Below are positions 1-62,071 of a stretch of DNA of 62,071 nt, one piece after another. Source of the stretch: Nitrospinaceae bacterium. GTDB lineage: Bacteria; Nitrospinota; Nitrospinia; Nitrospinales; VA-1. A program made the translations under genes and the position numbers. The stretch covers positions 1,867,774 to 1,929,844 of the forward strand of contig CP070799.1 of assembly GCA_020343535.1 (NCBI GenBank), written 5' to 3'. Each line of letters starts with the position of its first letter. Within the stretch, counting starts at the first letter, position 1. Below the pieces are notes generated by a model, which searched no databases, was not told the origin of the DNA, and was given only the letters and a program-made list of their open reading frames with translations.

Positions 1-501
1 TTTCTGGCAGTTGCGGGTGACGAGAATATTAATAAAAATCTTTTAAAGGGTCATAAGGTAGGAGATAAAATTTTCAATGTCCATCTTGACGGTTATAACT
101 TCCTGCCTCATTTAATGGGTCAGGAAGAGAAGGGAAGACGAGATGAAGTATTTTATTTTTCTGATGATGGGGATTTAACGGCCCTTCGATATAAGGACTG
201 GAAACTTATTTTCATGGAGCAGCGAGTGGAGGCTACTTTGCAGGCTTGGGCAGAGCCATTTGTTCCCTTGCGGGTGCCATTAATTTTCAACCTGCGGCGT
301 GACCCTTATGAGCGAGCTCAGCTGACCTCAAACACATATTATGATTGGTTGCTCGATCACGCTTTTCTCCTGGTGCCCGCGCAAGCCGTTGTTGGGAAGT
401 TTTTAAGCACATTCCGAGAGTATCCACCACGGCAAAAGGCCGCTAGTTTTTCCCTTGATCAGGTTATGGAGAAGCTATTATCGTCGGGTGGATCTAAGTA
501 A
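1..501 (+). CDS. arylsulfatase (type I sulfatase), C-terminal portion; 5' end outside the window
   Basis: Frame 1 is open from base 1 with no start codon in the window. The translation GDKIFNVHLDGYNFLPHLMGQ...DWKLIFMEQR...IFNLRRDPYERA...FREYPPRQKAASF resembles the conserved C-terminal region of AtsA-type arylsulfatases. The ORF track lists only the Met-initiated part 115..501. Confidence 0.8.
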   Translation, partial: FLAVAGDENINKNLLKGHKVGDKIFNVHLDGYNFLPHLMGQEEKGRRDEVFYFSDDGDLTALRYKDWKLIFMEQRVEATLQAWAEPFVPLRVPLIFNLRRDPYERAQLTSNTYYDWLLDHAFLLVPAQAVVGKFLSTFREYPPRQKAASFSLDQVMEKLLSSGGSK

Positions 502-536
502 GTTTTCTGAGCATTATGCTCAAGCCAGTATTCCTT

Positions 537-600
537 TTATTATGAGTCTGGCATCTTTTAGATGCCAGACTCATAATAATTTTTCTGCTTTTTTGTTTTT
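537..600 (+). terminator. rho-independent terminator after the sulfatase gene
   Basis: Perfect 20-bp inverted repeat ttattatgagtctggcatct (537-556) / agatgccagactcataataa (560-579) with a 3-nt loop, followed by the T-rich tract tttttctgcttttttgtttttt. Confidence 0.75.
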
Positions 601-634
601 TGACGAGGCTTAGTGGGTAAAATTAATCTTCCAG

Positions 635-2989
635 ATGAAAAAATTAATATGCGTGGTCAGCCTTGCCCTTTCATTCCTTGCAGCCTGTCAGCAGGATGCA
701 AAAAATACTACCACTAAAGTTGCATCAAATCCTGACCATAAACAGGAATCCACTGGTTCCATTCTCATTTCTGCCCCAGTACATTATGTTGGTCGTGACG
801 CCTGTTCATCCTGCCACAAAAGCCAATCCAAAAAATGGGCAAGCTCCCATCATGACTTGGCGATGCAAGTTGCCAACAAAGAAACCGTTTTAGGTGATTT
901 CGGCGATGCCACTTTTTCTCATTTTGGTATCACTTCAACATTTTTTAAAAAAGCCGGTAAATATTATGTCAATACCGACGGCCCGGGTGGCATACTGGCT
1001 GATTTTGAAGTGAAATACACTTTCGGTGCCGATCCCTTGCAACAGTACCTCATAGAATTTCCCGGTGGGCGTCTGCAGGCATTGAGTATTGCCTGGGATT
1101 CACGATCTAAGTCACAAGGGGGCCAACGCTGGTTCCATCTATATCCAAGTGAAAATATGGACCATACAAATCCTTTGCACTGGACTGGTGTGAATCAAAA
1201 CTGGAACTATATGTGTGCGGAGTGCCATTCTACAAACCTGAAAAAAAATTACGATTCAACTACCAACTCATATAAAACAAATTGGTCTGAAATCGACGTT
1301 TCCTGTGAGGCCTGCCATGGGCCTGCTTCGAAACATGTGGAATGGGCTAATTCGGAATATTCTCAAAGCCCTTCACAAAATTATTCGAAGGAATTGGTGG
1401 TTTCGTTTGCTGAACCAGAAAAGGATATTTGGCACTTCGTCTCAGGAAAAAAAACAGCCCAGAGAACCTCTCCACTTGATTCGCGAGTTCAAGAGGAAAT
1501 CTGTGCGCGTTGTCACTCGCGGCGGGGCGTTATCCATAATGAATATCAGCACGAGGCACCCTTTCTGGATAGCTATCGCCTAAGCCTCTTGGAGGAGAGT
1601 CTCTATCATTCAGATGGACAGATCAATGATGAGGTTTATGTATATGGTTCCTTTTTGCAGAGCAAAATGCATCAGGCTGGAGTGGTTTGCTCTGATTGTC
1701 ACGACCCCCATAGCTTGAAATTGAAGGCTGAAGGAAATGATTTATGCACTAAGTGTCATTCAGCGATATTTTTTGATCAGCCCTCCCATCACCACCATAA
1801 TGTAGATTCTCTGGGTTCAAAGTGTGTTTCCTGTCATATGCCGGCAAAGGAGTATATGGTTGTGGACCCGCGTCGCGACCACAGTTTCAGGATTCCCCGG
1901 CCGGATTTTTCGGTTTCCATGGGTACACCCAACGCCTGCAATCAGTGCCATGATGATAAAACTCTAAAATGGTCGATGGACGTTGTTATGGAATGGTTTG
2001 GTGGAGAAGTATTCAATAGAAATCATTTTGGGGAATCACTTCATGCAGGTCGCTTGGGACTTCCCAAAGCCGCAGAATCTCTGATTAGACTTGCGGAGGA
2101 CAGCAACCAGCCGGCCATCGCACGCGCTAGCTCCATTGATCTGCTTTCTCGCTTTCCGAGTCAGTCAACAGCCGATTCCATAAAAAAAGTACTTCAGGAC
2201 CCTGACCCCTTGGTGCGGATTGCGGCAACGAACAGCCTTGAAATGATTCATCCTAGTCAGCGGTTTGAATTGGCTGAATCTCTGCTTTTTGATTCAGTGC
2301 GAGCCGTTCGTATAGAGGCAGGGAGGGTATTGAGCCCTGTCCCTAGAATGGAATTATCTGAAAAGCAGAAATCTCTTCTAGGCAAGGCCATTGATGAATA
2401 TATTGAAGCTCAAAAGGTAAATGCGGATCATCCAAGTGCTCATCTGAATTTAGGGGTTTTATACTCTGGCCTGAGAAACTGGAGCAAGGCCGAAACGGAA
2501 TATAAGACTTCCATCAAACTAGATTCTAGTTTTGTTCAGGGCTATATTAATTTAGCTGATTTATATCGCCTTCAAGGTCGAGAGGGGGAGGGTGAGGAGA
2601 TTTTACGTTCAGGGCTTGAGATTATCAAGGACAGTCCTGAAATTTTACATTCCTTGGGGCTTTTGTTAGTAAGGAATAAAAGAATGTCCGTGGCGATTAA
2701 AGCTTTGGAAAAGGCGGCAAATCTTAGAAGGGAAAATCCACGATTTAGCTTTGTCTATGCAGTAGCCTTGAATTCAATTGGTCAGAATGAAAAGGCCTTG
2801 GAGTTTCTTCAAAAAGCACAGAAAAACCATCCCTACAATCGAGATATTCTTTTTACACTTGTGACGATTAACCGCGATATTGGGCATCTAGATTCTGCAT
2901 TGAAATATGTACGCAGATTAATTGAGTTGGAGCCAAAAAACTCAAGGTTTTTAAGTTTGGAGGAAAAATTACAAGCTCTTAAAAATTAA
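635..2989 (+). CDS. octaheme c-type cytochrome lipoprotein fused to HEAT and TPR repeats
   Basis: Lipoprotein-type signal MKKLICVVSLALSFLAAC. Eight CxxCH motifs (CSSCH, CAECH, CEACH, CARCH, CSDCH, CTKCH, CVSCH, CNQCH) lie in the first ~450 aa. A HEAT-like segment follows (DPDPLVRIAATNSLEM, VRAVRIEAGRVL), then TPR-like repeats to the C-terminus. Confidence 0.85.
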   Translation: MKKLICVVSLALSFLAACQQDAKNTTTKVASNPDHKQESTGSILISAPVHYVGRDACSSCHKSQSKKWASSHHDLAMQVANKETVLGDFGDATFSHFGITSTFFKKAGKYYVNTDGPGGILADFEVKYTFGADPLQQYLIEFPGGRLQALSIAWDSRSKSQGGQRWFHLYPSENMDHTNPLHWTGVNQNWNYMCAECHSTNLKKNYDSTTNSYKTNWSEIDVSCEACHGPASKHVEWANSEYSQSPSQNYSKELVVSFAEPEKDIWHFVSGKKTAQRTSPLDSRVQEEICARCHSRRGVIHNEYQHEAPFLDSYRLSLLEESLYHSDGQINDEVYVYGSFLQSKMHQAGVVCSDCHDPHSLKLKAEGNDLCTKCHSAIFFDQPSHHHHNVDSLGSKCVSCHMPAKEYMVVDPRRDHSFRIPRPDFSVSMGTPNACNQCHDDKTLKWSMDVVMEWFGGEVFNRNHFGESLHAGRLGLPKAAESLIRLAEDSNQPAIARASSIDLLSRFPSQSTADSIKKVLQDPDPLVRIAATNSLEMIHPSQRFELAESLLFDSVRAVRIEAGRVLSPVPRMELSEKQKSLLGKAIDEYIEAQKVNADHPSAHLNLGVLYSGLRNWSKAETEYKTSIKLDSSFVQGYINLADLYRLQGREGEGEEILRSGLEIIKDSPEILHSLGLLLVRNKRMSVAIKALEKAANLRRENPRFSFVYAVALNSIGQNEKALEFLQKAQKNHPYNRDILFTLVTINRDIGHLDSALKYVRRLIELEPKNSRFLSLEEKLQALKN

Positions 2990-4089
2990 TGTTTGTGCGA
3001 CGAAGGAAATATTTTGCAAGCTATGAATTTCAGAATATTCCTGTGAAATTATCTGGGCATAAGGGGAAAAAGACCACAATAAATAAATGTTTAATTATGA
3101 CTGGACTTAAAAAAAAACTTCTTATAATAGTTTTCTCTTTGATCTGTTTTGTTTTATGGTTTTGGTGCATTCTGGCCATCCGATTTTCGGGTATGCCCGA
3201 AACTCTTGCATTTATCGCTTGCACCATTTTTGGTGCAAGTGTTCCGTTGGCTTTTATATTTATACCTAACCGTAAGCGTACAGCTTATATTGTGATTGGT
3301 CTTTATATTTTAATATTTATTGGCTGGTCACAAATTGAACCGTCTCATCATCGTGAATGGGTTCCAAGCGTTGCTAAACTGCCCTACGCCAAAATAGAAG
3401 GTGATCAAGCCAAAATTTATAATATTCGAAATTTTGATTACAGGACCGAAAATGATTTCTCGATTCGTTATTATGACAGGATTTATGATCTAAATGATCT
3501 TGAGTCAGTGGACTATATACTTTCGTATTGGGATGGGCTGGAGGCAGTAGCTCATACAATATTCAGCTTTGGATTTGGCGATAACGAATACATAGCTGTC
3601 TCTGTCGAAACGCGCTTAGAAAAAGGGGAACCTCAATCAGCTCTGAGAGGACTTTTTAAACAGTATGAACAGATCTATGTGCTGGGTGATGAAAGAGACC
3701 TGATCCGCCTGAGAACAAATTTTCGGAAAGAGGACGTGTATCTCTACCCAACTTTGGTAAAAAAAGATGACATTCGGAAACTATTTGAGGTCATTCTTGA
3801 TCGGGTAAATAAAATTGCTGGGAAACCAGCATTTTATAACACACTTTCTCAAAATTGTTTGAGCAGTTTGGTTGCTGACTTTAAAAAAGTGATTACGCCC
3901 AGATCGTTATTTGATTTCAGGCGGATTGCAAACGGTTATTCTGATGAAATGCTTTTTGAAAATGGCTGGATTGATTCTAGGTTAAGTTTTGAGGAGACCA
4001 AGAGGTTTCACTATATTAATCAATATGTTAAAAGTGACACTGTTGGAGATAGTTATTCCATAAAAATTAGACCATTTATTGCAAGGTAA
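2989..4089 (+). CDS. DUF4105 (Lnb-like) family membrane protein
   Basis: The start ATG overlaps the upstream TAA (TAATG); an alternative start is ATG 3097 (MTGLKKK). Three N-terminal hydrophobic helices are followed by YILSYWDG...AHTIFSFGF...YIAVSVETR...YEQIYVLGDERDLIRLRTNFR, which I recognise as DUF4105-like. Confidence 0.65.
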   Translation: MFVRRRKYFASYEFQNIPVKLSGHKGKKTTINKCLIMTGLKKKLLIIVFSLICFVLWFWCILAIRFSGMPETLAFIACTIFGASVPLAFIFIPNRKRTAYIVIGLYILIFIGWSQIEPSHHREWVPSVAKLPYAKIEGDQAKIYNIRNFDYRTENDFSIRYYDRIYDLNDLESVDYILSYWDGLEAVAHTIFSFGFGDNEYIAVSVETRLEKGEPQSALRGLFKQYEQIYVLGDERDLIRLRTNFRKEDVYLYPTLVKKDDIRKLFEVILDRVNKIAGKPAFYNTLSQNCLSSLVADFKKVITPRSLFDFRRIANGYSDEMLFENGWIDSRLSFEETKRFHYINQYVKSDTVGDSYSIKIRPFIAR

Positions 4090-4177
4090 ACTTTATTGTC
4101 ATAAGTTTAGTCCCAATAAATGGTGCGTGTTATTGTGAGATCTAAAGGCAATGGTGGTCGTAGAAATTTAAATTATG

Positions 4178-4429
4178 CTAACGCCTAGAAGCAGCTATAG
4201 CCAAGGGTATCGAAACGCTTCCTCGGCCTAGCTTTGGGTGTGATACTGAGATGCTTTCAATATTTGCAAAAGGAATAGCGGTTACGCCTTTTTCCAATTG
4301 AAATACTAGAGCCGGCAAGCTTAAAAGTTCCTTAAGGCGATTGGTAATCATCATAGGGTCAAATTTTGGATCGAAGACAAATGATTCCTCGTTTCCGTTT
4401 ATAAACTTTATTCTCAGTGTGCCAATCAT
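4178..4429 (-). CDS. hypothetical small protein (83 aa)
   Basis: ATG is preceded by a strong SD (taAGGAGcgttaaaaATG on the minus strand). No recognisable domain. Convergent with the DUF4105 gene and divergent from the hydrolase gene. Confidence 0.5.
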   Translation of the reverse strand: MIGTLRIKFINGNEESFVFDPKFDPMMITNRLKELLSLPALVFQLEKGVTAIPFANIESISVSHPKLGRGSVSIPLAIAASRR

Positions 4430-4629
4430 TTTTAACGCTCCTTATGTGGAAGAGAGTCATTCAGGAAAAAAATATTGTTCAATGGACAAAAATATAAAAA
4501 AGGTAGAAAAATTACTATTTGCCCTAAATTTATATTTAATTTAGTCAATTTATCAATCATAGTCCATTGAGAAATATTTGGGATTGTAAAAAATATTTGG
4601 GCTCCAAGGTCGTTTTTGAGGAGAGTAAA

Positions 4630-5898
4630 ATGTTTATTAAATTTAATTATGTTTACCTATTGATTATCTTAGCATTGCAGCTGGGAGGTTGCGCAAGTTT
4701 CGGCAAGGGGGTCGTAGAGGGTCTTCTGAGTGAATCTGAAAAAAAGGATATGCGAGTTTGTGAGATATGGAGTAAAGGATTTAAGGGTATAGACGCAAGT
4801 ATTGATAATGCGGAAGGGAAAGCAAAAGTTCTAATGGTACATGGTGTCGGCCATCATATACCTGGATATTCTACCATTCTTATGGAGAATTTAATGAGGG
4901 AGCTAGAGCTACCAGTCATGGCTATGCCTTACAAGGAATTGACTCTTTCGGACCCCTTAGCCCCATCTAAAGAATTAGGTAATTTACGTTTAACTCAATT
5001 GCTAAGTAAGGATCAAAAAAGAGAGTTGCTCTTTTATGAACTGACTTGGTCCAGTATTAGCGAGATTGAGAAGGAAGTCCTGGCCTATGACAGCTCTGGG
5101 CAACACTCTTTTCGCCGTGCAAAAGTAAATGATGCGTTGAAGAAATTCTCAAATGACGCAATTTCTGATCCAATGATCTATTTGGGTGCAAAACAAGAGG
5201 ATATTCAGAAATCTGTTGGGCAAAGTTTTTGCTGGATGATCGCACATGGATGGGATGATTTTCCCTCTGGAATTGATAGGCCCTGTGACGTAAGTTCGCC
5301 AGGAATGTTTGAAAACGCAGAAATTGATGACTTTATATTTATTTCGCATAGCCTTGGGAGCAGAATTACTATTGATGCCTTGCAAAGGTTAGCTAGATTA
5401 ATAAATGATAAAAACTTTCAGAGCGAATATCCACAACTAGAAAGACTCCATCATGCAATTCAAGATAGAGAAGTAACAATTTTTATGCTTTCCAACCAGC
5501 TACCTCTGTTGCAACTGGGGCGCTCGCTACCGGAAGTATTGAACCAACAGGAGAAATATTGTGTTCCAAGTGGTAGTAATTATGCTGATCGATTTGCAAA
5601 TCAAACACATATTGTTGCATTTAGTGACCCCAATGACATGCTTAGTTATACCATTCCTGTGGGGTTCAAGGACAAATATCTGGATTCTAGGATGTGCACT
5701 GTAGTCAGCAATATCAGCATCAATGTGGCACACGTGGTGGACGTCCTGGGTTTTAGTGAGGTGGCTAATCCTATGGAGGCTCATGTGGGATATGATCATG
5801 ATGAACGTGTTGTAGAGTTACTCGCTCACGGTCTTAGTGATAATAATATTTCCCCAGTGATTAAGGAACGTTGCCAGTGGGTAGAAATAATCCAATAA
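4630..5898 (+). CDS. alpha/beta-hydrolase-like (lipase/esterase-type) lipoprotein
   Basis: The track ORF starts at TTG 4567. The likelier start is ATG 4630, after GAGGAG. Lipobox LQLGGC; HG motif (MVHGVGHH); nucleophile elbow GxSxG-type FISHSLGSR; later SDPND and a conserved His region. Confidence 0.65.
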   Translation: MFIKFNYVYLLIILALQLGGCASFGKGVVEGLLSESEKKDMRVCEIWSKGFKGIDASIDNAEGKAKVLMVHGVGHHIPGYSTILMENLMRELELPVMAMPYKELTLSDPLAPSKELGNLRLTQLLSKDQKRELLFYELTWSSISEIEKEVLAYDSSGQHSFRRAKVNDALKKFSNDAISDPMIYLGAKQEDIQKSVGQSFCWMIAHGWDDFPSGIDRPCDVSSPGMFENAEIDDFIFISHSLGSRITIDALQRLARLINDKNFQSEYPQLERLHHAIQDREVTIFMLSNQLPLLQLGRSLPEVLNQQEKYCVPSGSNYADRFANQTHIVAFSDPNDMLSYTIPVGFKDKYLDSRMCTVVSNISINVAHVVDVLGFSEVANPMEAHVGYDHDERVVELLAHGLSDNNISPVIKERCQWVEIIQ

Positions 5899-5955
5899 AT
5901 TGTATGATCGATAATTTTATTTTTAATGATGAGAATTTATAAATTGAGAAAAAAA

Positions 5956-7266
5956 ATGCGCAAACTTCTAATAGTATTTGTGTCATCTCTATCTATTCTC
6001 CTGTTCTTAGGATTGTATGGGTGCTCATCAACATCTTCCCAGAGAGGGGATAACATTGTTTCCGGATATGCAAACTCTCTACGGCCCATATCAAGTGATT
6101 TGGATGGGGCTCAATTTGAAATTCCACCTGTTCTCAAGGCGAGTGATTATTTACCTCCAGATTTAAAAAGAGGCAGACAATATTTTGTAAATGAGGACAT
6201 TTACACAGATGGCTTTACTAACCGCTATCGGTTGAGTTCAGATTTTTTTGTTATGGATGTTCAAGGCGACGATATGCTTAGAGCCCACATTCAGGAGGTG
6301 CGGGCTTTAGATGCTTTGGCGAAAATGAAAAAAACCAGTGCTTTCGCCGATGCAGTTAAAAATACGGCCAAATCGCCATTTTACATGGCTAAGGACTTAA
6401 TCACCCACCCTGTGGATACCGTAACAGGGGTCCCTAAGGGGATTTGGCGTTTCATGGGTAGAGCTGGTGAAATGGTAACGGGGGAGCGAGGTGAGATAGA
6501 AGATACTGCGGCTCAGGAACTTATTGGTTTTTCAGCAGCTAAGCGGAAATTAGCTCATCAATTGGGAGTGGATGTTTATTCGACCAATATAACTTTGCAA
6601 AAAGAGCTTAACAGTGTCTCTTGGGCTTCCTTTAGCGGGGGTTTTGTTACTGGTCTAGCAATGACACCCATCCAGGCTTTGAAGCTTACTAAAGTCGCCC
6701 ACCGTATGAATAAGATTCTTTTAGATAATGCTCCGGAAGATTTACGAAAAATGAATAGGGCGAGTTTGCGGGGAATGGGGGTTGAGGAAAAATGGATAGA
6801 AAGATTTTTAAGGCATGCTCATATATCTCCTCGTCACGAGACTATTATTGTAGAATCGCTTAAAGGATTAAAGGGAGCTAAAAGTCGAAACAAGTTTATT
6901 GCTGTCGCTACAACAGCTGAATCTTTTGAGGAAGCGTTTTTCTTCCAAAGAGTAGCTGAGATGTTACTGGAATATCATTTAAAAATAGCTTCCATTAAGG
7001 AAATCGTAGTTGTCAATCGATTGCTGATGGGACTTACTGAGGAGAAGAATTTATTTCTTCCTCTTTTGTGGGATTATGGAGTTTGGTCCAAACCAGCTGC
7101 ATTAAAGGCAAAGGAAATTATGCAATCCGCATCTCAGAGGTTCCAAATAAAAAATATTGAATTGTGGACTTCAGGGACTCTTTCGGCAAAGGCTAGGCAG
7201 AAGTTCGAGGAAATGGGGTTTAAGGTTACCGAGAAAGCTTTTAGTCGATTGAAGGATCATTTGTAA
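5956..7266 (+). CDS. hypothetical lipoprotein (about 437 aa)
   Basis: Long ORF with AT-rich codon usage. Signal plus lipobox MRKLLIVFVSSLSILLFLGLYGC when started at ATG 5956 (longest ORF starts at 5926). No recognisable domain. Confidence 0.6.
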   Translation: MRKLLIVFVSSLSILLFLGLYGCSSTSSQRGDNIVSGYANSLRPISSDLDGAQFEIPPVLKASDYLPPDLKRGRQYFVNEDIYTDGFTNRYRLSSDFFVMDVQGDDMLRAHIQEVRALDALAKMKKTSAFADAVKNTAKSPFYMAKDLITHPVDTVTGVPKGIWRFMGRAGEMVTGERGEIEDTAAQELIGFSAAKRKLAHQLGVDVYSTNITLQKELNSVSWASFSGGFVTGLAMTPIQALKLTKVAHRMNKILLDNAPEDLRKMNRASLRGMGVEEKWIERFLRHAHISPRHETIIVESLKGLKGAKSRNKFIAVATTAESFEEAFFFQRVAEMLLEYHLKIASIKEIVVVNRLLMGLTEEKNLFLPLLWDYGVWSKPAALKAKEIMQSASQRFQIKNIELWTSGTLSAKARQKFEEMGFKVTEKAFSRLKDHL

Positions 7267-7287
7267 ACTGGTTTGAGGTTTGTTTTA

Positions 7288-7884
7288 ATGCATAACTCAT
7301 TATTAGAAAAGCAGATAGGGATGTTTCTTTGTGGGATATTTCTGCTAGCTTGTTCGACCCAAAGGCAAAACTTCAATGATGAATTACATTCCGACCTTTC
7401 AAATACTGCAGTGGTTTCAGTTTCATATTCGGATAAAAAGCTACCCTCATCGGCAATATTCCATTGGGCACCAGGTTTGACCCAATTTAATAAAGATCCC
7501 CGTTTTCGTAGAGCACCTATTGAAATAATGTTTCGAAATGCCATTCGAGAAAATTTGACAGAACGGGGATATGTTTTTGGTTCTTCACCTAATAAAAGCG
7601 ATTTTTTAGTGGGTTATTTTATTGGTCTTAACAGCTCATTTCATGATTCAGACGTTGAAGCTAAGTACCAATTGGATCCCGGCCTCCAGACGCGGGTGAC
7701 TGATTCAAATAAATTTGAAAAGGGAACCGTGGTTATTGATTTATTCGACCTAGGTACTAAGCGTTTTATTTGGCGGGGTGCCATGGAGGGGGTTGCAAAA
7801 TTTGAGATACCACATAACGTTAGGCAAAAGCGAATTAATTATGCTGTGGATCTAATGCTTCAAAATTATTTTAACGGTGAATAA
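7288..7884 (+). CDS. DUF4136-like lipoprotein
   Basis: Lipobox FLLACS. The C-terminal segment VVIDLFDLGTKRFIWRGAMEG resembles the DUF4136 signature. The track ORF starts at TTG 7273; ATG 7288 or 7321 is more likely. Confidence 0.55.
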   Translation: MHNSLLEKQIGMFLCGIFLLACSTQRQNFNDELHSDLSNTAVVSVSYSDKKLPSSAIFHWAPGLTQFNKDPRFRRAPIEIMFRNAIRENLTERGYVFGSSPNKSDFLVGYFIGLNSSFHDSDVEAKYQLDPGLQTRVTDSNKFEKGTVVIDLFDLGTKRFIWRGAMEGVAKFEIPHNVRQKRINYAVDLMLQNYFNGE

Positions 7885-8251
7885 TGTTATCCCAGTTGTT
7901 TTCCCTCAAAGACATATCGTCTGATCTTCCATCCCGATACTGATCCAAACTTCAAAGAGAAAGTCAATTCCAGCTGAATTGATTACCAATCTCACCGTTG
8001 TGTCCCAGTCCGATAAGGCATCCTCCAACATAGGATTTCTCATTTGCGACACAGGCGTTTATATGCGTTAAATTCTGCCTATCGTTTGATCAAACTTCAG
8101 GCTGGAACCTCCATTGTTTCCTTTAAGGATAACGACAGCTTCCATTTTTGCATCTATGGCCTATTTCCTTTCTATGTCCTCACCATATTCAGGATTCATG
8201 TCAGATAGTAAATAGACTAATCCATAATAGAGCGTAGAATAATTACTGGCT

Positions 8252-8920
8252 TTAAGATTTAATTATTCCAATTATTTGACCAACTAACGGATCGGGATCT
8301 TTATCCAAGTCGAATTTTTCGATGGGATCTCCCAACCTGAGAGGGCTTAATATTAATAAATTCTTAACCTTATGGCATTGCCTGGCATCTAAATATTGTT
8401 GAGTGATGATTGCATACATATTCTGATCACTCACCTCTCTTTCTCCGCACGCGACGATTATTTTGTCTCCATTCCTAACAACGGGAGAAGAGGTAGTGCC
8501 GTTAACCGTAAGTGCCTTGAACGGGCCGCGAAATTTTGACCAAATTTCTTCCCTAATAAAACAGAAAGGGCCTAAGGGAGATGAATTCGGAGGGGCGCCT
8601 GCCACTAAACCCGGGCGTACACTCCAGAAATTAACTTGCTTCATATTTCCTGCATGATGACTATCATCACCTTCCCCCCCAAGATGTGATTGGGGCTCTC
8701 CTTTTCCCGTAAGAACCCAATCAAAATTGATGGATTCTTGGTTGCAAAAAACTTTTAATCTATCCTCTGGGATTTTGTTCAATCTCTTTCTAGCGGCAAG
8801 GGCTTTAGGTCTAAATCTCAATAAATCAGCAACTTCATAGTCATATCGTAAGGATTTTACCTGTTTTATTCGGTTGACGATGGATGTAAAGTCTATATTT
8901 TTAGTGATTTTTATTGACAT
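8252..8920 (-). CDS. phage CI-type repressor-like protein (N-terminal HTH, C-terminal S24/LexA-like domain)
   Basis: The N-terminus VADLLRF...NKIPEDRLKVFCNQESINFDWVLTGKG resembles the CI repressor HTH domain. The C-terminus VNGTTSSPVVRNGDKIIV...KVKNLLILSP resembles the S24 fold but lacks the canonical GDSM. Confidence 0.65.
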   Translation of the reverse strand: MSIKITKNIDFTSIVNRIKQVKSLRYDYEVADLLRFRPKALAARKRLNKIPEDRLKVFCNQESINFDWVLTGKGEPQSHLGGEGDDSHHAGNMKQVNFWSVRPGLVAGAPPNSSPLGPFCFIREEIWSKFRGPFKALTVNGTTSSPVVRNGDKIIVACGEREVSDQNMYAIITQQYLDARQCHKVKNLLILSPLRLGDPIEKFDLDKDPDPLVGQIIGIIKS

Positions 8921-9137
8921 AGGCTAAATAAATAGGTAATTTGAAATCATATAGGCTATAAATTTGGATTATAGCGCTAATTGTTAGGCATGTAAACGGG
9001 ATAATTTTTTGACGGGTTTTTCAGCGGATAGATTGATTTGGGGTTTATGAGCTCAAAATTAACATATGAAAACGAAAGAATTTCTTGTGAGTTTACGCAG
9101 GATCGGACTTATAAATTTTCATTAAGGAATATTTTCA

Positions 9138-9533
9138 ATGTTTAAGGGTTTGGGAGCTAAAGCATATTACTCTCTTCGGGCAAAAGGGATATCCAAAGAG
9201 AAAATTCTTGAATTGTTGGGAACTGATAAAGAGGTTGATGAAGTTGATAGAGGAATTGTCAATGCCTATGAAATTTTTACTCAGATAGAAATTTCTAATA
9301 TAAAAAAGAGGCAGGCTAGGAAAAATTATGTTTCAGATTGCATAGCTTCCCTACAAAAAGATATTGATGATTGTGATCATATCCATGGTCGGTTTTTTAA
9401 TGAAATTGAAAAAAGGAAGATTGAGAATTTGTCCTTAGCTGAATTAATCAAGTATGAAGGTGAGCTTTTAAAAATGAAGGATAGAAAAATGGATGCTCTT
9501 TTAAAATACAAAAATCTACATATTGAGGTGTGA
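9138..9533 (+). CDS. hypothetical protein (131 aa, coiled-coil-like)
   Basis: ORF divergent from the CI-like repressor, with AAGGAA upstream of the ATG. No recognisable domain. Confidence 0.45.
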   Translation: MFKGLGAKAYYSLRAKGISKEKILELLGTDKEVDEVDRGIVNAYEIFTQIEISNIKKRQARKNYVSDCIASLQKDIDDCDHIHGRFFNEIEKRKIENLSLAELIKYEGELLKMKDRKMDALLKYKNLHIEV

Positions 9534-9534
9534 A

Positions 9535-9861
9535 ATGTACGATGACAGCACTAAGGAGAAATTCATCTTTTGCCGATCGCAAGGCATGAGTTATGCGAAT
9601 ATTGCAAAAAAGATTAAGGTGGCCAAGTCCACCCTCATTAAATGGAACAAAGATTTTGAAGAGGAGATATTAAAACGGCGAAATGAACACTTAAATGATT
9701 TGCGGGATGAATATCTTGTGTCAGAAATCAAGCGGGTTGAGTTATTCGGTGAGAGATTAAAAAGCGTCAGGGCAGAGATTGAAAAGAAGGGATTGGGTGA
9801 ACTTAAGATAGGGCAGCTATTGGCGTTGGAGGGGAAATATGTAAAATTCCTGGAAGAGTAA
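9535..9861 (+). CDS. small HTH protein (excisionase / small-terminase-like N-terminal HTH)
   Basis: ATG 9535 follows GAGGTG and starts 1 nt after the upstream stop. The HTH-like segment is GMSYANIAKKIKVAKSTLIKWNKDF, followed by a charged coiled-coil tail. Confidence 0.5.
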   Translation: MYDDSTKEKFIFCRSQGMSYANIAKKIKVAKSTLIKWNKDFEEEILKRRNEHLNDLRDEYLVSEIKRVELFGERLKSVRAEIEKKGLGELKIGQLLALEGKYVKFLEE

Positions 9862-9962
9862 TTTTTTACTATTAGGTACTGAAAAAAATTATCTCACTTC
9901 TAGGAGACTGACTAAAAGTGAACCAAAATTGACCGATTATTACTTTTGAGGTAGGTTCATGT

Positions 9963-10334
9963 TTAATTCTTTTTTTTTAGTGGTTTTGGAGGGGCCGCGA
10001 GGTCTAAAAGAACCTGGATCGCGGAAATCTTTTTAGGGTCTCCTTCTCGGTAGAGGCGTTCTATTTGGGAAATCAGTTTTTCCAGTTTTTTGTCTCCCCT
10101 CTTTTGATCTTTCGAGGATTTTCCCGTTAAAAGCCAATTAAGGTTTTTATTCCCCAATTCAGAAATCCTGATCAGAATAGCTATCTCCGGCTCCCGTTGA
10201 TTTTTTTCATATTTACTGATCACTGTAGATCCACCCAGGCCCAGCTTTTTGGCAAAGACCGCTTGATTTAGTCCCATTTCCCTCCGGATCGATTTAATAC
10301 GCTCGCCCAAAAACCCCGAATTGCCAATTTTCAC
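9963..10334 (-). CDS. XRE-family HTH transcriptional regulator
   Basis: GERIKSIRREMGLNQAVFAKKLGLGGSTVISKYEKNQREPEIAILIRISEL is a typical Cro/C1 HTH. GTG start at 10334. Confidence 0.75.
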   Translation of the reverse strand: MKIGNSGFLGERIKSIRREMGLNQAVFAKKLGLGGSTVISKYEKNQREPEIAILIRISELGNKNLNWLLTGKSSKDQKRGDKKLEKLISQIERLYREGDPKKISAIQVLLDLAAPPKPLKKKN

Positions 10335-10363
10335 TTGACTAAAATCCCCAATTTGTCATAATT
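10335..10363 (+). promoter_or_regulatory. candidate sigma70-type promoter for the integrase gene
   Basis: TTGACT (10335-10340), a 17-nt spacer, then ATAATT (10358-10363). It directly abuts the XRE gene start on the other strand. Confidence 0.4.
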
Positions 10364-10567
10364 GAGAGGTGGTAAAAATATCTAGAGGGATTCTCCGCCT
10401 CAATTCTGGGTAAGAATCCTACCATAAAATGATCCCGCGTAGAGGCAGAAATTCATCCAGTTCTCCCTGGGCGCGATGAAGTAGATTACCTTCCCAAAAT
10501 CGTAATGGTACACTCCATTGCATTAAGGAGCCGGCATGGCCGGGCTTTCTATAAGGAGGAAGCCGCT

Positions 10568-11566
10568 ATGCCAGAGCACATGCGCCGCCGAGGCAAATCG
10601 GGTATTTTTTATGCTGATTTTTGGTTGGATGGTGTCCATTACCAAGACTGCCTCGGAACCAGCGATCGCCGATGGGCGGAGCGAACATTGGCTTTATTAA
10701 AAGATAAAATTGAAGGAGGTGAATACTACAAGCACAGAACGATATTTCGAGATTTGGTTCCAAAATATTTGGAAAAGCTTTCCACGCGGTCCTTACACCT
10801 CAAGGTTAGAAATACCACAATTCTTGAAATACATCTTACTCCTTTTTTCGGAGATATGAGGTTGGCTGAGATTAATATATCTTCTGTTGTCCAATACAAA
10901 ATGGAACGGGAAAAGGATAGGGCCACCGAAAGTACCTTGAAAAAGGAATTGAGAGTTCTTAGGGAGGTCATATTGCTAGTAGATTCTAAGTGGAAAAACC
11001 CGACATTAGCCGACTCGGATTTGATGAAGTTTATTTATAAGGGAAAGAAGGCGGAAAACTTTCTTGAGGAGTCAGACGTTTATCTAATCATTGGGTGTAT
11101 GCCTGAGAAGTACAAGGCGCTTTGTTTGATTGCGGCCTACTCAGGCCTTCGTCTGAAAAACGTGGTCGAATTAAAATGGGAAAATGTCGATCTAGCGAAT
11201 GGTTGGATCAGGGTTAACCAGAGTAAGACGGGGAATTTGGTAAAAGTTCCGATTTGCGGAAAGCTGAAAGATATTTTTGGATCCATAAAGGTTAGACCAC
11301 TTGCTGGAAATGCAAGAGTATTTCCTGGCTCAAAAACCAAACCTGTAACCACGGCATTTAAACGTGCGAGTAAAAAGGCAGGGTTGGAATGGGCTTCCTT
11401 TCACTCGCTCAGACATTTTTGTGGATCATTCTTAGCTAATAGCGGAATACGGCAAGAATTGATTGCTCAGGTGTTGGGGCACAAAGATTTGAGAAGCACT
11501 CGGGTCTACACCCACTTCAGGCCTGAGACGGTAAAGGAAGTTGTGTCAGTTTTTGACCAGGAATAA
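10568..11566 (+). CDS. tyrosine recombinase / phage-type integrase
   Basis: The C-terminal catalytic region HSLRHFCGSFLANSG...LGHKDLRSTRVYTH carries the R..HxxR..Y signature. ATG 10568 is preceded by TAAGGAGGA (track ORF starts at 10505). Confidence 0.9.
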   Translation: MPEHMRRRGKSGIFYADFWLDGVHYQDCLGTSDRRWAERTLALLKDKIEGGEYYKHRTIFRDLVPKYLEKLSTRSLHLKVRNTTILEIHLTPFFGDMRLAEINISSVVQYKMEREKDRATESTLKKELRVLREVILLVDSKWKNPTLADSDLMKFIYKGKKAENFLEESDVYLIIGCMPEKYKALCLIAAYSGLRLKNVVELKWENVDLANGWIRVNQSKTGNLVKVPICGKLKDIFGSIKVRPLAGNARVFPGSKTKPVTTAFKRASKKAGLEWASFHSLRHFCGSFLANSGIRQELIAQVLGHKDLRSTRVYTHFRPETVKEVVSVFDQE

Positions 11567-11634
11567 GCTATCTGCAAATTATCTGCAAGCGGAGAAAATG
11601 AGTAGGGTTGATAGTCCTAACTTGTTGAAAAATA

Positions 11635-11709
11635 TGGTAGCCCCAAGGGGAATCGAACCCCTGTTTCCGGCGTGAGAGGCCGGCGTCCTAACCCCTAGAC
11701 GATGGGGCC
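11635..11709 (-). tRNA. tRNA-Glu (anticodon CUC)
   Basis: The reverse complement GGCCCCATCGTCTAGGGGTTAGGACGCCGGCCTCTCACGCCGGAAACAGGGGTTCGATTCCCCTTGGGGCTACCA folds as a cloverleaf. Anticodon stem CCGGC/GCCGG with loop CTCTCAC; T-arm AGGGG-TTCGATT-CCCCT; encoded CCA. Confidence 0.9.
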
Positions 11710-11746
11710 ACCTTTTCGTGTTTGCCAGGTGATGTGTTGCGGCTGT

Positions 11747-12220
11747 TTAAAAGCCGGGTTTGTCCATGATTGGTGGGCCGCCGCCGCGTTTGTTGCGCTC
11801 CTTGTTTTTTTCGTCGCGAACTTTTTGTTCGGCTTCCAGGTCGCGCTTGTTCAGGCGCGATATCAAAAACACCATCAGCGGATACGCGGGCAGGCTCAGC
11901 ACGCCCCAGGTGAGCATGAGCTTGCCTTGCGCCGAGATGACCTCGGCCTCATCGCCGCTGTTCAGAGTGGTGGAAATCAGGAACAGCATCAGCCCGAGCA
12001 GGATTCCCGCCAGGGAGGACACGGAGGTTTTGTGCGCCACTTCGTTCATGTACAGGGTGGGCAGCAGGGGGAAATCGGTCACGTATGCGCCAAGCACGCC
12101 TAGAGTCATCATGATGTACATGGCTGCCATCAGAAAATCGTTGGTGATGGCGAGCGCGCCGATGAAGAGATAAACCGGCGCCCAGAGTCCGACGATGAAG
12201 GGATTGCGGAAAATGTTCAT
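11747..12220 (-). CDS. hypothetical integral membrane protein (about 4 TM helices, basic C-terminal tail)
   Basis: This is the only frame in the interval with a membrane-protein-like composition; the overlapping plus-strand ORFs are R/A/G-rich shadows. No obvious SD upstream of the ATG. Confidence 0.5.
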   Translation of the reverse strand: MNIFRNPFIVGLWAPVYLFIGALAITNDFLMAAMYIMMTLGVLGAYVTDFPLLPTLYMNEVAHKTSVSSLAGILLGLMLFLISTTLNSGDEAEVISAQGKLMLTWGVLSLPAYPLMVFLISRLNKRDLEAEQKVRDEKNKERNKRGGGPPIMDKPGF

Positions 12221-12243
12221 GGAAAGGAGGGGGCCGATGAAGA

Positions 12244-12317
12244 TGGCTCGGGCACAAGGATTCGAACCTCGACTTTCAGGGCCAGAACCTGACGTCCTAC
12301 CATTAGACGATGCCCGA
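12244..12317 (-). tRNA. tRNA-Gln (anticodon CUG)
   Basis: The reverse complement is TCGGGCATCGTCTAATGGTAGGACGTCAGGTTCTGGCCCTGAAAGTCGAGGTTCGAATCCTTGTGCCCGAGCCA. It has the U1-A72 acceptor pair typical of tRNA-Gln, anticodon stem TCAGG/CCTGA with loop TTCTGGC, a TTCGAAT T-loop and an encoded CCA. Confidence 0.9.
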
Positions 12318-12406
12318 ACATATTTTTATTCAAGTGGATTCATGATAGTTTTATATCCGTGATCTGTCAAGTTGAATCCCGCCCCTGGGGCGGGGGAGGA
12401 GGGGGT

Positions 12407-12982
12407 ATGCGGGTGATTTCGGGGACGGCGAGGGGGACCCGGCTGACGAGCCTGAAGGGAGCCCCGGTGCGGCCGACGCTGGACCGGATGAAGGAATCGT
12501 TCTTCAACCGGGTGGGGCCGGGTCTCGCCGGGGTGTGGTTCCTCGATTTGTTCGCGGGGTCGGGCGGCATCGGCATCGAGGCGCTCAGCCGCGGGGCTGA
12601 GAAAGTGGTCTTCGTCGAAAACGACCCGCGCGCCCAGCTGGTGATCTACCAGAACCTGGCCAAGTGTCACATGGGGCCGGAGGGGCCGGCGGCGGAGGGC
12701 AAGCGCTGGGTTCTCCTCAAGATGGACGCGCTGCACGCCATCGACGTCCTGGCCGGGCGTGGGCTGCGTTTCGATGTGGTGTACGTCGACCCGCCGTTTG
12801 CGCTTGGGGTATATGACGATGTGCTTCTCGGGCTGGCCGAGTCGCCGCTGCTCGGGGAGGGTTGCCGGGTGGTTGTGGAGCACCATCATAAACAGGTGCT
12901 TGCGGAAAATTATGCTACACTGGCTCTCATCGACAGTCGGCGGATGGGAGACAATCGTCAGACTTATTTCGGTTTGGGGTGA
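12407..12982 (+). CDS. rsmD: 16S rRNA (guanine966-N2)-methyltransferase RsmD
   Basis: MRVISGTARGTRL...PTLDRMKESFFN...FLDLFAGSGGIGIEALSRGA...VYVDPPF are RsmD family motifs. ATG 12407 follows GGAGGAGGGGG. Confidence 0.85.
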   Translation: MRVISGTARGTRLTSLKGAPVRPTLDRMKESFFNRVGPGLAGVWFLDLFAGSGGIGIEALSRGAEKVVFVENDPRAQLVIYQNLAKCHMGPEGPAAEGKRWVLLKMDALHAIDVLAGRGLRFDVVYVDPPFALGVYDDVLLGLAESPLLGEGCRVVVEHHHKQVLAENYATLALIDSRRMGDNRQTYFGLG

Positions 12983-13021
12983 GGCCCGCCCGCCCCGGGC
13001 GTATCATTTGGATATCGGTCA

Positions 13022-14098
13022 ATGACCTGCAGAGAAAAAATCGTCGTCGCCATGAGCGGCGGGGTGGACAGTTCGGTGGCCGCGGCGCTGCTCAAGGAGC
13101 GCGGCCGGGATGTGGTGGGCATTTCGCTCCAACTCTGGAACTACAGCCAGGCGGCCGATTCGCGCTTCGGCACCTGCTGCTCGCTGGACGACCTGGCCGA
13201 CGCACGCCGGGTGGCGGACTGCATTGGGATTCCCTTCTATATATTGAACCTGGAAAGGGAGTTCAGGCGCGACGTGGTGGACTATTTCGTCGATGAATAC
13301 ATGAAGGGCCGCACCCCCATTCCGTGCACGTTGTGCAACCAGAAGCTGAAATTCGACGAGTTGTTTAATAAGGCGGAGGGCTTCGGCTTCAGCCGGGTGG
13401 CGACGGGCCACTACGCCTCCATCGTCAAGGACGCTTCCGGCCGCTTCGCGGTGCGCCGCGGGCGGGATCGCGCCAAGGACCAGAGCTATTTTCTGTTCAA
13501 TCTGTCGCAGGGGCAGTTATCGCGGCTGGAGTTTCCCCTGGGAGATACGGAAAAGGGCGAGGTGCGGCGGCTCGCGCGCGCGCTCGATCTCACGGTGGCC
13601 GAGAAGGCGGAGTCGCACGAGATCTGCTTCGTGCCGGATAACGATTATGCGGGGTTCATCGCCCGCGAGCGCGGCGAGGCGGCGTTCGCCGAGGGCGAGA
13701 TCATCGATGCCCGGGGCGAGGTGCTGGGCCGCCATTCGGGCTACCCGTCGTTCACCGTCGGGCAGAGAAAGGGCCTCAATCTCGGCGGCCTCAAGGAGCC
13801 GCTTTTTGTTACCCGCATCGATGCGGAGAAGAACCAGGTTGTTGCAGGGCCGAGGCGTGAGCTTGCGCGCCGCCGCTTCAATGTGATGAACGTCAACTGG
13901 AGCCTGCCGCCGGAAGGGCCCGTCGAGGCCGATGTACAGATCCGATACCGGCACCGGGGCGCGCCCGCCACGCTCACGCCCCTTGGCGAGGAGCGCTGGC
14001 AGGTGATGTTCGCCGAGCCGGAATACGCCATTGCGCCGGGTCAGGCGGCGGTGTTTTACCGGGACGATGTGGTCTTGGGCGGCGGCTGGATCGAATGA
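13022..14098 (+). CDS. mnmA: tRNA 2-thiouridine(34) synthase MnmA
   Basis: PP-loop VVAMSGGVDSSVAAALL, then CCS..D..DA..V...GIPFY and the conserved GHYA and DQSYFL motifs. Confidence 0.9.
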   Translation: MTCREKIVVAMSGGVDSSVAAALLKERGRDVVGISLQLWNYSQAADSRFGTCCSLDDLADARRVADCIGIPFYILNLEREFRRDVVDYFVDEYMKGRTPIPCTLCNQKLKFDELFNKAEGFGFSRVATGHYASIVKDASGRFAVRRGRDRAKDQSYFLFNLSQGQLSRLEFPLGDTEKGEVRRLARALDLTVAEKAESHEICFVPDNDYAGFIARERGEAAFAEGEIIDARGEVLGRHSGYPSFTVGQRKGLNLGGLKEPLFVTRIDAEKNQVVAGPRRELARRRFNVMNVNWSLPPEGPVEADVQIRYRHRGAPATLTPLGEERWQVMFAEPEYAIAPGQAAVFYRDDVVLGGGWIE

Positions 14099-14883
14099 TC
14101 GGAGAGGTCCTCGAGGTGGCCATCGCCGCCTCGCGAGCCGCGGGGGATATCCAGCGGACGCGCATTGGCCGCATCGGCCGCGTCGAGTTTAAGGAGGCCA
14201 ACGATCCCGTTACCGAGGTCGATCTTCTGTGCGAGCGGGAGATCATCCGCCGCATTCAGGATCGTTTCCCCGGTCACAATATCCTCGCCGAGGAATCGGG
14301 CGGCCGCGAGGGCGCTCCTTCGCCGCACAAGTGGATCATCGATCCCCTCGACGGCACCATCAACTATTCGCATGGTTTTCCCTGCTATGGGGTTTCCATC
14401 GCGTTTGAGAGCGAGGGCGTGGTGCGCGCGGGAGTGGTCTACAACCCCTCCCTCGACGAGCTGTTCGCCGCTCAAAAGGGCGGGGGCGCCACGCTGAACG
14501 GCAGGCCCATCCGCGTCTCCGGTACCGGAACTCTGGACCGGAGCCTGCTCGCCACCGGTTTTTCTCCCCGCGTCGTCCGTTCGTCCGATAATAATATGGA
14601 AAATTTCCGCCGCTTCATGGGCGCGGCGCAGGCCATTCGGCGTCCCGGTTCGGCGGTGCTCGACCTGTGCTATACGGCCATGGGACGGTTCGAGGGGTTC
14701 TGGGAAATGAAGCTTAAGCCCTGGGACATGGCGGCGGGGGCGCTCATGGTCGAGGAAGCGGGCGGCCGCGTCACCCGCTTCGACGGAGCGCCCTTCACCG
14801 CCTACGATGCGGAGATTCTTGCCAGCAACGGCCTCGTTCATCAGGCAATGGTGGAAATCCTGCGGCCCGCGGGGGGCGGGTAG
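14095..14883 (+). CDS. suhB: inositol monophosphatase family protein (SuhB-like)
   Basis: Motifs ILAEESG, WIIDPLDGTINY and WDMAAGALMVEEAGG. The start overlaps the mnmA stop (ATGA). Confidence 0.8.
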   Translation: MIGEVLEVAIAASRAAGDIQRTRIGRIGRVEFKEANDPVTEVDLLCEREIIRRIQDRFPGHNILAEESGGREGAPSPHKWIIDPLDGTINYSHGFPCYGVSIAFESEGVVRAGVVYNPSLDELFAAQKGGGATLNGRPIRVSGTGTLDRSLLATGFSPRVVRSSDNNMENFRRFMGAAQAIRRPGSAVLDLCYTAMGRFEGFWEMKLKPWDMAAGALMVEEAGGRVTRFDGAPFTAYDAEILASNGLVHQAMVEILRPAGGG

Positions 14884-14969
14884 AAAAAAATTTTAAACGG
14901 ATGGAATAAAAAGGCGAGGCGGGGTATCTTGCATACGGAATTTTATTTAATTCCACCCCTTTTGACGGT

Positions 14970-15014
14970 CCGCCTGCCCGCATACCTCCCTGGCAGGCGG
15001 ATTTTCTCTTTTCT
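14970..15014 (+). terminator. candidate terminator after the IMPase gene
   Basis: 9-bp stem ccgcctgcc (14970-14978) / ggcaggcgg (14992-15000) followed by attttctcttttct. The loop is long (13 nt). Confidence 0.4.
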
Positions 15015-15058
15015 GGCATCCGTTCGCCCGGCGACCCGTTCCCGAAAAACTTTCAAAA

Positions 15059-17260
15059 TCAGGCGGCATTCAGCAGGCTATCGCGGATTTGCGCGAGCAG
15101 CGCCACATTGTGGCGGTGGCCGGTGCGGTGCGCCTTAATGTGGCCGCGCAGGGGTTTTCCCAGCAGATAAAAATCCCCGAGGATGTCCAGAATCTTGTGG
15201 CGGGAGAACTCGTTTTCGAAGCGCAGCTTGGTGTTAAGAACCTTTTTGTCGCCCAGCAGGATGAAATTGTCGAGCTTGCCGCCGGTGGCGAAACCCATTT
15301 TGGTGAGCTGCGCCACGTCTTCCAGAAAGCCGAACGTCCTGGCTGGGGCGATTTCTTCCTTGAAGCTTTTTTCTCCGTTGAATTCGTAGGTATATTCCTC
15401 GATCCCGATGGGTTCCGGGTACTCCATGTGATAGGTGACGCGGAATTTGTCGGAAGGCTCGATGGTGATGTGAGGCTGGTTTTTCTCGGGCGACCCGTAC
15501 AGGTAAGTCCGGTCGATGACGATTTCCTCGCACATGCCATCCTGTTCTTCGAACTCGCCGTCCTCGATCAAGTCGCAAAAATCGCGCGCCGACCCATCCA
15601 TCACCGGCGCTTCGTCGCCGATTTTGATGAGCAGGTTGGTGATGCGGTACATGTGCAGGACTGCCATAATGTGTTCAATGGTGGCCACCGAGGCGCTGCC
15701 CTTTTTCAGGCAGGTAGAGTAATCCGTGGATTCCACGTTGTCGAGCCGGGCCGGGATCGTCTGGCCGCTGGAAATGTCGCCGAAAATGATGCCGCTGTTC
15801 GGCGGCAGGGGGCGGAGAATGAGGCCCGTCTTAATGCCCGAGTGCAGGCCGCTGCCGCATAGCACGACGCTGCGCTTGAGGGTTCTTTGCAACCTGAACG
15901 GCCGTGCGGACGCGGCATCATCCGCGCCCGACGCGTCGATTCCGTGCAGGTGGAGTTTTTCCCGGAAGACTTCCTTGGGGGTCCGAAGCGATTGGGCGGT
16001 GCGCTCCAGGTTCCATTGGTTCTTCCTCAAATGGTGGATGAGAAATCCCTTTTCCCAGTTGAGCTCCGCTTCCTTGAGGGATTCGAAGCCCTCGAACGGG
16101 TTCGATGTGCTTTCAATGGCGGAGTTTCTGAATTCTTGCGGGAGGTCTCCCAGGGCGATCCGCCCCTTGGACGCGGTTTGCATCAGCAGGCGGTCGAGCA
16201 CCGAGCGCAGTTCCTTGAGATTGCCGGGCCAGTGAGGGTTCGTCAGGGCGGTCATCCCATCCCCATCCAGCTCCGGCACTGACACTTCGTTTCTCAGCCC
16301 GTATTTCGTGAAATAATCCTCCACCAAGAGCGGAATTTTGTCGGCGTGGTCGCGCAGGGGGGGGATTACCCGCGGGGCGCTGAATCGTTCCAGGAGCTCG
16401 GGGAGAAAGAAGCCGCTTTCGGTCAGAGCGGAAAGATCGTTGTAGGACGAAGCGATCAGCCGGGCGGGCAAAAGATCCGCGTTCTCCTCATTCTCGGCCG
16501 CATTTTTCAACGCCTTTGCCAGATCCCGCTGAATATCTGTGCTCAGGGCTTCGACGTGGGTGAGGTACACCACTTCCGCGCCCTTTTCGGGGGAGATGAA
16601 CCGCCCGCCCGCCTTGGGCAAGCTCTCGTCCGTTCCGGGAAAAAGATGGAACCGGATTTCCTCCGGCTTGCGCAGGGCGCAATTGAGCTTGATGAAGCTG
16701 CAGTCGGCAAGCGGGCTTAGGCGGTGGATGATGTGGGCAACAAATTCCTTGCCAGTGCCTTTTTCTCCGATCAGCATGACCGGTTCCTTCTTGCCGGCGG
16801 TTTGATGGATGAACGTCCGGATATCGCCGATCAGTTCGAAGCAGAGGGGCAGCTTGCGTTCTTCCACGCCCTCGCAATGATTCAGCCGCGCTTTTTTCTG
16901 GCGGAACACGCTGCTCACCGATTGGGTGACCTTGTCGAGGGAAAACGGTTTTTCGATGAAATCGTACGCCCCGAGTTTGGTGGCCTGCACGGCGGTGTCG
17001 ATGGTGCCGTGCCCCGACATAATGAGCACCTCCACTTCGGGCTGGTACATTTTCACCGACTTGAGCACTTCGATGCCGTCCATGCCCGGCAGCCAGATGT
17101 CGAGCAGGACGACATCCGGAGGGTCCGACTGAATCATTTCGAGGGCGTTGATGCCGTCTTCGGCAACGGCGACTTCGTAGCCCTCGTCGGAAAGGATTTC
17201 TTTCAGGGAACTGACAATATTTTTTTCGTCATCGACGATGAGGACGCGTTCTTGCGACAA
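15059..17260 (-). CDS. lpxC: fusion protein: response-regulator receiver + degenerate sigma54-activator-type AAA+ domain + Fis-type HTH + UDP-3-O-acyl-GlcNAc deacetylase (LpxC)
   Basis: Receiver: VLIVDDEKN, LLDIWLPGMDG, MSGHG, FIEKPF. AAA-like: GEKGTGKE and WPGNLKEL, with no GAFTGA and no hhhhDE Walker B. HTH: NLERTAQSLRTPKEVFREKL. LpxC: LQRTLKRSVVLCGSGLHSG, ATIEHIMAVL, FSRHKILDILGDFYLLG, AHRTGHRHN. Confidence 0.85.
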   Translation of the reverse strand: MSQERVLIVDDEKNIVSSLKEILSDEGYEVAVAEDGINALEMIQSDPPDVVLLDIWLPGMDGIEVLKSVKMYQPEVEVLIMSGHGTIDTAVQATKLGAYDFIEKPFSLDKVTQSVSSVFRQKKARLNHCEGVEERKLPLCFELIGDIRTFIHQTAGKKEPVMLIGEKGTGKEFVAHIIHRLSPLADCSFIKLNCALRKPEEIRFHLFPGTDESLPKAGGRFISPEKGAEVVYLTHVEALSTDIQRDLAKALKNAAENEENADLLPARLIASSYNDLSALTESGFFLPELLERFSAPRVIPPLRDHADKIPLLVEDYFTKYGLRNEVSVPELDGDGMTALTNPHWPGNLKELRSVLDRLLMQTASKGRIALGDLPQEFRNSAIESTSNPFEGFESLKEAELNWEKGFLIHHLRKNQWNLERTAQSLRTPKEVFREKLHLHGIDASGADDAASARPFRLQRTLKRSVVLCGSGLHSGIKTGLILRPLPPNSGIIFGDISSGQTIPARLDNVESTDYSTCLKKGSASVATIEHIMAVLHMYRITNLLIKIGDEAPVMDGSARDFCDLIEDGEFEEQDGMCEEIVIDRTYLYGSPEKNQPHITIEPSDKFRVTYHMEYPEPIGIEEYTYEFNGEKSFKEEIAPARTFGFLEDVAQLTKMGFATGGKLDNFILLGDKKVLNTKLRFENEFSRHKILDILGDFYLLGKPLRGHIKAHRTGHRHNVALLAQIRDSLLNAA

Positions 17261-17317
17261 GAGAATTCTCCTGTTCTGGACCAGTTGGAAAAGAAGACGG
17301 TTCCTAAATATCTTCCC

Positions 17318-17950
17318 TTATTCCCGGGTAAAATCCAAATAATATATACGTTCTCCGGCCTTGATGAAGTTGTTCTCGTACTTGGTCATCGGCAAATCGT
17401 CGCGTTCTTCCCGAAAGGCGCACGGTCCGCAATTGTTGCGAAAGGCCAGGTCCGCCTCGAGGTAATCGAGCATTTCGCGGGCGTAGGGCTCGCTGTCGGT
17501 GGCCAGCCGCAACAGGCCGCCCCCCTTCAGCTTTTCGGCGAGGACCTTGAGAAACGCCGGTTTGATCAAGCGCCGCTTGATATGGCGCTTTTTCGGCCAG
17601 GGGTCCGGAAAGTTGATATAAACCCCCGCCAGTTCCCCCGGGTTGAAGATGAAGGGAACCTTCTCGCGCGCATCGCCGTATACGATGCGTACGTTCGCCA
17701 TTTGCAGCTTTTCGATCCGCGAGACTATCTTCCGGATGCCGCGATGATAAAAGTCCAGGCCGATAAAATTGCACCCCGGCTCGCGAGCGGCCATTTCGAT
17801 GAGAAACTTGCCGTTGCCGAAGCCGATTTCCAGCATCAGCGGATGGTCGTTGTCGAACAGCGCGGGCCAATCCGGCCGCTCTTCGGGGGCGAGAAAAAAC
17901 GGGCTTTCTTCGGCGATCTCGTCGAAGGAAAGAAGCGGTTTGGATGACAT
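17318..17950 (-). CDS. trmB: tRNA (guanine46-N7)-methyltransferase TrmB
   Basis: LEIGFGNGKFLIEMA, NFIGLDF and INFPDPWPKKRHIKRRL are typical TrmB motifs. Confidence 0.85.
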   Translation of the reverse strand: MSSKPLLSFDEIAEESPFFLAPEERPDWPALFDNDHPLMLEIGFGNGKFLIEMAAREPGCNFIGLDFYHRGIRKIVSRIEKLQMANVRIVYGDAREKVPFIFNPGELAGVYINFPDPWPKKRHIKRRLIKPAFLKVLAEKLKGGGLLRLATDSEPYAREMLDYLEADLAFRNNCGPCAFREERDDLPMTKYENNFIKAGERIYYLDFTRE

Positions 17951-17955
17951 GGATT

Positions 17956-18441
17956 TTACCGCCCCAGATTTTCGAGATTGTCGTGAATCGTGATCACCTC
18001 AAGCACTTCGTATTCCACCCGCTCCTCAGCCAGAGGCACCTTCACCTCATCCCCCTCCTGCTTGCCCATTAAGGCGCGGCCGATGGGCGAGGCGGTGGAG
18101 ATGCGGCCCTCCTCGGGGTTCACCTCCTCGGGAAACACGAGATGGTAGGTCTTCTTGTCTCCGGTGTTCAAATCCAGCAGGCGCACGGTGCTGCCGAGGC
18201 CGGAACGGTCCTTGGGAAGGCGGTCGATATTGAGGGCGGTGATGTCGCTGATCCTCTTTTGCAGCTGCGACAGCCGCGTTTCCAGGAACATCTGGCGCTC
18301 CTTCGCCGCCTTGAACTCAGCGTTTTCGCTCAGGTCCCCATGGGCGATGGCGATCTTGAGCGCCTCGGGGATGTCCACCTTCAGTTCCTTCTTGGTTTTT
18401 TCAAGCTCTTCCTCGAGCTTGTTAATGATGGGCAGTCTCAT
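17956..18441 (-). CDS. greA: transcription elongation factor GreA
   Basis: 161 aa. N-terminal coiled coil with AIAHGDLSENAEFKAAKERQ and a C-terminal GreA/GreB domain ISTASPIGRALMGKQEGDEV. Confidence 0.9.
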   Translation of the reverse strand: MRLPIINKLEEELEKTKKELKVDIPEALKIAIAHGDLSENAEFKAAKERQMFLETRLSQLQKRISDITALNIDRLPKDRSGLGSTVRLLDLNTGDKKTYHLVFPEEVNPEEGRISTASPIGRALMGKQEGDEVKVPLAEERVEYEVLEVITIHDNLENLGR

Positions 18442-18462
18442 GGTTTATTCTCTCCGATGAAA

Positions 18463-19233
18463 TCAGAAATTCGAGGCGGCGGGTTGTTTCGGCCTTTTCC
18501 GCGCCGCGGGGTCGATCACGATGAAGGCGCCGTCGTAACCCAGGCGGCGTGCCCTTTCTTTAAGCGCATTGGCGGTGGCATAATCCTCGCTGCTACCCCA
18601 AAGGACGCGGTAGAACCCGGCGTCTTTAGCCTCGTAGGGCACCATCCGGCTGTTTTCGAGGCGGCTGATGATGCGCTCGGCGTTTTTCCTGTCTTGAAAC
18701 ACTCCAAGTTGGACCGTGTAGGAAGCGCCGGCTTCGAGGGCGCCGCCGCTGCCCGGCCTCTGGGTTACCACCAGGCGCACCGGCGCGATGCCGCTTTTTA
18801 TCATACCGAGTTCCTTCGCCGCCTGATAACTGAGATCGATGATGCGATTGCCCGCGAAGGGGCCCCGGTCATTGATCCGCACCTCGGTTTCGCGCTGATT
18901 GTCGAGGTTGACGACCCGCACCCGGGTGTTGAACGGCAGTGTTTTGTGAGCGGCGGTGGTGGCATGCATGTCATACACTTCGCCGTTCGAGGTGAGCTTT
19001 CCGTGAAAGCCCGGCCCGTACCAGGAGGCGACGCCTTCCTCGCTGAACCCGTTGGAATCCGTGATGGGGTAATACACCCTGTCGCCGACCTGGTAGGGAA
19101 TGGCCCCCCGCTCGGCTCTCGAAGGCACCTTCATCTCCGGCGGCGTCGTGGCACAACCCGTCATGCCGCCGACAAGGCCCGCGGCCAAAAGGGCGGCGCA
19201 CACGCTTCGCAATTGATGAATGGTAACCGGCAT
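18463..19233 (-). CDS. rlpA: septal ring lytic transglycosylase RlpA family lipoprotein with C-terminal SPOR domain
   Basis: Lipobox GGMTGC. DPBB domain [23 protein letters not shown]...[19 protein letters not shown]...[13 protein letters not shown]-like C-terminus [17 protein letters not shown]. Confidence 0.85.
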
Positions 19234-19557
19234 GAAATCCCCAGGCGCATGCGCCGGAAGGGTGGGGGTGATCGTCGGCCATCGCCCGCGCCCCGGGCGT
19301 CAACCGTTCGCACCGGAGACGGTGGCCCAAGAGCCGTCTCCAGAGCAACCTTCATTCTATTGGGCCGGGGTCGGCCCGGTCAACTTAAAATTCACTAGCC
19401 TTTTAGGGTTAGATGGGTTTGCCCGGGGCCAGGGCGGACTCGGCTGAAGTCTCTTAACCTATTGACTTACAATGAGATGGAGGGTTACTATGACAAAGTG
19501 GGATCTTCACGCGACGACCCCGGTGCATCGGCGAAATGCAAATCGGATGAGGGTAGG

Positions 19558-20424
19558 ATGAGCACCAACCGCGACAAAATTCTCAAGCTGCTCAACGAAA
19601 AAGACGACCTGCCGCCCCTGCCGGACGTGCTCATCAACCTGAACAATAAAATCAACGACCCCAAAACCGATATCGAGGAAATCTCCAAGCTCATCGAAAC
19701 GGAGCCGGTGCTTTCGGGCCGCCTGATCAAGCTTGCCAACAGCGTGTTGTTTGGCGGCGGGCGCGATAAGGCGGAGGACCTGCAAACCGCCATTATGCGG
19801 CTCGGGCTGAAGATGGTGCTCGACCTCGCCTACACCCTGGAATTGCCGGGCATGTTCAAGCGGCGAAAATCATTCAACCAGCTCCGGTTGTGGAAGCACT
19901 CGCTGGCGGTGGCCTTCCTGTCGCAGACGCTGGCGGATAGAGCGTCCCTGACCCCGGAGGATAAGGATGCCGTTTACACCGCCGGGTTGATGCACGACAT
20001 TGGCATCCTGGTGTTCGATTTTCTGCAGGGGAATGAATACGGGCGGTTTCTCAAGGACGCCGCCGCGTCAGAAACCAGCCTGGAAAAGCTGGAGCAGGAG
20101 CATTTTGGCATCTCCCACTCGGAGCTGGGCGCGGAGTTCATCGAAAAACGCTGGCCCATCGCAAAGCCGGTGGTCGAAGCGGTGGGGGCGCATCATCAGG
20201 CGCTCACCGGAAAAGCCCGCGTGGGTGCGCTCGCCAAAATCGTCGACCTCGCCAACCGCCTCGCCAACCATTGCGGCATCGTCAATGGACTCACCGAGCA
20301 TCAAAGCCCGGCGCCCGCCCGTGGCTTTCACACGCTGCTCGGTCTCGAAGAGGAAGAGTTCGATACCCTCCTGCAAAAGACCCGCGAGGGCGTTGAACAG
20401 ACGGAGTTGGTTCTCACCGGCTAA
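19558..20424 (+). CDS. HDOD domain-containing signalling protein
   Basis: LPPLPDVLINLNNKINDPKTDIEEISKLIETEPVLSGRLIKLANSVLFGG and GLMHDIGILV are typical HDOD motifs. ATG 19558 follows GAGGGTAGG (track ORF starts at TTG 19462). Confidence 0.8.
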   Translation: MSTNRDKILKLLNEKDDLPPLPDVLINLNNKINDPKTDIEEISKLIETEPVLSGRLIKLANSVLFGGGRDKAEDLQTAIMRLGLKMVLDLAYTLELPGMFKRRKSFNQLRLWKHSLAVAFLSQTLADRASLTPEDKDAVYTAGLMHDIGILVFDFLQGNEYGRFLKDAAASETSLEKLEQEHFGISHSELGAEFIEKRWPIAKPVVEAVGAHHQALTGKARVGALAKIVDLANRLANHCGIVNGLTEHQSPAPARGFHTLLGLEEEEFDTLLQKTREGVEQTELVLTG

Positions 20425-20534
20425 GCCTTCACTGTTTTCGGGAAGCTTTCATTTATTTGCCAGCCTGGGTTATAATTTACCCGTGTCGTGCCGATGGAGT
20501 CTTAGACCATGATGCCTCTTCTCCAGCGATCCTG

Positions 20535-21509
20535 ATGGACAATCTCTCATTTCGAACGACGTTTCGCGGCGTGCGTGGGTCGATTCCCACGCCACTGACC
20601 ACCCCGCAAATCGAGGAAAAGCTTGCCCGGGCCCTGCGGCATGCCCACCCCGAGGACCTCAAGAACGAAGAGAGCCGCAAGGCCTTCATCGCCACCCTGC
20701 CCATTGAGGTGCGCGGCTGCTTTGGCGGCAACTCGTCGTGCGTGCACGTGGAGGTGGGTGGGCATCACCTGATCTTCGACGCCGGCACCGGCATCCGCGG
20801 CCTGGGGCTCGACCTGATGAACAAGGAGTTCGGCCGGGGCGAGGGGAAGGCTCATCTGTTTCTCTCCCACACCCATTGGGATCACATCAACGGCATCCCA
20901 TTCTTCGTTCCGTTTTACGTCAAGGGCAACCGCTTCACCATCAACTCACCCGTGCCCGACATTCGCGCCCGGCTGAAGGGCCAGCAGGTGGAGCCGTATT
21001 TTCCGGTTCCTTTCGAGGCCTATTCCGCCACCCTGGTTTTTCCCGACCACAGCGGCAAGACCAGCGTCACCATTGGCGACGTCAAAATATCCTGGAAAGA
21101 GATGTACCACCCAAACGCCTCACACGCCTACCGGGTCGATTACGCGGGCCGGTCGCTCATCTACGCCACCGACGCCGAGTACAAGAGCCTCACCCGCGAG
21201 GAACTGCAGCCGTCGGTGGATTTCTTCCGCGATGCCGACCTGCTGGTGTTCGACGCCCAGTACACCTTCGGCGAGGGCCTCGAAAAGAGCGACTGGGGCC
21301 ACGGCTCGACTTTTATCGGCGTGGACCTTGCGGTGGACGCGGGGGTGAAAAGCATCGCATTTTATCACCACGAGCCCACCTACAGCGATTTCAAGCTGGT
21401 GGAGATTCTCAAGCAGACGCAGGTCTACCTGAAACCGCTTGCGCCGAAATCCAACCTGAATATGTTTCTCGCCCAGGAAGGGCTCACCGTGGATTTAATG
21501 AATGGTTGA
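20535..21509 (+). CDS. MBL-fold metallo-hydrolase
   Basis: The FLSHTHWDHINGIPFF (HxHxDH) motif, with later H and D ligands. N-terminus FRGVRGSIPTP. Likely start ATG 20535. Confidence 0.8.
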   Translation: MDNLSFRTTFRGVRGSIPTPLTTPQIEEKLARALRHAHPEDLKNEESRKAFIATLPIEVRGCFGGNSSCVHVEVGGHHLIFDAGTGIRGLGLDLMNKEFGRGEGKAHLFLSHTHWDHINGIPFFVPFYVKGNRFTINSPVPDIRARLKGQQVEPYFPVPFEAYSATLVFPDHSGKTSVTIGDVKISWKEMYHPNASHAYRVDYAGRSLIYATDAEYKSLTREELQPSVDFFRDADLLVFDAQYTFGEGLEKSDWGHGSTFIGVDLAVDAGVKSIAFYHHEPTYSDFKLVEILKQTQVYLKPLAPKSNLNMFLAQEGLTVDLMNG

Positions 21510-21529
21510 TGAACCGCGCCTCAAGCCCC

Positions 21530-22045
21530 TTAGTCGCGAGGCGGCAGGAGGTCCTCGAGGAAAAAGGCCGCCAGCTGGGATCGGCTGGCAAGCCCCGTTT
21601 TCTGATAGATGGATTGCGATTGCTGCTGCACCGTCTTCACTTGGGTTTTGCGGATGTCGGCGATCTCCTTGAGCGAAAACCCCTTGAGCAGTAAAAAGCC
21701 CACCTCGGTCTCCGCCTGGGTCAGCATCCAGTGGGCGAACTGTTTTTCGATTTTGACCGAAAGGCCCGCCAGGAGCTGGCGGGTTTCCTCCCGCCAGGTT
21801 TCCTTTTCCCGGCTGAATGCCTCCACGTCCCCCTTGAGCAACTGGATTTCCTTGTTCGCGTGAAGCAGCCGTTTCACCGCGACAACGAAAAACGTTCCGC
21901 TGATCGCCAGGAGCATCCCTTCCAGCAGCAGGTGGCTGCCGGAGCCGCCGCTCGCGTAATCACTCGCCAGATCGAGGCCGACCAGCACCATGACCGCGCC
22001 GGAGAGAAACAGAAGAATTAAGTGGGCGTTTTTGCTATCCTCCAT
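21530..22045 (-). CDS. membrane-anchored LuxR-family HTH regulator
   Basis: C-terminal LuxR/GerE HTH LTQAETEVGFLLLKGFSLKEIADIRKTQVKTVQQQSQSIYQKTGL. Two N-terminal hydrophobic helices. ATG 22045 is preferred because ATG 22156 would leave only 11 bp to the divergent gene. Confidence 0.65.
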   Translation of the reverse strand: MEDSKNAHLILLFLSGAVMVLVGLDLASDYASGGSGSHLLLEGMLLAISGTFFVVAVKRLLHANKEIQLLKGDVEAFSREKETWREETRQLLAGLSVKIEKQFAHWMLTQAETEVGFLLLKGFSLKEIADIRKTQVKTVQQQSQSIYQKTGLASRSQLAAFFLEDLLPPRD

Positions 22046-22167
22046 TTGTCCTAGGCCTCTTGCAACTTGTTTAAAGATAAGGGGAAAACCATGCTCCATA
22101 ATCCGGATGGCGTTTTTTTTCGCCGCGGCCGACACTGGGGGCAGAACAAAATTCAAAGGAGATTATC

Positions 22168-22698
22168 ATGTTTGATCTGCCGTTGCATCCCATTGCCGTA
22201 CACTTTCCCATCGTTATTGGCATGACGCTGCCGTTTATCGCGATGTTTCTCTGGTGGGCCATCAAAAAGGGCCACGTTCAGCAAAAGGCCTGGATTCTCA
22301 TCACCGCCCTCGCCCTGGCCTATGGCGCCAGCGCCCTGGTGGCCAGCGAACTCGGCGAGGATGACGAGGACAAGGTCGAGAAGGTGGTTTCTGAAAAGGT
22401 CATCGAGGAACATGAGGAGGCTGCCGAAAGAATTCCTTGGGTGGCGGGGGCTCTGGTTGTTCTGTCCTTCGGCGGCCTGATGGCCCGCCCCGGCCCCAAG
22501 GCGCAAATCGCGTTTGTCGCCCTTAGCCTCATCGCCCTCGCGCCGCTGGTCAATGCCGGCCACACCGGCGGCGAGCTGGTCTACCATTACGGCGCGGCCA
22601 ACGCGCATGTGAATGCCGAGACCAAGACGCTGATCCAGTCCGGCCAGTTTTACCTGGCGCACGCGGAAGCCGAGCACGGCGAAGAGAATCACGACTAG
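22168..22698 (+). CDS. DUF2231-like integral membrane protein
   Basis: AAAGGAG SD upstream. The N-terminus LPLHPIAVHFPIVIG is typical of DUF2231. About four TM helices with an acidic loop. Confidence 0.55.
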   Translation: MFDLPLHPIAVHFPIVIGMTLPFIAMFLWWAIKKGHVQQKAWILITALALAYGASALVASELGEDDEDKVEKVVSEKVIEEHEEAAERIPWVAGALVVLSFGGLMARPGPKAQIAFVALSLIALAPLVNAGHTGGELVYHYGAANAHVNAETKTLIQSGQFYLAHAEAEHGEENHD

Positions 22699-22710
22699 CC
22701 CGGCCGCGGC

Positions 22711-22750
22711 CGGCCCCCGCCTTCGGGCGGGGCCGGGCCTGTAATTTTAG
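22711..22750 (+). terminator. candidate terminator hairpin after the DUF2231-like gene
   Basis: GC-rich stem cggcccccgcc / ggcggggccg with a TTCG loop (one bulged C), followed by gcctgtaatttta. Confidence 0.4.
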
Positions 22751-22787
22751 ACTTCACAGGCAAATCATTCCCGGTTATCTTCGGGGC

Positions 22788-26504
<3,717 letters not shown>

Positions 26505-26514
26505 AAACCGCGCT

Positions 26515-27261
26515 TCACGTGGCCATCCATTCGAGGGTTTCCAGGTGTTCGCGCAGGTGCGAGACGGTGCGGAATTTTTTCAGTATCAGGGAGTGTTTGA
26601 GCCCCGAGCAGATGTCCTTCACCACGGGCGGCAATTTTGAATAATAACGCGCGCCGCCCATGCACTCGTGAAAAATCTGGATCAGCCCGCAGATGTCATA
26701 TTTCATGTTCTCCCGCTTTCCCGTCGACGAATTGAAAAAATCGAGCAACTTGAGGCTGAAGCCGAGGCCATATTTGTGCACGAGGATGTTCTCGGTGTGC
26801 AGGTCGCCGTGGTATTCGTTGGACAGGTGGATTTCCTCGATGCCCTCGGTGAGCGCGTAGAGGAGGTGCAGGGCCTGGAACGGGTCCAGCCTGCGCGCGG
26901 GCAGCTTGCGTAAAAACTGGTGCAGGGGGATGCCGTCGACGTATTCGGAAATCAGCACCGTGACCGGATTCTTTTGAAAGGTGATGATCTCCTTGGTGTG
27001 GTATTGAATCAGTATCGAGCAGTGGCTCAGGCGGTGAAGTTTGAGGGCATAAGACCGGCAGGTCCGGTCGTTCCTGTTGCGCTGGGGGAAGAACAGTTTT
27101 GCCGCCCGCTCGATGCCGGTGTCGATTTCGCTGACCTTGTAGACCTCGCCCTCCCAGCCGGAGCCGAGCATCGAGACGATCTGGTACTTGCCCGCGATTT
27201 TTTTCCCCGGAGAGAAATTGAAGGAATCGACGCAAAACGGTTTTGTCTTTTTAATCGCCAT
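26515..27261 (-). CDS. atypical minimal protein-kinase-like protein
   Basis: G-loop GSGWEGEVYKV, AAK lysine, catalytic loop YHGDLHTENILV and the DFG-like LLDFF. Only about 60 aa follow, with no activation segment or APE motif. Confidence 0.6.
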   Translation of the reverse strand: MAIKKTKPFCVDSFNFSPGKKIAGKYQIVSMLGSGWEGEVYKVSEIDTGIERAAKLFFPQRNRNDRTCRSYALKLHRLSHCSILIQYHTKEIITFQKNPVTVLISEYVDGIPLHQFLRKLPARRLDPFQALHLLYALTEGIEEIHLSNEYHGDLHTENILVHKYGLGFSLKLLDFFNSSTGKRENMKYDICGLIQIFHECMGGARYYSKLPPVVKDICSGLKHSLILKKFRTVSHLREHLETLEWMAT

Positions 27262-27405
27262 GACGCCTGTATGCCCAAATCGACGGAAGGAGCTATAGCC
27301 GGTAGGCGGCTTGCCGTTGCACGTGGCTAAGGGTCATTATAAAGATTCAATGACGTGGAAGTATCAAAAAATGGAGTGGGAGGGACACATTTCCACCGTC
27401 CTGGT

Positions 27406-27432
27406 AAAAAGAAAAAGCCCCCCGGCGGGGGC
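27406..27432 (-). terminator. rho-independent terminator (minus-strand sense) ending the His-rich protein transcript
   Basis: Stem gccccc (27417-27422) / gggggc (27427-27432) with loop cggc. On the minus strand it is followed by tttttctttttacc. Confidence 0.55.
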
Positions 27433-27609
27433 CGAAAAACCGCTGCGACCTGAAGGGCTCGAGGGTGGATCGGCTCGGGAGGTTGAAGCCCGATCCAGTG
27501 GCCACCCGGGGGCTGGGGGGGCCGCCCCGCCGGGAGGGAGGGGGAGCGAGCCCCGAATGCCGCCCCCGCGCCGGGAAGGGGCTAGCCCGGTTGGGCTAGG
27601 GTTGCGGGT

Positions 27610-28062
27610 TCAGTGATGACCGTGCCTCTCGCGGGCGCGAGGCCCGTCAAAGCCGCCGCCGCGATGGGGACGGGGGGGCTGGAAAATCTTCGGGCGATGA
27701 TGGTTGCCCCGCTGGCCATATAGCGGCTTGTGCCCATGGTGTCCGCGATGCGGCTTGTAATCGTTCCAGCCGTAGGTCTGGCCGTGGCGATGGTGCGGCC
27801 GGTGCCCATGACGGTAATGAGGCTGGTGGTGGCGATGGTGCGGCCGGTGCCGTGGGGCCACGTAGTGCCTGTGGTCGAGGCCGTAATGGCCGTACAGTCC
27901 GCTCGAGTAGACGAAAAGGGAACCAATGGCTGCGCCGACACTGTAGTAACCATGCGCATTGCCGTCGCTCACGCTGATATGAAAGCTGTCCTGGGCATAG
28001 GCGGTGGTGCTGGTGAGGAGAAATAGGGAACAACCGATGAGTGATTTTTTAAAGATCTTCAT
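27610..28062 (-). CDS. secreted histidine-rich repeat protein
   Basis: Signal peptide MKIFKKSLIGCSLFLLTSTTAYA. The C-terminal half is His/Arg/Pro/Gly-rich (HRHYVAPRHRPHHRHHQPHYRHGHRPHHRHGQ...HRGHHGHK...ERHGHH). Confidence 0.7.
   Translation of the reverse strand: MKIFKKSLIGCSLFLLTSTTAYAQDSFHISVSDGNAHGYYSVGAAIGSLFVYSSGLYGHYGLDHRHYVAPRHRPHHRHHQPHYRHGHRPHHRHGQTYGWNDYKPHRGHHGHKPLYGQRGNHHRPKIFQPPRPHRGGGFDGPRARERHGHH
27785..27851. repeat. 22-bp perfect direct repeat inside the His-rich gene
   Basis: tggcgatggtgcggccggtgcc occurs at 27785-27806 and 27830-27851, offset by 45 bp (15 codons). It encodes the repeated HRPHHRH unit. Confidence 0.8.
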
Positions 28063-28481
28063 GGTGACACCTCCCCGCTATATTTTTTATTCGAGGGCGC
28101 GACTTCCTTCCCTCGGTGATCATGACGGCAGTATAGGTCCATTAAATTTTATTTTCAATTTTATTTTTAAAAGTAATATTAAAATTTACCAGAAATGGAG
28201 GTATTGCCGATTGTTTGTCAAGGAATTGCCCAAATTTAAATAAAATTTAGGGAGTGCAGGGCTCGTTTTTCACCGAAAAGCCCTAAATTTTAATAATAAA
28301 AATATTTGCAAATAGTTAGCCTTCGGCTTAACCTGTTCGTATCGCGATTCCGTCATTTATTCTTGGCGGTATATAATGGACGGTGTGAACAAACAGGCGC
28401 CGGAAAGCCGATGGGAAACCGGCGCTGGAAACCATCCCGCGCGCGCCAAGGTGCTCGCCGGAGACAGTGGGAGGGATGCTG

Positions 28482-29165
28482 ATGAAACAAAGGGAATGGA
28501 TCATTCTGGCCGTGGCGGGTTCGGCGCTTTTATTCGCGGGTTGCGCCACACAGCCCACCTATCCGGTGAACACGGGGCCGGTGGACACAAGTCCCGGCCG
28601 GTCCACGGTGTATGAAGACGTCGGCAGCATCGGGCGAAATCAGGGCATTGGCATGGAGTCGCAAGATATCGCCAGCATGACCGACAAGATGGTCGGCGAC
28701 ATGCTGGCCACCCCCGCGCTTGCCGGCAGGAAAGCATCGCCCCGCGTCATCATCGATTCGGAATATTTCAAGAACGAGAGTTCCACCCGCATCAATAAGA
28801 ACATCATCACCGACCGCCTGCGCGTGGAGCTCAACCGCGCCGCGAACGGACGCATGATCTTCGTCGGCCGCCATTATTCGGACATGGTGGAGAGGGAGAG
28901 GGCTCTCAAGCGCGACGCGGCCCGCGCCACCGGCGACCCCATGGTGGACAAGGGCACTCTCGAAGCTACGCGCACCACCCTGGGCGGTGATTTTCGCATG
29001 GGCGGCCGCATCACCACGCTGGATTCGGTGAACTCGTCCACCGGGCTTGCCACCCGCATGCACCAGATCGTCTTTGAAATGGTGGACCTCGAAAACGGTA
29101 TGATCGTCTGGAGCGGCATTTACGATTTCAAGAAGACGGCGCAGGATGACGTGCTCTACCGCTAG
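28482..29165 (+). CDS. LpoB-like lipoprotein (penicillin-binding protein activator family, COG3417)
   Basis: Lipobox LLFAGC. MTDKMVGDML...PRVIIDSEYFKNESSTRINKNIITDRLRVELNRAANGRMIFVG and MVDLENGMIVWSG align by eye with E. coli LpoB/YcfM. ATG 28482 lies 6 nt after GGGAGGG. Confidence 0.6.
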   Translation: MKQREWIILAVAGSALLFAGCATQPTYPVNTGPVDTSPGRSTVYEDVGSIGRNQGIGMESQDIASMTDKMVGDMLATPALAGRKASPRVIIDSEYFKNESSTRINKNIITDRLRVELNRAANGRMIFVGRHYSDMVERERALKRDAARATGDPMVDKGTLEATRTTLGGDFRMGGRITTLDSVNSSTGLATRMHQIVFEMVDLENGMIVWSGIYDFKKTAQDDVLYR

Positions 29166-30414
29166 GCCCGGCGGCCGGTCTCTTTGTTTCAGCCTCCGCC
29201 TGCTCGGCGGCTTTCTGGCGGTGGTACTCCTTTTCGGCTGCGCGAGCGACGCCTACTACCAGGAGGTCGAGGTTCCTCCGGCCGAGATGCACGCCTACCT
29301 CGATGACAAGCCGCCCTCGCTGCATCCATATTACGAGCGGGTGCTTCGCCAGGGGCGGCGCAATCTGGTGCTCAGCCAGATGGAGGCGGGCCTTGCGGCG
29401 ATGGAATACGGCGCCTACGACCTGGCCGAAGAGTCGTTTGAAACTGCCTTGCTCAACATCGAGACGGTGTACACCGACGACGAGAGCGCCCGGCGGGCGC
29501 GTTTGCTCTGGTACGCCGAGGGCGCCAAGGACTTCAAGGGCGAACCCTACGAGCGGGCCATGGCCTATTACTATCGCGGGTTGTTGTTCCTGCGTCGGGG
29601 CGATTATGAAAACGCCCGCGCCTCGTTCAAGGGCGGCCAATTGCAGGACACCCTCGCCGAGGAGGCGCGGTACCGCATGGATTTTGCCCTCCTCGTGTAT
29701 CTCGAGGGGTGGGCGTCGCACCTGCTTGGCGATGACGACCTCGCCCGCGAGGCCTTCGAGGAGGTCCGCCAGATCCGGCCGGACTTCGTTCCCCCCGAGC
29801 GCGGCGATAACGTGCTGCTCCTCGCCGAAACCGGGCACGGTCCGGTGAAGATCGGCACCGGGGCGGGCGACGCCGAGCTTCGGCTGGTGCGCGGTTCGGG
29901 GTTCACCGAGCAGTCCGCTCGCTTCGATATTTCCGGCGCGGGTCTGCTGCCGGCTTACACGATGGAGGACGTTTACTGGCAGGCGAGCACGCGGGGCGGC
30001 CGCCAGGTGGACGCCATCCTTCAAGGCAAGGTGCGATTCAAGGAGACCCATCAGGCCATGGGCCGCGCGCTCACCGATGTATCGGTGCAGGGGTTGCTCA
30101 TGGCCCCCGCGTTCGGCAAGAATGCCGACAAGGCGGCCATCGCCGCCGGCATCGTCGGCATCCTGGGGCTCACGCAGCAGGCCGTCGCCGGCGCGACGCG
30201 GACCGAGGCGGACACCCGCACCTGGCGGAGCCTGCCCGACCGCGTGCATGTGCTCACTTTTCAAGCCGAACCGCGCGCGTTAGACGTGGGGGTTTTGTTT
30301 TACGATTCCCGCGGCGTGGAGCTCGGGAATCTCAAGAAGTGGGTGAAGGTGGACTTCGTCAACCGCCGGTCGGGGTTTGCCTGGGTGAGATCGCGCACCG
30401 CGTTCATCGAATGA
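29146..30414 (+). CDS. hypothetical lipoprotein with TPR-like helical region
   Basis: Lipobox LLFGC. YERAMAYYYRGLLFLRRGDYENARASFKG is TPR-like. The start overlaps the end of the LpoB-like gene. Confidence 0.6.
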   Translation: MTCSTARPGGRSLCFSLRLLGGFLAVVLLFGCASDAYYQEVEVPPAEMHAYLDDKPPSLHPYYERVLRQGRRNLVLSQMEAGLAAMEYGAYDLAEESFETALLNIETVYTDDESARRARLLWYAEGAKDFKGEPYERAMAYYYRGLLFLRRGDYENARASFKGGQLQDTLAEEARYRMDFALLVYLEGWASHLLGDDDLAREAFEEVRQIRPDFVPPERGDNVLLLAETGHGPVKIGTGAGDAELRLVRGSGFTEQSARFDISGAGLLPAYTMEDVYWQASTRGGRQVDAILQGKVRFKETHQAMGRALTDVSVQGLLMAPAFGKNADKAAIAAGIVGILGLTQQAVAGATRTEADTRTWRSLPDRVHVLTFQAEPRALDVGVLFYDSRGVELGNLKKWVKVDFVNRRSGFAWVRSRTAFIE

Positions 30415-30438
30415 ATAACTCGTAACACCAATCGGGAG

Positions 30439-30963
30439 ATGATCATGATAGGGATGACCAGAACCGCCATCGTTTTATCCGCGAGCCTTTGGGCCGCCGC
30501 CTGCGCCACCACCGATCCCTGCATGACGATCATGGAGGAGAGGCCGCTGAAGTCGGGCATCGAGATGAACAGCGTGCACATCATCGACTCGTCGCTCGAG
30601 TCGAGCCGCATTTTTGCGACGTATTGCGAAGGCGTGCGTCTCGGCCCCACCGCCCAGGAGCAGGTGGAAAGCGGGCAGGCGCCGGACATCCGTACCTACA
30701 AGATCACCGTCGAGCAATACGACAGCCAGCTCACCCCCACCGGCACCCGCGAGGTATGGGCGATTTTAAGAAACCACACCAACTTCCCCCTGATGGTGGA
30801 AGGGCGGACGCAGTTTTTCGACAGCCACAAGGCGCCTACGGAAGAGGCCACGGCGTGGCAGCGCGTCCAGCTGCCGCCGAAAAGCATTGCCACGTACCGG
30901 GAAATGTCCAAGCAATCCCGCGGGGTAGACTATTATCACATCGAAATCCGCGAACAGCGTTAG
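30439..30963 (+). CDS. YcfL-like (DUF1425) periplasmic lipoprotein
   Basis: Lipobox WAAAC. The C-terminal region ILRNHTNFPLMVEGRTQFFD...WQRVQLPPKSIATY resembles E. coli YcfL, which neighbours lpoB there. Confidence 0.45.
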   Translation: MIMIGMTRTAIVLSASLWAAACATTDPCMTIMEERPLKSGIEMNSVHIIDSSLESSRIFATYCEGVRLGPTAQEQVESGQAPDIRTYKITVEQYDSQLTPTGTREVWAILRNHTNFPLMVEGRTQFFDSHKAPTEEATAWQRVQLPPKSIATYREMSKQSRGVDYYHIEIREQR

Positions 30964-31006
30964 TACCGCCGTTCGCTTCGGCGGGGCCTCTGGCGGGAGT
31001 GTTGCC

Positions 31007-31207
31007 ATGCAGCGAGTGCTGATTACATTGGGCGTGGTGCTGGTCCTGGCGGGGCTGTTATGGCCGTGGCTGGTGAAAAGCGGTCTCGGCCGCCTGCCGG
31101 GCGATATCATCATTCGCCGCGACAATTTCCGTTTTTATTTCCCCATCGTCACCGGCCTGCTTGTGAGCGCGGTGCTCTCCTTCCTTTTCTGGCTGCTGAG
31201 AAAATAG
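31007..31207 (+). CDS. DUF2905 family small membrane protein
   Basis: 66 aa with two TM helices flanking GLGRLPGDIIIRRDNFRFYFPI, the DUF2905 signature. Confidence 0.65.
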   Translation: MQRVLITLGVVLVLAGLLWPWLVKSGLGRLPGDIIIRRDNFRFYFPIVTGLLVSAVLSFLFWLLRK

Positions 31208-31215
31208 AGGGGGTG

Positions 31216-32232
31216 TCAGCCTGAAATCAGGACCACCTTGTTTTCCTGATCGGCGGTGCAAAGGGCCTCCTGGGCTTCCGCGAGCGGGCGGGTGCTGGTG
31301 ATGAGGCCGCGCAATTTTTCCGGGTGGCGGGCCAAAAGCTTAAGCGCAGGGGTGAACGGGCCACAGCGCGACCCCTGCAGGCGGATTTCATCGACCACCA
31401 GCCGGGTGAGGTCGAAGCCCTCCGGTGGCAGGCCGCAGGTGGTTTTCGCGGCCAGCGTGCCGCGCGGCCGCACGAGTTTAAGCGCCTGGGTGAGGCCCTC
31501 GGTATGGCCGGTGGCGTCCACCACTATGTCGGCGCCCATGCCCCCGGTCATCGCGTGGATGGCCTCAATAGCCTGATGGGGCGCGAACGCGGCTTCGGCG
31601 CCGAAGGCGAGGGAACGGGCGCGTTTCTGTTCGCTGCGGCTGATGGCCACGACGCGAAGTCCCTTCTGCCGAGCGGCGAACACGATGAGGACGCCGAGCC
31701 GCCCCGGCCCCAGCACCACCACAAGGTCCCCCTTGGCGGCGGGGCTCATGACAAAGGTTTCAAGCGCGGCGGCGAGGGGTTCGGCGAGCGCCGCGGTGAC
31801 AGCATCCAGACCGTCGGGCAGGGTGTGAAGCGCACCCGCGGGAACGGCGATCTCATCGGCGAAGGCCCCGTCATGGCGGATGATGCCGGTCACCGTGCGG
31901 TCCAGGCAATGACTGGGAAGACTGCGGGCGCAGGCCGAACAGAGTTTTGGGCGGTGGTAGGCGAGGCAGGTGTTGTTGATCTCGGCGGTCACCCTGCGGC
32001 CCAGCCAGGCCGGGTCCACCCCGGAGCCCAGCTTGCGGACGGTGCCGGCGAACTCGTGGCCCGGCACCAGGGGCAACGGAACCGGGTAGTCGCCGCGAAA
32101 GAGGGCGAGGTCGGTGCCGCAGATGCCGGCGGCTTCCACCCCCACCACCACCTCCATCGGTCCCGGCTGAAGGGGCGGACGCCGGGCGATCTCCACAGTG
32201 CGGGGGGCGGTGAGTTTCGCTGCCACGGGCAT
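31216..32232 (-). CDS. zinc-dependent alcohol dehydrogenase family (MDR) oxidoreductase
   Basis: GICGTDLALFRGDYPVPLPLVPGHEFAGTV (catalytic Zn motif), a structural Zn Cys cluster C..C..C..C and a GxGxxG-like VVLGPGRLGV. Confidence 0.8.
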   Translation of the reverse strand: MPVAAKLTAPRTVEIARRPPLQPGPMEVVVGVEAAGICGTDLALFRGDYPVPLPLVPGHEFAGTVRKLGSGVDPAWLGRRVTAEINNTCLAYHRPKLCSACARSLPSHCLDRTVTGIIRHDGAFADEIAVPAGALHTLPDGLDAVTAALAEPLAAALETFVMSPAAKGDLVVVLGPGRLGVLIVFAARQKGLRVVAISRSEQKRARSLAFGAEAAFAPHQAIEAIHAMTGGMGADIVVDATGHTEGLTQALKLVRPRGTLAAKTTCGLPPEGFDLTRLVVDEIRLQGSRCGPFTPALKLLARHPEKLRGLITSTRPLAEAQEALCTADQENKVVLISG

Positions 32233-32301
32233 TGGCGTGCTCCTTGGGTCGGTGCTGCGTGAGTTGGGCCGGGGGGGCCTGCCGGGCGGCGAGGCTTTAA
32301 T

Positions 32302-33027
<726 letters not shown>

Positions 33028-33279
33028 AATTTCTCCGAAAATCGCGGGGGGAAGATCCCCCCTCAGGGTTTTTGAAAGAGGGCTAAAATAACAATTATCC
33101 ACCGGTTTGGCAACCAGACAACGGGCCTGAGGCGGAGGCGGAGCGGTCCCGCGCGCCGTCCTCCCGTGGGGCTAGTGTATGGAGATTTATTGTAACTTAT
33201 TAAAATATATGGTAATATATCCATTAGTATTTAACGTGCAGCAGGAAATTAACCGCAAAGATCAACCAACGGGTGGAGC

Positions 33280-33843
33280 ATGGACTCTTATTTTGAAAAG
33301 GGCGTTAAGTTGAAAGGCACCCTCAGGGTGAAAGGCGCGGTTCACTTCGATGGCGAATTGGAGGGCGATGTGCACTCCACCAACCATTTCGTCGTGGGGA
33401 AAACTGGCGACGTGCGCGGCACCGTCCGCTCCTACAACGTTTCCAACATGGGCCGAATCGAAGGCGACATCATCGCCGAGAATAAGGTCACCCTGTTGCA
33501 GGACAGCTCGCTGAAAGGCGACATCACCACATACCACCTGGTCATCGACGAAGGTTCCAACTTCGAGGGCAGCTCGCGGATGACGGGCAAAAAGCCCAAG
33601 GAAAGCCTCGATGCCAAGGTCCCTGAAAAGACCAAGTCCAAGGAAGACATTGCCCGCGAGATGATCGAAAGGGATTCTCTCCTGAAAAAGGAAAAGAAGG
33701 CCGAGGAGAAAGAAAAAGTCGCGGCCACCGACGCCCCCGCCAAGGAGAGCAAGGGCTGGGGCCTCAAGGGCTGGGGCAGCAAAACCGGCCTGTTCCTCCT
33801 TTTCGGCCTGATGGGCACGTTTTTTATTTCAACGTCCCTCTGA
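33280..33843 (+). CDS. bactofilin family cytoskeletal protein with K/E-rich linker and C-terminal TM helix
   Basis: Beta-helical repeats GTLRVKGAVHFDGELEGDVHSTNHFVVGKTGDVRGTVRSYNVSNMGRIEGDIIAENKVTLLQDSSLKGDITTYHLVIDEGSNFEG. C-terminal GLFLLFGLMGTFFI. Confidence 0.8.
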   Translation: MDSYFEKGVKLKGTLRVKGAVHFDGELEGDVHSTNHFVVGKTGDVRGTVRSYNVSNMGRIEGDIIAENKVTLLQDSSLKGDITTYHLVIDEGSNFEGSSRMTGKKPKESLDAKVPEKTKSKEDIAREMIERDSLLKKEKKAEEKEKVAATDAPAKESKGWGLKGWGSKTGLFLLFGLMGTFFISTSL

Positions 33844-33865
33844 TGCCGATCTGACCGGCCTAGTC

Positions 33866-34756
33866 GATCGAGGCCTGCGGCTCCTCAAGCAGCACCGCCT
33901 CACGGAAGCCGAGCGCGTCTTTCAAGCGGCTCTGGATATCACCCACGGTGAGCCTCGGGTTCACGCCGGGCTGGGTGAAATTCCCCTCGCCAAAAACCAG
34001 TTCCGTCAAGCGGAACAGTACCTCCAGCGTTCCATTCAACTCAACCCCTGGACCAGCGCCCCCCCGCGTTCAGCTCGCGCAAGCCCTCATGGCCCAAGGC
34101 GCGCTTGCCGAAGCCGGCGAGAGCCTGCAACAGGCCCTGACTCTCGACCCCGGCAACGGCCCTGCCCATTACTAGATGGGCCGGCTGCGACACCGCCAGG
34201 GGAAAATCGAAAGCGCGAAAGAAAGTCTGCGCACAGCGATCCACCTGAATACCGGCGATCCGGCGTCGCACCAGGCCCTCGCCGCCATCCTTGAAGCGGA
34301 GGGCGAAACCACCTGGGCCGAGCGGGAGATCAAGCGGGCGCTTGCGCTCAAGGAGAACGATCCGGTTCTGCTGCTGACGCTGGCGAGGCTGTTGCTGGTG
34401 CAAGGCAAGAACGATGCGGCCTGGGAAACGCTGAAGCAGGCCGCCCACCGGTTTCCCAGAAACTTTGACGCGCAGGTGCGCCTGGTCGACTGGTATTACC
34501 AGAACGACGGGGAGGATCAGCCGCTCGGCCTTTATCAAGCGGCCGGAACCCTGAAGCCGAATAGATCCGTGGTGCGCACGCGGCTCGAATGAACGAGGGC
34601 AAAAAAGCCCTGGCAGCGCTGGAGGCGACGTTGAAGACCGACCGCCGGGATGCGGACACGTTGATTGCAGGTGGGGCTCCTGTTCCCCGGGCGCAAGCGG
34701 TGGGGACCGGCGCGGAAAAGGCGGTTGTCTCCTCCGCCTTCAGGCAAAAGAGCTAG
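33866..34756 (+). pseudogene. TPR-repeat gene remnant (no start codon, frame changes, in-frame TAG)
   Basis: TPR-like translation runs in frame 2 (RGLRLLKQHRLTEAERVFQAAL...QYLQRSIQLNP) and continues in frame 0 after a C7 run (34059-34065). It is interrupted by TAG 34173-34175 (GPAHY*MGRLRHRQG) and continues in frame 2 again from about 34589. Confidence 0.55.
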
Positions 34757-35694
34757 AGCATGCTCTTAAGGACCATGTAACTCAAATAACAGGTGAGAAG
34801 AATGATGCCGTCGCGTCGCTTCAGACAGTTCTCCAGACAGATGAGAACAAGAAGCAGGCAGGTAAGGCCGGTGGTGAATAGCAGGTCCGGGTGAATAGGT
34901 TCGCGGATGTGGAGCGGATGGACGGTGCCCGCGATGCCCAGCACCATCAGGATGTTGAAGATGTTGCTTCCGAACACGTTGCCAATGGCGATTTCCCCCT
35001 GACCGCGCTTGGCAGCCATGAGCGAGGAGACGATCTCCGGCAGGCTGGTGCCCACGGCGATGATGGAAATCCCGATGAGCCACTCGCTTACGCCCAGCGC
35101 CCGAGTGATGCCCACGCCGCTATCGACCAACAGCTTCGCCCCCATCACCAGCATCGAGAGGCCGAGGATCACCAGGACCCACTGCGCCGCCAGGCCCTTG
35201 CCGGACAGCCATCTGATCTCTTCTTCCTCGAAAACCTCGCCGAGAGGCTCCTCCTTTTTATTGAAGGCGCGCCATAGATAGGCGGCCAAAAGAACCACCA
35301 TGGCCACCGCCTCGAAGCGGTTAAGCTTTAGATCCCAGGCCAGCACCGCGATCAGGAAGGTGGCGAAAACCAGCGCAGGGGCCTCTTGCCGGAGGCGGTC
35401 GCGGGAAATGGTGAGCGGGATCAAAAGCGACGTCAGCCCGAGCACCAGGCCGACGTTGGCGATGTTGCTGCCGATGACGTTGCCCATCGCAAGTTCCGGC
35501 GCGCCGGCAAGCGCGGCGAGAATTGATACCGCAAGCTCGGGGGCGGAAGTGCCGAAGCCGATCACCGTTGCCCCGATAATAAAGGGGCTGATGTTCAGTT
35601 GACGGGAAATGCGGATGCTGCCGCTCACCAGAAAATCGCCGCCGTAGAACAGTAGCGGCAGGCCGATGGCGAGAAACAGGAGGTGCATCAGCAT
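34753..35694 (-). CDS. calcium/sodium:cation antiporter (CaCA family, YrbG-like)
   Basis: Two alpha-repeat motifs GTSAPELAVS and GTSLPEIVSS, with GNVIGSNIANV / GNVFGSNIFNI. About 10 TM helices. Confidence 0.85.
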   Translation of the reverse strand: MLMHLLFLAIGLPLLFYGGDFLVSGSIRISRQLNISPFIIGATVIGFGTSAPELAVSILAALAGAPELAMGNVIGSNIANVGLVLGLTSLLIPLTISRDRLRQEAPALVFATFLIAVLAWDLKLNRFEAVAMVVLLAAYLWRAFNKKEEPLGEVFEEEEIRWLSGKGLAAQWVLVILGLSMLVMGAKLLVDSGVGITRALGVSEWLIGISIIAVGTSLPEIVSSLMAAKRGQGEIAIGNVFGSNIFNILMVLGIAGTVHPLHIREPIHPDLLFTTGLTCLLLVLICLENCLKRRDGIILLTCYLSYMVLKSML

Positions 35695-35865
35695 GCCGGA
35701 TCACCATGGGGCGCGGTCCGCCTGGCGTGCCTGGCCGATGGGCGGCGCGCGTAATGAGGTTTAAGTCGGAACAACATCGTGAGCGAGGTGGATGGGAAAA
35801 GGTGAAAAGGGAGGCGGCGGGCCCAGGCCCGAAGCCGGGCCCGTAGGCATGCCGGGATGCGAAAG

Positions 35866-36195
35866 TCAGCGCGAGCCGCTGCCCTCATCCGCCTTGGGAG
35901 GCATCGTTTCTTCAGGGCGCCCCAGGCCGGAGCTGCCTTCGGATTTTTTGTTTCTGTATTTCTTGTAATGCCGGGAGAAGGACCCTTCCTCCTCCTCATA
36001 CTGACCCTCATCGTATTCGTGGCCAGGCTTGTTGCCGTGCGGATCGTCGATCACCGAGGAACCACTGCCTTCCTCGAATTTTCCTTGCTCCCCGTCTTCG
36101 GCGCCATGCGGGCCTTCGTGAGCCAGCAGGCCGGCGGGAGCCAGAAAGGTCAAGGTGATGAACAGCACCGATGCCATGACAGAAAATAACTTCAT
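35866..36195 (-). CDS. small secreted acidic Gly/Glu/His-rich protein
   Basis: Signal peptide MKLFSVMASVLFITLTFLAPAGLLA. ATG 36195 lies 8 nt after AGGAG (that SD overlaps the upstream ATG 36210). No domain recognised. Confidence 0.55.
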   Translation of the reverse strand: MKLFSVMASVLFITLTFLAPAGLLAHEGPHGAEDGEQGKFEEGSGSSVIDDPHGNKPGHEYDEGQYEEEEGSFSRHYKKYRNKKSEGSSGLGRPEETMPPKADEGSGSR

Positions 36196-36339
36196 AAAAA
36201 TACTCCTCATTGCGCCCCGCGGGGAGTTGACGGAATGATATCATGCAGGGATCAATTTAGCACACCCCGGGCAGCGGCGGGCGTGAAAAATGGCTGCTCG
36301 GGTCCGGGGAATGGTCCGGGAGGAAAGTTCAGCCGTTGG

Positions 36340-37374
36340 CTAGCGCACGAAATGATTATTGAAGCCGGCCCTGGCAAGCTTCTCCTGCGTGCCTTTCGCC
36401 TCGTTCGCGCTGGCGTAGGCGCCGAGCTCGACGGTATAGAGAGGCAGGGTCACGGTTTTCTTTTCCCGGGTCGAGAGGAAACCCTTCAGGCTCAGTTTAT
36501 CCTGAAACGCCGCCGCTTGGCCCGAACTCTTGAAGCTGCCGGTGAGGAAGGAAAAGTTGCCCGCGGCGTTTCGGCTGAGCACCGCTTCGAAGCCGCGTTC
36601 GGTGAGTTCCTTCTTGAGGGATTCACCCGCGGCCTCGTCGGCGAACTGGCCGACCTTCACCACGTGCCGCGTGAGTGTGCGGGATTTGACGGAGATGGAA
36701 GGATTGAAGCCCGCGGCTTTGAGTTTGCTGGATAGTTTCTCGGCGTTGCCCTTGATGCTGAACACGCCGGTCTGCACAAAATACTGCCTGGCCGGGGTGG
36801 ACGGGATGGCGGAGGGGCGCGGAATCTTGGCGCCGCGCGTGCTGGCCCTCTGGATTTTAACTTTTTCCACTTTCCGGACCGGCGCGCTGCCGATTTTCGT
36901 TTTCACCGGTTCGGGGCGGGCTTGCGGTGCCGCCGGGGTTTTCTCCTTCACTTGAGCCGGCTCGGCGGGAGCCTCGGCAACAGGCGCGAAAGGTTCCTGC
37001 GGCTCGGCGGGCGCGGTTTCCTGGGTGGCCTCGGCGGCTTTCTCAGCGAGGGGATTGTTGAGTTCTTCCGCGTCGCCGGCGAGCGGAACCCTGATTTCCG
37101 TGACGGGCACCTCCTGCTCCGGGGCCTGGGCAATGATCTCTTCCTCCCCATTCATGCGCACGTAAAGGAACAGGAGCATGGCGGCGCTTAAAATCGAGAT
37201 GGTGAGCAGCTTGGTGTTCTTGGCGCGGATCTTCTTTTCCGCTTCAAGCTCCGCCTCGATTTCCGCTTCCTCGATGAGGTCATCTATCCGTTTGATATAT
37301 TTAGTGTCTTCGCTCGCTGAATTTTGGGCCATGATGCCTGGGCCGGACGGGCCGGTCGTGTGAAGGTTTGTCAT
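36340..37374 (-). CDS. SPOR domain-containing membrane protein (two C-terminal SPOR repeats)
   Basis: TM helix LLTISILSAAMLLFLYV, a Pro/Ala/Glu-rich linker and two SPOR-like units (YFVQTGVFSIKGNAEKL...; YTVELGAYASANEAKGT...). The start is uncertain: TTG 37500, ATG 37374 or ATG 37332. Confidence 0.7.
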   Translation of the reverse strand: MTNLHTTGPSGPGIMAQNSASEDTKYIKRIDDLIEEAEIEAELEAEKKIRAKNTKLLTISILSAAMLLFLYVRMNGEEEIIAQAPEQEVPVTEIRVPLAGDAEELNNPLAEKAAEATQETAPAEPQEPFAPVAEAPAEPAQVKEKTPAAPQARPEPVKTKIGSAPVRKVEKVKIQRASTRGAKIPRPSAIPSTPARQYFVQTGVFSIKGNAEKLSSKLKAAGFNPSISVKSRTLTRHVVKVGQFADEAAGESLKKELTERGFEAVLSRNAAGNFSFLTGSFKSSGQAAAFQDKLSLKGFLSTREKKTVTLPLYTVELGAYASANEAKGTQEKLARAGFNNHFVR

Positions 37375-37593
37375 GCCATCGGACCTTTGTCGTGTGTTTC
37401 CGGGGGAGGAAAAAATCCCGCCGGCAACAGGGGATTTTAGAGGAAAATTGCGCCGTTGAATGTTAGGATTGGTCGGCACTGCATTGTTTTTTATGGCCAA
37501 TCTGCTCCATCAAGTATATCGGTCCGGTCAATCGGTGTCAATGGCCGAAAACCAACAATTTTTCTATAATAGACTGAAAAATTGGAGGTTAAG

Positions 37594-37650
37594 GTGAAAT
37601 CTCCGGTGCGGGAGGCCGCACCGCCGGAAAAGCGGAAAAAGAGGGCATGA
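37594..37650 (+). promoter_or_regulatory. candidate 18-codon upstream ORF / leader overlapping the pyrD start
   Basis: GGAGG (37584-37588) lies 5 nt before GTG 37594. The peptide is (M)KSPVREAAPPEKRKKRA. Its TGA (37648-37650) overlaps the pyrD ATG (37647-37649). An 8-bp hairpin cggtgcgg/ccgcaccg (37604-37623) lies inside it. Confidence 0.3.
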
Positions 37651-38576
37651 TGCAGCATAACGAACAGGCTGCGGACCATTCGGTCGATCTCGGCCGGTTA
37701 AAGCTTAAAAACCCCGTAATCGCCGCGTCCGGGACCTTTGGCTACGGTATCGAATATCTTCCCTTCGTCGATCTCAACCGGCTGGGCGGGTTCGCCACCA
37801 AGGGGTTGTCGCTCAAGCCGAAAACCGGCAACCCGGTGCCGCGCATGGTGGAAACCGCCTCGGGGATGCTGAACGCCATAGGCCTTGAGAACATCGGCCT
37901 GGAAAAATTCCTGAACGAAAAGCTGCCGCTCCTGCATGCGTATGAGACCCGCATCATCGTCAATTTCTTTGGCGACACCGTCGGCGAATACCGGGAGATG
38001 GCCGCCGCGCTTTCCGCGGTGGAACGTATTGACGCACTGGAAATGAATATCTCCTGTCCCAACGTGGAAAAGGGGGGTGTGCTGTTCAGCGCCGATGCGG
38101 AGATGGTGCGCGCGGTGGTTAGCGCCGTTCGCGGCGCCACCGATCAATTTCTTATCGTCAAGCTTTCGCCCAACGTCAGCGACATCGCGCCCATCGCCCA
38201 GGCCGCCGAAGCAGCGGGGGCCGATGCGGTCTCGCTTATCAATACCGTCATTGGCATGGCCATGGACATTGAGACCGGCCGTCCCACGCTCGCCAACCAG
38301 ACCGGAGGGCTCTCCGGTCCCGCGATCAAGCCGATTGCACTCGCCATGGTGGCGCGCGCCGCGAAGGCGGTGAACATCCCCGTGCTGGGAATCGGCGGCA
38401 TCAAGAGCGCGGAAGACGCTCTCGAATTTTTCCTCGCCGGAGCCCGGGCCGTGCAGGTGGGTACCGCTAATTTCATCGACCCCGCCGTCACGATGAAGAT
38501 CATCGACGGCCTCGACGAATATTGCCGGAAACGCGGCGTCCGCAAGCTCGAAAAAATTTTCCCTGGTCAGGGGTAA
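37647..38576 (+). CDS. pyrD: dihydroorotate dehydrogenase, class 1B-type catalytic subunit
   Basis: LKNPVIAASGTFGYG, FATKGLSL, NISCPNV, VKLSPNV, GGLSGPAIKP, GIGGI are class 1 DHODH motifs. Confidence 0.85.
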   Translation: MMQHNEQAADHSVDLGRLKLKNPVIAASGTFGYGIEYLPFVDLNRLGGFATKGLSLKPKTGNPVPRMVETASGMLNAIGLENIGLEKFLNEKLPLLHAYETRIIVNFFGDTVGEYREMAAALSAVERIDALEMNISCPNVEKGGVLFSADAEMVRAVVSAVRGATDQFLIVKLSPNVSDIAPIAQAAEAAGADAVSLINTVIGMAMDIETGRPTLANQTGGLSGPAIKPIALAMVARAAKAVNIPVLGIGGIKSAEDALEFFLAGARAVQVGTANFIDPAVTMKIIDGLDEYCRKRGVRKLEKIFPGQG

Positions 38577-38642
38577 ACTCCTGCCGTTGCCTCTTGTCTG
38601 AATCGTTCCCAAAAGCGAGGAAAGTTTCCGAGGACCGTAGGG

Positions 38643-39788
38643 TTAGCCCTTGATCACGCGGGGCACGCGCTTGCCGACGTGGCACAGGATCTCGTAGCCC
38701 AGGGTATCGGCGTGAGCGGCCATTTCGTCCACGGGCAAAAGGGCATCGCCCTGGCGGCCGAACAGCACGACTTCGTCGCCTTCTTCCACACCGGGAATAT
38801 CGGTGACATCGATGAGCGTCAGATCCATGCAGATCCGCCCCACCTGACGCGCCCGCTGGCCGCGCACCAGCACGCTCATTTTATTGGACAGGCCGCGGTG
38901 CAGGCCGTCGGCGTAGCCGATGGGCAAGGCGGCGATGCGGCTCTCGCGCTCGGTGACGAAGCGGCGGCCGTAGCTGAGCGCCGCCCCCGCCGGCATCGAA
39001 CTCACCTGCAGGACGCGGGTCTTCCAGTGCATCACAGGCAAAAATCCCTTGCCCGCATGCGACAGCGTGCCTGCCAGGGGCCCCACGCCGGGAGAGGGCA
39101 GGGCGCCGTAAAGGATGATGCCAGGGCGCACCATGTCGAAATGGGCCTCGGGAAATTTCAGCGTCGCGGCGGAGTTGGCGGCGTGCACGAGGGGCACCCG
39201 AATGCCGCGGGCTTTCAGGTCGCCGAGCACCCGATGAAAGCAGGCGAGCTGTTGCCGCGTGAATTCGGCGTCGGCCTCGTCGGCGCTTGAAAACTGCGTG
39301 GAGATGCCTTCCAACCGCAGGTGAGGGTCCGAGGCGATCTGGCTCGCCAGCAGGTAAAAACCATCGGGCTGAAGCCCGAGGCGGCCCATGCCGGTGTCGA
39401 TCTTGAGGTGGACCCGCGCCGTTTTCCCCGCCCGCCCCGCTTGCCGGGAAAGCTCGCGGGCGAACTCCGGTCGGCTGAGGGTGGTGGCGAGGTCGTGCTT
39501 GAGAAAATCCTCGATCTCGTCGGGAAAGAGGCCGGTGAGGATCAGAATGGGGGCGGTGATGCCGCTCGCCCGGAGTTCCATGCCTTCTTCCAGCACGGCC
39601 ACGCCGAGGACGTCGGCCCCGGCCTCCAGAGCCGCCGGCGCCAGCGCGAGTGCACCATGGCCGTAGGCGTCGGCCTTGATCACCGCCATGATTTTCACCC
39701 CTGGGCCGACCACCGACCGGATGATCCGCAGGTTGTGGCGAAAGGCCTCGCGGTCGATTTCAGCGTAAGTGGAGCGGTTGAAGGCCAT
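38643..39788 (-). CDS. alr: alanine racemase
   Basis: PLP-lysine motif AVIKADAYGHGA, plus GYADG and the conserved C-terminal beta domain MDLTLIDVT. Confidence 0.9.
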   Translation of the reverse strand: MAFNRSTYAEIDREAFRHNLRIIRSVVGPGVKIMAVIKADAYGHGALALAPAALEAGADVLGVAVLEEGMELRASGITAPILILTGLFPDEIEDFLKHDLATTLSRPEFARELSRQAGRAGKTARVHLKIDTGMGRLGLQPDGFYLLASQIASDPHLRLEGISTQFSSADEADAEFTRQQLACFHRVLGDLKARGIRVPLVHAANSAATLKFPEAHFDMVRPGIILYGALPSPGVGPLAGTLSHAGKGFLPVMHWKTRVLQVSSMPAGAALSYGRRFVTERESRIAALPIGYADGLHRGLSNKMSVLVRGQRARQVGRICMDLTLIDVTDIPGVEEGDEVVLFGRQGDALLPVDEMAAHADTLGYEILCHVGKRVPRVIKG

Positions 39789-39873
39789 GCGCGTCGCAGG
39801 TTGAGGGTTGTGGGATATTCGGGAAACGGCGATGGATCGGCCTTGATCCCGGCCCGGGGAAAGGCGCGGGCGG

Positions 39874-40350
39874 TTATTCGCGCCGGGTGCGCCCGGTGGC
39901 CGACAAGCGGCCCATGGTTTTTACCACCGGCCCCGAGGAGCGGACGGCGCGGCAGGACATCTGGCTTTCATCGGAGGTTTTTTTGCGCACCATATAGCCG
40001 CGGTCACTGTAAAAGTTATAGGCCATGCCGTTGATGCCTTGTTCCTCCGAGCACCAGTAGGTGGAGCCGCAGCCTTCGGGAAACTGGTAATCGATGTGGA
40101 CGATATCTCCATTAACATCCGAGTTCTTGCAATCGTGATCGTACAGGTTGCGGCATTCCTGGCTTGTGGGCACGCGCCAGTCGTCGTATCCGGCGAACTT
40201 GTTCTCGTTCAGCCAGTTGACGAACTTATGCGCGCCCTTCCACGTGCACCACTTGCCGCGCATCTGAAAGCTGTCCTCCTTGGCCCACATTTTATTGTAC
40301 TTGGTGTCGGTGAGGGTGCCGTCCTGATTGTCCTTGAATCTTTCCGACAT
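39874..40350 (-). CDS. DUF1566 (Lcl C-terminal-like) domain protein, no signal peptide
   Basis: DGTLTDTKYNKMWAKED...AGYDDWRVPTSQECRNLYD...YWCSE are DUF1566 signatures. Confidence 0.65.
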   Translation of the reverse strand: MSERFKDNQDGTLTDTKYNKMWAKEDSFQMRGKWCTWKGAHKFVNWLNENKFAGYDDWRVPTSQECRNLYDHDCKNSDVNGDIVHIDYQFPEGCGSTYWCSEEQGINGMAYNFYSDRGYMVRKKTSDESQMSCRAVRSSGPVVKTMGRLSATGRTRRE

Positions 40351-40554
40351 TTTTCCTTGAGCAAATTCCGGGTTAGAGGATTGGAGGCGGGAAGGCCGGA
40401 GCGAGACAAACCCGCGAGAACTCCCGTACCTATAATAATATCAATGCGGCTCCGGGGGGAAACAAAATCTTCAAGGCCCAGTGGTCAAAAGCTGTCGCTT
40501 CGGCTTTTGGCTTGTGTATAATGTCGACGCCTTTAACGGAACCGGGAGGAGGGA

Positions 40555-41181
40555 ATGGGTGTTTTAGGCGGTCTCGATGGAATTCGGTGCATCCTTGCGT
40601 TCCGCGCTTTTCGCGGGCTGGGGTTCACCCTCCTGATCCTCATAGGTTTTTTCTCCGCCCCCGCTTCGGCCCTTGACCCGTCCTGCAAATTGGAAGAACC
40701 CTACGAGGCGCCCAAGTTCGTTCCTCCCCCCCTCGAACCCCGCGAGTCGAAAACCCACCTGATCGACAACGGCGACGGCACCCTCAGCGACCCCGATACG
40801 GGGTTGATGTGGGCGCAAAAAGACAGCCACGCCGACCTGAAGCGCTGCCTGAACTATCCTGAATCCCTCGATTATGTGAACGGGCTCAAAACAGGAAGTC
40901 ACAGCGATTGGAGAATCCCCACCGTGAAGGAGCTTGCGACCCTTTACGACGACACCCAGGCCAACGTCCTGGCCTGGGACCAGAATCCGGACTATCCGCT
41001 GGCGCTGGACAAGAAATTTGCCGCCGGCGCCGCCTACTGGTACTGGTCGAGCGACTGCGGCACCACCGAGCTCACCGAATGCTGCGCCAAAACGGTTTAT
41101 TTCGTTAACGGGCAAGTGCATCTCCGGCGTTTCGAAATATGCAACAGTGGAGGCGTTCGCGCGGTGCGAAACCTTCCTTGA
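40555..41181 (+). CDS. DUF1566 domain protein with N-terminal signal/anchor
   Basis: DGTLSDPDTGLMWAQKD...GSHSDWRIPTVKELATLYD...YWYWSSD. GGGAGGAGGG SD before the ATG. Hydrophobic N-terminus ending in ASA. Confidence 0.65.
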   Translation: MGVLGGLDGIRCILAFRAFRGLGFTLLILIGFFSAPASALDPSCKLEEPYEAPKFVPPPLEPRESKTHLIDNGDGTLSDPDTGLMWAQKDSHADLKRCLNYPESLDYVNGLKTGSHSDWRIPTVKELATLYDDTQANVLAWDQNPDYPLALDKKFAAGAAYWYWSSDCGTTELTECCAKTVYFVNGQVHLRRFEICNSGGVRAVRNLP

Positions 41182-41244
41182 TCCCCTAAATCGTTTCATC
41201 CTCCCGCGGTGACGCTCCAGGCGCGCGGGCCGGTTCCGGGCTTT

Positions 41245-42483
41245 TTATTTAGCGGCTGAATCCGTCGGGGGAAGAATGGGGTGCAATTTTAATTGGTCGC
41301 CCCATCGGCGCATGAGCAGGGAAAAGAGCAGGGGGACGGTGATGGTGGAAATGGAGGCGGCCGACAATAACGCCGTAAACAGGTGGACATCAATCAGTTT
41401 CGCGTTGTAGAGCAATTGAACGACGATGATTTCGGTCGTCAGCCGCGCGTTGATTCCGATGCCCACCACCCAGCCTTCGCGAACCGTTAATCTTCCCATG
41501 GGAACCATGAGAAAGGCGCCGATCAACTTGCCGAAAAAGGCGGCGAGAAATAATACGATCGCAAGCGCCGGATCTTCAATGATCCCCTTGAGGTCGGCAT
41601 TGAGCCCCACCCAGAAGAAGAAAACCAGGCCTAAAAATCCATAGCTCCCCGATTGAATGGTATGGGACACTTCCACCCCGATTTTCTTCATCTTGTCCAA
41701 TTGAGGGCGCATGATGACTCCCGCAACGATCGCTCCCACAACCATGCCAAGGCCGATATATTCCGACAGCCCCCCAAGGCCGAACATGACGAGGATGGAA
41801 AGAAGCATCAGGTTCTGCGGACGTTTGGGCATCCAGGCGCTCAATAGATCCAAACCCTTGCTGAATAAAAACCGGGCCAGCAGGATGAACGCGGCGGACC
41901 CGCCTGCGAGTCTCAGAATCCCTGGCCCGTCCTGCGCGCTCATTTGCCCGATCCACACCGAGACGAATGAAACAAGAAACACTTCGATCACATCGTCCAG
42001 CACACCCGCGCCAATAATAAACTGGCCAACCCGGGTATGGATGAGCTTGAACTCGTCTAAAATGGGCACGATCACGGCTTCGGCGGTCGGCATGCAGGTC
42101 AAGCCGATGATAAAGGCGATCAGCCAGCCATAACCCAGGGCGAGCATGACAGCCGTTCCCAGCAAAAACGGCACCACCGTATTCAATACCGTCAGTCGGA
42201 CGATGTCCCCGCTGAACTTGAACATCTCCTGAAATTTAATTTGCAGGCCGATGTAAAAGAGAAGGAACAAGACCCCCAGTTCGGCAAGGAAGGCGAACGG
42301 GGCATTGAATTCAGGAGAGAGGATAACGGCTCCAAGGGGGGTGTAATGCACCGCCATGGCAACCAGCAAGGCGGCGAGAATTCCCGGAATGTGGATACGC
42401 TCCAAAAACCCCGCCAAAAAATAAGTTGAAGCGAATAACAGGGAGAGATAAAGCAATAATTCGCCTGTCTGTGTTCCATTCAT
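41245..42483 (-). CDS. cation:proton antiporter (Na+/H+ exchanger family, CPA type)
   Basis: 412 aa with about 12 TM helices. The N-terminus LLYLSLLFASTYFLAGFLERIHIPGILAALLVAMAV is typical of Kef/NhaP-like exchangers. No KTN domain. Confidence 0.75.
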   Translation of the reverse strand: MNGTQTGELLLYLSLLFASTYFLAGFLERIHIPGILAALLVAMAVHYTPLGAVILSPEFNAPFAFLAELGVLFLLFYIGLQIKFQEMFKFSGDIVRLTVLNTVVPFLLGTAVMLALGYGWLIAFIIGLTCMPTAEAVIVPILDEFKLIHTRVGQFIIGAGVLDDVIEVFLVSFVSVWIGQMSAQDGPGILRLAGGSAAFILLARFLFSKGLDLLSAWMPKRPQNLMLLSILVMFGLGGLSEYIGLGMVVGAIVAGVIMRPQLDKMKKIGVEVSHTIQSGSYGFLGLVFFFWVGLNADLKGIIEDPALAIVLFLAAFFGKLIGAFLMVPMGRLTVREGWVVGIGINARLTTEIIVVQLLYNAKLIDVHLFTALLSAASISTITVPLLFSLLMRRWGDQLKLHPILPPTDSAAK

Positions 42484-42572
42484 AGTGGCTTTCGGCTTCC
42501 CATGCGCGCCGCATTTTCAACGAAAGGCTTCAATCGCCGGGAGAAGCGGGGGCATTCGGGCCGTTCGGCGGG

Positions 42573-43700
42573 CTATAATTTTTCTTTACGACCCTTGCCG
42601 CCGCCGAGCCAGCCCCGGCGCTTGAAAAAAATCATGAATCCCACGGCGATGGCCCCCATCAGCCCGAGGGCGAAGGGGTAGCCGAATCGCCAGCCGAGCT
42701 CCGGCAAGTTGTAGGGCGATGCGGTGACGTCGAAATTCATGCCGTAGATCCCCGCCACCACGCCGATCGGCATGAATACGGTGGCGATGATGGTCAAAAC
42801 CTTCATCACCTCGTTCATCTTGTTGCTGATACTAGACAGGTATATGTTGATGAGGTCGGAACCCCGCTCCCGGTGCGACTCCAGGATTTCGATGATATGG
42901 ACGACATGGTCGTAACAATCCCGAAGATAGACGCGGGTGGAGTCCGAAATCACGGCTTTTTCCCGCGTAAGGGAGTTGACCGCGTCGCGCAGCGGCCAGG
43001 CGATGCGCCTGAGGTGCAGCAGATCGCGCTTTAGCCCGTGGATCTGGTTGATCATGACCTGGTCGGGCTGTCCGATGACCTTTTCTTCGAAGTGATCCAG
43101 CGCTTCGCTGAATTGATCGAGAATGGGGAAATAGCTGTCGACCATCGTATCGATGAGGGCGTAGCTTAGGTAGTCGGCCTGGGACAGGCGGATTCGTCCG
43201 CCCTTTCTTTGCCGGATGCGCTGCACAATCGGATCGAACAGGGAGGAAGGCTGCTCCTGGAAGGACAGCACGACGCCGCCGGCCAGCACCAGGCTGGTCT
43301 GCTCCATCACCAGGTGGTGGTTGCTGATCGAGGGGCACTGGGTGACGATGAATAGGCTTCGATCGTACTCCTCCACCTTCGAGCGCTGGTGGACGTTGAT
43401 GATGTCTTCGAGGACCAGAGGATGCAATGAAAACAATTCGCCCAGCTGGTGGATTATGTCGATGTTGTCGAGGCCCGCGACTCGAATCCACAAGACCGGC
43501 CAACCGCCGAGGAAGCCGCTGATCTGTTCCACGTTGGCGATGGCATGCTCAGTAAGATCGTCCGGTGAGTAGGCCACCATCTGGATGGTGGTGGGAGAGG
43601 CGTCCGGGTGGCTGACCAGGGTGCCGGGAGGCGTGCCTGGGGCGCTTCGCCGCCGCCGCCGGAGTTTGAGCAGGCTCGGCCGAGGGGGCTGTTTCTGCAT
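42573..43700 (-). CDS. corA: magnesium/cobalt transporter CorA
   Basis: C-terminal two TM helices with the GIYGMNF signature, plus the CorA cytoplasmic funnel domain. Confidence 0.9.
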   Translation of the reverse strand: MQKQPPRPSLLKLRRRRRSAPGTPPGTLVSHPDASPTTIQMVAYSPDDLTEHAIANVEQISGFLGGWPVLWIRVAGLDNIDIIHQLGELFSLHPLVLEDIINVHQRSKVEEYDRSLFIVTQCPSISNHHLVMEQTSLVLAGGVVLSFQEQPSSLFDPIVQRIRQRKGGRIRLSQADYLSYALIDTMVDSYFPILDQFSEALDHFEEKVIGQPDQVMINQIHGLKRDLLHLRRIAWPLRDAVNSLTREKAVISDSTRVYLRDCYDHVVHIIEILESHRERGSDLINIYLSSISNKMNEVMKVLTIIATVFMPIGVVAGIYGMNFDVTASPYNLPELGWRFGYPFALGLMGAIAVGFMIFFKRRGWLGGGKGRKEKL

Positions 43701-43967
43701 GAGTTTCTCCTGAGTGGGGAGGGCCGTCGAGTAGGCTGGGGCGCATACCGCGTTTCGGAAAACCCTTCTTTCGTCAGGGTGTTCAGGTTAAAATCGGCCC
43801 GGTGGCCGGGTTTTTCACAACGGTTCCGGCTCCCGCACACACCCGTGTTGTTCTGGAGGGAGAAACCATCGCCTCCCCCGTTTCGCCTTCCGATATTATA
43901 AGTTCAAAGGGAAAAAAGGAAAGGGCTGTTTTTGCTTGCGCATGTCACGAGTTCCATAGAGTTTTAA

Positions 43968-45125
43968 ATGAGCCTGCTCCTGTTCGTGGCGCTGGGCGGC
44001 TACCAGCTGGCCGCCCGCATCGCGCAGTCGGCGGTGGTGGGGGTCATACTCGCCGGGCTGATTATCGGCCCAAGCGCCCTCGGATGGGTGACCTACACCG
44101 AATTTGTTAAGAGTATAGCCCATTTGGGCGCTGTAATCCTGCTGTTCGTTACCGGCCTCGAATTCAAGCTCGAGTCTATCAGCAAATTGCGCTACGCGGT
44201 GGTCGGGTTGTTCGGGGTGGCGCTGCCATGGGCGGGCGGCTACCTGCTCGCCATCCTGTTCGGGTTCGACGCCAACCGGTCGATGATCATCGGCGTGGCG
44301 CTCACCGCGACCAGCGTCGCCATCACCGCCGACACTTTGCGAGAGATGGGAAAGCTGCAGACCCAGGCGGCCCAGGCCATCATCGGTGCGGCGGTGATCG
44401 ATGATGTGCTGGCGCTTCTGGCGCTGGGAGTTGCCAACCAGATGGCCACGGCGTCCTTTTCGGCGTGGGAAGTCCTTGGCGTGCTGGCCAAAGCGGTGAT
44501 CTTCCTTGCGGCGGGGGCGTGGGTGGGGAAGCGGTTTCTGACGCCGGCGATTCAGCGGATCGACGAATCTCGCATCGCTCGCGATTTTCCCGAATACAAC
44601 TTCATCTTCGCGATGATGGTCGCTTTTCTATACGCCATGGTCGCGGAGATCATGGAGCTCTCCGCCATTATCGGCAGCTTCGTCGCCGGGGTGTCGCTGG
44701 AGGGAGTGAGCCTGCGTACCAGCAAACACTTTAAGGAGGGCGCGGAATATCTGCGCATCATCTTCGGCGCTATATTTTTCATCTCTCTCGGTATCATCGC
44801 CGACATCAAGGCCTTCACGCCCGAGGTGCTCTGGTTCTTGTTGGCACTGGTCCTGGTGGCCGTTCTCACCAAAGCGGTGGGATGCGGGCTGACCGCGCGC
44901 CTCCTCGGAATGAGCCGGCAGGATGCCCTCGTGGTCGGTTTCGGCATGGTGCCGCGCGGCGAAGTGGCGATGATCGTCGCTCTCCTTGCCCTCAACGAAA
45001 AGGTCATCGACCAGCCGAGCTATGTGGCGCTGGTCATGATGAGCCTCCTGACCACGCTCGCCGTTCCCTTGCTGTTCAGGAACTGGTTGTATAGAAAGGA
45101 TCCGTCCGCCGGCTTGGCGGAATAG
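43968..45125 (+). CDS. cation:proton antiporter (CPA2-like)
   Basis: 385 aa polytopic membrane protein with LLFVTGLEFKL and GAAVIDDVLALLAL motifs typical of Kef-type exchangers. No regulatory domain. Confidence 0.75.
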   Translation: MSLLLFVALGGYQLAARIAQSAVVGVILAGLIIGPSALGWVTYTEFVKSIAHLGAVILLFVTGLEFKLESISKLRYAVVGLFGVALPWAGGYLLAILFGFDANRSMIIGVALTATSVAITADTLREMGKLQTQAAQAIIGAAVIDDVLALLALGVANQMATASFSAWEVLGVLAKAVIFLAAGAWVGKRFLTPAIQRIDESRIARDFPEYNFIFAMMVAFLYAMVAEIMELSAIIGSFVAGVSLEGVSLRTSKHFKEGAEYLRIIFGAIFFISLGIIADIKAFTPEVLWFLLALVLVAVLTKAVGCGLTARLLGMSRQDALVVGFGMVPRGEVAMIVALLALNEKVIDQPSYVALVMMSLLTTLAVPLLFRNWLYRKDPSAGLAE

Positions 45126-45139
45126 GCGGGCCTCAGGGG

Positions 45140-46447
45140 TTACAGAAAACCCGATAACAGGGTGGCGATACCGAGGAACGAAAAGAAACCCGCCACGTCG
45201 GTGACGGTGGTGAGGATGATCGACGACGCGGTGGCGGGGTCTTGCCCGATGCGGGTGAGCAGGATGGGCACCGAAGCGCCGGCCAGCCCGGCGGTCACCA
45301 TGGAAAGAATCATCGAGACGCCGATCACCACGGTGATTCCGGGCGACCGGCTCCATAGGAACACCGCCAGGCAGGTGGTGGCGGCCACCGCGAGGCCGTT
45401 GGCCAGCCCCACCATCACCTCTTTGCGAATCACCTGCTTCCATTGCAGAATGGTGATTTCCCTGAGCGCCAGACCACGCATGGTGACGGCCAGCGCCTGC
45501 GCCCCCGCATTGCCCGATTGACCCGCCACCACCGGGAGAAGAACCGCCAGGGCGGTGATCTGGGCGATGACGTCCTCGAACAGTCCCACCCCTGCCGCCG
45601 CCAGAAAGGCTGTCAGCAGATTGACTTGCAGCCAGGGCAGGCGCTTGCGCACCGAAAAGCCGGGTTTGGACAGCACGCGCTCATCCTTGCTGACGCCAAA
45701 CATGGCCTGGATGTCGGCGGTGGCTTCTTCCTCCACCGCCTTGACCAGGGCCTCGTAGTGTAACTGCCCGATAAGGCGTTTATCGTTGTCGACCACCGGC
45801 AGGTGCGACAGCTTGTAAGTTTCCAGCAGTTCCACCACATCCTCTCGCGGAGTAAGGGGAGTGACCGTCACCTGGATGGGGTGCCCGAGCGCATGGAGTA
45901 CCGTGTCCGGCCCGTCGAGCACCAGGTCCTGCATCTCCAGTTTGGCGACCAGGCGGTTTTCGGAATCCACCAGGAACAGGGTGCGCGTGGGGCGGTGTTC
46001 CAGCCGGCGTATCCGCCGCAGGCATTGCCGCACCGTCATGGTGTCGCGAAAGGGATGGACGCGCGGGTCCATCAACCGGCCGGCGGTATTATCGGGATAG
46101 GTGAGGAGGGTGTCTATGGTTTTCCGGAGGGCATCGCCGAGCCGGGAGAGCCAGCGGGACCGGTCCGCCTCCTCCTGTTGCGCAAGAAGCGACGCCAAGG
46201 AATTGGGCGTCGTCTCACGCAGCACCCGCAGGGCAAGATCTTCTGAAAGCAACTCGAAGACGGCGGCCGCCCGGTCGAGGGTCATCCGCTCAAGCACCGG
46301 TGCGACGACCGCTGCCGGATGCAAGGACAAGAGCGCCGCGGCCTCTTCCGAATCGTACAGTTCCAGTTTCTGCGCGGCCTCGCCAGGGTGGTCCGACAAG
46401 AACCTGCGGCTGAGGGCGGAGATGGCGGCCTGGGCGTCATCGGTCAT
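45140..46447 (-). CDS. mgtE: magnesium transporter MgtE
   Basis: MgtE N-domain, a CBS pair (LPVVDNDKRLIGQL) and a five-TM C-terminal domain with the GNAGAQ and ILTTVTDVAGF motifs. Confidence 0.9.
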   Translation of the reverse strand: MTDDAQAAISALSRRFLSDHPGEAAQKLELYDSEEAAALLSLHPAAVVAPVLERMTLDRAAAVFELLSEDLALRVLRETTPNSLASLLAQQEEADRSRWLSRLGDALRKTIDTLLTYPDNTAGRLMDPRVHPFRDTMTVRQCLRRIRRLEHRPTRTLFLVDSENRLVAKLEMQDLVLDGPDTVLHALGHPIQVTVTPLTPREDVVELLETYKLSHLPVVDNDKRLIGQLHYEALVKAVEEEATADIQAMFGVSKDERVLSKPGFSVRKRLPWLQVNLLTAFLAAAGVGLFEDVIAQITALAVLLPVVAGQSGNAGAQALAVTMRGLALREITILQWKQVIRKEVMVGLANGLAVAATTCLAVFLWSRSPGITVVIGVSMILSMVTAGLAGASVPILLTRIGQDPATASSIILTTVTDVAGFFSFLGIATLLSGFL

Positions 46448-46450
46448 GGT

Positions 46451-47296
46451 TCACTCGCTTTCGCCGGGTTTGCCGTGCCGGCTAAAAAATCCCGCAACAG
46501 ACCTGAGCCCACCGTGAACCGCTCGCATGCAAGCTCGCAGCGGGTTCGTCGATGGGTTGAGGTTCCTGGCGGGAAGGCGGTGCTCGCCAAAGGCTCTTAA
46601 TCCGCGCTCCAGGTTTTTTCTCGTGAGCAGGCCGACCAACTTGTTTTCGTTGCCGATCACGGGATAGGCGTCGAAACGGTCCCAATCGCCGCTGGCGAAC
46701 GCGTCGGCGAGAAGCGCCTGGTCGGACAGCGGCACGATATCGTGAACGGTTATTTTTCGAATGGCATGTTTGGCCCGGGATCGCGCCAGCAGGGAAAGCT
46801 GCATCAGCCCTCCGAACTGGCCGCCCTTGTCGACCACGCAAAGCGAGTGATCGATTTCTCCTTTTGTTGCGCGCAACATCTGACGGACTTGCCCCACCGA
46901 ATACTCCATCGGGATGGACGGGCTGTCCAGGTTCATCCAGGCGCCGACGGCATTGCCCGGGTAACTCATTTGCTTCTTGAGGGAGCCTCTTTTGTTTTCA
47001 GGCAGGGCCTTCAGCGCGGAACGCCGGAAAGCGGCGGGCAGCAGCCTGAGCAGGCCGACACCTGTCAGAGTGGTGGATTCCCGCAAATAAATCGTCGACT
47101 TTTCCAGGGAAAGCTTGAGGATGCACTGAATCGCATACTGCGGCGGCAGCTTTTCGATGATTCGAACGCCGGTTTTGTGCGGGATGACTTCCAGGAACGA
47201 CGCGGTGTCCTCCGGTGGCAGGGCGTGCAGTTCCCTGGCGGCTCTATCGGTGTGCCCCTCCACATAGGTGAGCGCAAAGGGCAGATGTTCATTCAC
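46451..47296 (-). CDS. soluble MgtE-N-like + CBS-pair protein (no transmembrane domain)
   Basis: The N-terminal helical region resembles the MgtE N-domain and is followed by two CBS-like units (LCVVDKGGQFGGLM; YPVIGNENKLVGLLT). It stops 3 nt before the mgtE start. Confidence 0.65.
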   Translation of the reverse strand: MNEHLPFALTYVEGHTDRAARELHALPPEDTASFLEVIPHKTGVRIIEKLPPQYAIQCILKLSLEKSTIYLRESTTLTGVGLLRLLPAAFRRSALKALPENKRGSLKKQMSYPGNAVGAWMNLDSPSIPMEYSVGQVRQMLRATKGEIDHSLCVVDKGGQFGGLMQLSLLARSRAKHAIRKITVHDIVPLSDQALLADAFASGDWDRFDAYPVIGNENKLVGLLTRKNLERGLRAFGEHRLPARNLNPSTNPLRACMRAVHGGLRSVAGFFSRHGKPGESE

Positions 47297-47461
47297 TGGC
47301 GCACTCCCATGGAAATTCTCCGGTGCAATCGGAGATCGTTCGTCCGAGACGATGGCGAAGTGGGGAGGTGGCCCAGATTCCCGGAAGAAAACGCGGTCTT
47401 GCCGGGCGGGTTCCTGCGGGGCCTCCCAGAAACGTACCCTCCATTATAGGGTGTGAGCCGT

Positions 47462-48232
47462 CTATTGGCAGGAGAAAAATAGCGCCAGCGCCCGTTCGAA
47501 ACTGCGATTCAGTTCAGCAAGACGGGCGGGGGCCACCGTGAGGCGCTCGGCGTCGAACCACGGCGCGCTCAGGTAAAGCCCGCGGTTCATTTCGATCTGG
47601 ACTCCGGGGCGCGGGTGGTTGCCGTAGATCCGAGTGATGTGGCCGCCGGCGAAGGGGCTGTCGATGGTGATCTCGTGGTTTTCCAGGGAAAATGCCTCGC
47701 CCAGGCAACGCGCCAGCCGGCGCACGGTTTCGGGCGGGCAGCTTTGGCCGTGATTGCCGCCCAGGCAGAAGCTTGGCCGGCTTGCCCCAGGGTCGGGAGA
47801 AAAATCCGGACCCACCGCCTCCATCGAGTGACAGTCGAGGAACAGTTCGATGTTCGAATGGCCCCGCAGCGTTTCCAGGAGCGCCCGGTGGTACGGAGCG
47901 TGATATTTTTCGATCAGGTCGTCTGCCGCCGGCCGGTCGAGATCCTGGCCGGGAAAATAAATTGAACGGCCATGGCAGGTGCGGGTTTTAACAACCCCGT
48001 CGGGGTTTTGCGGCGGCCGGTCGTCGGTGGCGCGGTTGAGATCAACATAAACCCGGGCGATCTCCGTGTCCATGCAGGCAGCCACCTTATCGCCCAGGCC
48101 GTAGATTTCGCGGGTGAAGGCGTCGCTGTCGGCGAATAAATCGCCAGGGGCGAGGGCTATACGGCTTGAAATCTCCCGGGGTGCGAGTGTGCCTCCATGG
48201 GGGATGGAAAGAAGCACGGGATAGGTAGGCAT
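47462..48232 (-). CDS. N-formylglutamate amidohydrolase (FGase) family protein
   Basis: LLSIPHGGTLAP...VDLNR...LDCHSM...GGHIT are FGase-family zinc-site motifs. Confidence 0.7.
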   Translation of the reverse strand: MPTYPVLLSIPHGGTLAPREISSRIALAPGDLFADSDAFTREIYGLGDKVAACMDTEIARVYVDLNRATDDRPPQNPDGVVKTRTCHGRSIYFPGQDLDRPAADDLIEKYHAPYHRALLETLRGHSNIELFLDCHSMEAVGPDFSPDPGASRPSFCLGGNHGQSCPPETVRRLARCLGEAFSLENHEITIDSPFAGGHITRIYGNHPRPGVQIEMNRGLYLSAPWFDAERLTVAPARLAELNRSFERALALFFSCQ

Positions 48233-48235
48233 GGA

Positions 48236-49864
48236 TCAGGGTCCTTGGGCCATTCCGTCGCGGCGCACTTCGGCAACGCCCTGGAACTGGTTACAGATCT
48301 CGGACTTGAGCACCGCGTGCACCGCGCCTAGATAAAAGGAGTAGGGTTCGCGGATATCGACCTTGTAGCCCACTGTTTTCAGATATTCCACCACCGAAGG
48401 ATCGAACCGGTCGGCTTCCAGGCTCAGGGTACCGCCGATCGAGCAGTGGAGCCGGGGCCTTTCCATGGCCTCGCTGATGGGCATGTCGCCATCGACAATG
48501 TGGGAGATAAACTGACTCATGGTCGAAAAAATCCGTTCGCTGCCCGGCGTGCCGGCAACCATCCAGAGTTTATCGCGGTAAAAGGCGATAATCGGCGCCA
48601 CCGAACTCCAGGGCACGGCGTTGGGCCGCAGGAAGTAAGGGTGTGCGGGGTCTTGGGTGTCGAGCGAGCTCATGTAATTGTTGTAGATGAAGCCAAGGTC
48701 CGCCGCCGCCACCTTCGAGCCGTACACCAGTTCGATGGACTGGGTGATGCCGATGGCGTTGCCCTGGTCGTCCATGACCGAAAGGTGCGTGGTGTCGTTC
48801 TGGTCGGGATACAGGTCCGCCAGGGGTAGGCTAGGGTCGATGTGGTCGCGGATCGATGCCGAGAGTTTTCGCGCGAATTCCCGGCTCAGGATTTTTTTGT
48901 CGTCGGGCAGCTGCGGGTAGATGTTGGGATCGAAAGGACGTTCCTTGTGGTTAAGTAGGGCTTTGCGGAAGGTTTCTGCGACGAAATGGCGCGAAACCGG
49001 GCTTTCGCTCTTCAAAAATTTGGACGGCAGGTTCTTGAGCATTTGCAGGACCAGGAGCAAGGTCCGTCCCGCTGCCGGTGGTGGGCAGGTGAAGATCTTC
49101 ACCTTGCGATAGCGCCGACGGATGGGCTTACGGATTACCGGCCACGGGATGAATGCCAGGTCCTCGGATCTCAAAAAGCCGTCGTGCCGTCGCATGTCGT
49201 CGTCGATCGCCTGGGCGACTTCACCGGTGTAAAACGATTTGATGCCATGACGGGCGATATGCGTCAGAAGGTCCGCCAGATCGCTCTGGCGGAACACGTC
49301 GCCTGCGGCGTGTGGTTTTTTTCCTTCCTTCAAAAAATATTTTGCGGCTGACTTGGAGAACGTACCAAGAAATTTGGCGAGCTCGCGCTTCTGCAGGTTT
49401 TCCTGCAGCGGGGTGATGGCGTATCCTTCGCGGGCGATGTGAATGGCGGGTTCAAGAATCGCTGGCCATTCCAATGTGCCGTAGTGAAAGTGCAGGTAGC
49501 CCAGAGTGGCTGGAGTGCTGGGCACCGTGGTGGCGCGGTACCCGGTGAACAGGCTGTGTTTTTCCACCCGGTCATGATGCGCCAGGGAAGGAACGCGGCT
49601 GGACCCGTCGATAGCGACGGTTTTTCCCTGGTGATACATGATCGCAAGGCTCTGGCCCCCCAGGCCGCTGGCCTGCGGTTCGCAGACGGCAAGCGCGAAG
49701 GCGGCGGCGCAGGCGGCGTCGATAGCGTTTCCGCCCTGGCGCAGCATCTCCACCCCGGCCTGGGTCGCCAGGGGAAACGCCGTGGACACCATACCCTTCT
49801 CTGACACGGCGCATTTGCCATCGGCAGTGGGGCGGAAATTCCCCTCGATTTTCTCCAGTCTCAT
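48236..49864 (-). CDS. ggt: gamma-glutamyltransferase family protein, no signal peptide
   Basis: GGNAIDAA, GLGG and the autoprocessing/nucleophile motif DTTHLSVMD. The N-terminus MRLEKIEGNFRPTADGK has no hydrophobic signal. Confidence 0.8.
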   Translation of the reverse strand: MRLEKIEGNFRPTADGKCAVSEKGMVSTAFPLATQAGVEMLRQGGNAIDAACAAAFALAVCEPQASGLGGQSLAIMYHQGKTVAIDGSSRVPSLAHHDRVEKHSLFTGYRATTVPSTPATLGYLHFHYGTLEWPAILEPAIHIAREGYAITPLQENLQKRELAKFLGTFSKSAAKYFLKEGKKPHAAGDVFRQSDLADLLTHIARHGIKSFYTGEVAQAIDDDMRRHDGFLRSEDLAFIPWPVIRKPIRRRYRKVKIFTCPPPAAGRTLLLVLQMLKNLPSKFLKSESPVSRHFVAETFRKALLNHKERPFDPNIYPQLPDDKKILSREFARKLSASIRDHIDPSLPLADLYPDQNDTTHLSVMDDQGNAIGITQSIELVYGSKVAAADLGFIYNNYMSSLDTQDPAHPYFLRPNAVPWSSVAPIIAFYRDKLWMVAGTPGSERIFSTMSQFISHIVDGDMPISEAMERPRLHCSIGGTLSLEADRFDPSVVEYLKTVGYKVDIREPYSFYLGAVHAVLKSEICNQFQGVAEVRRDGMAQGP

Positions 49865-52053
49865 GCGGCGAAATTTTTGGAGGATTTATAGATCAGATAG
49901 GCCAGAAGCACGCTCCGGTCAATCAGGCTGTCGCGGATGATGTACTCGGCCTTGCTCCCGATGCCCCCGGTCACCGGACCGAAACCGTCGAGGGCGGGGA
50001 CCTGCGGGCCGCAATAGGCTAGCAGGGAGGCGATGCCTTCGTCCGAGGGTTTAACGCGGACTTCAACGGTTTTCGCGATTTTTTCCACTTTTTGAAAAAA
50101 CTCTTGCGAGAGTTCGGTTTTTAAAAAGGGTTTCCTTTGCAGGCCCCGTGAAACGAGGGTTTTGATTAGGCTACGCGTCGGCGATTCGAAGAGGTGTTGA
50201 ACCTGCTCATCAAGTTTTGTCCCTAGTGACGTGGAACGGTAGCGGATCAAAAAACTTAGCAGGGCGTAATGCGCCGGCAGGCCGGGTGCTCCCCCGGTTT
50301 TTATCCCATTGAGAACGATGTGTGTGCCCTCTGGGTCGGAGTTGAATTTTTTGAGGGCCGTGATTTTCTGGTCGATATAGAGAATCGGGTCCTCCTTCTC
50401 GGAGATCGATTTGAGCAGGTTGTGTCCCGGGCGCTGGTTGATCTCGATGTCGTACTGCAGCGAGCCGAACGAAGAGGTGAGAATTTCTCCAGCCAGGCCC
50501 GCGCCGCTCAGGCCCACCACATAACGGGAGCGGGCGGAAACTTCCTCCAGCACCGTCCGAGAGGACCGTCCGCCACGCGAGTAGTCTGAAATGAGGAGAA
50601 TGCCGCATTTGATTTTTCTTAATGAGCGCGTGTGGCGCAGTGCTTTCAAGGCACCTAACAGGATGGCGAGACCTCCCTTGCCGCGGGCCACGCCACTGCC
50701 GTAAATGCGCCCGCGCTCCTCGGTAAATTGCGTAAAATCCTGCGAATCTATGGAGTTGTCGAGGTTGCCCACGAGGAGGATGTCGTTGTTTTCCTCCATG
50801 TGGTTGGCGAAATATAGGATATTCCCCAATTCGGCGCGCGAATGAACCTGGCGGTGAAACCCCAGCGCAGAGAGCTGGTTCGAGGCCCAGCGGCCCAGGG
50901 AATTGACGCCCTCGATGTTGTTGTAATTGGAGTTGATGTCAACCATTTTGGCCAGATAGTCCTCCATGGTGACCAGGTTGCCGCGCAGGTAGCTCCTCAA
51001 CCTCACCCGCAACGGGTCCTTTTTGGCGGCGCCTTCCGTCTCCCCCACCTTAACCTGTTCGAATTGTTCGCCGCCGAAATAGCGCTCAACCGCCACATCG
51101 AGCATGCGGTTGATCAGGCTTTCATAGGTGTAGCCGGCGACTCCTGCCGCGTGCACGTAGGTCCCCGTCAGGCCGAGGCTTGCCATCGAGTTGAGCTCGA
51201 GGATATAAAGCCGGCCCTCCTTGTCCATGCGAAAATCCACGCGGCAGAAATCGTAAATCCCGAGAACGGAGAAGGTCTCGCGGGTCAGTCGCCTGAGTTC
51301 TCGGGCGATGTCCTCGTCGATACGGGCGGGGCAGATTTTTTCCTTGGGCTTCTTGAGTTTGTCATCCAGGCTTTGAATGGCAAAGGGGTCGCCGCCCAGG
51401 TCGATCTCGACGATGGGGAGAGTCTCGGGATCGTGATTGCCCAGAAGCCCTACGGCGAACTCGCGTCCCGGAATGAATTTCTCTACCAGGACAGGTTGTT
51501 TGAACTGGTCCACTAAATCGCTGATCGCTGTTTTCAGCGACGCTAGGTCGTGAATCACCTGGATGCCCAGGGAGACGGCCTCCATTTTCGGCTTGGTGAT
51601 GACGGGAAAGGGCATGTCGTCTGGGATCTGGTCCGCCTTGTAGAAAACCCAGTAGGGGGCCGTCGGCAGGCCCGCCGCCTGAACCATGACCTTGGTGGTC
51701 ACCTTGTCCAGGGCGATGCCATGCCCCGCCGGGCTGGAGCCAACGTATGGCACCCCGAGCATTTCCAGTAGGGAGGGAATGTGGGTGTAGCGGCTGATAC
51801 CCTGGATGCCGTAGGCCATGTTGAAGACCATGCCGGGTTTCTCACCCTGGACCACGCGAGGCATGAAATTCTGCAACTGTTCGATGACGTTGATATTGCC
51901 GTCGATAACGCGGACGTTGTGCCCACCCTGTTCGAGAGCCGCTGCAACGCGCTCTACGATTTTGGGGTTGTAGGTTTCCAGGTTCTGCATGCCAAAGACG
52001 TTGATGACGCCTCCAACATCCTTGCGCTTGTTATAAATAACGGCGACTTTCAT
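49861..52053 (-). CDS. fusion protein: D-Ala-D-Ala-ligase-like ATP-grasp domain + M20 peptidase-like domain with substituted metal ligands
   Basis: N-terminal half: MKVAVIYNKR...PVITKP...LVEKFIPGREF...RVDFRMDKEGRLYILELNS (ATP-grasp). C-terminal half aligns by eye with carboxypeptidase G2 (ILLVGNLDNS, YGSGVARGKGGLAILLGALKAL, LLISDYSRGG, GIGSKAEYI). The H/D/E/E/H ligand positions read N/G/Y-S/?/G. Confidence 0.75.
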   Translation of the reverse strand: MKVAVIYNKRKDVGGVINVFGMQNLETYNPKIVERVAAALEQGGHNVRVIDGNINVIEQLQNFMPRVVQGEKPGMVFNMAYGIQGISRYTHIPSLLEMLGVPYVGSSPAGHGIALDKVTTKVMVQAAGLPTAPYWVFYKADQIPDDMPFPVITKPKMEAVSLGIQVIHDLASLKTAISDLVDQFKQPVLVEKFIPGREFAVGLLGNHDPETLPIVEIDLGGDPFAIQSLDDKLKKPKEKICPARIDEDIARELRRLTRETFSVLGIYDFCRVDFRMDKEGRLYILELNSMASLGLTGTYVHAAGVAGYTYESLINRMLDVAVERYFGGEQFEQVKVGETEGAAKKDPLRVRLRSYLRGNLVTMEDYLAKMVDINSNYNNIEGVNSLGRWASNQLSALGFHRQVHSRAELGNILYFANHMEENNDILLVGNLDNSIDSQDFTQFTEERGRIYGSGVARGKGGLAILLGALKALRHTRSLRKIKCGILLISDYSRGGRSSRTVLEEVSARSRYVVGLSGAGLAGEILTSSFGSLQYDIEINQRPGHNLLKSISEKEDPILYIDQKITALKKFNSDPEGTHIVLNGIKTGGAPGLPAHYALLSFLIRYRSTSLGTKLDEQVQHLFESPTRSLIKTLVSRGLQRKPFLKTELSQEFFQKVEKIAKTVEVRVKPSDEGIASLLAYCGPQVPALDGFGPVTGGIGSKAEYIIRDSLIDRSVLLAYLIYKSSKNFAA

Positions 52054-52239
52054 AAGGGATACCCGTTAAAAGGTTTAACATCCCCCAAGACTAGCAATCT
52101 TTGGGCGGCATACCCAATGGGCGGGTGTTTGCTGGACCTAGCTTTGCGAACCATTATATCACAGACAACATCGGCCAACGTTTGGAGCCAGGCGCGCTTG
52201 CACGGTTCAGGCCCCCTCTAGGGTGGAATCGGCAGCCCC

Positions 52240-52959
52240 CTATTTTTTGCGGGATTTTTCCTGCCAGGTGATGAGCCAGTGCTGGAACAGGCGAAGCGGC
52301 TGGGTTCCGTGGAATTTCCGGCGTTTGAATTTCGGCGTCTGGTCGTGCTGCAGGCGGGCGACCACCGTCGCGCCCACCGCCTCTTCCACCGTCACGCCGC
52401 GCTGCGCGTGCTCGAGCTTCTTCGATTGGCAGCGGTCGCGAAACGCCACCACCATTCGGCAGTCGAGCGGCCGGGCTTCGTAGATGGTGCACTCGCCATC
52501 GCCCCCGAGGAACGGGCAGGGCTGGTTGATGACTAGGCGGTGCCAGTCGACGGTGTCGAGGTTCTTGTTGTCCCGGATCGCCTGGCGCACGCGCTCGATG
52601 GTTTTTAGCGAACGCTCGATCACGGCGTTTAAGTCGATGCCTTTTTCCCGCGCGAGGTGGACGACGCCATCCCACTCCAGCCGGGTGAGCGCCACGCCGG
52701 TGTGGCAGCAGTGAGCGCACCCTTTTTCGCAGGTGAGCGGCGGCGCTTTGTGCTGGTAGGCCAGGTCGAGCAGCCGCCAGAAAGCGGTAAGCGGCGGAAT
52801 CTTCTCGGCGCGCGCCAGCGCCTTGGCGCTTTCCACCATGGCCTGATAGGTTTCTTGGATTTCCTTTTCGCTGAAGCGGGCTCGCAGGAACTTTTCCAGC
52901 TCGTCGGTGCCCGTCATGCCCTGAATGAACAGGCCGTTTTCGTCGTACGCGGCGGTCAT
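52240..52959 (-). CDS. YkgJ-family cysteine-cluster (CxxCxxCC) protein
   Basis: CEKGCAHCCH and CPFLGGDGECTIYEARPLDCR motifs (UPF0153 / putative Zn-Fe chelating domain). Confidence 0.7.
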   Translation of the reverse strand: MTAAYDENGLFIQGMTGTDELEKFLRARFSEKEIQETYQAMVESAKALARAEKIPPLTAFWRLLDLAYQHKAPPLTCEKGCAHCCHTGVALTRLEWDGVVHLAREKGIDLNAVIERSLKTIERVRQAIRDNKNLDTVDWHRLVINQPCPFLGGDGECTIYEARPLDCRMVVAFRDRCQSKKLEHAQRGVTVEEAVGATVVARLQHDQTPKFKRRKFHGTQPLRLFQHWLITWQEKSRKK

Positions 52960-53073
52960 GAACTTCTCTCGCTTGGGGAGTGCTTCCGATTTTCGTGGAT
53001 ACTATTCAGCTTAGCATTTGGAAGGGGGGGAATCCAGCGCTTTACGGAGGGGCGGTGCCCAGGCCTCATGGCT

Positions 53074-53472
53074 TCAGCCCCGGGTTTTCTCCACGTATTT
53101 CATTTGCAGCTCATAGATGAGCTGTTCGAGAAGTTTGGCTTCGTCGGCGCTCAGGTTTCCCTGGGTCTTGGCCTTCAGCATAATGAGCATATCGATGGTT
53201 TGCTGGACGGCGGGAAGGTTGGTTTCCTTCTGCCCGGTCACCGGGTCGGCCAGGTCCCCCAAATGATAAAACGCCGAGGAAGTGAGGGACATGATGAAGG
53301 TGGAAAAGTCGATTTGAAATTTTTGCTCGCCGGGGGCTTGTTTGGGTGCGGGCTCTCCAGCCGGGGGCGCTTCCGGCTCAGGTTCGCGCGAGGCGTCTTC
53401 CTCGGAAAGTTGGGAAGAGCGTTTGTCCTTGATGACGAAACTGTCGCCTTTGATTTCTTCCTTTTTACTCAT
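53074..53472 (-). CDS. DUF1844 domain protein
   Basis: IDFSTFIMSLTSSAFYHLGDLADPVTGQKETNLPAVQQTIDMLIMLKAKTQGNL is the DUF1844 signature. ATG 53472 (MSKKEE) is preferred over the long track ORF. Confidence 0.65.
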   Translation of the reverse strand: MSKKEEIKGDSFVIKDKRSSQLSEEDASREPEPEAPPAGEPAPKQAPGEQKFQIDFSTFIMSLTSSAFYHLGDLADPVTGQKETNLPAVQQTIDMLIMLKAKTQGNLSADEAKLLEQLIYELQMKYVEKTRG

Positions 53473-53623
53473 GAGCCTGACTCGCGGGATGTTGGCTGTG
53501 CGGGGGGTGGAACCCCCAGGATTTTTGTAAGATAAAATGTAGCAAATCGACTCCACCCTGTCAAAAATATCGCCCGCCCGCGGCAAGGGAGTTTTGTTGT
53601 TGCGGGCCGGTGGTTTTGCTAAG

Positions 53624-54496
53624 ATGACACTCATGCTTGCCCAACGGTTTCTTCCAATTATCGCCGGATTGATGATGGCCGGCTGCGCCACCGAACAGGT
53701 GGCGGCGCGCCTGGCCCTCCCCCTGGTGCAGGGTCAGTACGAGGCCATTCAGGAAGAGCCGGACGTTGTATTGGCCGAGCGGGCGATTCCCGCCAGCCTG
53801 AAAATGATGGAAGGGCTGCTCAAGGACGATGCTGAGAATCCCGAGCTTCTTTTGCGCCTTTCCGAAGGGTTCTGCGGTTACGCCTTCAGCTTTCTTGAAG
53901 ACACCGATCCCACCCGGGCGGCCGCCACTTACGTTCGCGGCAGGGACTACGCCTTTCGTGCCGTGTTGGCCGGGGCGGGGGGGCTGGATCTTAAGCAAAC
54001 GAACCTGCCCGACTTTGGCGCCGCGCTCTCCGCGCTTGGGGAAAGCCAATTGCCGGCCCTGTTCTGGCTCGGCCAGTGTTGGGGCGGTTGGCTGGCGCTC
54101 AGCCTGGACAACCCGCAGGCGTTGGCGGATATCTCCCGCTTGCAAAAACTCATCGACCGGTTGCTCGAACTCGGCCCCGAGTATCATTACGGCGGGCCGC
54201 ATCTATTGGCCGGCGTGTTTTACGGCGGCCGCAGCCGGATGCTCGGCGGGGATCACGAAAAAGCGCGCGCCCACTTCGAGGAGAACCTGCGGCTGACCGG
54301 GGGGCGCTACCTGGCCACCCGCTACATGTATGCCAAGACCCTGGCCGTGCAAAGTCAGGACCGGCCCCTGTTCGAGCAGCAGTTGAAAGCGGTGGAAGTC
54401 GCCGCGTCGGATGAAATTCCAGGCCAGAGGCTGGCCAACGAGGTGGCGAAGCTCAGATCGAAAACCCTGTTGGAGACGGCGGATGAATTGTTTTAA
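53624..54496 (+). CDS. TRAP-transporter TatT component family lipoprotein (TPR-like)
   Basis: Lipobox LMMAGC. AIPASLKMMEGLLKDDAENPELLL...GRDYAFRA...LFWLGQCWGGWL resembles T. pallidum TatT-type proteins. Confidence 0.6.
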   Translation: MTLMLAQRFLPIIAGLMMAGCATEQVAARLALPLVQGQYEAIQEEPDVVLAERAIPASLKMMEGLLKDDAENPELLLRLSEGFCGYAFSFLEDTDPTRAAATYVRGRDYAFRAVLAGAGGLDLKQTNLPDFGAALSALGESQLPALFWLGQCWGGWLALSLDNPQALADISRLQKLIDRLLELGPEYHYGGPHLLAGVFYGGRSRMLGGDHEKARAHFEENLRLTGGRYLATRYMYAKTLAVQSQDRPLFEQQLKAVEVAASDEIPGQRLANEVAKLRSKTLLETADELF

Positions 54497-55520
54497 AGAC
54501 GAAGGGAAAGCGGCTCCGCGCCGGTGGCTTTGGGGCGCGGTGCTCGCGGTCTTCGCGGTGATGTTTTCCGCCGCCGGGGTGTGGGCGGGTAAAAAGGAAG
54601 TCGTCAAATTCGCTACGCTGGCTCCCGAGGGGTCGTCGTGGATGAAGGAGATGCGTCTCCTCGCCAATGAGATTGAAAAGGAGACCGGCGGAGAGGTGGT
54701 TTTCAAATTTTACCCCGGCGGCGTCTCTGGCGACGAGCTCGATGTCATCCGCAAAATGCGAATCGGCCAACTGCACGGGGCCGGGTTCACCGGCGTCGGC
54801 CTTGGCGAAATTTTACCGGAGGTGCGGGTGCTGGATCTGCCCTTTCTGTTTGCCAACGATGGTGAGGTCGAACGGGTTTATGACAAGATGAACCATCACT
54901 TCGCGCGCCGCTTCGAGGAACGGGGGTATGTCCTGCTCGGTTGGGTGCCGGTCGGTTGGGTGCATTTTTTCTCCAACCACGAATTGAAGACGCTGGATGA
55001 CTTAAAGAGCGCCAAGGCGTGGATGTGGCAAGGGGACCCGCTGGTGGAGGCCACGTACAATGCCCTCGGCGTTCGCCCGGTCCCGCTGTCGGTGAGCGAT
55101 GTGCTGCTCTCTTTGCAAACGGGAATTGTCGACACCGTGTACGCCTCGCCGCAGGGCGCTCTGGCTCTGCAATGGTTCACCAAGGTGAAGCACATGTCTT
55201 CCTTCCCCATGGGTTACGCCACCGGCGGCGTCCTCCTCACCAAGAAAAAGTATGATCGCCTGCCGGATAAATTCAAGGATGCCCTTGGCAAAATCAGCGT
55301 GCGGCATTTGCAGGGGCTGGTGCGGACCATTCAGCAGGAGAACGCCCAGTCCATTCAGGTCATCCGCGACAACGGAGTGACGTTGTCTCCTCCCCCGTCG
55401 CCGGAAGCGCTGAAGCGGTTTCAGGAGGCGGGAGCTCAGGCGCGTAAAAGCCTGACGGGGCAATTGTTTGACAAGAAACTCCTCGATACGGTTTTATCCC
55501 ATCTTGGAGAGGGCCGCTGA
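54483..55520 (+). CDS. TRAP-transporter substrate-binding protein (DctP family)
   Basis: A signal peptide is followed by VVKFATLAPEGSSWMKEM...KFYPGGVSGDE, the DctP/TatP-like family. The start overlaps the end of the TatT-like gene. Confidence 0.7.
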   Translation: MNCFKDEGKAAPRRWLWGAVLAVFAVMFSAAGVWAGKKEVVKFATLAPEGSSWMKEMRLLANEIEKETGGEVVFKFYPGGVSGDELDVIRKMRIGQLHGAGFTGVGLGEILPEVRVLDLPFLFANDGEVERVYDKMNHHFARRFEERGYVLLGWVPVGWVHFFSNHELKTLDDLKSAKAWMWQGDPLVEATYNALGVRPVPLSVSDVLLSLQTGIVDTVYASPQGALALQWFTKVKHMSSFPMGYATGGVLLTKKKYDRLPDKFKDALGKISVRHLQGLVRTIQQENAQSIQVIRDNGVTLSPPPSPEALKRFQEAGAQARKSLTGQLFDKKLLDTVLSHLGEGR

Positions 55521-55622
55521 GGCCGGGCGGGGTTTTTCGCTTCTTCCGGAATGTTTCGCCACGCTCAATGCGGAGCCGCCTTGCCGCGTTCAGGAACGCA
55601 TGGGCAGCGGGCCGGGTGCTCT

Positions 55623-57281
55623 TCAGGCGGCGGGAGGTTTTTCGGCGGGTATCCTGGAAGCCGCCCAGCGCGCCAGCTTCTCGCGGCCGATCTTGGCATT
55701 GTGCCGGATGTCCACCGGGAACCCGGGATGAAAAAGGACATGGCGGATGGCCCGCGTCTGCTCCGACGCCGCGGCCAGTTCCAGCAACTCCCGCCGAACC
55801 CGCTCCACCCATTTTTTTTCCTTGATCCTGCGCGCCGCTCCCGGCTCGATCACAATGACCGGTCGTTGCCGCCCGCGCGGCCCGATGCCGACAAGGGCCG
55901 ATCGGCGGACTTCGAGATGGCGGTTGAACACCGCTTCACAGGGAATGGTGAATAACGTTTCTTCCGCGAGAGTCACGCGGTGGCTTTTGCGCCCGGCGAA
56001 CCACAGCCGCCCTTCCTCGTCGATGGAGCCGATGTCTCCCATGCGGTGCCAGAACCCATCGCCGTCCTGGATCTTCGCCAGCCGCGTTGCCCCTTCCCGG
56101 TTGAAATAGAGCCGGGTGACCCACGGCCCCTGGACGACGATCTCCCCCATGCCGCCGATCGGCTTTTCCAGCCCCTCCCGCCATTGCAGGATCGGATCGT
56201 CGCTGATTTCGATGATGCGCACCCCGATCCCGGGCACCGGCCGGCCGACGCAGGTTCCGCGCTGGCAGCCCGTGCCGCCGGCGTCGAGGGCGACGATTTC
56301 CCGCTGGCCGATGGAGGACACCGGCAGCGCTTCGGTCGCGCCGTAGGGCGTGAACGCCTCGCCGTCGTTGTCGAGAATGCGGTCGAAGCGACCGATGAGC
56401 TCCGGCGGCACGGGAGCCCCGGCGATGAGCACGCGCTTGAGCGAGGGCAGGTGGATCTTATGGTCGAGGCAGTGGCGCGTCACCGTGTTCCACAACGCGG
56501 GCGAGCCGAAACTGCTGGTCACCCGGTACTTGAGAATCGGCGTGATGATTTCATCGGGGTCGACCTCGGCGGGCCGCGTCGGGTCCATGCGCGGCAGGAC
56601 GGCGGTCATGCCGAGGGCGATGCCGAACAGGGCGAACAGGGGGAAGGTCGGCAAGTCCACCTCGCCCATGCGAATTCCATAGCAGGATTTGAGCAGCTCG
56701 ACCTGATGGGTGAACATGCCGTGGGTGTAGAGGACGCCCTTCGAGGGCCCGGTGCTGCCGCTGGTGAAAAGGATCGCCGCCGGGTGGTCTTCATCCCGCG
56801 GCAGCGAGGCGAATTCTTCCGTGCCGTGGGCCAGCACGTCCTTCAGGCTTTCGCCGCCCCAGAACCAGCGGCGGCCGACGGTGATGCAGGTGCGGACGCT
56901 TTGGAAGGGTTTCGGGAAAAATTTGCGCAGGGCGTGTGCCTTCGGCACGGCGATCATCGCCTGGGGGCGCGCCTCCTTGACGCAGTGCAGGAAATTTTTT
57001 CGGCCCAGCCCCGGGTCGATCAGGACGGGGATGGCCCCGGCCTTGAACAGGCCGAACGCGAGGGTGATGAAATCGATTCCGAACGGCACGAGCAAGAGGA
57101 CCCGCGTTCCTTCGTTGATTCCCGCCTGGGCGAACCCCGAGGCGAGGCGGGCGGTCTGGCTGTTGAGCTCCCGAAACGAGATTTCGCTCTCCAGCCAGGG
57201 AGCGCGAATGGCGGGCGCGCCGGGAATTTTACGCACCAGCCCTTCCAGCGTTGCGGCAATGTTAAAGTGGGGGGCGTTCAT
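55623..57281 (-). CDS. AMP-dependent synthetase / fatty-acid-CoA ligase family protein
   Basis: AMP-binding motif AAILFTSGSTGPSKGV, with YGATE and a GDIG..DEEGRLWFAGRK region. ATG 57281 (MNAPHF) is chosen; the upstream part of the 691-aa track ORF is R/P/H-rich shadow. Confidence 0.8.
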   Translation of the reverse strand: MNAPHFNIAATLEGLVRKIPGAPAIRAPWLESEISFRELNSQTARLASGFAQAGINEGTRVLLLVPFGIDFITLAFGLFKAGAIPVLIDPGLGRKNFLHCVKEARPQAMIAVPKAHALRKFFPKPFQSVRTCITVGRRWFWGGESLKDVLAHGTEEFASLPRDEDHPAAILFTSGSTGPSKGVLYTHGMFTHQVELLKSCYGIRMGEVDLPTFPLFALFGIALGMTAVLPRMDPTRPAEVDPDEIITPILKYRVTSSFGSPALWNTVTRHCLDHKIHLPSLKRVLIAGAPVPPELIGRFDRILDNDGEAFTPYGATEALPVSSIGQREIVALDAGGTGCQRGTCVGRPVPGIGVRIIEISDDPILQWREGLEKPIGGMGEIVVQGPWVTRLYFNREGATRLAKIQDGDGFWHRMGDIGSIDEEGRLWFAGRKSHRVTLAEETLFTIPCEAVFNRHLEVRRSALVGIGPRGRQRPVIVIEPGAARRIKEKKWVERVRRELLELAAASEQTRAIRHVLFHPGFPVDIRHNAKIGREKLARWAASRIPAEKPPAA

Positions 57282-57286
57282 GGTTG

Positions 57287-58078
57287 TCAAAAAAGACCGA
57301 GCGCGGCCTTGGCCAGCTTGAGTGAAACCTTCTGCTTTTGCTGGTAGGATTCGCGGTCGATGCGGGTCACGCAGTCCCGGATGGATGTAAAATCCCTCGG
57401 CACCCGGGTCAGCAGGTAATCGATGACCTTGCCGGGGATTTCCAGACCCACGTCGCGGCCCAGCTTTTGGATGATTTTGGCGGTGGTGGCGTCGTCGATG
57501 GGCTGGATGCCCGCCGTCATTCCCCAGCGCAGGCGGGAGGTCAGGTAACTCTCGGCGCCGGTGAGCAGGTCCGGCGCCTGCCGGCCGGTGAACACGATGA
57601 TTTTTTTGCCTTCGGTCAGCGCGTTGTAAATGAAATACAGCTTTTCCTGCGCCGCCAACCTGCCCGCGATGCGGTCGACATCGTCGAGAAGAAAGCAATC
57701 GGCCCCGGCGATGCGCAACGCGCTCAGGCTGGCGGCCTCTTCGCCGTTGTCGATCTGGCGGACGAATTCCTCACAGGGAACGTAAAGGATTTGCTTGTCG
57801 GGGAAAGTTTGCGCGACCCGGTTTCCGATGGCGATCAGCAGATGAGTCTTCCCCAAATGCTCGCCGCCATACAGGTAGAGGGAATGATAGGGCAGGGCGC
57901 CGCCGGAAGCGATGCGCCGGGCGGCGTCGACGGCGAACCGGGACCCCTCCGAAACCACGAAATTGTCGAAGCTGTATTCCGGGCGCGCGGGAAAGTTCAA
58001 TATCAACTGCCGCCCTTGTTGGTTTTGCATGTTCGGTTGCCGGCCGCGGCCCGGCGCTGCAGCCGCACGGAAAATCAT
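57287..58078 (-). CDS. DnaA-related AAA+ protein (Hda-like)
   Basis: QLILNFP...FDNFVVSEGSRFA...LYLYGGEHLGKTHLLIAIGN...FLLDDVD resembles Hda/DnaA domain III. ATG 58078 overlaps the upstream stop (ATGA); the alternative start is 58030. Confidence 0.65.
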   Translation of the reverse strand: MIFRAAAAPGRGRQPNMQNQQGRQLILNFPARPEYSFDNFVVSEGSRFAVDAARRIASGGALPYHSLYLYGGEHLGKTHLLIAIGNRVAQTFPDKQILYVPCEEFVRQIDNGEEAASLSALRIAGADCFLLDDVDRIAGRLAAQEKLYFIYNALTEGKKIIVFTGRQAPDLLTGAESYLTSRLRWGMTAGIQPIDDATTAKIIQKLGRDVGLEIPGKVIDYLLTRVPRDFTSIRDCVTRIDRESYQQKQKVSLKLAKAALGLF

Positions 58079-58518
58079 TTGGGGCCGATCTGGACCTCGA
58101 TATAGGTTTTGAAAAGGTATTCCTTAATTATGAGAGTGCAGACCCAACCCTCCTTTTCATAATTCAATATCACGCCGTCGTGCTCCATCGCGTTGATCAG
58201 CTTCCAGCCGTGGCTTGCCATGACGCTTTGGTAGTAATCGACGACTTCCTGGGCCTTGTTCCAGGCGGAATAATACAGGCGGCCCACCTTGAGCGAGCCG
58301 CTGCCGGACTCGTAAATAAAGGATTTAGACCGGTCGAGGGTGAAGCTGCTGTGCACCGGCAGGTCCGTGAAGGGGTAGGCCGAACTCATGAGTTCCTCGG
58401 TGGTGCTGGCCTTCTCATCCGAGCTGTCGGGCATGAGGGCGCAGCCGCTCGCGGCGGTGAGAGCAAGGGCGGAGGCGAAAACCACCGTAATCCAGCGCGT
58501 GAAGGATGTGTTTTTCAA
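58075..58518 (-). CDS. hypothetical lipoprotein
   Basis: Signal plus lipobox LALTAASGC. No domain recognised. The start overlaps the end of the DUF2065 gene. Confidence 0.55.
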   Translation of the reverse strand: MKNTSFTRWITVVFASALALTAASGCALMPDSSDEKASTTEELMSSAYPFTDLPVHSSFTLDRSKSFIYESGSGSLKVGRLYYSAWNKAQEVVDYYQSVMASHGWKLINAMEHDGVILNYEKEGWVCTLIIKEYLFKTYIEVQIGPK

Positions 58519-58706
58519 GACAGAGTCCTCCCAAAGTAAGAGAGCAATAAACCGAATAATATCAGGGCAAGGCCGATGGTTCTGAGAGAAGCGTCCTTGA
58601 TGAGCGGCACTTGTTCGGCGAATTTTTTAACCTTCGATGGAAAACAGAAATAGGGGATGCCTTCAAATACCATCATCAATCCCAGGGCCGAAAGGAAAAG
58701 GCTCAT
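58515..58706 (-). CDS. DUF2065 family small membrane protein
   Basis: 63 aa with two TM helices and the MVFEGIPYFCFP signature. Confidence 0.6.
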   Translation of the reverse strand: MSLFLSALGLMMVFEGIPYFCFPSKVKKFAEQVPLIKDASLRTIGLALILFGLLLSYFGRTLS

Positions 58707-59014
58707 CGTGATTGGAAGCGGGGAAATAGGGTTCGCGATCCCGGAGCCCTGGCCATTTCGGGAGCGCCCCGCCCTGGGTTCGCCCCCCTTCCTGGTGCAG
58801 GCCCCCTGAAGCGGGGAAGCCGGATGTGGCCCTCAGCCGCCCCAGCGCCGGCGCGGGGGTCAAAATTTGCCTTAAAGGGCTAAAATCTATTGGGGCGTGG
58901 GAAGGCGTGAAGGTATCGGCCCGGTGAACGTGAGCGCGCCAACGCTTGTCTGCATCAATTATCTTTAAACTCCGGGGAGGAGTCAATAAAATATTTGAAA
59001 CGCTCTCTTTGACC

Positions 59015-59044
59015 TTGTCAATAAACTTTAAGCCATTATATAAT
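59015..59044 (+). promoter_or_regulatory. candidate sigma70-type promoter inside the long intergenic region upstream of htrA
   Basis: TTGTCA (59015-59020), an 18-nt spacer, then TATAAT (59039-59044) in a locally AT-rich patch. It would start a ~290-nt leader or a separate small RNA. Confidence 0.3.
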
Positions 59045-59273
59045 AAAAGGGTTCCCTTCGATTTGCGGCGGAGGTTTCATCGTTACCGGTGGGCCTTCCC
59101 TCGGCGGTGGGCCGGGCCGCGGGGTTTCGCTTGGGGTTGTGTTTATCGCCCTTATAGGCTCTTTGAATGCGCGGCTGCCCAAGCCGCCGCCGTACGGTCG
59201 GAGGGCATTAAAAAAAATTAATGTGGATTTAATGTTTTTTTTAATTGCTTCGTTGTACCATTCTTGTGACCGC

Positions 59274-59287
59274 CGGGGCATGCCCCG
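59274..59287. promoter_or_regulatory. 14-bp perfect palindrome upstream of htrA (possible operator)
   Basis: cggggcatgccccg, 52 nt upstream of the htrA ATG. Confidence 0.3.
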
Positions 59288-59338
59288 TTCCGGTGCAGGA
59301 TCCCATTATTTTCCCCAGTAGCTGAGTGAGGACCCTTC

Positions 59339-60799
59339 ATGACAGATAATCATTCCAAGACGAGGGCGGCCGGTCGCCCGTTTTTTTCCGCGGCGGCGGG
59401 CCTGCTGTTGACCGCGGCTGTCGCCATGCTGGCTGCGGCGCCGGCGTTTGCCCTGAGCAGCGACTCTCAACCCCTTACCAGCAATATCTTCGTCGATATC
59501 GCGAAAAAGCAGAATCCCGCGGTGGTGAACGTGAGCACCAAGACCGCCCAACGCGACCCCATGAGCCAGTTGCGTCCCCCGAGAAACGGCCAGCCGGATC
59601 CGTTCCGCGACTTCTACGATCGTTTTTTTGGCGACCGGGACAACAACCAGCCCCGGCGGGGGATGGGCTCGGGCTTCATCATCGATAAAGAGGGGCACAT
59701 CCTGACCAATTACCATGTCATCGAGGGGGCCGACGAGATCGTCGTCCTGCTCGAAGATGGCAAGGAATACTCCGCCACCCTGGTGGGCGCCGATTCGAAA
59801 ACCGACATCGCTCTCATTAAGATCGATAACGGTGATGTCGCCAAGCAGGATTTCCCGTACCTCAAAATGGGAGATTCGGGCCGCCTGGAAGTCGGCGAAT
59901 GGGTGATGGCCATTGGCAACCCCTTCGGGCTCAGCCATACGGTCACCGTCGGGGTGGTCAGCGCACTGGGGCGGAGCATTGGCGCCGGCCCCTATGACGA
60001 ATTCATCCAGACCGATGCCTCCATCAACCCCGGCAACAGCGGTGGTCCGCTCATCAACATCAAGGGCGAGGTGATCGGCATGAACACCGCCATCATCTCC
60101 GGCAACAGCGGCGGCAACGTCGGCATTGGTTTCGCGATCCCCATCAATATCGCCAAGGGCATCCTGAGCGACCTCAAGGAAAAAGGCGAGGTGACGCGCG
60201 GTTGGCTGGGAGTGATGATCCAGAAAATCACTCCCGACCTCGCCAAGTCCTTTGGGCTGAAGGACAGCGACGGCGCCCTGGTCGGCGATGTGATCCCCGA
60301 CGGCCCGGCGGACAAGGCGGGCATCAAACGCGGGGATGTGATCGTGCGCTTTGACGGCCAGCCGATCAAGGAAATGGAAAACCTTCCGAAAATCGTCGCG
60401 GCGACCCCTCCCGATAAGACAGTGGACGTGGTGGTGATGCGCAACGGCAAGAAGAAGACCCTCAAAGTGGAAATCGCCGTTCTCAAGGATGGCGAGCGGC
60501 AGCAGGTGGCGAAGGCCGACCCGCTGGGGCTCAAGGTGCAGGACATCACGCCGGAAATTGCCCAAAGCCTGAAGTTGGAAGACCGGGATGGCGTGCTGGT
60601 GGCCGATGTGACAGCGGGCGAGCCGGCCGCGGAGTCGGGCATCCGTCGTGGCGACATCATCGCTGAAATCAACCGCAATCCGGTAAAGAACCTGGAGGAT
60701 TATGACAGCCTCACCGCCAACCTCGAAGCGGGCAGCTCCGTGCTGTTCCTGATCAAGCGCGGCGGCACGACGATCTACATCGCCGTGAAGGTAAAATGA
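59339..60799 (+). CDS. htrA: Do/DegP/HtrA family periplasmic serine endoprotease with two PDZ domains
   Basis: Signal peptide ending APAFA. Trypsin-like domain with TNYHVIEGA, DIALIKI and GNSGGPLIN, then two PDZ-like segments. Confidence 0.9.
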   Translation: MTDNHSKTRAAGRPFFSAAAGLLLTAAVAMLAAAPAFALSSDSQPLTSNIFVDIAKKQNPAVVNVSTKTAQRDPMSQLRPPRNGQPDPFRDFYDRFFGDRDNNQPRRGMGSGFIIDKEGHILTNYHVIEGADEIVVLLEDGKEYSATLVGADSKTDIALIKIDNGDVAKQDFPYLKMGDSGRLEVGEWVMAIGNPFGLSHTVTVGVVSALGRSIGAGPYDEFIQTDASINPGNSGGPLINIKGEVIGMNTAIISGNSGGNVGIGFAIPINIAKGILSDLKEKGEVTRGWLGVMIQKITPDLAKSFGLKDSDGALVGDVIPDGPADKAGIKRGDVIVRFDGQPIKEMENLPKIVAATPPDKTVDVVVMRNGKKKTLKVEIAVLKDGERQQVAKADPLGLKVQDITPEIAQSLKLEDRDGVLVADVTAGEPAAESGIRRGDIIAEINRNPVKNLEDYDSLTANLEAGSSVLFLIKRGGTTIYIAVKVK

Positions 60800-60839
60800 A
60801 AACCGTCTTCGCGGTTCATCCCATCCTGAAGTGAAAACA

Positions 60840-60863
60840 GGCCGCCCCCTTCGGGGGGCGGCC
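60840..60863 (+). terminator. intercistronic GC hairpin between the two HtrA genes (attenuator or processing site rather than a full terminator)
   Basis: 10-bp stem ggccgccccc / gggggcggcc with a ttcg loop. Only two T residues follow, and the next ATG is 10 nt downstream. Confidence 0.4.
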
Positions 60864-60872
60864 TTCGTGCCT

Positions 60873-62071
60873 ATGCCCCGCCTATTCCGCCAAACCATCG
60901 CACTTTTTCTGTTGCTTGCCGGTCTGGTGCCGTCCGTGCCTGTCGCCGCAGCCGGCGACGCCGCCAACCGCAGGACCCCTCTGGTCCGCGCGGTGGAGCG
61001 GGCCGGCCCCGCGGTCGTCAATATCTTCACCACCGAGGCGGCCCGGAAGAGGCAAAACCCGTTCGGCGGCCTGGGCGATGATTTTTTTGAACGGTTTTTC
61101 CAAGATTTTTTTCCTCCCACGACTTCCCAGCGCCGCAGCCTCGGGTCCGGCGTCATCATCAATCCGGAAGGTTACGTCCTCACCAATGAGCATGTCGTCC
61201 GCAAGGCGACCAGCATCAAGGTCACCCTGATCGGCAAGCGGGAATTCGACGGGCACCTCGTGGGGGCGGACATCAAGTCCGACCTCGCGATCATCAAGAT
61301 CGAATCGAAGCAGCCGCTGCCTTACATCGAGATGGGCCGGTCCGACGATCTGATGATCGGTGAAACCGTGCTGGCCATCGGCAACCCATTTGGCTTGCAG
61401 CATACCGTCACCACCGGAATTATCAGCGCCCTCAATCGTTCCATTCGCGGCGGCAGGGAGCAGGTCTATCAGGATTTCATTCAGGTCGACGCATCGATCA
61501 ACCCCGGCAACAGCGGCGGCCCGTTGCTCAACATCAACGGATCGCTGATCGGCATCAACACCGCTATTTACCAGAAGGCCGAGGGCATCGGTTTCGCCAT
61601 TCCCATCGATGCCGCCAAGCGCATCGTCAACGATCTCATCAGCTATGGCAAGGTGCGGCGCGGCTGGACCGGCCTGTCGGTGCAGGACATGAGCCCGGAT
61701 CTCAGGGAGCATTTCAAGGTTAGCCAGCCCACCGGCGTGCTGGTGATCAAGGTCGTCCCCGGCAGCCCGGCGGCCCGCGCGGGTATTCAGCGCGGCGACG
61801 TTCTGCTCGGCATGGACAAGCACGATATCGAAAACCGCAGCCAGTTTCGCCAGCGCCTGTCGACGTATTCGGTGGGCAACGCGATTTCTTTCACCGTGTC
61901 ACGCGATGGCAGGGAAAGCGTCCGGCGCGTAAAAGTAAGCGCGCTGACGCGGACAGAGGCGGCCCGGTTCGCCCGCGACTGGCTGGGCCTCGGCGTCACC
62001 GGCATTACCCGCACGCTGATCGAGAAGCACCGGCTACACACCCGCAAGGGGGTGATGGTGTCCGAGGTGGT
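60873..62071 (+). CDS. second HtrA/DegS-like S1C serine protease with PDZ domain; 3' end outside the window
   Basis: Absent from the ORF track because no stop is reached. The frame is open from ATG 60873 to the window end: MPRLFRQTIALFLLLAG..., TNEHVV, DLAIIKI, GNSGGPLLN, PDZ-like GVLVIKVVPGSPAARAGIQRGDVLL. The listed minus-strand ORF 60882..61823 is its shadow. Confidence 0.85.
   Translation, partial: MPRLFRQTIALFLLLAGLVPSVPVAAAGDAANRRTPLVRAVERAGPAVVNIFTTEAARKRQNPFGGLGDDFFERFFQDFFPPTTSQRRSLGSGVIINPEGYVLTNEHVVRKATSIKVTLIGKREFDGHLVGADIKSDLAIIKIESKQPLPYIEMGRSDDLMIGETVLAIGNPFGLQHTVTTGIISALNRSIRGGREQVYQDFIQVDASINPGNSGGPLLNINGSLIGINTAIYQKAEGIGFAIPIDAAKRIVNDLISYGKVRRGWTGLSVQDMSPDLREHFKVSQPTGVLVIKVVPGSPAARAGIQRGDVLLGMDKHDIENRSQFRQRLSTYSVGNAISFTVSRDGRESVRRVKVSALTRTEAARFARDWLGLGVTGITRTLIEKHRLHTRKGVMVSEV

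Follow-up and report, generated by a model that had tools for sequence, protein, structure and literature searches.

An LpxC fused to an NtrX-like receiver module in Nitrospinota points to control of lipid A synthesis at the level of the enzyme

LpxC commits the cell to lipid A synthesis, controls the rate of the pathway and is a major antibiotic target. The control of LpxC is understood in only a few proteobacteria, where it is exerted mostly through the stability of the enzyme (proteolysis by FtsH/LapB, and Lon) or through partner proteins (activation by MurA) (PMC12444477). A review from 2025 on how lipid A synthesis is regulated treats the other taxa as open questions and makes no mention of a receiver-LpxC fusion (PMC12444477). 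Two-component systems are known to act on the gene: NtrYX controls lpxC transcript levels in Rhodobacter sphaeroides and Caulobacter (PMC7240162, PMC12444477), and lpxC is the only target of the Desulfovibrio vulgaris regulator DVU2934 (PMC3333781).

In the window analyzed here, which is the whole stretch of 62,071 nucleotides from a Nitrospinaceae bacterium, LpxC and an NtrX-like protein are joined in one polypeptide (Table 1). As originally predicted, the gene is a single uninterrupted 733-codon ORF according to the ORF listing; it starts with TTG, and the start position of the protein is the same in homologues. The Pfam domains of the neighbors also bear out its placement as the last gene of a co-directional string of rlpA, greA and trmB (17318..19233, minus strand), to which it is appended. 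Given the shared direction and the short gaps of 21, 5 and 57 nt, this string is a probable operon with the fusion gene at its end. A sigma70-like pattern match upstream of rlpA is a candidate for the operon promoter, and a scan of the entire 62 kb window yielded no sigma54 -24/-12 element. Synteny of trmB and the fusion gene, together with greA and, where the upstream sequence suffices, rlpA, is conserved in four other Nitrospinota loci (L001, L012, L013 and L021); in a further locus, L011, trmB alone was seen beside the fusion gene.

Table 1. Features of the fusion gene and its surroundings in window coordinates (aa, residues of the fusion protein)
Feature	Position	Strand	Basis or remark
Fusion gene, REC + degenerate AAA+ + HTH + LpxC, 733 aa	15059..17260	-	Stop codon 15059-15061; ORF, profile matches, at least 120 homologue clusters
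Receiver (REC), aa 1-122; Asp54 codon 17099-17101	16895..17260	-	Pfam Response_reg
Degenerate AAA+ core, aa 146-300; Walker A GEKGTGKE 16745-16768	16361..16825	-	Sigma54_activat
AAA+ lid, aa 301-385, with IPPLR and WPGNLKELRS motifs	16106..16360	-	AAA_lid_14
Divergent Fis-type HTH, aa 395-442	15935..16078	-	Alignment to Brucella NtrX 5m7n; three predicted helices, pLDDT 79-93
HTH-LpxC linker, variable, disordered, aa 443-456	15893..15934	-	18% identity within Nitrospinota; pLDDT <50 at aa 445-452
Complete LpxC, aa 457-733; no C-terminal tail past core	15062..15892	-	PF03331, TIGR00325
LpxC key residues	E529/H530 15671-15676; T642/F643; H688-K689-D692-D696 15173-15199; H715 15116-15118	-	Alignment to P. 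aeruginosa LpxC
Shine-Dalgarno AGGAG, 7 nt 5' of TTG	17268..17272	-	Read from sequence
trmB	17318-17950	-	Pfam Methyltransf_4
greA	17956-18441	-	Pfam GreA_GreB
rlpA	18463-19233	-	Pfam DPBB_1+SPOR
Sigma70-like promoter match TTGACC-18-TAGAAT, 10/12, upstream of rlpA	19354..19383	-	Consensus scan, pattern match only

Profile and residue comparisons identify the N-terminal domain as a genuine receiver, in agreement with the initial description of a CheY-like domain with all phospho-acceptor features. Response_reg (PF00072) matches aa 6-115 (E = 3e-32, 111 bits), and the phospho-site is complete, comprising DD at aa 10-11, D54, S82 (in MSGHG) and K104 (in FIEKPF). Residues D10, D11, D54 and K104 are invariant in 127 of the 127 aligned long and short forms of the family described below, and S82 is invariant in all 35 aligned Nitrospinota-type forms.

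The LpxC part is complete, as first proposed from its motifs, and is predicted to be catalytically competent. PF03331 matches aa 458-725 over model positions 1-266 of 268 (E = 1e-80, 271 bits), and TIGR00325 matches over profile positions 3-273 of 297 with 227.7 bits, above its cut-off of 187.25. The IEH, HKILDILGD and TGH motifs are all present, and E529, H530, T642, F643, H688, K689, D692, D696 and H715 align with active-site residues of the Pseudomonas aeruginosa enzyme. The zinc-ligand, catalytic and active-site residues are invariant in the 127 family members and also conserved in stand-alone LpxC. The domain shares its full length, the zinc-binding and catalytic residues and the predicted fold with the LpxCs of P. 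aeruginosa, E. coli and Aquifex aeolicus; AF2 pLDDT mostly lies between 84 and 97 for aa 457-733, and Foldseek comparison of the model with solved LpxC structures gave TMt of 0.84-0.94 and rmsd of 1.7-2.4 A. Compared with stand-alone LpxC, the fused protein adds a 456-residue N-terminal signalling extension, and, unlike the enterobacterial enzyme, it lacks the C-terminal tail region (TIGR00325 positions 274-297 are unmatched), ending 8 residues past the LpxC core (aa 725 to 733). The closest solved structure is the short Aquifex enzyme. The bifunctional LpxC/FabZ (NF009667, PRK13188) is another natural LpxC fusion, with FabZ, a pathway neighbor rather than a signalling domain, at the C-terminus. 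The FabZ part is absent from the window protein, which scores 209.8 bits against the 465-bit cut-off of NF009667, through the LpxC half only; in the representative search, C-terminally extended proteins of the LpxC/FabZ type (~430-470 aa) fall in the stand-alone group.

The remainder of the protein is closest to NtrX. The top profile of the N-terminal part is NF051870 (NtrX; 243.7 bits, below the 600-bit equivalog cut-off), and the top structure and sequence matches are 5m7n and 5m7p. Over aa 1-440, Brucella abortus NtrX (5m7n/5m7o/5m7p) is the best match in both sequence and structure, sharing the receiver, an AAA+ domain devoid of GAFTGA and the HTH, although NtrX has no enzyme domain. Sigma54_activat (PF00158) matches aa 147-294 weakly (E = 2e-14; 54 bits, cut-off 20.2). 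The Walker A motif lies at aa 165-172, and Walker B reads YLTHVE instead of hhhhDE, with 'TH' replacing the 'DE' that Brucella NtrX retains (LDEV) and the fused proteins have lost. The window protein and 107 of the 107 aligned long fused forms have no GAFTGA motif; a variable loop at ~aa 205-228, where pLDDT falls to about 52, occupies its position. Across the long forms, the P-loop is kept, Walker B DE is kept in 2 of 107 and the Arg of the arginine finger is found in 3 of 107 (the window protein has Arg at that position). An NtrC-family module of this composition can serve neither in sigma54 activation nor as a normal ATPase, and its original description as a degenerate AAA+ lacking GAFTGA and an acidic Walker B stands. 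The lid is matched by AAA_lid_14 at aa 303-384 (4e-13), and 100 of the 107 long forms retain the Arg of PPLR. The assignment of the Fis-type HTH is weaker: aa 397-438 align with the C-terminal HTH of Brucella NtrX 5m7n, and the relatives P0126, P0139 and P0142 match HTH_8, but the window protein itself yields no match to Pfam HTH_8 (PF02954) at E <= 1. Pairwise identity within Nitrospinota is 79% for the receiver and 81% for LpxC, followed by the HTH (62%), AAA+ (52%), lid (48%) and HTH-LpxC linker (18%).

The architecture is widespread. At least 120 full-length homologue clusters with 56-99% identity have the same Pfam architecture, several of them on Nitrospinota contigs of 1.2-3.3 Mb; the cluster of the window protein includes UCD10953.1, which is encoded in a Nitrospinaceae MAG of 2.5 Mb. 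An origin of the ORF by misassembly, frameshift or chimeric joining of an ntrX-like gene and lpxC is accordingly improbable in the extreme. Frameshifted copies or sequencing errors do occur in MAGs, as indicated by two loci (L022 and L036) in which the gene is split over two frames, but hundreds of independent assemblies (ENA, JGI, NCBI, Logan) contain the uninterrupted architecture. At the HTH-LpxC junction, where such an artefact had been considered, all aligned homologues are in frame and there is no break in composition.

A survey of the phyletic distribution revealed a multi-phylum family with several forms. Long forms (REC-AAA+-HTH-LpxC) come from MAGs labelled Nitrospinota, Tectomicrobia and Thermodesulfobacteriota, and short forms (REC-LpxC) from MAGs labelled Binatia, Acidobacteriota and others; all 10 tested relatives of 420-460 aa consist of REC and LpxC only, and REC-HTH-LpxC intermediates were also found. 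The best 80 loci in species-representative genomes include 44 short and 12 long forms. LpxC does not figure as the output of a response regulator in any paper recovered by a literature search, and this multi-phylum fusion is apparently undescribed. The LpxC domains of the fused proteins form one clade in the neighbor-joining (NJ) tree, all of them falling to the same side of one split with a bootstrap of 85/100; G479, K546 and C562 are residues specific to this clade.

Nested in the fused clade are a few short LpxCs that appear to stand alone (P0150, P0155, P0161 and P0166), as might be expected if the fused gene were an accessory paralogue, specialized or conditional, in cells where a canonical stand-alone lpxC elsewhere does the housekeeping. 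We regard such a division of labor as very unlikely. Neither the 62 kb window nor the surroundings of any fused locus out to ~6 kb contain a second lpxC. The fused domain exceeds the equivalog cut-off of TIGR00325 and ranks with the best-conserved parts of the protein. Among the best 80 loci, each fused-gene genome is represented by one locus, even though unrelated stand-alone LpxCs (41-43% identity) are also listed. A published survey of the LPS core has a single LpxC accession for N. gracilis, compared here by accession.

The comparison of the forms indicates that the AAA+ and HTH are the dispensable parts of the protein, whereas the receiver and LpxC are always kept and are the most conserved. 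The original prediction had offered two readings of the fusion, phosphorylation-gated LpxC and an LpxC domain reused as the sensor of a transcription factor. In the second case, the protein would mainly be an NtrX-like DNA-binding regulator in which LpxC senses a ligand (UDP-3-O-acyl-GlcNAc or the product), providing feedback of lipid A precursors on transcription. The NtrX-like sequence and fold of the N-terminal 440 residues agree with this scheme, as do the conservation of the HTH region in Nitrospinota, in which W402, E403, K404, N414 and W416 are invariant, and the HTH_8 matches still found in some relatives. The scheme is nonetheless unlikely, because the transcription-factor parts are the dispensable ones: the AAA+/HTH is the very part absent in many lineages, and LpxC is always kept. 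Furthermore, the residues of LpxC that bind zinc or take part in catalysis are all invariant, and a pure sensor domain would not need them; the window protein lacks an HTH_8 match, and the linker between the HTH and LpxC is variable and disordered. The retention of the receiver and LpxC, with the AAA+/HTH missing in many lineages, favors instead control of LpxC by the receiver, with gating by phosphorylation as a putative further step.

Genomic context suggests where such a signal might come from. An NtrY-like kinase is encoded directly upstream of the fusion gene in 19 of the 52 fused loci that have at least 2.5 kb of upstream sequence; in L002, L005, L007 and L010, the kinase gene (NtrY_N/HAMP/PAS/HisKA/HATPase_c) lies 23-55 bp upstream. 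Unlike these relatives, the window contains no detectable histidine kinase, nor is one encoded beside the fusion gene in any of the five Nitrospinota contexts whose upstream sequence is long enough (the window, L001, L012, L013 and L021). In nine genomes, we found the same trio of lpxC, NtrY-like kinase and NtrC-family receiver protein as an unfused array, with lpxC followed by a kinase of the same type and then by a REC-AAA-HTH regulator (L063-L075). There, the separate regulators retain GAFTGA, Walker B DE and the Arg finger, and a TGGCA..TTGCA (-24/-12) element lies 43-100 nt upstream of 7 of the 9 lpxC genes (0.02 expected per 400 nt), compared with only 2 of 59 fused genes. When searched with receiver and kinase profiles of the fused loci, the unfused partners come close to the scores of the fused ones, and other NtrC-type pairs in those loci score far lower. 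DVU2934 of D. vulgaris, with its kinase DVU2931, is similarly dedicated to lpxC, a likeness drawn from its published description.

The best reading of these comparisons is that the fused family descends from sigma54-dependent control of lpxC. The ancestor would have carried lpxC, preceded by a sigma54 promoter element, beside genes for an NtrY-like kinase and a sigma54 enhancer-binding regulator, and the regulator would have been fused to LpxC in the lineage leading to the window protein. The fused forms would then have shed the sigma54-activating parts, namely, GAFTGA in all of them and the Walker B Glu and Arg finger in nearly all, and many lineages would have lost the whole AAA+/HTH module, leaving REC-LpxC. 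That the long form came first and was followed by deletions may be one possible order; in the NJ tree, the short forms are basal and the long forms nested. On balance, we consider it probable that the fusion tethers a predicted-competent LpxC to an NtrY/NtrX-type receiver, that is, that a kinase-activator pair dedicated to lpxC was fused to its target, with control moving from transcription to the protein.

Combinations of a receiver, a flexible linker and a catalytic domain are familiar from CheB (REC-methylesterase), PleD and WspR (REC-GGDEF) and RpfG (REC-HD-GYP), although here the output is a zinc amidase with a biosynthetic role in making lipid A and not a signalling enzyme. In CheB, which serves as the model case, the unphosphorylated receiver packs on the enzyme and inhibits it. 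In the fused family, the kinase, encoded next to the fusion gene in many relatives and presumably elsewhere in the genome in Nitrospinota, would phosphorylate Asp54, and the phosphorylated receiver would act on the protein itself to change LpxC output. Most likely, an inhibitory packing of the receiver on LpxC would be relieved, as in CheB, such that the kinase signal raises lipid A flux; the sign of the ancestral activator would thereby be kept. We infer both the phospho-gating of catalysis and its sign from sequence comparison.

Structure models bear on whether the two domains make contact. The full-length AF2 model of the long form shows four folded domains, including the AAA+, joined by low-confidence linkers (pTM 0.51). 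The short form was modelled with a pTM of 0.81 despite a 31-residue disordered linker, which, by TM arithmetic, indirectly implies a confidently placed REC-LpxC pair; a defined packing of the two domains is thus predicted. Alternatively, and overlapping with receiver control of LpxC as proposed above, the fusion might couple the abundance or location of LpxC to signalling without allostery, through phospho-dependent proteolysis, oligomers, or mere co-expression and 1:1 stoichiometry of the 'Rosetta stone' kind. Several observations are compatible with such coupling: the prevalence of control by stability or partners in the organisms studied (PMC12444477), the resemblance of the tailless fused LpxC to the short Aquifex enzyme, the flexible linkers and low pTM of the long form, and the retained P-loop, which suits nucleotide-dependent assembly. 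We think it rather improbable as the whole account, given that the short forms have only the receiver and a disordered linker before LpxC and still keep an invariant phospho-site, and that their model predicts defined REC-LpxC packing.

Simple gating of LpxC by the receiver leaves the invariant P-loop and the 62% identity of the HTH in Nitrospinota unexplained. In the Nitrospinota long form, the AAA+ reduced to its P-loop and the HTH would be under selection, probably for nucleotide-dependent oligomerization and/or residual NtrX-like DNA binding. More tentatively, we suggest that lipid A synthesis in several phyla could be switched on or off within seconds by an NtrY-type envelope or redox kinase, through a receiver docked on LpxC and without recourse to proteolysis or transcription, the activator having been captured by the enzyme and having shed first GAFTGA, then the ATPase residues and then the AAA+/HTH.

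The fusion gene is real and conserved in Nitrospinota, and sequence comparison points from it to an undescribed control of outer-membrane synthesis at the enzyme level. If true, control through a receiver-LpxC fusion present in several phyla, often with an NtrY-like kinase encoded in front of it, would be of a new kind and open to direct testing. By the 'Rosetta stone' argument, the NtrY/NtrX-type systems that influence lpxC expression in alphaproteobacteria and Desulfovibrio might primarily be regulators of envelope biogenesis, and the fused family would represent a rare, well-graded case of regulation shifting from transcription to protein. Nitrospinota are the main nitrite oxidizers of the ocean, and the regulation of their envelope therefore matters beyond the mechanism.

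The single reading frame of the fusion gene (Table) is preceded by an AGGAG motif 7 nt ahead of its TTG start, and its product contains all of the motifs quoted in the original prediction. Of the four-part architecture claimed there, the receiver (REC), the AAA+ module and LpxC were all recovered with Pfam profiles. The HTH is the softer part: HTH_8, the one profile proposed for the check that gave no match in the fusion protein itself, does match relatives, and the region aligns with the NtrX HTH in the solved-structure comparison. The lpxC equivalog model of NCBIfam, TIGR00325, matches the protein above its cut-off of 187.25, at 227.7 bits. The top solved-structure match of residues 457-723 is P. 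aeruginosa LpxC (1e-49), and that of residues 6-438 is Brucella abortus NtrX (5m7n, 1e-52). The phospho-acceptor site of the receiver is complete (D10, D11, D54, S82 and K104).

All zinc-ligand and catalytic positions are retained in the LpxC domain, where E529, H530, T642, F643, H688, K689, D692, D696 and H715 align with those of P. aeruginosa LpxC. These nine residues are invariant in 127 family members and common to ordinary LpxC. The protein terminates 8 residues past the LpxC core and leaves TIGR00325 positions 274-297 unmatched, and the C-terminal tail region is therefore missing. Mean pairwise identity, given here for Nitrospinota only and for all long forms (REC-AAA+-HTH-LpxC), respectively, is 79% and 61% in REC, 52% and 34% in the AAA+ core, 48% and 39% in the AAA+ lid, 62% and 41% in the HTH, 18-35% and 12-26% in the linkers, and 81% and 64% in LpxC. 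A true receiver and an LpxC with an intact catalytic site are thus constant throughout the family and under the strongest constraint, and the transcription machinery between them is crippled or deleted.

In the AAA+ module of the window protein, the P-loop GEKGTGKE is retained, the GAFTGA position is occupied by a variable Lys-rich loop, and 'TH' stands at the position of the Walker B Asp-Glu. Among 107 aligned long forms, GAFTGA is found in none, the Walker B Asp-Glu in two and an arginine at the Arg-finger position in three, and the P-loop (G-x-x-G-x-G-K-E) is intact in nearly all. Given these losses, the module is predicted to be capable of neither sigma54 contact nor normal ATP hydrolysis. 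It may bind nucleotide, by analogy with Brucella NtrX, for which ATP and ADP crystal forms are known here from PDB titles. Because the fusion protein lacks their defining features, it is a member of neither the sigma54 activator (bEBP) family nor the NtrX family. A description as just NtrX plus LpxC was rejected: NtrX is the top N-terminal NCBIfam model, but its score of 243.7 bits is far under the 600-bit cut-off, and the unfused neighbours (see below), GAFTGA-bearing activators, also score best with this model.

A search of 5.8 billion proteins yielded at least 120 full-length clusters of about 715-750 aa and 56-99% identity, all with identical Pfam architecture, the named sources of which are Nitrospinota, Nitrospinaceae, Nitrospina and Nitromaritima. 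Several of these clusters derive from contigs of 1.2-3.3 Mb, and the one closest to the window protein includes UCD10953.1, from a Nitrospinaceae MAG (2.53 Mb). No composition break was seen at the HTH-LpxC junction. An exact look-up of the window protein in the assembly collection gave no record, and close relatives took its place in the comparisons. The trmB-fusion string recurs in four other Nitrospinota loci, with greA as well, and with rlpA where the upstream sequence suffices; in a fifth, L011, trmB alone precedes the contig end. The clusters, the megabase-size contigs and the uniform composition across the junction establish that the single-gene fusion is real and, together with the synteny, led us to reject an assembly or join artefact.

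Downstream of the fusion, four of these five Nitrospinota loci have lolA-rseP. This string is missing from the window, where convergent suhB-mnmA-rsmD occur instead, so that a rearrangement breakpoint lies directly past the fusion gene. Among the relatives compared, lolA-rseP follows the fusion in L001, L012, L013, L021, L007, L010, L016 and L017; in L001, L007 and L010, whose sequences extend far enough, proS-rimP-nusA lie downstream too. The fusion-lolA-rseP order is common to Nitrospinota and to lineages that retain an upstream kinase. No NtrY-like kinase, other receiver, LolA or RseP was found in the 62-kb window, and no kinase lies beside the fusion gene in the five Nitrospinota contexts examined. 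A second lpxC was also looked for in the window and not found, and a published LPS-core table has one LpxC accession, of unchecked length, for N. gracilis; that the fused gene is an accessory paralogue appears improbable.

In an exhaustive HMMER scan, the nearest relatives of the LpxC domain alone were almost all N-terminally extended. Long relatives, of about 680-736 aa, contain REC, Sigma54_activat and LpxC, with HTH_8 in some, and carry the database names Candidatus Tectomicrobia, Thermodesulfobacteriota and Nitrospinae. Relatives of 420-460 aa, named Candidatus Binatia, consist of REC and LpxC only (10 of 10 tested). Two proteins, P0127 and P0134, are REC-HTH-LpxC intermediates. A scan of species-representative genomes gave, among the best 80 loci of the matches listed, 44 short fused genes, 12 long ones, two that are split by frameshifts, nine unfused arrays of lpxC, kinase and regulator, and ordinary stand-alone lpxC in the remainder. 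In the same 80 loci, fused genes come from MAGs labelled Nitrospinota, Desulfomonile, Syntrophaceae, Syntrophobacter, Syntrophorhabdus, Desulfocapsaceae, Binatia, Thermoanaerobaculia, Holophagae, Aminicenantes, Thermodesulfovibrionia and Myxococcota, names that are only as reliable as the binning; one is from an isolate, Desulfopila sp. IMCC35006. The original interpretation was largely right but too narrow, as the survey of phyletic distribution that it proposed places the window protein in a family spread, in long and short forms, over several MAG-labelled phyla. The dispensability of the transcription-factor parts speaks against its suggestion of a transcription factor with LpxC as the sensor.

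Three fused genes lie on MAG contigs labelled Promethearchaeota archaeon (L015), Enterobacteriaceae (L039) and Patescibacteria (L048), labels that make little sense for an LPS enzyme of this clade and for which contamination during binning is the probable reason. The split genes, each in two reading frames, are those of L022 (3005-5670) and L036 (5983-7262), and represent either sequencing errors or pseudogenes.

In a neighbor-joining tree of 172 LpxC domains, one split, with bootstrap 85/100, parts a fused-LpxC group from all ordinary LpxCs; the group contains all 100 fused domains, the two from frameshifted genes and four short proteins whose completeness is uncertain. A long ancestral form, from which the short ones would have arisen by repeated deletion, is favoured by the graded decay and by the existence of REC-HTH-LpxC intermediates. 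The short forms are basal in the tree, a topology that lends this direction no support.

The gene most often found next to the fused genes encodes a kinase of the cognate type. This kinase, of 740-755 aa with NtrY_N, HAMP, PAS, HisKA and HATPase_c domains, ends 23-55 bp ahead of the fused gene in loci of the Binatia and Tectomicrobia types, among others; where 2.5 kb or more of sequence is available upstream, it directly precedes the fused gene in 4 of 13 loci with long forms and 15 of 39 with short ones. Three Binatia-type loci have an rlpA homologue (DPBB_1+SPOR; L002, 3474-4166; L005, 1-368; L030, 4-144) a few kb ahead of their ruvCAB-ntrY-REC-LpxC cluster, and rlpA is also first in the Nitrospinota fusion operon, which may reflect a recurrent envelope-gene neighbourhood or coincidence. 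In L008, a MAG labelled Thermodesulfobacteriota, a long fused gene is directly followed by one for a 980-aa PDZ-GAF-Sigma54_activat-HTH_8 protein (6750-9692), an unusual sensor-type sigma54 activator.

In the nine unfused arrays (L063, L064, L066, L068, L070, L071, L072, L074 and L075), lpxC is followed, in this order, by a kinase of the same kind and a separate REC-AAA-HTH regulator. Their labels are NC10, Desulfuromonadales, Acidobacteriota, Thermoanaerobaculia and 'Deltaproteobacteria', and they include the isolate IMCC39146. The regulators belong to the classical type of sigma54 activator, in that GAFTGA, the Walker B DE and the Arg finger are all present, and a TGGCA-N-TTGCA (-24/-12) element is located 43-100 nt upstream of lpxC in seven of the nine (background, 0.02 per 400 nt). 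The element precedes 2 of 59 fused genes and none of 28 kinase genes, and none was found anywhere in the window. Against profiles built from fused loci, the array receivers and kinases score almost on a par with the profiles' own members and much better than other NtrC-type pairs in the same loci.

These findings on kinases and unfused arrays match published work. In D. vulgaris, lpxC is the sole target of the regulator DVU2934, and the operon of its orthologue adjoins lpxC in S. fumaroxidans (PMC3333781); lpxC mRNA of R. sphaeroides is up 8.8-fold on loss of NtrYX (PMC7240162), Caulobacter NtrYX has a transcription-level link to lpxC (PMC12444477), and Leptospira lpxC has a predicted sigma54 promoter (PMC12655853). 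The conserved sigma54-dependent lpxC regulon of the arrays extends across several phyla and seems to have been documented for Desulfovibrio only. From these comparisons we infer that an lpxC-dedicated kinase-activator pair was fused to its target enzyme, the sigma54 machinery decaying afterwards.

A full-length model of the window protein, built from a 127-sequence alignment, has a mean pLDDT of 84.5 and a pTM of 0.51, with four confident domains and low confidence in the linkers (aa 129-132, 381-393 and 445-452) and in the loop that replaces GAFTGA. Its top Foldseek match is Brucella NtrX, in a different domain arrangement (rmsd ~20 A), followed by LpxC structures (TMt 0.84-0.94). The model of a Binatia short form has a pLDDT of 85.7 and a pTM of 0.81, with residues 124-154 disordered. 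LpxC accounts for 275 of its 431 residues, so that pTM could reach only about 0.62 if the receiver were placed freely; the higher value implies, by this arithmetic rather than from PAE or coordinates, a confidently predicted packing of REC against LpxC. A Foldseek search for the REC-LpxC interface returned only single-domain matches.

Phosphorylation of D54 would be expected to alter LpxC output at the protein level. Two points lead us to favour a CheB-like mechanism in which phosphorylation would relieve an autoinhibitory REC-LpxC contact: lpxC was activated by the ancestral signal, and a packed state is what the short-form model predicts. Control of LpxC stability or localisation in place of catalytic gating is a less likely outcome of the same signal. 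In addition to relief of autoinhibition, the P-loop and the HTH, invariant and still conserved, respectively, in Nitrospinota, suggest extra functions there, either assembly that depends on nucleotide or some remaining DNA binding of the NtrX kind.

Elsewhere in the window, a block of about 11.5 kb has a third-position GC of 0.27-0.50, compared with ~0.75-0.8 in the rest. It ends in a tyrosine integrase directly beside tRNA-Glu, which suggests an integrated genomic island, and also encodes an Lnb_N protein, a DUF4136 protein and an XRE-type HTH. The adjacency of the ATP-grasp/M20 protein and gamma-glutamyltranspeptidase is an unusual pairing. Near the window end, the real genes are probably on the plus strand, because the plus-strand ORFs there have weak profile matches and the longer minus-strand ORF has none in Pfam.

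Table. Positions of the fusion gene, its domains and other features of the window
Feature	Position	Strand	Remarks
Fusion gene	15059..17260	-	single unbroken 733-codon ORF, TTG start
Response_reg	aa 6-115		Pfam, 3e-32
Sigma54_activat	aa 147-294		Pfam, weak, 54 bits
AAA_lid_14	aa 303-384		Pfam
LpxC	aa 458-725		Pfam, 1e-80, model positions 1-266/268 (complete)
Low-GC3 block	1-11566		
Multihaem cytochrome c/TPR/HEAT protein	635-2989		in low-GC3 block
Two ORFs of ~445 aa	4567-5898, 5926-7266		in low-GC3 block, no Pfam match
Tyrosine integrase	10505-11566		end of low-GC3 block
tRNA-Glu	11635-11709		
tRNA-Gln	12244-12317		
Gamma-glutamyltranspeptidase	48236-49864	-	ATP-grasp/M20 gene immediately upstream
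D-Ala-D-Ala-ligase-type ATP-grasp + M20 peptidase protein	49861-52053	-	730 aa
Longest ORF at window end	59306-61162	-	618 aa, no Pfam match
Overlapping ORFs	59330-60796, 60795-62069	+	weak matches to PDZ-containing region of RseP profile

The fusion proteins are already in public databases under the names 'LpxC' or 'NtrX'. A full-text search, the coverage of which leaves out most subscription-journal papers, found no paper describing an LpxC-receiver or LpxC-NtrX fusion, and none is mentioned in a 2025 review of how lipid A is regulated. The fusion is a variant within two known categories, response regulators with enzymatic outputs and, putatively, modes of LpxC regulation. Within Nitrospinota, the window gene represents a receiver-LpxC family that is widespread and uncharacterised, the evolutionary origin of which is clear and the mechanism testable.

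What the first reader, a model, noticed from the sequence alone, without database searches (positions are those of the whole stretch)
47462..52053. Tightly coupled three-gene operon: ATP-grasp ligase fused to a ligand-less M20 domain, a signal-less GGT and an FGase-family hydrolase
The three minus-strand genes are joined by an ATGA overlap (49861-49864) and a 3-nt gap (48233-48235).
- **Gene 1:** it fuses a D-Ala-D-Ala-ligase-like ATP-grasp domain (KVAVIYN..., EKFIPGREF, RVDFRMDKEGRLYILELNS) to a domain that aligns by eye with carboxypeptidase G2/M20. The five metal-ligand or catalytic positions appear substituted: SHMDTV to GNLDNS, ADDKGG to ARGKGG, TDEEKG to SDYSRG, and the C-terminal His to Gly or Ser. 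It would be a pseudo-peptidase, perhaps acting as a substrate-binding or oligomerisation module.
- **Gene 2:** a GGT with the nucleophile motif DTTH but no signal peptide, so it is predicted cytoplasmic.
- **Gene 3:** an N-formylglutamate-amidohydrolase-family zinc hydrolase.

A ligase plus two amide or gamma-glutamyl hydrolases suggests synthesis and trimming, or recycling, of a glutamyl-containing small peptide or modified metabolite. A fused 5-oxoprolinase lies elsewhere in the window (22788-26504). I know of no characterised pathway with this composition.
Basis: partly seen in the sequence, partly recalled or inferred. Interest (0 to 1): 0.65.

Follow-up and report, generated by a model that had tools for sequence, protein, structure and literature searches.

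The report
Glutamate-linked ligase–hydrolase operon, uncharacterised
A tightly coupled, transcribed three-gene operon (an ATP-using ligase fused to a dead peptidase domain, an unusual cytoplasmic GGT-like hydrolase and an FGase-type hydrolase) is conserved in about 430 species including all three guilds of marine nitrifiers; no characterised pathway matches it, and its gene partners suggest it makes and breaks a glutamate- or beta-glutamate-based small amide tied to salt and magnesium balance.

Summary
There are three minus-strand genes (49861-52053, 48236-49864, 47462-48232) joined by an ATGA overlap and a 3-nt gap, and RNA-library contigs bridge both junctions.

- **Gene 1:** an intact Ddl-like ATP-grasp fused to a CPG2-fold M20 domain. 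All five metal ligands and the catalytic Glu are replaced. No family member has a complete site.
- **Gene 2:** a signal-less GGT-family protein. It keeps the Thr nucleophile, but its gamma-glutamyl pocket is remodelled in a conserved way.
- **Gene 3:** an FGase-family hydrolase, not a HutG orthologue.

The trio keeps its order in Nitrospinota, marine Nitrosomonas, Nitrosopumilaceae archaea, Binatia, Gemmatimonadota and others. It sits repeatedly beside Mg2+ transporters (MgtE, CorA, CNNM), Na+/H+ exchangers and MscS.

In anoxic-sediment bacteria the same ligase family, fused or free, is operonic with a glutamate-type 2,3-aminomutase (the beta-glutamate maker), an active CPG2-like M20, an AbgT transporter and a GGT-like protein.

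Best reading (inferred, about 0.4): ATP-driven synthesis and hydrolytic turnover of a glutamate- or beta-glutamate-derived amide used in osmotic and ionic homeostasis. I found no characterised pathway that matches. The distant hydantoinase/oxoprolinase-family gene is unrelated.

The parts
49861..52053 (-). Gene 1 (G1): 730-aa fusion of a Ddl-like ATP-grasp ligase and a CPG2-like pseudo-M20 domain
   Evidence: ORF. Pfam and NCBIfam. More than 1600 homologues of fixed ~730-aa length. AF2 model with pLDDT 85.6. Foldseek matches both halves.
51070..52053 (-). ATP-grasp (Ddl-like) half of G1, about aa 1-328. ATP/Mg residues are intact: K154, E191, K232, R271, D273, E286, N288.
   Evidence: Alignment to P. 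aeruginosa DdlA (8evx), 6e-32. Residues invariant across 86 sequences. Foldseek TM about 0.8 to Ddl structures.
49864..51018 (-). Pseudo-M20 (CPG2-fold, including the dimerisation lobe) half of G1, about aa 346-730. All five metal ligands and the catalytic Glu are replaced. A low-confidence linker (aa 330-344) precedes it.
   Evidence: CPG2 alignment. Family-wide ligand table. Foldseek to 1cg2/6xj5 with TM 0.74-0.75 over about 390 columns. pLDDT profile.
49861..49864 (-). ATGA stop/start overlap between G1 and the GGT-like gene (translational coupling)
   Evidence: Sequence. About 46 of 62 orthologous loci show the same 4-nt overlap. An RNA-library contig, 49542-49985, bridges it.
48236..49864 (-). 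Gene 2: cytoplasmic GGT-family Ntn amidohydrolase of a distinct subfamily (GGT*). Signature motifs: DGSSRxP, ITQSIE, YNNYM, GSPGSxRI.
   Evidence: Pfam 5.7e-111. TIGR00066 347.6 bits, below the 357.85 cut-off. Alignment to E. coli GGT. Motif census in 65 proteins. No hydrophobic N-terminus in 59 of 59.
48791..48793 (-). Codon of Thr358, the predicted autoprocessing and catalytic nucleophile (NDTTHLS, aligned with E. coli T391)
   Evidence: Alignment. Conserved as (D/E)TTH in almost all orthologues. Codon ACC read.
48233..48235 (-). 3-nt spacer between the GGT* stop and the FGase start
   Evidence: Sequence. Gaps of -1 to +3 nt in most orthologous loci. An RNA-library contig, 47921-48282, bridges it.
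47462..48232 (-). Gene 3: FGase-family (PF05013) zinc-type amidohydrolase; not a HutG orthologue
   Evidence: Pfam 2e-47. TIGR02017 94 bits against a 279 cut-off. Motifs PHGG, DLNR, CHSM and QIEMNR shared with 2q7s.
52153..52161 (-). Candidate extended -10 promoter element TGATATAAT, about 100 nt upstream of the G1 start (inference only)
   Evidence: Read directly. It was not called by the two-hexamer scan. RNA-library contigs also extend further upstream, so read-through from the gene at 52240-52959 cannot be excluded.
45140..47296 (-). Immediately downstream, same strand: an MgtE_N+CBS protein (46451-47296) and MgtE (45140-46447). These are recurrent neighbours, not shown to be part of the operon.
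   Evidence: Pfam. The same pair lies next to the trio in Nitrospinota, Binatia, Nitrosomonas and Gemmatimonadota loci.
41245..45125 (.). Further cation-transport context: Na+/H+ exchanger (43968-45125, +), CorA (42573-43700, -), Na+/H+ exchanger (41245-42483, -)
   Evidence: Pfam labels for the identical contig L001. CorA confirmed.

Best explanation
The three genes form one transcribed operon that encodes a small-molecule amide cycle built on a glutamate-type amino acid.

- **G1** is an active Ddl-like ATP-grasp ligase. It would form an acyl-phosphate on a carboxylate and couple it to an amine. Its C-terminal CPG2-like domain cannot hydrolyse anything, because its metal site is gone. That domain most probably survives as a dimerisation and glutamate-moiety (dicarboxylate) binding module for the substrate or product.
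- **The GGT-like protein** is a cytoplasmic Thr-nucleophile amidohydrolase. Its donor pocket is rebuilt, so it probably accepts something other than a standard gamma-glutamyl group, and a beta-glutamyl group would fit the pattern.
- **The FGase-like protein** is a metal-dependent hydrolase of N-acyl-glutamate-type bonds.

Together, one enzyme spends ATP to make the amide and two enzymes take it apart from opposite ends.

Two lines of context point to the product. The same ligase family is operonic with glutamate 2,3-aminomutase, an active CPG2-like M20 and glutamate-type transporters elsewhere. The trio itself sits next to Mg2+, Na+/H+ and mechanosensitive channel genes in five phylum-level lineages of saline habitats. 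The product is therefore most likely a glutamate- or beta-glutamate-derived dipeptide or amide, serving as an adjustable organic solute or counter-ion pool during osmotic or ionic stress.

Shown: gene structure, domain state, conservation, neighbourhoods, and detection in RNA-seq libraries. Inferred: the substrate class, the role of the pseudo-M20 domain, the division of labour between the hydrolases, and the physiological role.
For: - **Operon:** ATGA overlap and 3-nt gap. The same coupling is found in most of 62 orthologous loci. RNA-library contigs at >=99% identity bridge both junctions.
- **Ligase competent:** ATP/Mg residues are aligned with Ddl and invariant in 86 sequences. Fold TM about 0.8 to Ddl.
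- **M20 dead:** all ligands are replaced in the window. No complete site exists in 79 relatives. The fold is still full-length CPG2, TM 0.75.
- **GGT\*:** nucleophile and Ser-Ser pair kept, but R114, N411, Q430, D433 and G484 are replaced by a signature conserved in 60 of 65 proteins. All are cytoplasmic.
- **FGase:** motifs kept.
- **Glutamate / beta-glutamate link:**
  - In 47 metagenome loci around an aminomutase that scores best as glutamate 2,3-aminomutase (574 bits against 430 for the lysine type; D293->K), nearly every contig with flanking sequence has an active CPG2-like M20 plus this ATP-grasp, fused or free.
  - AbgT, SDF and GGT-like genes recur in those loci.
  - The eam-linked ligases keep 76-77 of 78 (fused) and 63-67 of 78 (free) invariant residues, including all polar ones.
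  - A C26 gamma-glutamyl-hydrolase-like GATase replaces GGT in Latescibacterota.
- **Ion and osmotic link:**
  - MgtE, CorA, CNNM, Na/H-CBS and MscS lie next to the trio in Nitrospinota, Nitrosomonas, Binatia, Gemmatimonadota and Nitrosopumilaceae. In some archaeal loci they sit inside the trio.
  - Habitats are estuary, sediment and seawater.
- **Background:**
  - Beta-glutamate is an osmolyte, measured at 730 mM in N. maritimus (PMC8269262; PMC1224877).
  - eam is treated as an osmoprotectant gene (PMC9337991).
  - The osmolytes of most AOA are unknown (PMC11428151).
Against: - No biochemical or genetic datum exists for any member. Every functional statement rests on homology and gene neighbourhood.
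- No aminomutase was found in the window or within 7-10 kb of G1 in any trio-type locus. The beta-glutamate link is therefore transferred from paralogous or orthologous contexts in other (anaerobic) bacteria.
- N. ureiphilus has G1 without GGT* or FGase nearby, so the three genes are not obligatorily linked.
- An operon with one ligase and two hydrolases could equally be catabolic.
- Mg2+ transporter adjacency may partly reflect transfer of a whole island rather than independent selection, and it may mean Mg2+ rather than osmotic biology.
- Metabolomes of N. gracilis and N. adriaticus did not report such a peptide, although the methods were not aimed at one (PMC11428151).
- RNA libraries can contain DNA, and contigs carry no strand information.
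Confidence: 0.4

Rival explanations
1. Catabolic or salvage route: the module takes apart exogenous or recycled glutamyl or beta-glutamyl peptides as a nitrogen and carbon source. The hydrolases do the work. The ligase re-activates or re-conjugates an intermediate.
For: Two of the three enzymes are hydrolases. In the eam-type loci the partners include a secreted GGT-like protein, an AbgT-family importer-type transporter and an SDF symporter. The aminomutase reaction is reversible (established knowledge).
Against: In the trio, all proteins are cytoplasmic and no organic-solute transporter is conserved next to it. The main hosts are chemolithoautotrophic nitrifiers. An ATP-consuming ligase has no obvious role in simple peptide breakdown.
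Confidence: 0.15
2. Oligo- or poly-glutamate chemistry (RimK- or PGA-like). G1 adds glutamates iteratively to a small primer or a protein C-terminus, which the pseudo-CPG2 domain holds. This creates a polyanion that buffers Mg2+. GGT* trims from the amino end and FGase from the carboxyl end.
For: - Mg2+ transporters of three families lie beside or inside the trio.
- There are two hydrolases with opposite end-specificities by family.
- Foldseek also retrieves an M20 poly(aspartate) hydrolase (7ljh) among the matches.
- From memory: GGT and a carboxypeptidase-fold zinc enzyme (PghP) are the known poly-gamma-glutamate degraders.
Against: The ATP-grasp is Ddl-type, not RimK-type, by every HMM. No carrier or target protein gene is conserved. 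The GGT* pocket is not the canonical gamma-glutamyl one. This partly overlaps the best explanation.
Confidence: 0.12
3. Gamma-glutamylation of an amine (Puu-, theanine- or glutamine-like): G1 couples the glutamate gamma-carboxyl to a polyamine, ammonia or another amine, and GGT* removes it again. This would control free amine pools that compete with Mg2+.
For: The ligase plus gamma-glutamyl-hydrolase logic recurs with three non-homologous hydrolase types: GGT*, canonical GGT, and C26 GATase. There is Mg2+ context. From memory: polyamines and Mg2+ are interchangeable counter-ions on nucleic acids.
Against: No oxidoreductase or aminotransferase of a Puu-type pathway is conserved. GGT* lacks the residues that bind the alpha-amino acid end of a gamma-glutamyl donor. 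The eam and CPG2-like M20 partners are not explained.
Confidence: 0.1
4. Glutathione-like thiol peptide synthesis and a cytoplasmic gamma-glutamyl cycle: G1 acts like the Ddl-like synthetase half of GshF, and GGT* degrades the product.
For: The GshF ATP-grasp half is Ddl-like (from memory). A GGT family member is present. A Pyr_redox_2 flavoprotein follows G1 in N. ureiphilus. A hydantoinase/oxoprolinase-family gene is present in the window.
Against: - No gshA is linked, and gshA is reported only in Nitrososphaerales among AOA (PMC7554672), whereas G1 is in Nitrosopumilaceae.
- The GGT* donor pocket is non-canonical.
- The hydantoinase gene is not conserved with the trio.
- FGase, eam and the Mg2+ context are unexplained.
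Confidence: 0.07
5. G1 is simply a peptidoglycan D-Ala-D-Ala ligase paralogue, as many records annotate it.
For: The best HMM and PDB matches are Ddl. Database names say 'D-alanine-D-alanine ligase'.
Against: - Scores are far below every Ddl cut-off, 154 against 243 bits.
- The omega-loop Tyr216 position is Leu/Met.
- It is obligately fused to a pseudo-M20.
- It is widespread in Nitrosopumilaceae archaea, which have no murein (established knowledge).
- It is never in a mur/ddl context.
Confidence: 0.01

Closest known systems
D-alanine-D-alanine ligase and related L-amino-acid ligases (ATP-grasp, Dala_Dala_lig_C)
   Same: Same fold (TM about 0.8) and the same ATP/Mg2+ and acyl-phosphate residues. 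It presumably uses the same two-step carboxylate-activation and amine-attack mechanism.
   Different: It is below all Ddl family cut-offs. Tyr216 is Leu. It has its own invariant motifs (G-x-Q-G-x-S-R-Y-T-H-x-P and E-L-N-S-M-A-S-L). It is fused to a pseudo-M20. It is present in murein-less archaea. Its genomic partners are glutamate-centred, not cell-wall genes.
Carboxypeptidase G2 (M20 glutamate carboxypeptidase, PDB 1cg2)
   Same: The whole two-lobe fold, including the dimerisation domain, is kept (TM 0.75). It is the best sequence match in the PDB. CPG2 recognises a C-terminal glutamate (established knowledge).
   Different: H112, D141, E176, E200, H385 and the general base E175 are all replaced in the window. 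No relative has a full set. It therefore cannot be a co-catalytic zinc hydrolase. In the eam-type operons a separate, ligand-complete paralogue is present.
Bacterial gamma-glutamyltranspeptidase (E. coli GGT; the signal-less Bacillus YwrD type; CapD)
   Same: Pfam family member over its full length. The autoprocessing Thr and the Ser462/Ser463 pair are conserved.
   Different: It is cytoplasmic. R114, N411, Q430, D433 and G484 are replaced by a conserved subfamily signature. It is just under the TIGR00066 cut-off. It is always coupled to G1.
N-formylglutamate amidohydrolase HutG (FGase family)
   Same: Pfam FGase over the whole length, with conserved family motifs shared with 2q7s. It probably hydrolyses an N-acyl-glutamate-type amide.
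   Different: 94 bits against a 279-bit HutG cut-off. No hut genes are nearby. It is replaced by an active M20 in the eam-type operons.
NAGGN osmoprotectant operon (asnO-ngg-peptidase; PA3459-PA3461)
   Same: Closest in logic. It is a three-gene, salt-linked operon in which a fusion enzyme forms a peptide bond between glutamine or glutamate-type residues without ribosomes, accompanied by an N-terminal-nucleophile enzyme and a metallopeptidase (PMC8070244).
   Different: No homology of the parts was detected here. No GNAT, asparagine-synthase or M42 family appears among the Pfam/NCBIfam hits of the three proteins at E <= 0.1. The product is unknown. The neighbours are cation transporters, not a MarR regulator.
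[quoted passage not shown]
   Same: A 2,3-aminomutase is followed by an enzyme that derivatises the beta-amino acid into a better compatible solute (PMC1224877, PMC9337991). The eam-M20-ATP-grasp operons found here have that layout.
   Different: The derivatising enzyme would be an ATP-grasp ligase, not an acetyltransferase or glutamine synthetase. The window's own operon carries no aminomutase.
E. coli abgA/abgB/abgT (p-aminobenzoyl-glutamate uptake and M20 hydrolysis) and LysX/LysK amino-group-carrier systems (both from memory)
   Same: AbgT transporter plus an M20 hydrolase acting on an acyl-glutamate; and an ATP-grasp that attaches and an M20 that releases a glutamate-linked intermediate. 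Both pairings recur in the eam-type loci.
   Different: No folate context and no LysW-like carrier gene were seen. The ATP-grasp is Ddl-type, not RimK/LysX-type.

Membership tests
ATP-grasp superfamily (Dala_Dala_lig_C) | Pfam model above gathering score and an ATP-grasp fold | tested here: met
   106 bits against 24. Foldseek TM about 0.8 to many Ddl structures.
ATP-grasp superfamily (Dala_Dala_lig_C) | ATP- and Mg2+-binding residues (Ddl K144, E180, K215, R255, D257, E270, N272 equivalents) | tested here: met
   K154, E191, K232, R271, D273, E286 and N288 are aligned and invariant in 86 sequences.
D-alanine-D-alanine ligase proper (EC 6.3.2.4) | Score above the NCBIfam Ddl cut-offs | tested here: not met
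   Best score 154 bits against a 243 cut-off (NF002378); 130 against 246 (TIGR01205).
D-alanine-D-alanine ligase proper (EC 6.3.2.4) | Omega-loop Tyr216 and the C-terminal N-T-x-P-G-M-T...S-L substrate motif | tested here: not met
   The Tyr position is Leu/Met (DKLKK). The motif reads N-S-M-A-S-L-G.
D-alanine-D-alanine ligase proper (EC 6.3.2.4) | Host makes murein; cell-wall gene context | tested here: not met
   It is widespread in Nitrosopumilaceae archaea. There are no mur or ftsQ neighbours.
Peptidase M20 (CPG2-like) | Pfam model above gathering score and a two-lobe M20 fold | tested here: met
   31.9 bits against 24.6. TM 0.74-0.75 to 1cg2/6xj5 over about 390 columns.
Peptidase M20 (CPG2-like) | Co-catalytic metal ligands His112, Asp141, Glu176, Glu200, His385 and the general base Glu175 | tested here: not met
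   In the window these are N, R, S, S, I and Y. No relative has all of them. This is a pseudo-enzyme domain.
Gamma-glutamyltranspeptidase (EC 2.3.2.2 / 3.4.19.13) | Pfam G_glu_transpept full-length match and the Thr nucleophile | tested here: met
   372 bits. NDTTHLS aligned with E. coli T391.
Gamma-glutamyltranspeptidase (EC 2.3.2.2 / 3.4.19.13) | Equivalog score (TIGR00066) | tested here: not met
   347.6 bits against a 357.85 cut-off.
Gamma-glutamyltranspeptidase (EC 2.3.2.2 / 3.4.19.13) | Gamma-glutamyl-binding residues (E. coli R114, N411, Q430, D433; oxyanion G483-G484) | tested here: not met
   Replaced by S (with an Arg two residues later), E, Y, S and G-S. This is conserved in 60 of 65 linked proteins, while 5 extra neighbouring GGTs are canonical.
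Gamma-glutamyltranspeptidase (EC 2.3.2.2 / 3.4.19.13) | Secretion signal (periplasmic or extracellular enzyme) | tested here: not met
   There is no upstream start. Maximum 12-aa hydropathy is <=1.30 in all 59 subfamily members, against 2.0-3.5 in the canonical ones.
HutG N-formylglutamate deformylase | Pfam FGase match with the family motifs | tested here: met
   162.6 bits. PHGG, DLNR, CHSM and QIEMNR align with 2q7s.
HutG N-formylglutamate deformylase | Equivalog score and hut operon context | tested here: not met
   94.4 bits against a 278.75 cut-off. No hutH, hutU or hutI in the window neighbourhood or in related loci.
NAGGN osmoprotectant system | Homologues of AsnO, Ngg (GNAT plus ligase) and the M42 peptidase | tested here: not met
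   None of these families appears among the Pfam/NCBIfam hits of the three proteins at E <= 0.1. It is an analogy of design only (PMC8070244).
Compatible-solute or osmoadaptation system (functional class) | Salt-responsive expression and accumulation of the product | not testable with these tools
   Only indirect evidence is available: saline habitats and cation-transporter and MscS neighbours.

The most novel reading that the evidence does not exclude
The G1 family is a previously unrecognised beta-glutamate ligase. In marine nitrifiers (AOA, Nitrospina, marine Nitrosomonas) it would convert part of the very large beta-glutamate or glutamate anion pool into a so-far undetected beta-glutamyl amide or dipeptide, a new class of compatible solute. 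GGT* would be the first beta-glutamyl-specific Ntn amidohydrolase. The pseudo-CPG2 domain would be a dedicated beta-glutamate or glutamate binding module. The whole cycle would be coordinated with Mg2+ and Na+ fluxes. This would identify the missing osmolyte biochemistry of organisms that run marine nitrification.
Probability: 0.2. Interest if true: 0.85.

Novelty: new variant of a known kind. Interest (0 to 1): 0.68.

Why it matters
The module occurs in about 430 species-level genomes. Its hosts include the three guilds that carry out nitrification in the sea: ammonia-oxidising archaea, ammonia-oxidising Nitrosomonas and nitrite-oxidising Nitrospinota. It is detected in seawater and sediment RNA-seq libraries.

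How most of these organisms balance osmotic pressure is unknown for AOA (PMC11428151), and so is how they handle their very large beta-glutamate pool (730 mM in N. maritimus, PMC8269262).

A conserved ATP-dependent ligase, tied by gene context to the beta-glutamate-forming aminomutase on one side and to Mg2+, Na+ and mechanosensitive transporters on the other, gives a concrete and cheap-to-test candidate for that missing chemistry.

Independently of the physiology, the module offers three things of interest to enzymologists:
- A clear case of a metallopeptidase domain recycled as a non-catalytic module of a ligase.
- A GGT subfamily with a rebuilt donor pocket.
- A correction to widespread mis-annotation ('D-alanine-D-alanine ligase', 'M20 metallo-hydrolase').

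Tried and rejected
1. **Peptidoglycan Ddl:** rejected. Scores are below the cut-offs, Tyr216 is absent, and hosts include archaea.
2. **Link to the 'fused 5-oxoprolinase':** rejected. It is a hydantoinase A/B fusion 21 kb away on the other strand and never accompanies the trio elsewhere.
3. **Histidine utilisation (HutG):** rejected on score and context.
4. **Riboswitch or other known RNA upstream of G1:** Rfam at gathering threshold finds only two tRNAs in the window.
5. **Sigma-70 promoter and terminator scan:** nothing convincing between the genes or in front of G1. An extended -10 element seen by eye is reported only as a candidate.
6. **Literature:** ten full-text searches found no paper on this gene combination or on a Ddl-like gene in Nitrosopumilus. 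The Iyer et al. 2009 amidoligase survey, which might mention related neighbourhoods, is not held. A phrase search for 'glutamate 2,3-aminomutase' failed because of the comma.
7. **Glutathione-like thiol idea:** kept only as a weak rival (PMC7554672, PMC7278568).
8. **Aminomutase in the window or in trio loci:** none found.
9. **Nitrosopumilus sp. K4 context look-up:** returned nothing.
10. **Steps not spent:** I did not use the third homologue search or the representative-library search, because ranking by similarity would not have shown whether nitrifiers carry eam. The structure model could be compared only by fold, since coordinates are not readable here. Pocket-level claims therefore rest on sequence alignment.

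Full report

Yes. The ORF listing returns three minus-strand ORFs at exactly the stated coordinates: 49861..52053 (730 aa), 48236..49864 (542 aa) and 47462..48232 (256 aa). The sequence reads gccgcATGAgac at 49861-49864, so the stop of gene 1 overlaps the start of gene 2. It reads cccTGAtccATGcct further on, a 3-nt spacer at 48233-48235.

Pfam assigns the following:
- Gene 1: Dala_Dala_lig_C (2e-30, residues 124-318) plus Peptidase_M20 (1.6e-7, 31.9 bits against a gathering score of 24.6, residues 444-721).
- Gene 2: G_glu_transpept (5.7e-111).
- Gene 3: FGase (2e-47).

**2. Gene 1 (G1)**

The N-terminal half aligns with true D-Ala-D-Ala ligases; the best PDB hit is P. aeruginosa DdlA at 6e-32. 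The ATP and Mg2+ residues are in place and invariant in an 86-sequence bacterial and archaeal alignment: K154, E191, K232, R271, D273, E286, N288. The ligase half should therefore be active.

It is not a Ddl proper, for three reasons:
- The best NCBIfam score is 154 bits against a 243-bit cut-off.
- The omega-loop Tyr216 position is Leu or Met.
- The C-terminal substrate motif is N-S-M-A-S-L-G rather than N-T-x-P-G-M-T.

The C-terminal half aligns with carboxypeptidase G2 over almost its whole length. The identity of the CPG2 ligands is established knowledge that I recall from memory. At those positions the window has:

| CPG2 position | Window residue |
|---|---|
| H112 | N |
| D141 | R |
| E175 (general base) | Y |
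| E176 | S |
| E200 | S |
| H385 | I |

Across 79 relatives, two groups appear:
- Group A is the window's own clade (Nitrospinota, Nitrosomonas, Burkholderiales MAGs). It has lost every ligand.
- Group B (archaea, Gemmatimonadota, Binatia, KSB1, Latescibacterota, Magnetomorum) keeps His112 and has Glu at the Asp141 position, but lacks E176, E200 (mostly Lys) and H385.

No member has a complete site. The domain is nevertheless a complete M20 fold. An AlphaFold2 model (pLDDT 85.6, pTM 0.72, with a disordered linker at 330-344) superposes on CPG2 with TM 0.74-0.75 over about 390 columns, so the dimerisation lobe is included. Its N-terminal half superposes on Ddl structures with TM about 0.8.

**3. 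Gene 2**

The ORF starts at the first possible start codon after a stop. Residue 21 aligns with residue 22 of the mature E. coli chain. No hydrophobic stretch exists in the first 45 residues of any of the 59 linked orthologues. By contrast, the canonical GGTs that sometimes lie beside G1, and the GGT-like proteins of the aminomutase loci, have obvious signal peptides. The protein is therefore cytoplasmic as a subfamily trait.

The Thr nucleophile (NDTTHLS) and the Ser-Ser pair are conserved. The residues that E. coli GGT uses to hold the alpha-amino and alpha-carboxylate groups of the gamma-glutamyl moiety are not; their roles are established knowledge that I recall from memory. The changes are:

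| E. coli motif | Window motif | Change |
|---|---|---|
| DFREMAP | DGSSRVP | R114 displaced |
| VTYTLN | ITQSIE | N411 to Glu |
| NNQMDDF | NNYMSSL | Q430 to Tyr; D433 lost |
| GSPGGSRI | GTPGSERI | G484 to Ser |

This signature is shared by 60 of 65 GGT-family proteins in the related loci. The five extra upstream copies are canonical. The protein scores 347.6 bits against the 357.85-bit TIGR00066 cut-off. It is best described as a GGT-family Ntn amidohydrolase with a rebuilt donor pocket.

One inference follows. A beta-glutamyl acyl group has the same carbon length as a gamma-glutamyl group, but its amine is shifted by one carbon. That is the kind of change such a pocket rebuild would accommodate.

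**4. Gene 3**

It is a full-length FGase-family protein with the family motifs shared with the one solved relative, 2q7s. At 94 bits it is far below the 279-bit HutG cut-off, and no hut genes are nearby.

**5. Conservation and distribution**

G1 has more than 1600 close homologues of fixed length. A scan of one genome per GTDB species found relatives in 430 species. The 80 best loci come from:
- Nitrospinota
- marine Nitrosomonas (N. aestuarii, N. marina, Nm51)
- Burkholderiales MAGs
- Binatia
- Gemmatimonadota
- KSB1
- Latescibacterota
- Calditrichota
- Nitrosopumilaceae archaea

. A second search shows G1 is common in Nitrosopumilaceae, including cultured N. ureiphilus and strain K4.

Of 71 loci with enough downstream sequence, 62 carry the trio-type GGT on the same strand. 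In 60 of those it is directly adjacent, and most have the same 4-nt overlap. FGase follows in 55 of 59. Flanking genes differ completely between lineages, so the trio is a self-contained module.

**6. Expression**

The stretch occurs in estuary, sediment and marine metagenomes and in RNA-seq libraries from seawater and sediment. Contigs from those RNA libraries are >=99% identical and cover all three genes. Single contigs bridge the G1/GGT junction (49542-49985) and the GGT/FGase junction (47921-48282).

There are caveats. The contigs are unstranded, depth is low, and DNA carry-over cannot be excluded. Some contigs also run upstream of the G1 start. I noted an extended -10 element (TGATATAAT, 52161-52153) by eye, but read-through from the upstream gene is possible.

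**7. First functional clue: cation transporters**

In the window the trio is followed by an MgtE_N-CBS protein, MgtE, a Na+/H+ exchanger, CorA and another Na+/H+ exchanger. The same kinds of genes recur elsewhere:

| Lineage (locus) | Arrangement |
|---|---|
| Nitrosomonas (L036) | trio + MgtE |
| Binatia (L046) | trio + MscS + MgtE_N + MgtE + CNNM |
| Gemmatimonadota (L072) | trio + MgtE + MscS |
| Gemmatimonadota (L059) | trio + CorA |
| Nitrospina watsonii (L003) | MscS directly upstream |
| Nitrosopumilaceae (L077) | Na/H-CBS, G1, CNNM-CorC, CorA, GGT, FGase |
| Nitrosopumilaceae (L068) | G1, CorA, K+-channel-like gene, GGT, FGase |
| Nitrosopumilaceae (L078) | trio + CorA |

. In N. ureiphilus, G1 lacks GGT and FGase. 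It still sits with Na/H-CBS, an SDF Na+:dicarboxylate symporter, an ion channel, Usp and CNNM-CBS.

Three unrelated Mg2+ transporter families beside one enzyme module, in five phylum-level lineages, is very unlikely to be chance. Transfer of whole islands does reduce the independence of these observations.

**8. Second functional clue: glutamate 2,3-aminomutase**

In four genome loci (L058, L060, L062, L066) G1 has no GGT or FGase. It is instead preceded by a KamA-family radical-SAM enzyme and a stand-alone M20 with a complete ligand set.

The aminomutase scores best as glutamate 2,3-aminomutase (TIGR04368, 574 bits). That is below the 650-bit equivalog cut-off but well above the lysine (430) and arginine (365) types. 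Aligned to lysine 2,3-aminomutase 2a5h, it has Lys at Asp293 and Thr at Asp330. That Asp293 is replaced by Lys in the glutamate enzyme is published knowledge I recall from memory.

A metagenome scan with this protein returned 47 loci. Nearly every contig with flanking sequence has the active M20 directly downstream and a G1-type ATP-grasp. The ATP-grasp takes one of two forms:
- The fusion protein, in the order eam-M20-G1.
- A free 344-aa ATP-grasp, in the order ATP-grasp-eam-M20.

Several loci add an AbgT-family transporter and a secreted GGT-like protein (for example L105 and L133). Others add an SDF symporter.

The eam-linked fusion proteins keep 76-77 of the 78 residues that are invariant in the ATP-grasp half of the window's family. 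The free versions keep 63-67, including all charged and polar ones. They should therefore perform the same chemistry. In Latescibacterota, G1 is followed by a class-I GATase/C26 protein, a family that includes gamma-glutamyl hydrolases.

Every partner of this ligase family recognises glutamate or a glutamyl amide. One of them makes beta-glutamate.

**9. Synthesis**

Shown:
- A transcribed, translationally coupled operon.
- An intact Ddl-type ligase fused to a non-catalytic CPG2-fold domain.
- A cytoplasmic GGT-family hydrolase with an altered pocket.
- An FGase-family hydrolase.
- Wide conservation.
- Cation-transporter neighbours.
- Operonic linkage of the ligase family to the beta-glutamate-forming aminomutase, an active M20 and glutamate-type transporters.

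Inferred:
- G1 couples a glutamate-type amino acid (alpha or beta) to a second partner.
- The pseudo-M20 domain supplies dimerisation and dicarboxylate binding.
- FGase in the trio and the active M20 in the eam operons are alternative hydrolases for the acyl-Glu side. GGT* attacks from the (beta/gamma-)glutamyl side.
- The pool of this compound is adjusted together with Mg2+, Na+ and K+ fluxes during osmotic or ionic stress.

Background makes this plausible:
- Beta-glutamate is a classical anionic osmolyte, and beta-glutamine is its zwitterionic amide (PMC1224877).
- It is the most abundant metabolite of N. maritimus, at 730 mM (PMC8269262).
- eam is counted among osmoprotectant genes controlled by Na+ riboswitches (PMC9337991).
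- The osmolytes of most AOA are unknown (PMC11428151, PMC7554672).

I put about 0.4 on this general reading and about 0.2 on the specific beta-glutamyl version.

**10. Rivals**

- **Catabolic or salvage role** for exogenous (beta-)glutamyl peptides. This fits the secreted GGT-like protein and the importers in the eam loci. It fits poorly with cytoplasmic enzymes in autotrophic nitrifiers and with an ATP-consuming ligase.
- **Oligo- or poly-glutamate synthesis** as a Mg2+ buffer. This fits the Mg2+ context and the two end-specific hydrolases, but the ligase is not RimK-like.
- **Gamma-glutamylation of amines.** This fits the recurrent ligase plus gamma-glutamyl-hydrolase pairing, but not the altered GGT* pocket or the aminomutase.
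- **A glutathione-like cycle.** It is weak because gshA is absent from the contexts and, according to PMC7554672, from Nitrosopumilales.
- **A plain Ddl.** This is excluded.

**11. Comparison with known systems**

By parts, the nearest relatives are Ddl, CPG2, bacterial GGT and HutG. In each case a defining feature of the specific enzyme was tested and not met; see the membership table.

By design, the closest known system is the NAGGN osmoprotectant operon. It is a three-gene salt-induced operon with a fusion enzyme that makes a Gln-Gln peptide bond, an N-terminal-nucleophile amidotransferase and a metallopeptidase (PMC8070244). No homology to its components was detected.

The ablA/ablB pathway is the precedent for an aminomutase plus a derivatising enzyme. 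I found no paper describing this trio or the eam-M20-ATP-grasp operon. Public records call G1 'D-alanine-D-alanine ligase' or 'M20/M25/M40 family metallo-hydrolase'. Both names are misleading.

**12. Limits**

- Genes in fetched loci were called with my own simple ORF finder and clustered by BLAST, and intergenic distances are derived from tblastn ends.
- Only the 80 best of 430 genome loci were seen.
- Whether trio-bearing nitrifiers encode an aminomutase elsewhere could not be checked.
- Residue roles in CPG2, GGT, Ddl and the aminomutases are taken from established literature recalled from memory.
- The AF2 model could be compared only at fold level.

Noticed in passing
window 1-11709: A low-GC block (37-46% against about 60% elsewhere) ends with a tyrosine integrase (10505-11566) next to tRNA-Glu (11635-11709); tRNA-Gln lies at 12244-12317. 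It looks like an integrated genomic island. It carries a 784-aa multihaem cytochrome c/TPR/HEAT protein (635-2989), an Lnb_N-domain protein (2989-4089) and two ~445-aa proteins with no Pfam match (4567-5898, 5926-7266).
   Followed up: partly
window 22788-26504 (+): A 1238-aa fusion of Hydantoinase_A and Hydantoinase_B, the family that covers oxoprolinase, hydantoinase and acetophenone carboxylase. The family alone does not show 5-oxoprolinase specificity, and the gene is not conserved with the trio.
   Followed up: partly
window 46451-47296 (-) and 45140-46447 (-): A 281-aa protein with only the MgtE N-domain and CBS region (no membrane domain) directly precedes a full MgtE. The same ~280 + ~435 aa pair recurs next to the trio in Nitrospinota and Binatia. 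It may be a split or regulatory MgtE paralogue.
   Followed up: partly
L087-L133 (metagenome loci), e.g. L105:891-7767, L133:6001-13288: A conserved operon in sediment and hypersaline metagenomes: a Ddl-like ATP-grasp (free or fused to pseudo-M20), a glutamate-type 2,3-aminomutase and an active CPG2-like M20. AbgT transporter, a secreted GGT-like protein, a second long KamA-like radical-SAM protein (598-644 aa) and an SDF symporter are optional additions. I found no description of it in the searchable literature.
   Followed up: partly
L077:9224-12135 and L068:4299-6743: In Nitrosopumilaceae, transporter genes sit between G1 and the GGT-like gene. These are a CNNM/CorC protein and a CorA with a ~250-residue N-terminal membrane extension (548 aa), or CorA plus a small K+-channel-like protein.
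   Followed up: partly
L011:5049-6800, L014:5093-6844, L056:5101-6852, L073:1658-3301: Some loci carry a second, canonical, signal-peptide-bearing GGT directly upstream of G1. In L014 and L056 it is the only GGT, and FGase is absent.
   Followed up: partly
L086:12195-13538 (N. ureiphilus CP026995): G1 stands alone here and is followed by a Pyr_redox_2 flavoprotein. An SDF symporter, Usp, an ion channel and CNNM-CBS lie upstream.
   Followed up: no
window 52240-53691 (-) and 53594-55520 (+): Upstream of the operon lie a CxxCxxCC (YkgJ-type) protein and a DUF1844 protein on the same strand, then a divergent TatT/DctP pair without visible membrane components of a TRAP transporter. The same block is present only in the near-identical contigs. 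RNA-library contigs run from the intergenic region into G1.
   Followed up: no
L035:12795-14261, L026:111-1568, L032 (c30): A circularly-permuted-type ATP-grasp (~488 aa; my reading of the sequence, not scanned against Pfam) recurs a few genes from the trio in some Nitrospinaceae and Nitrosomonas loci.
   Followed up: no
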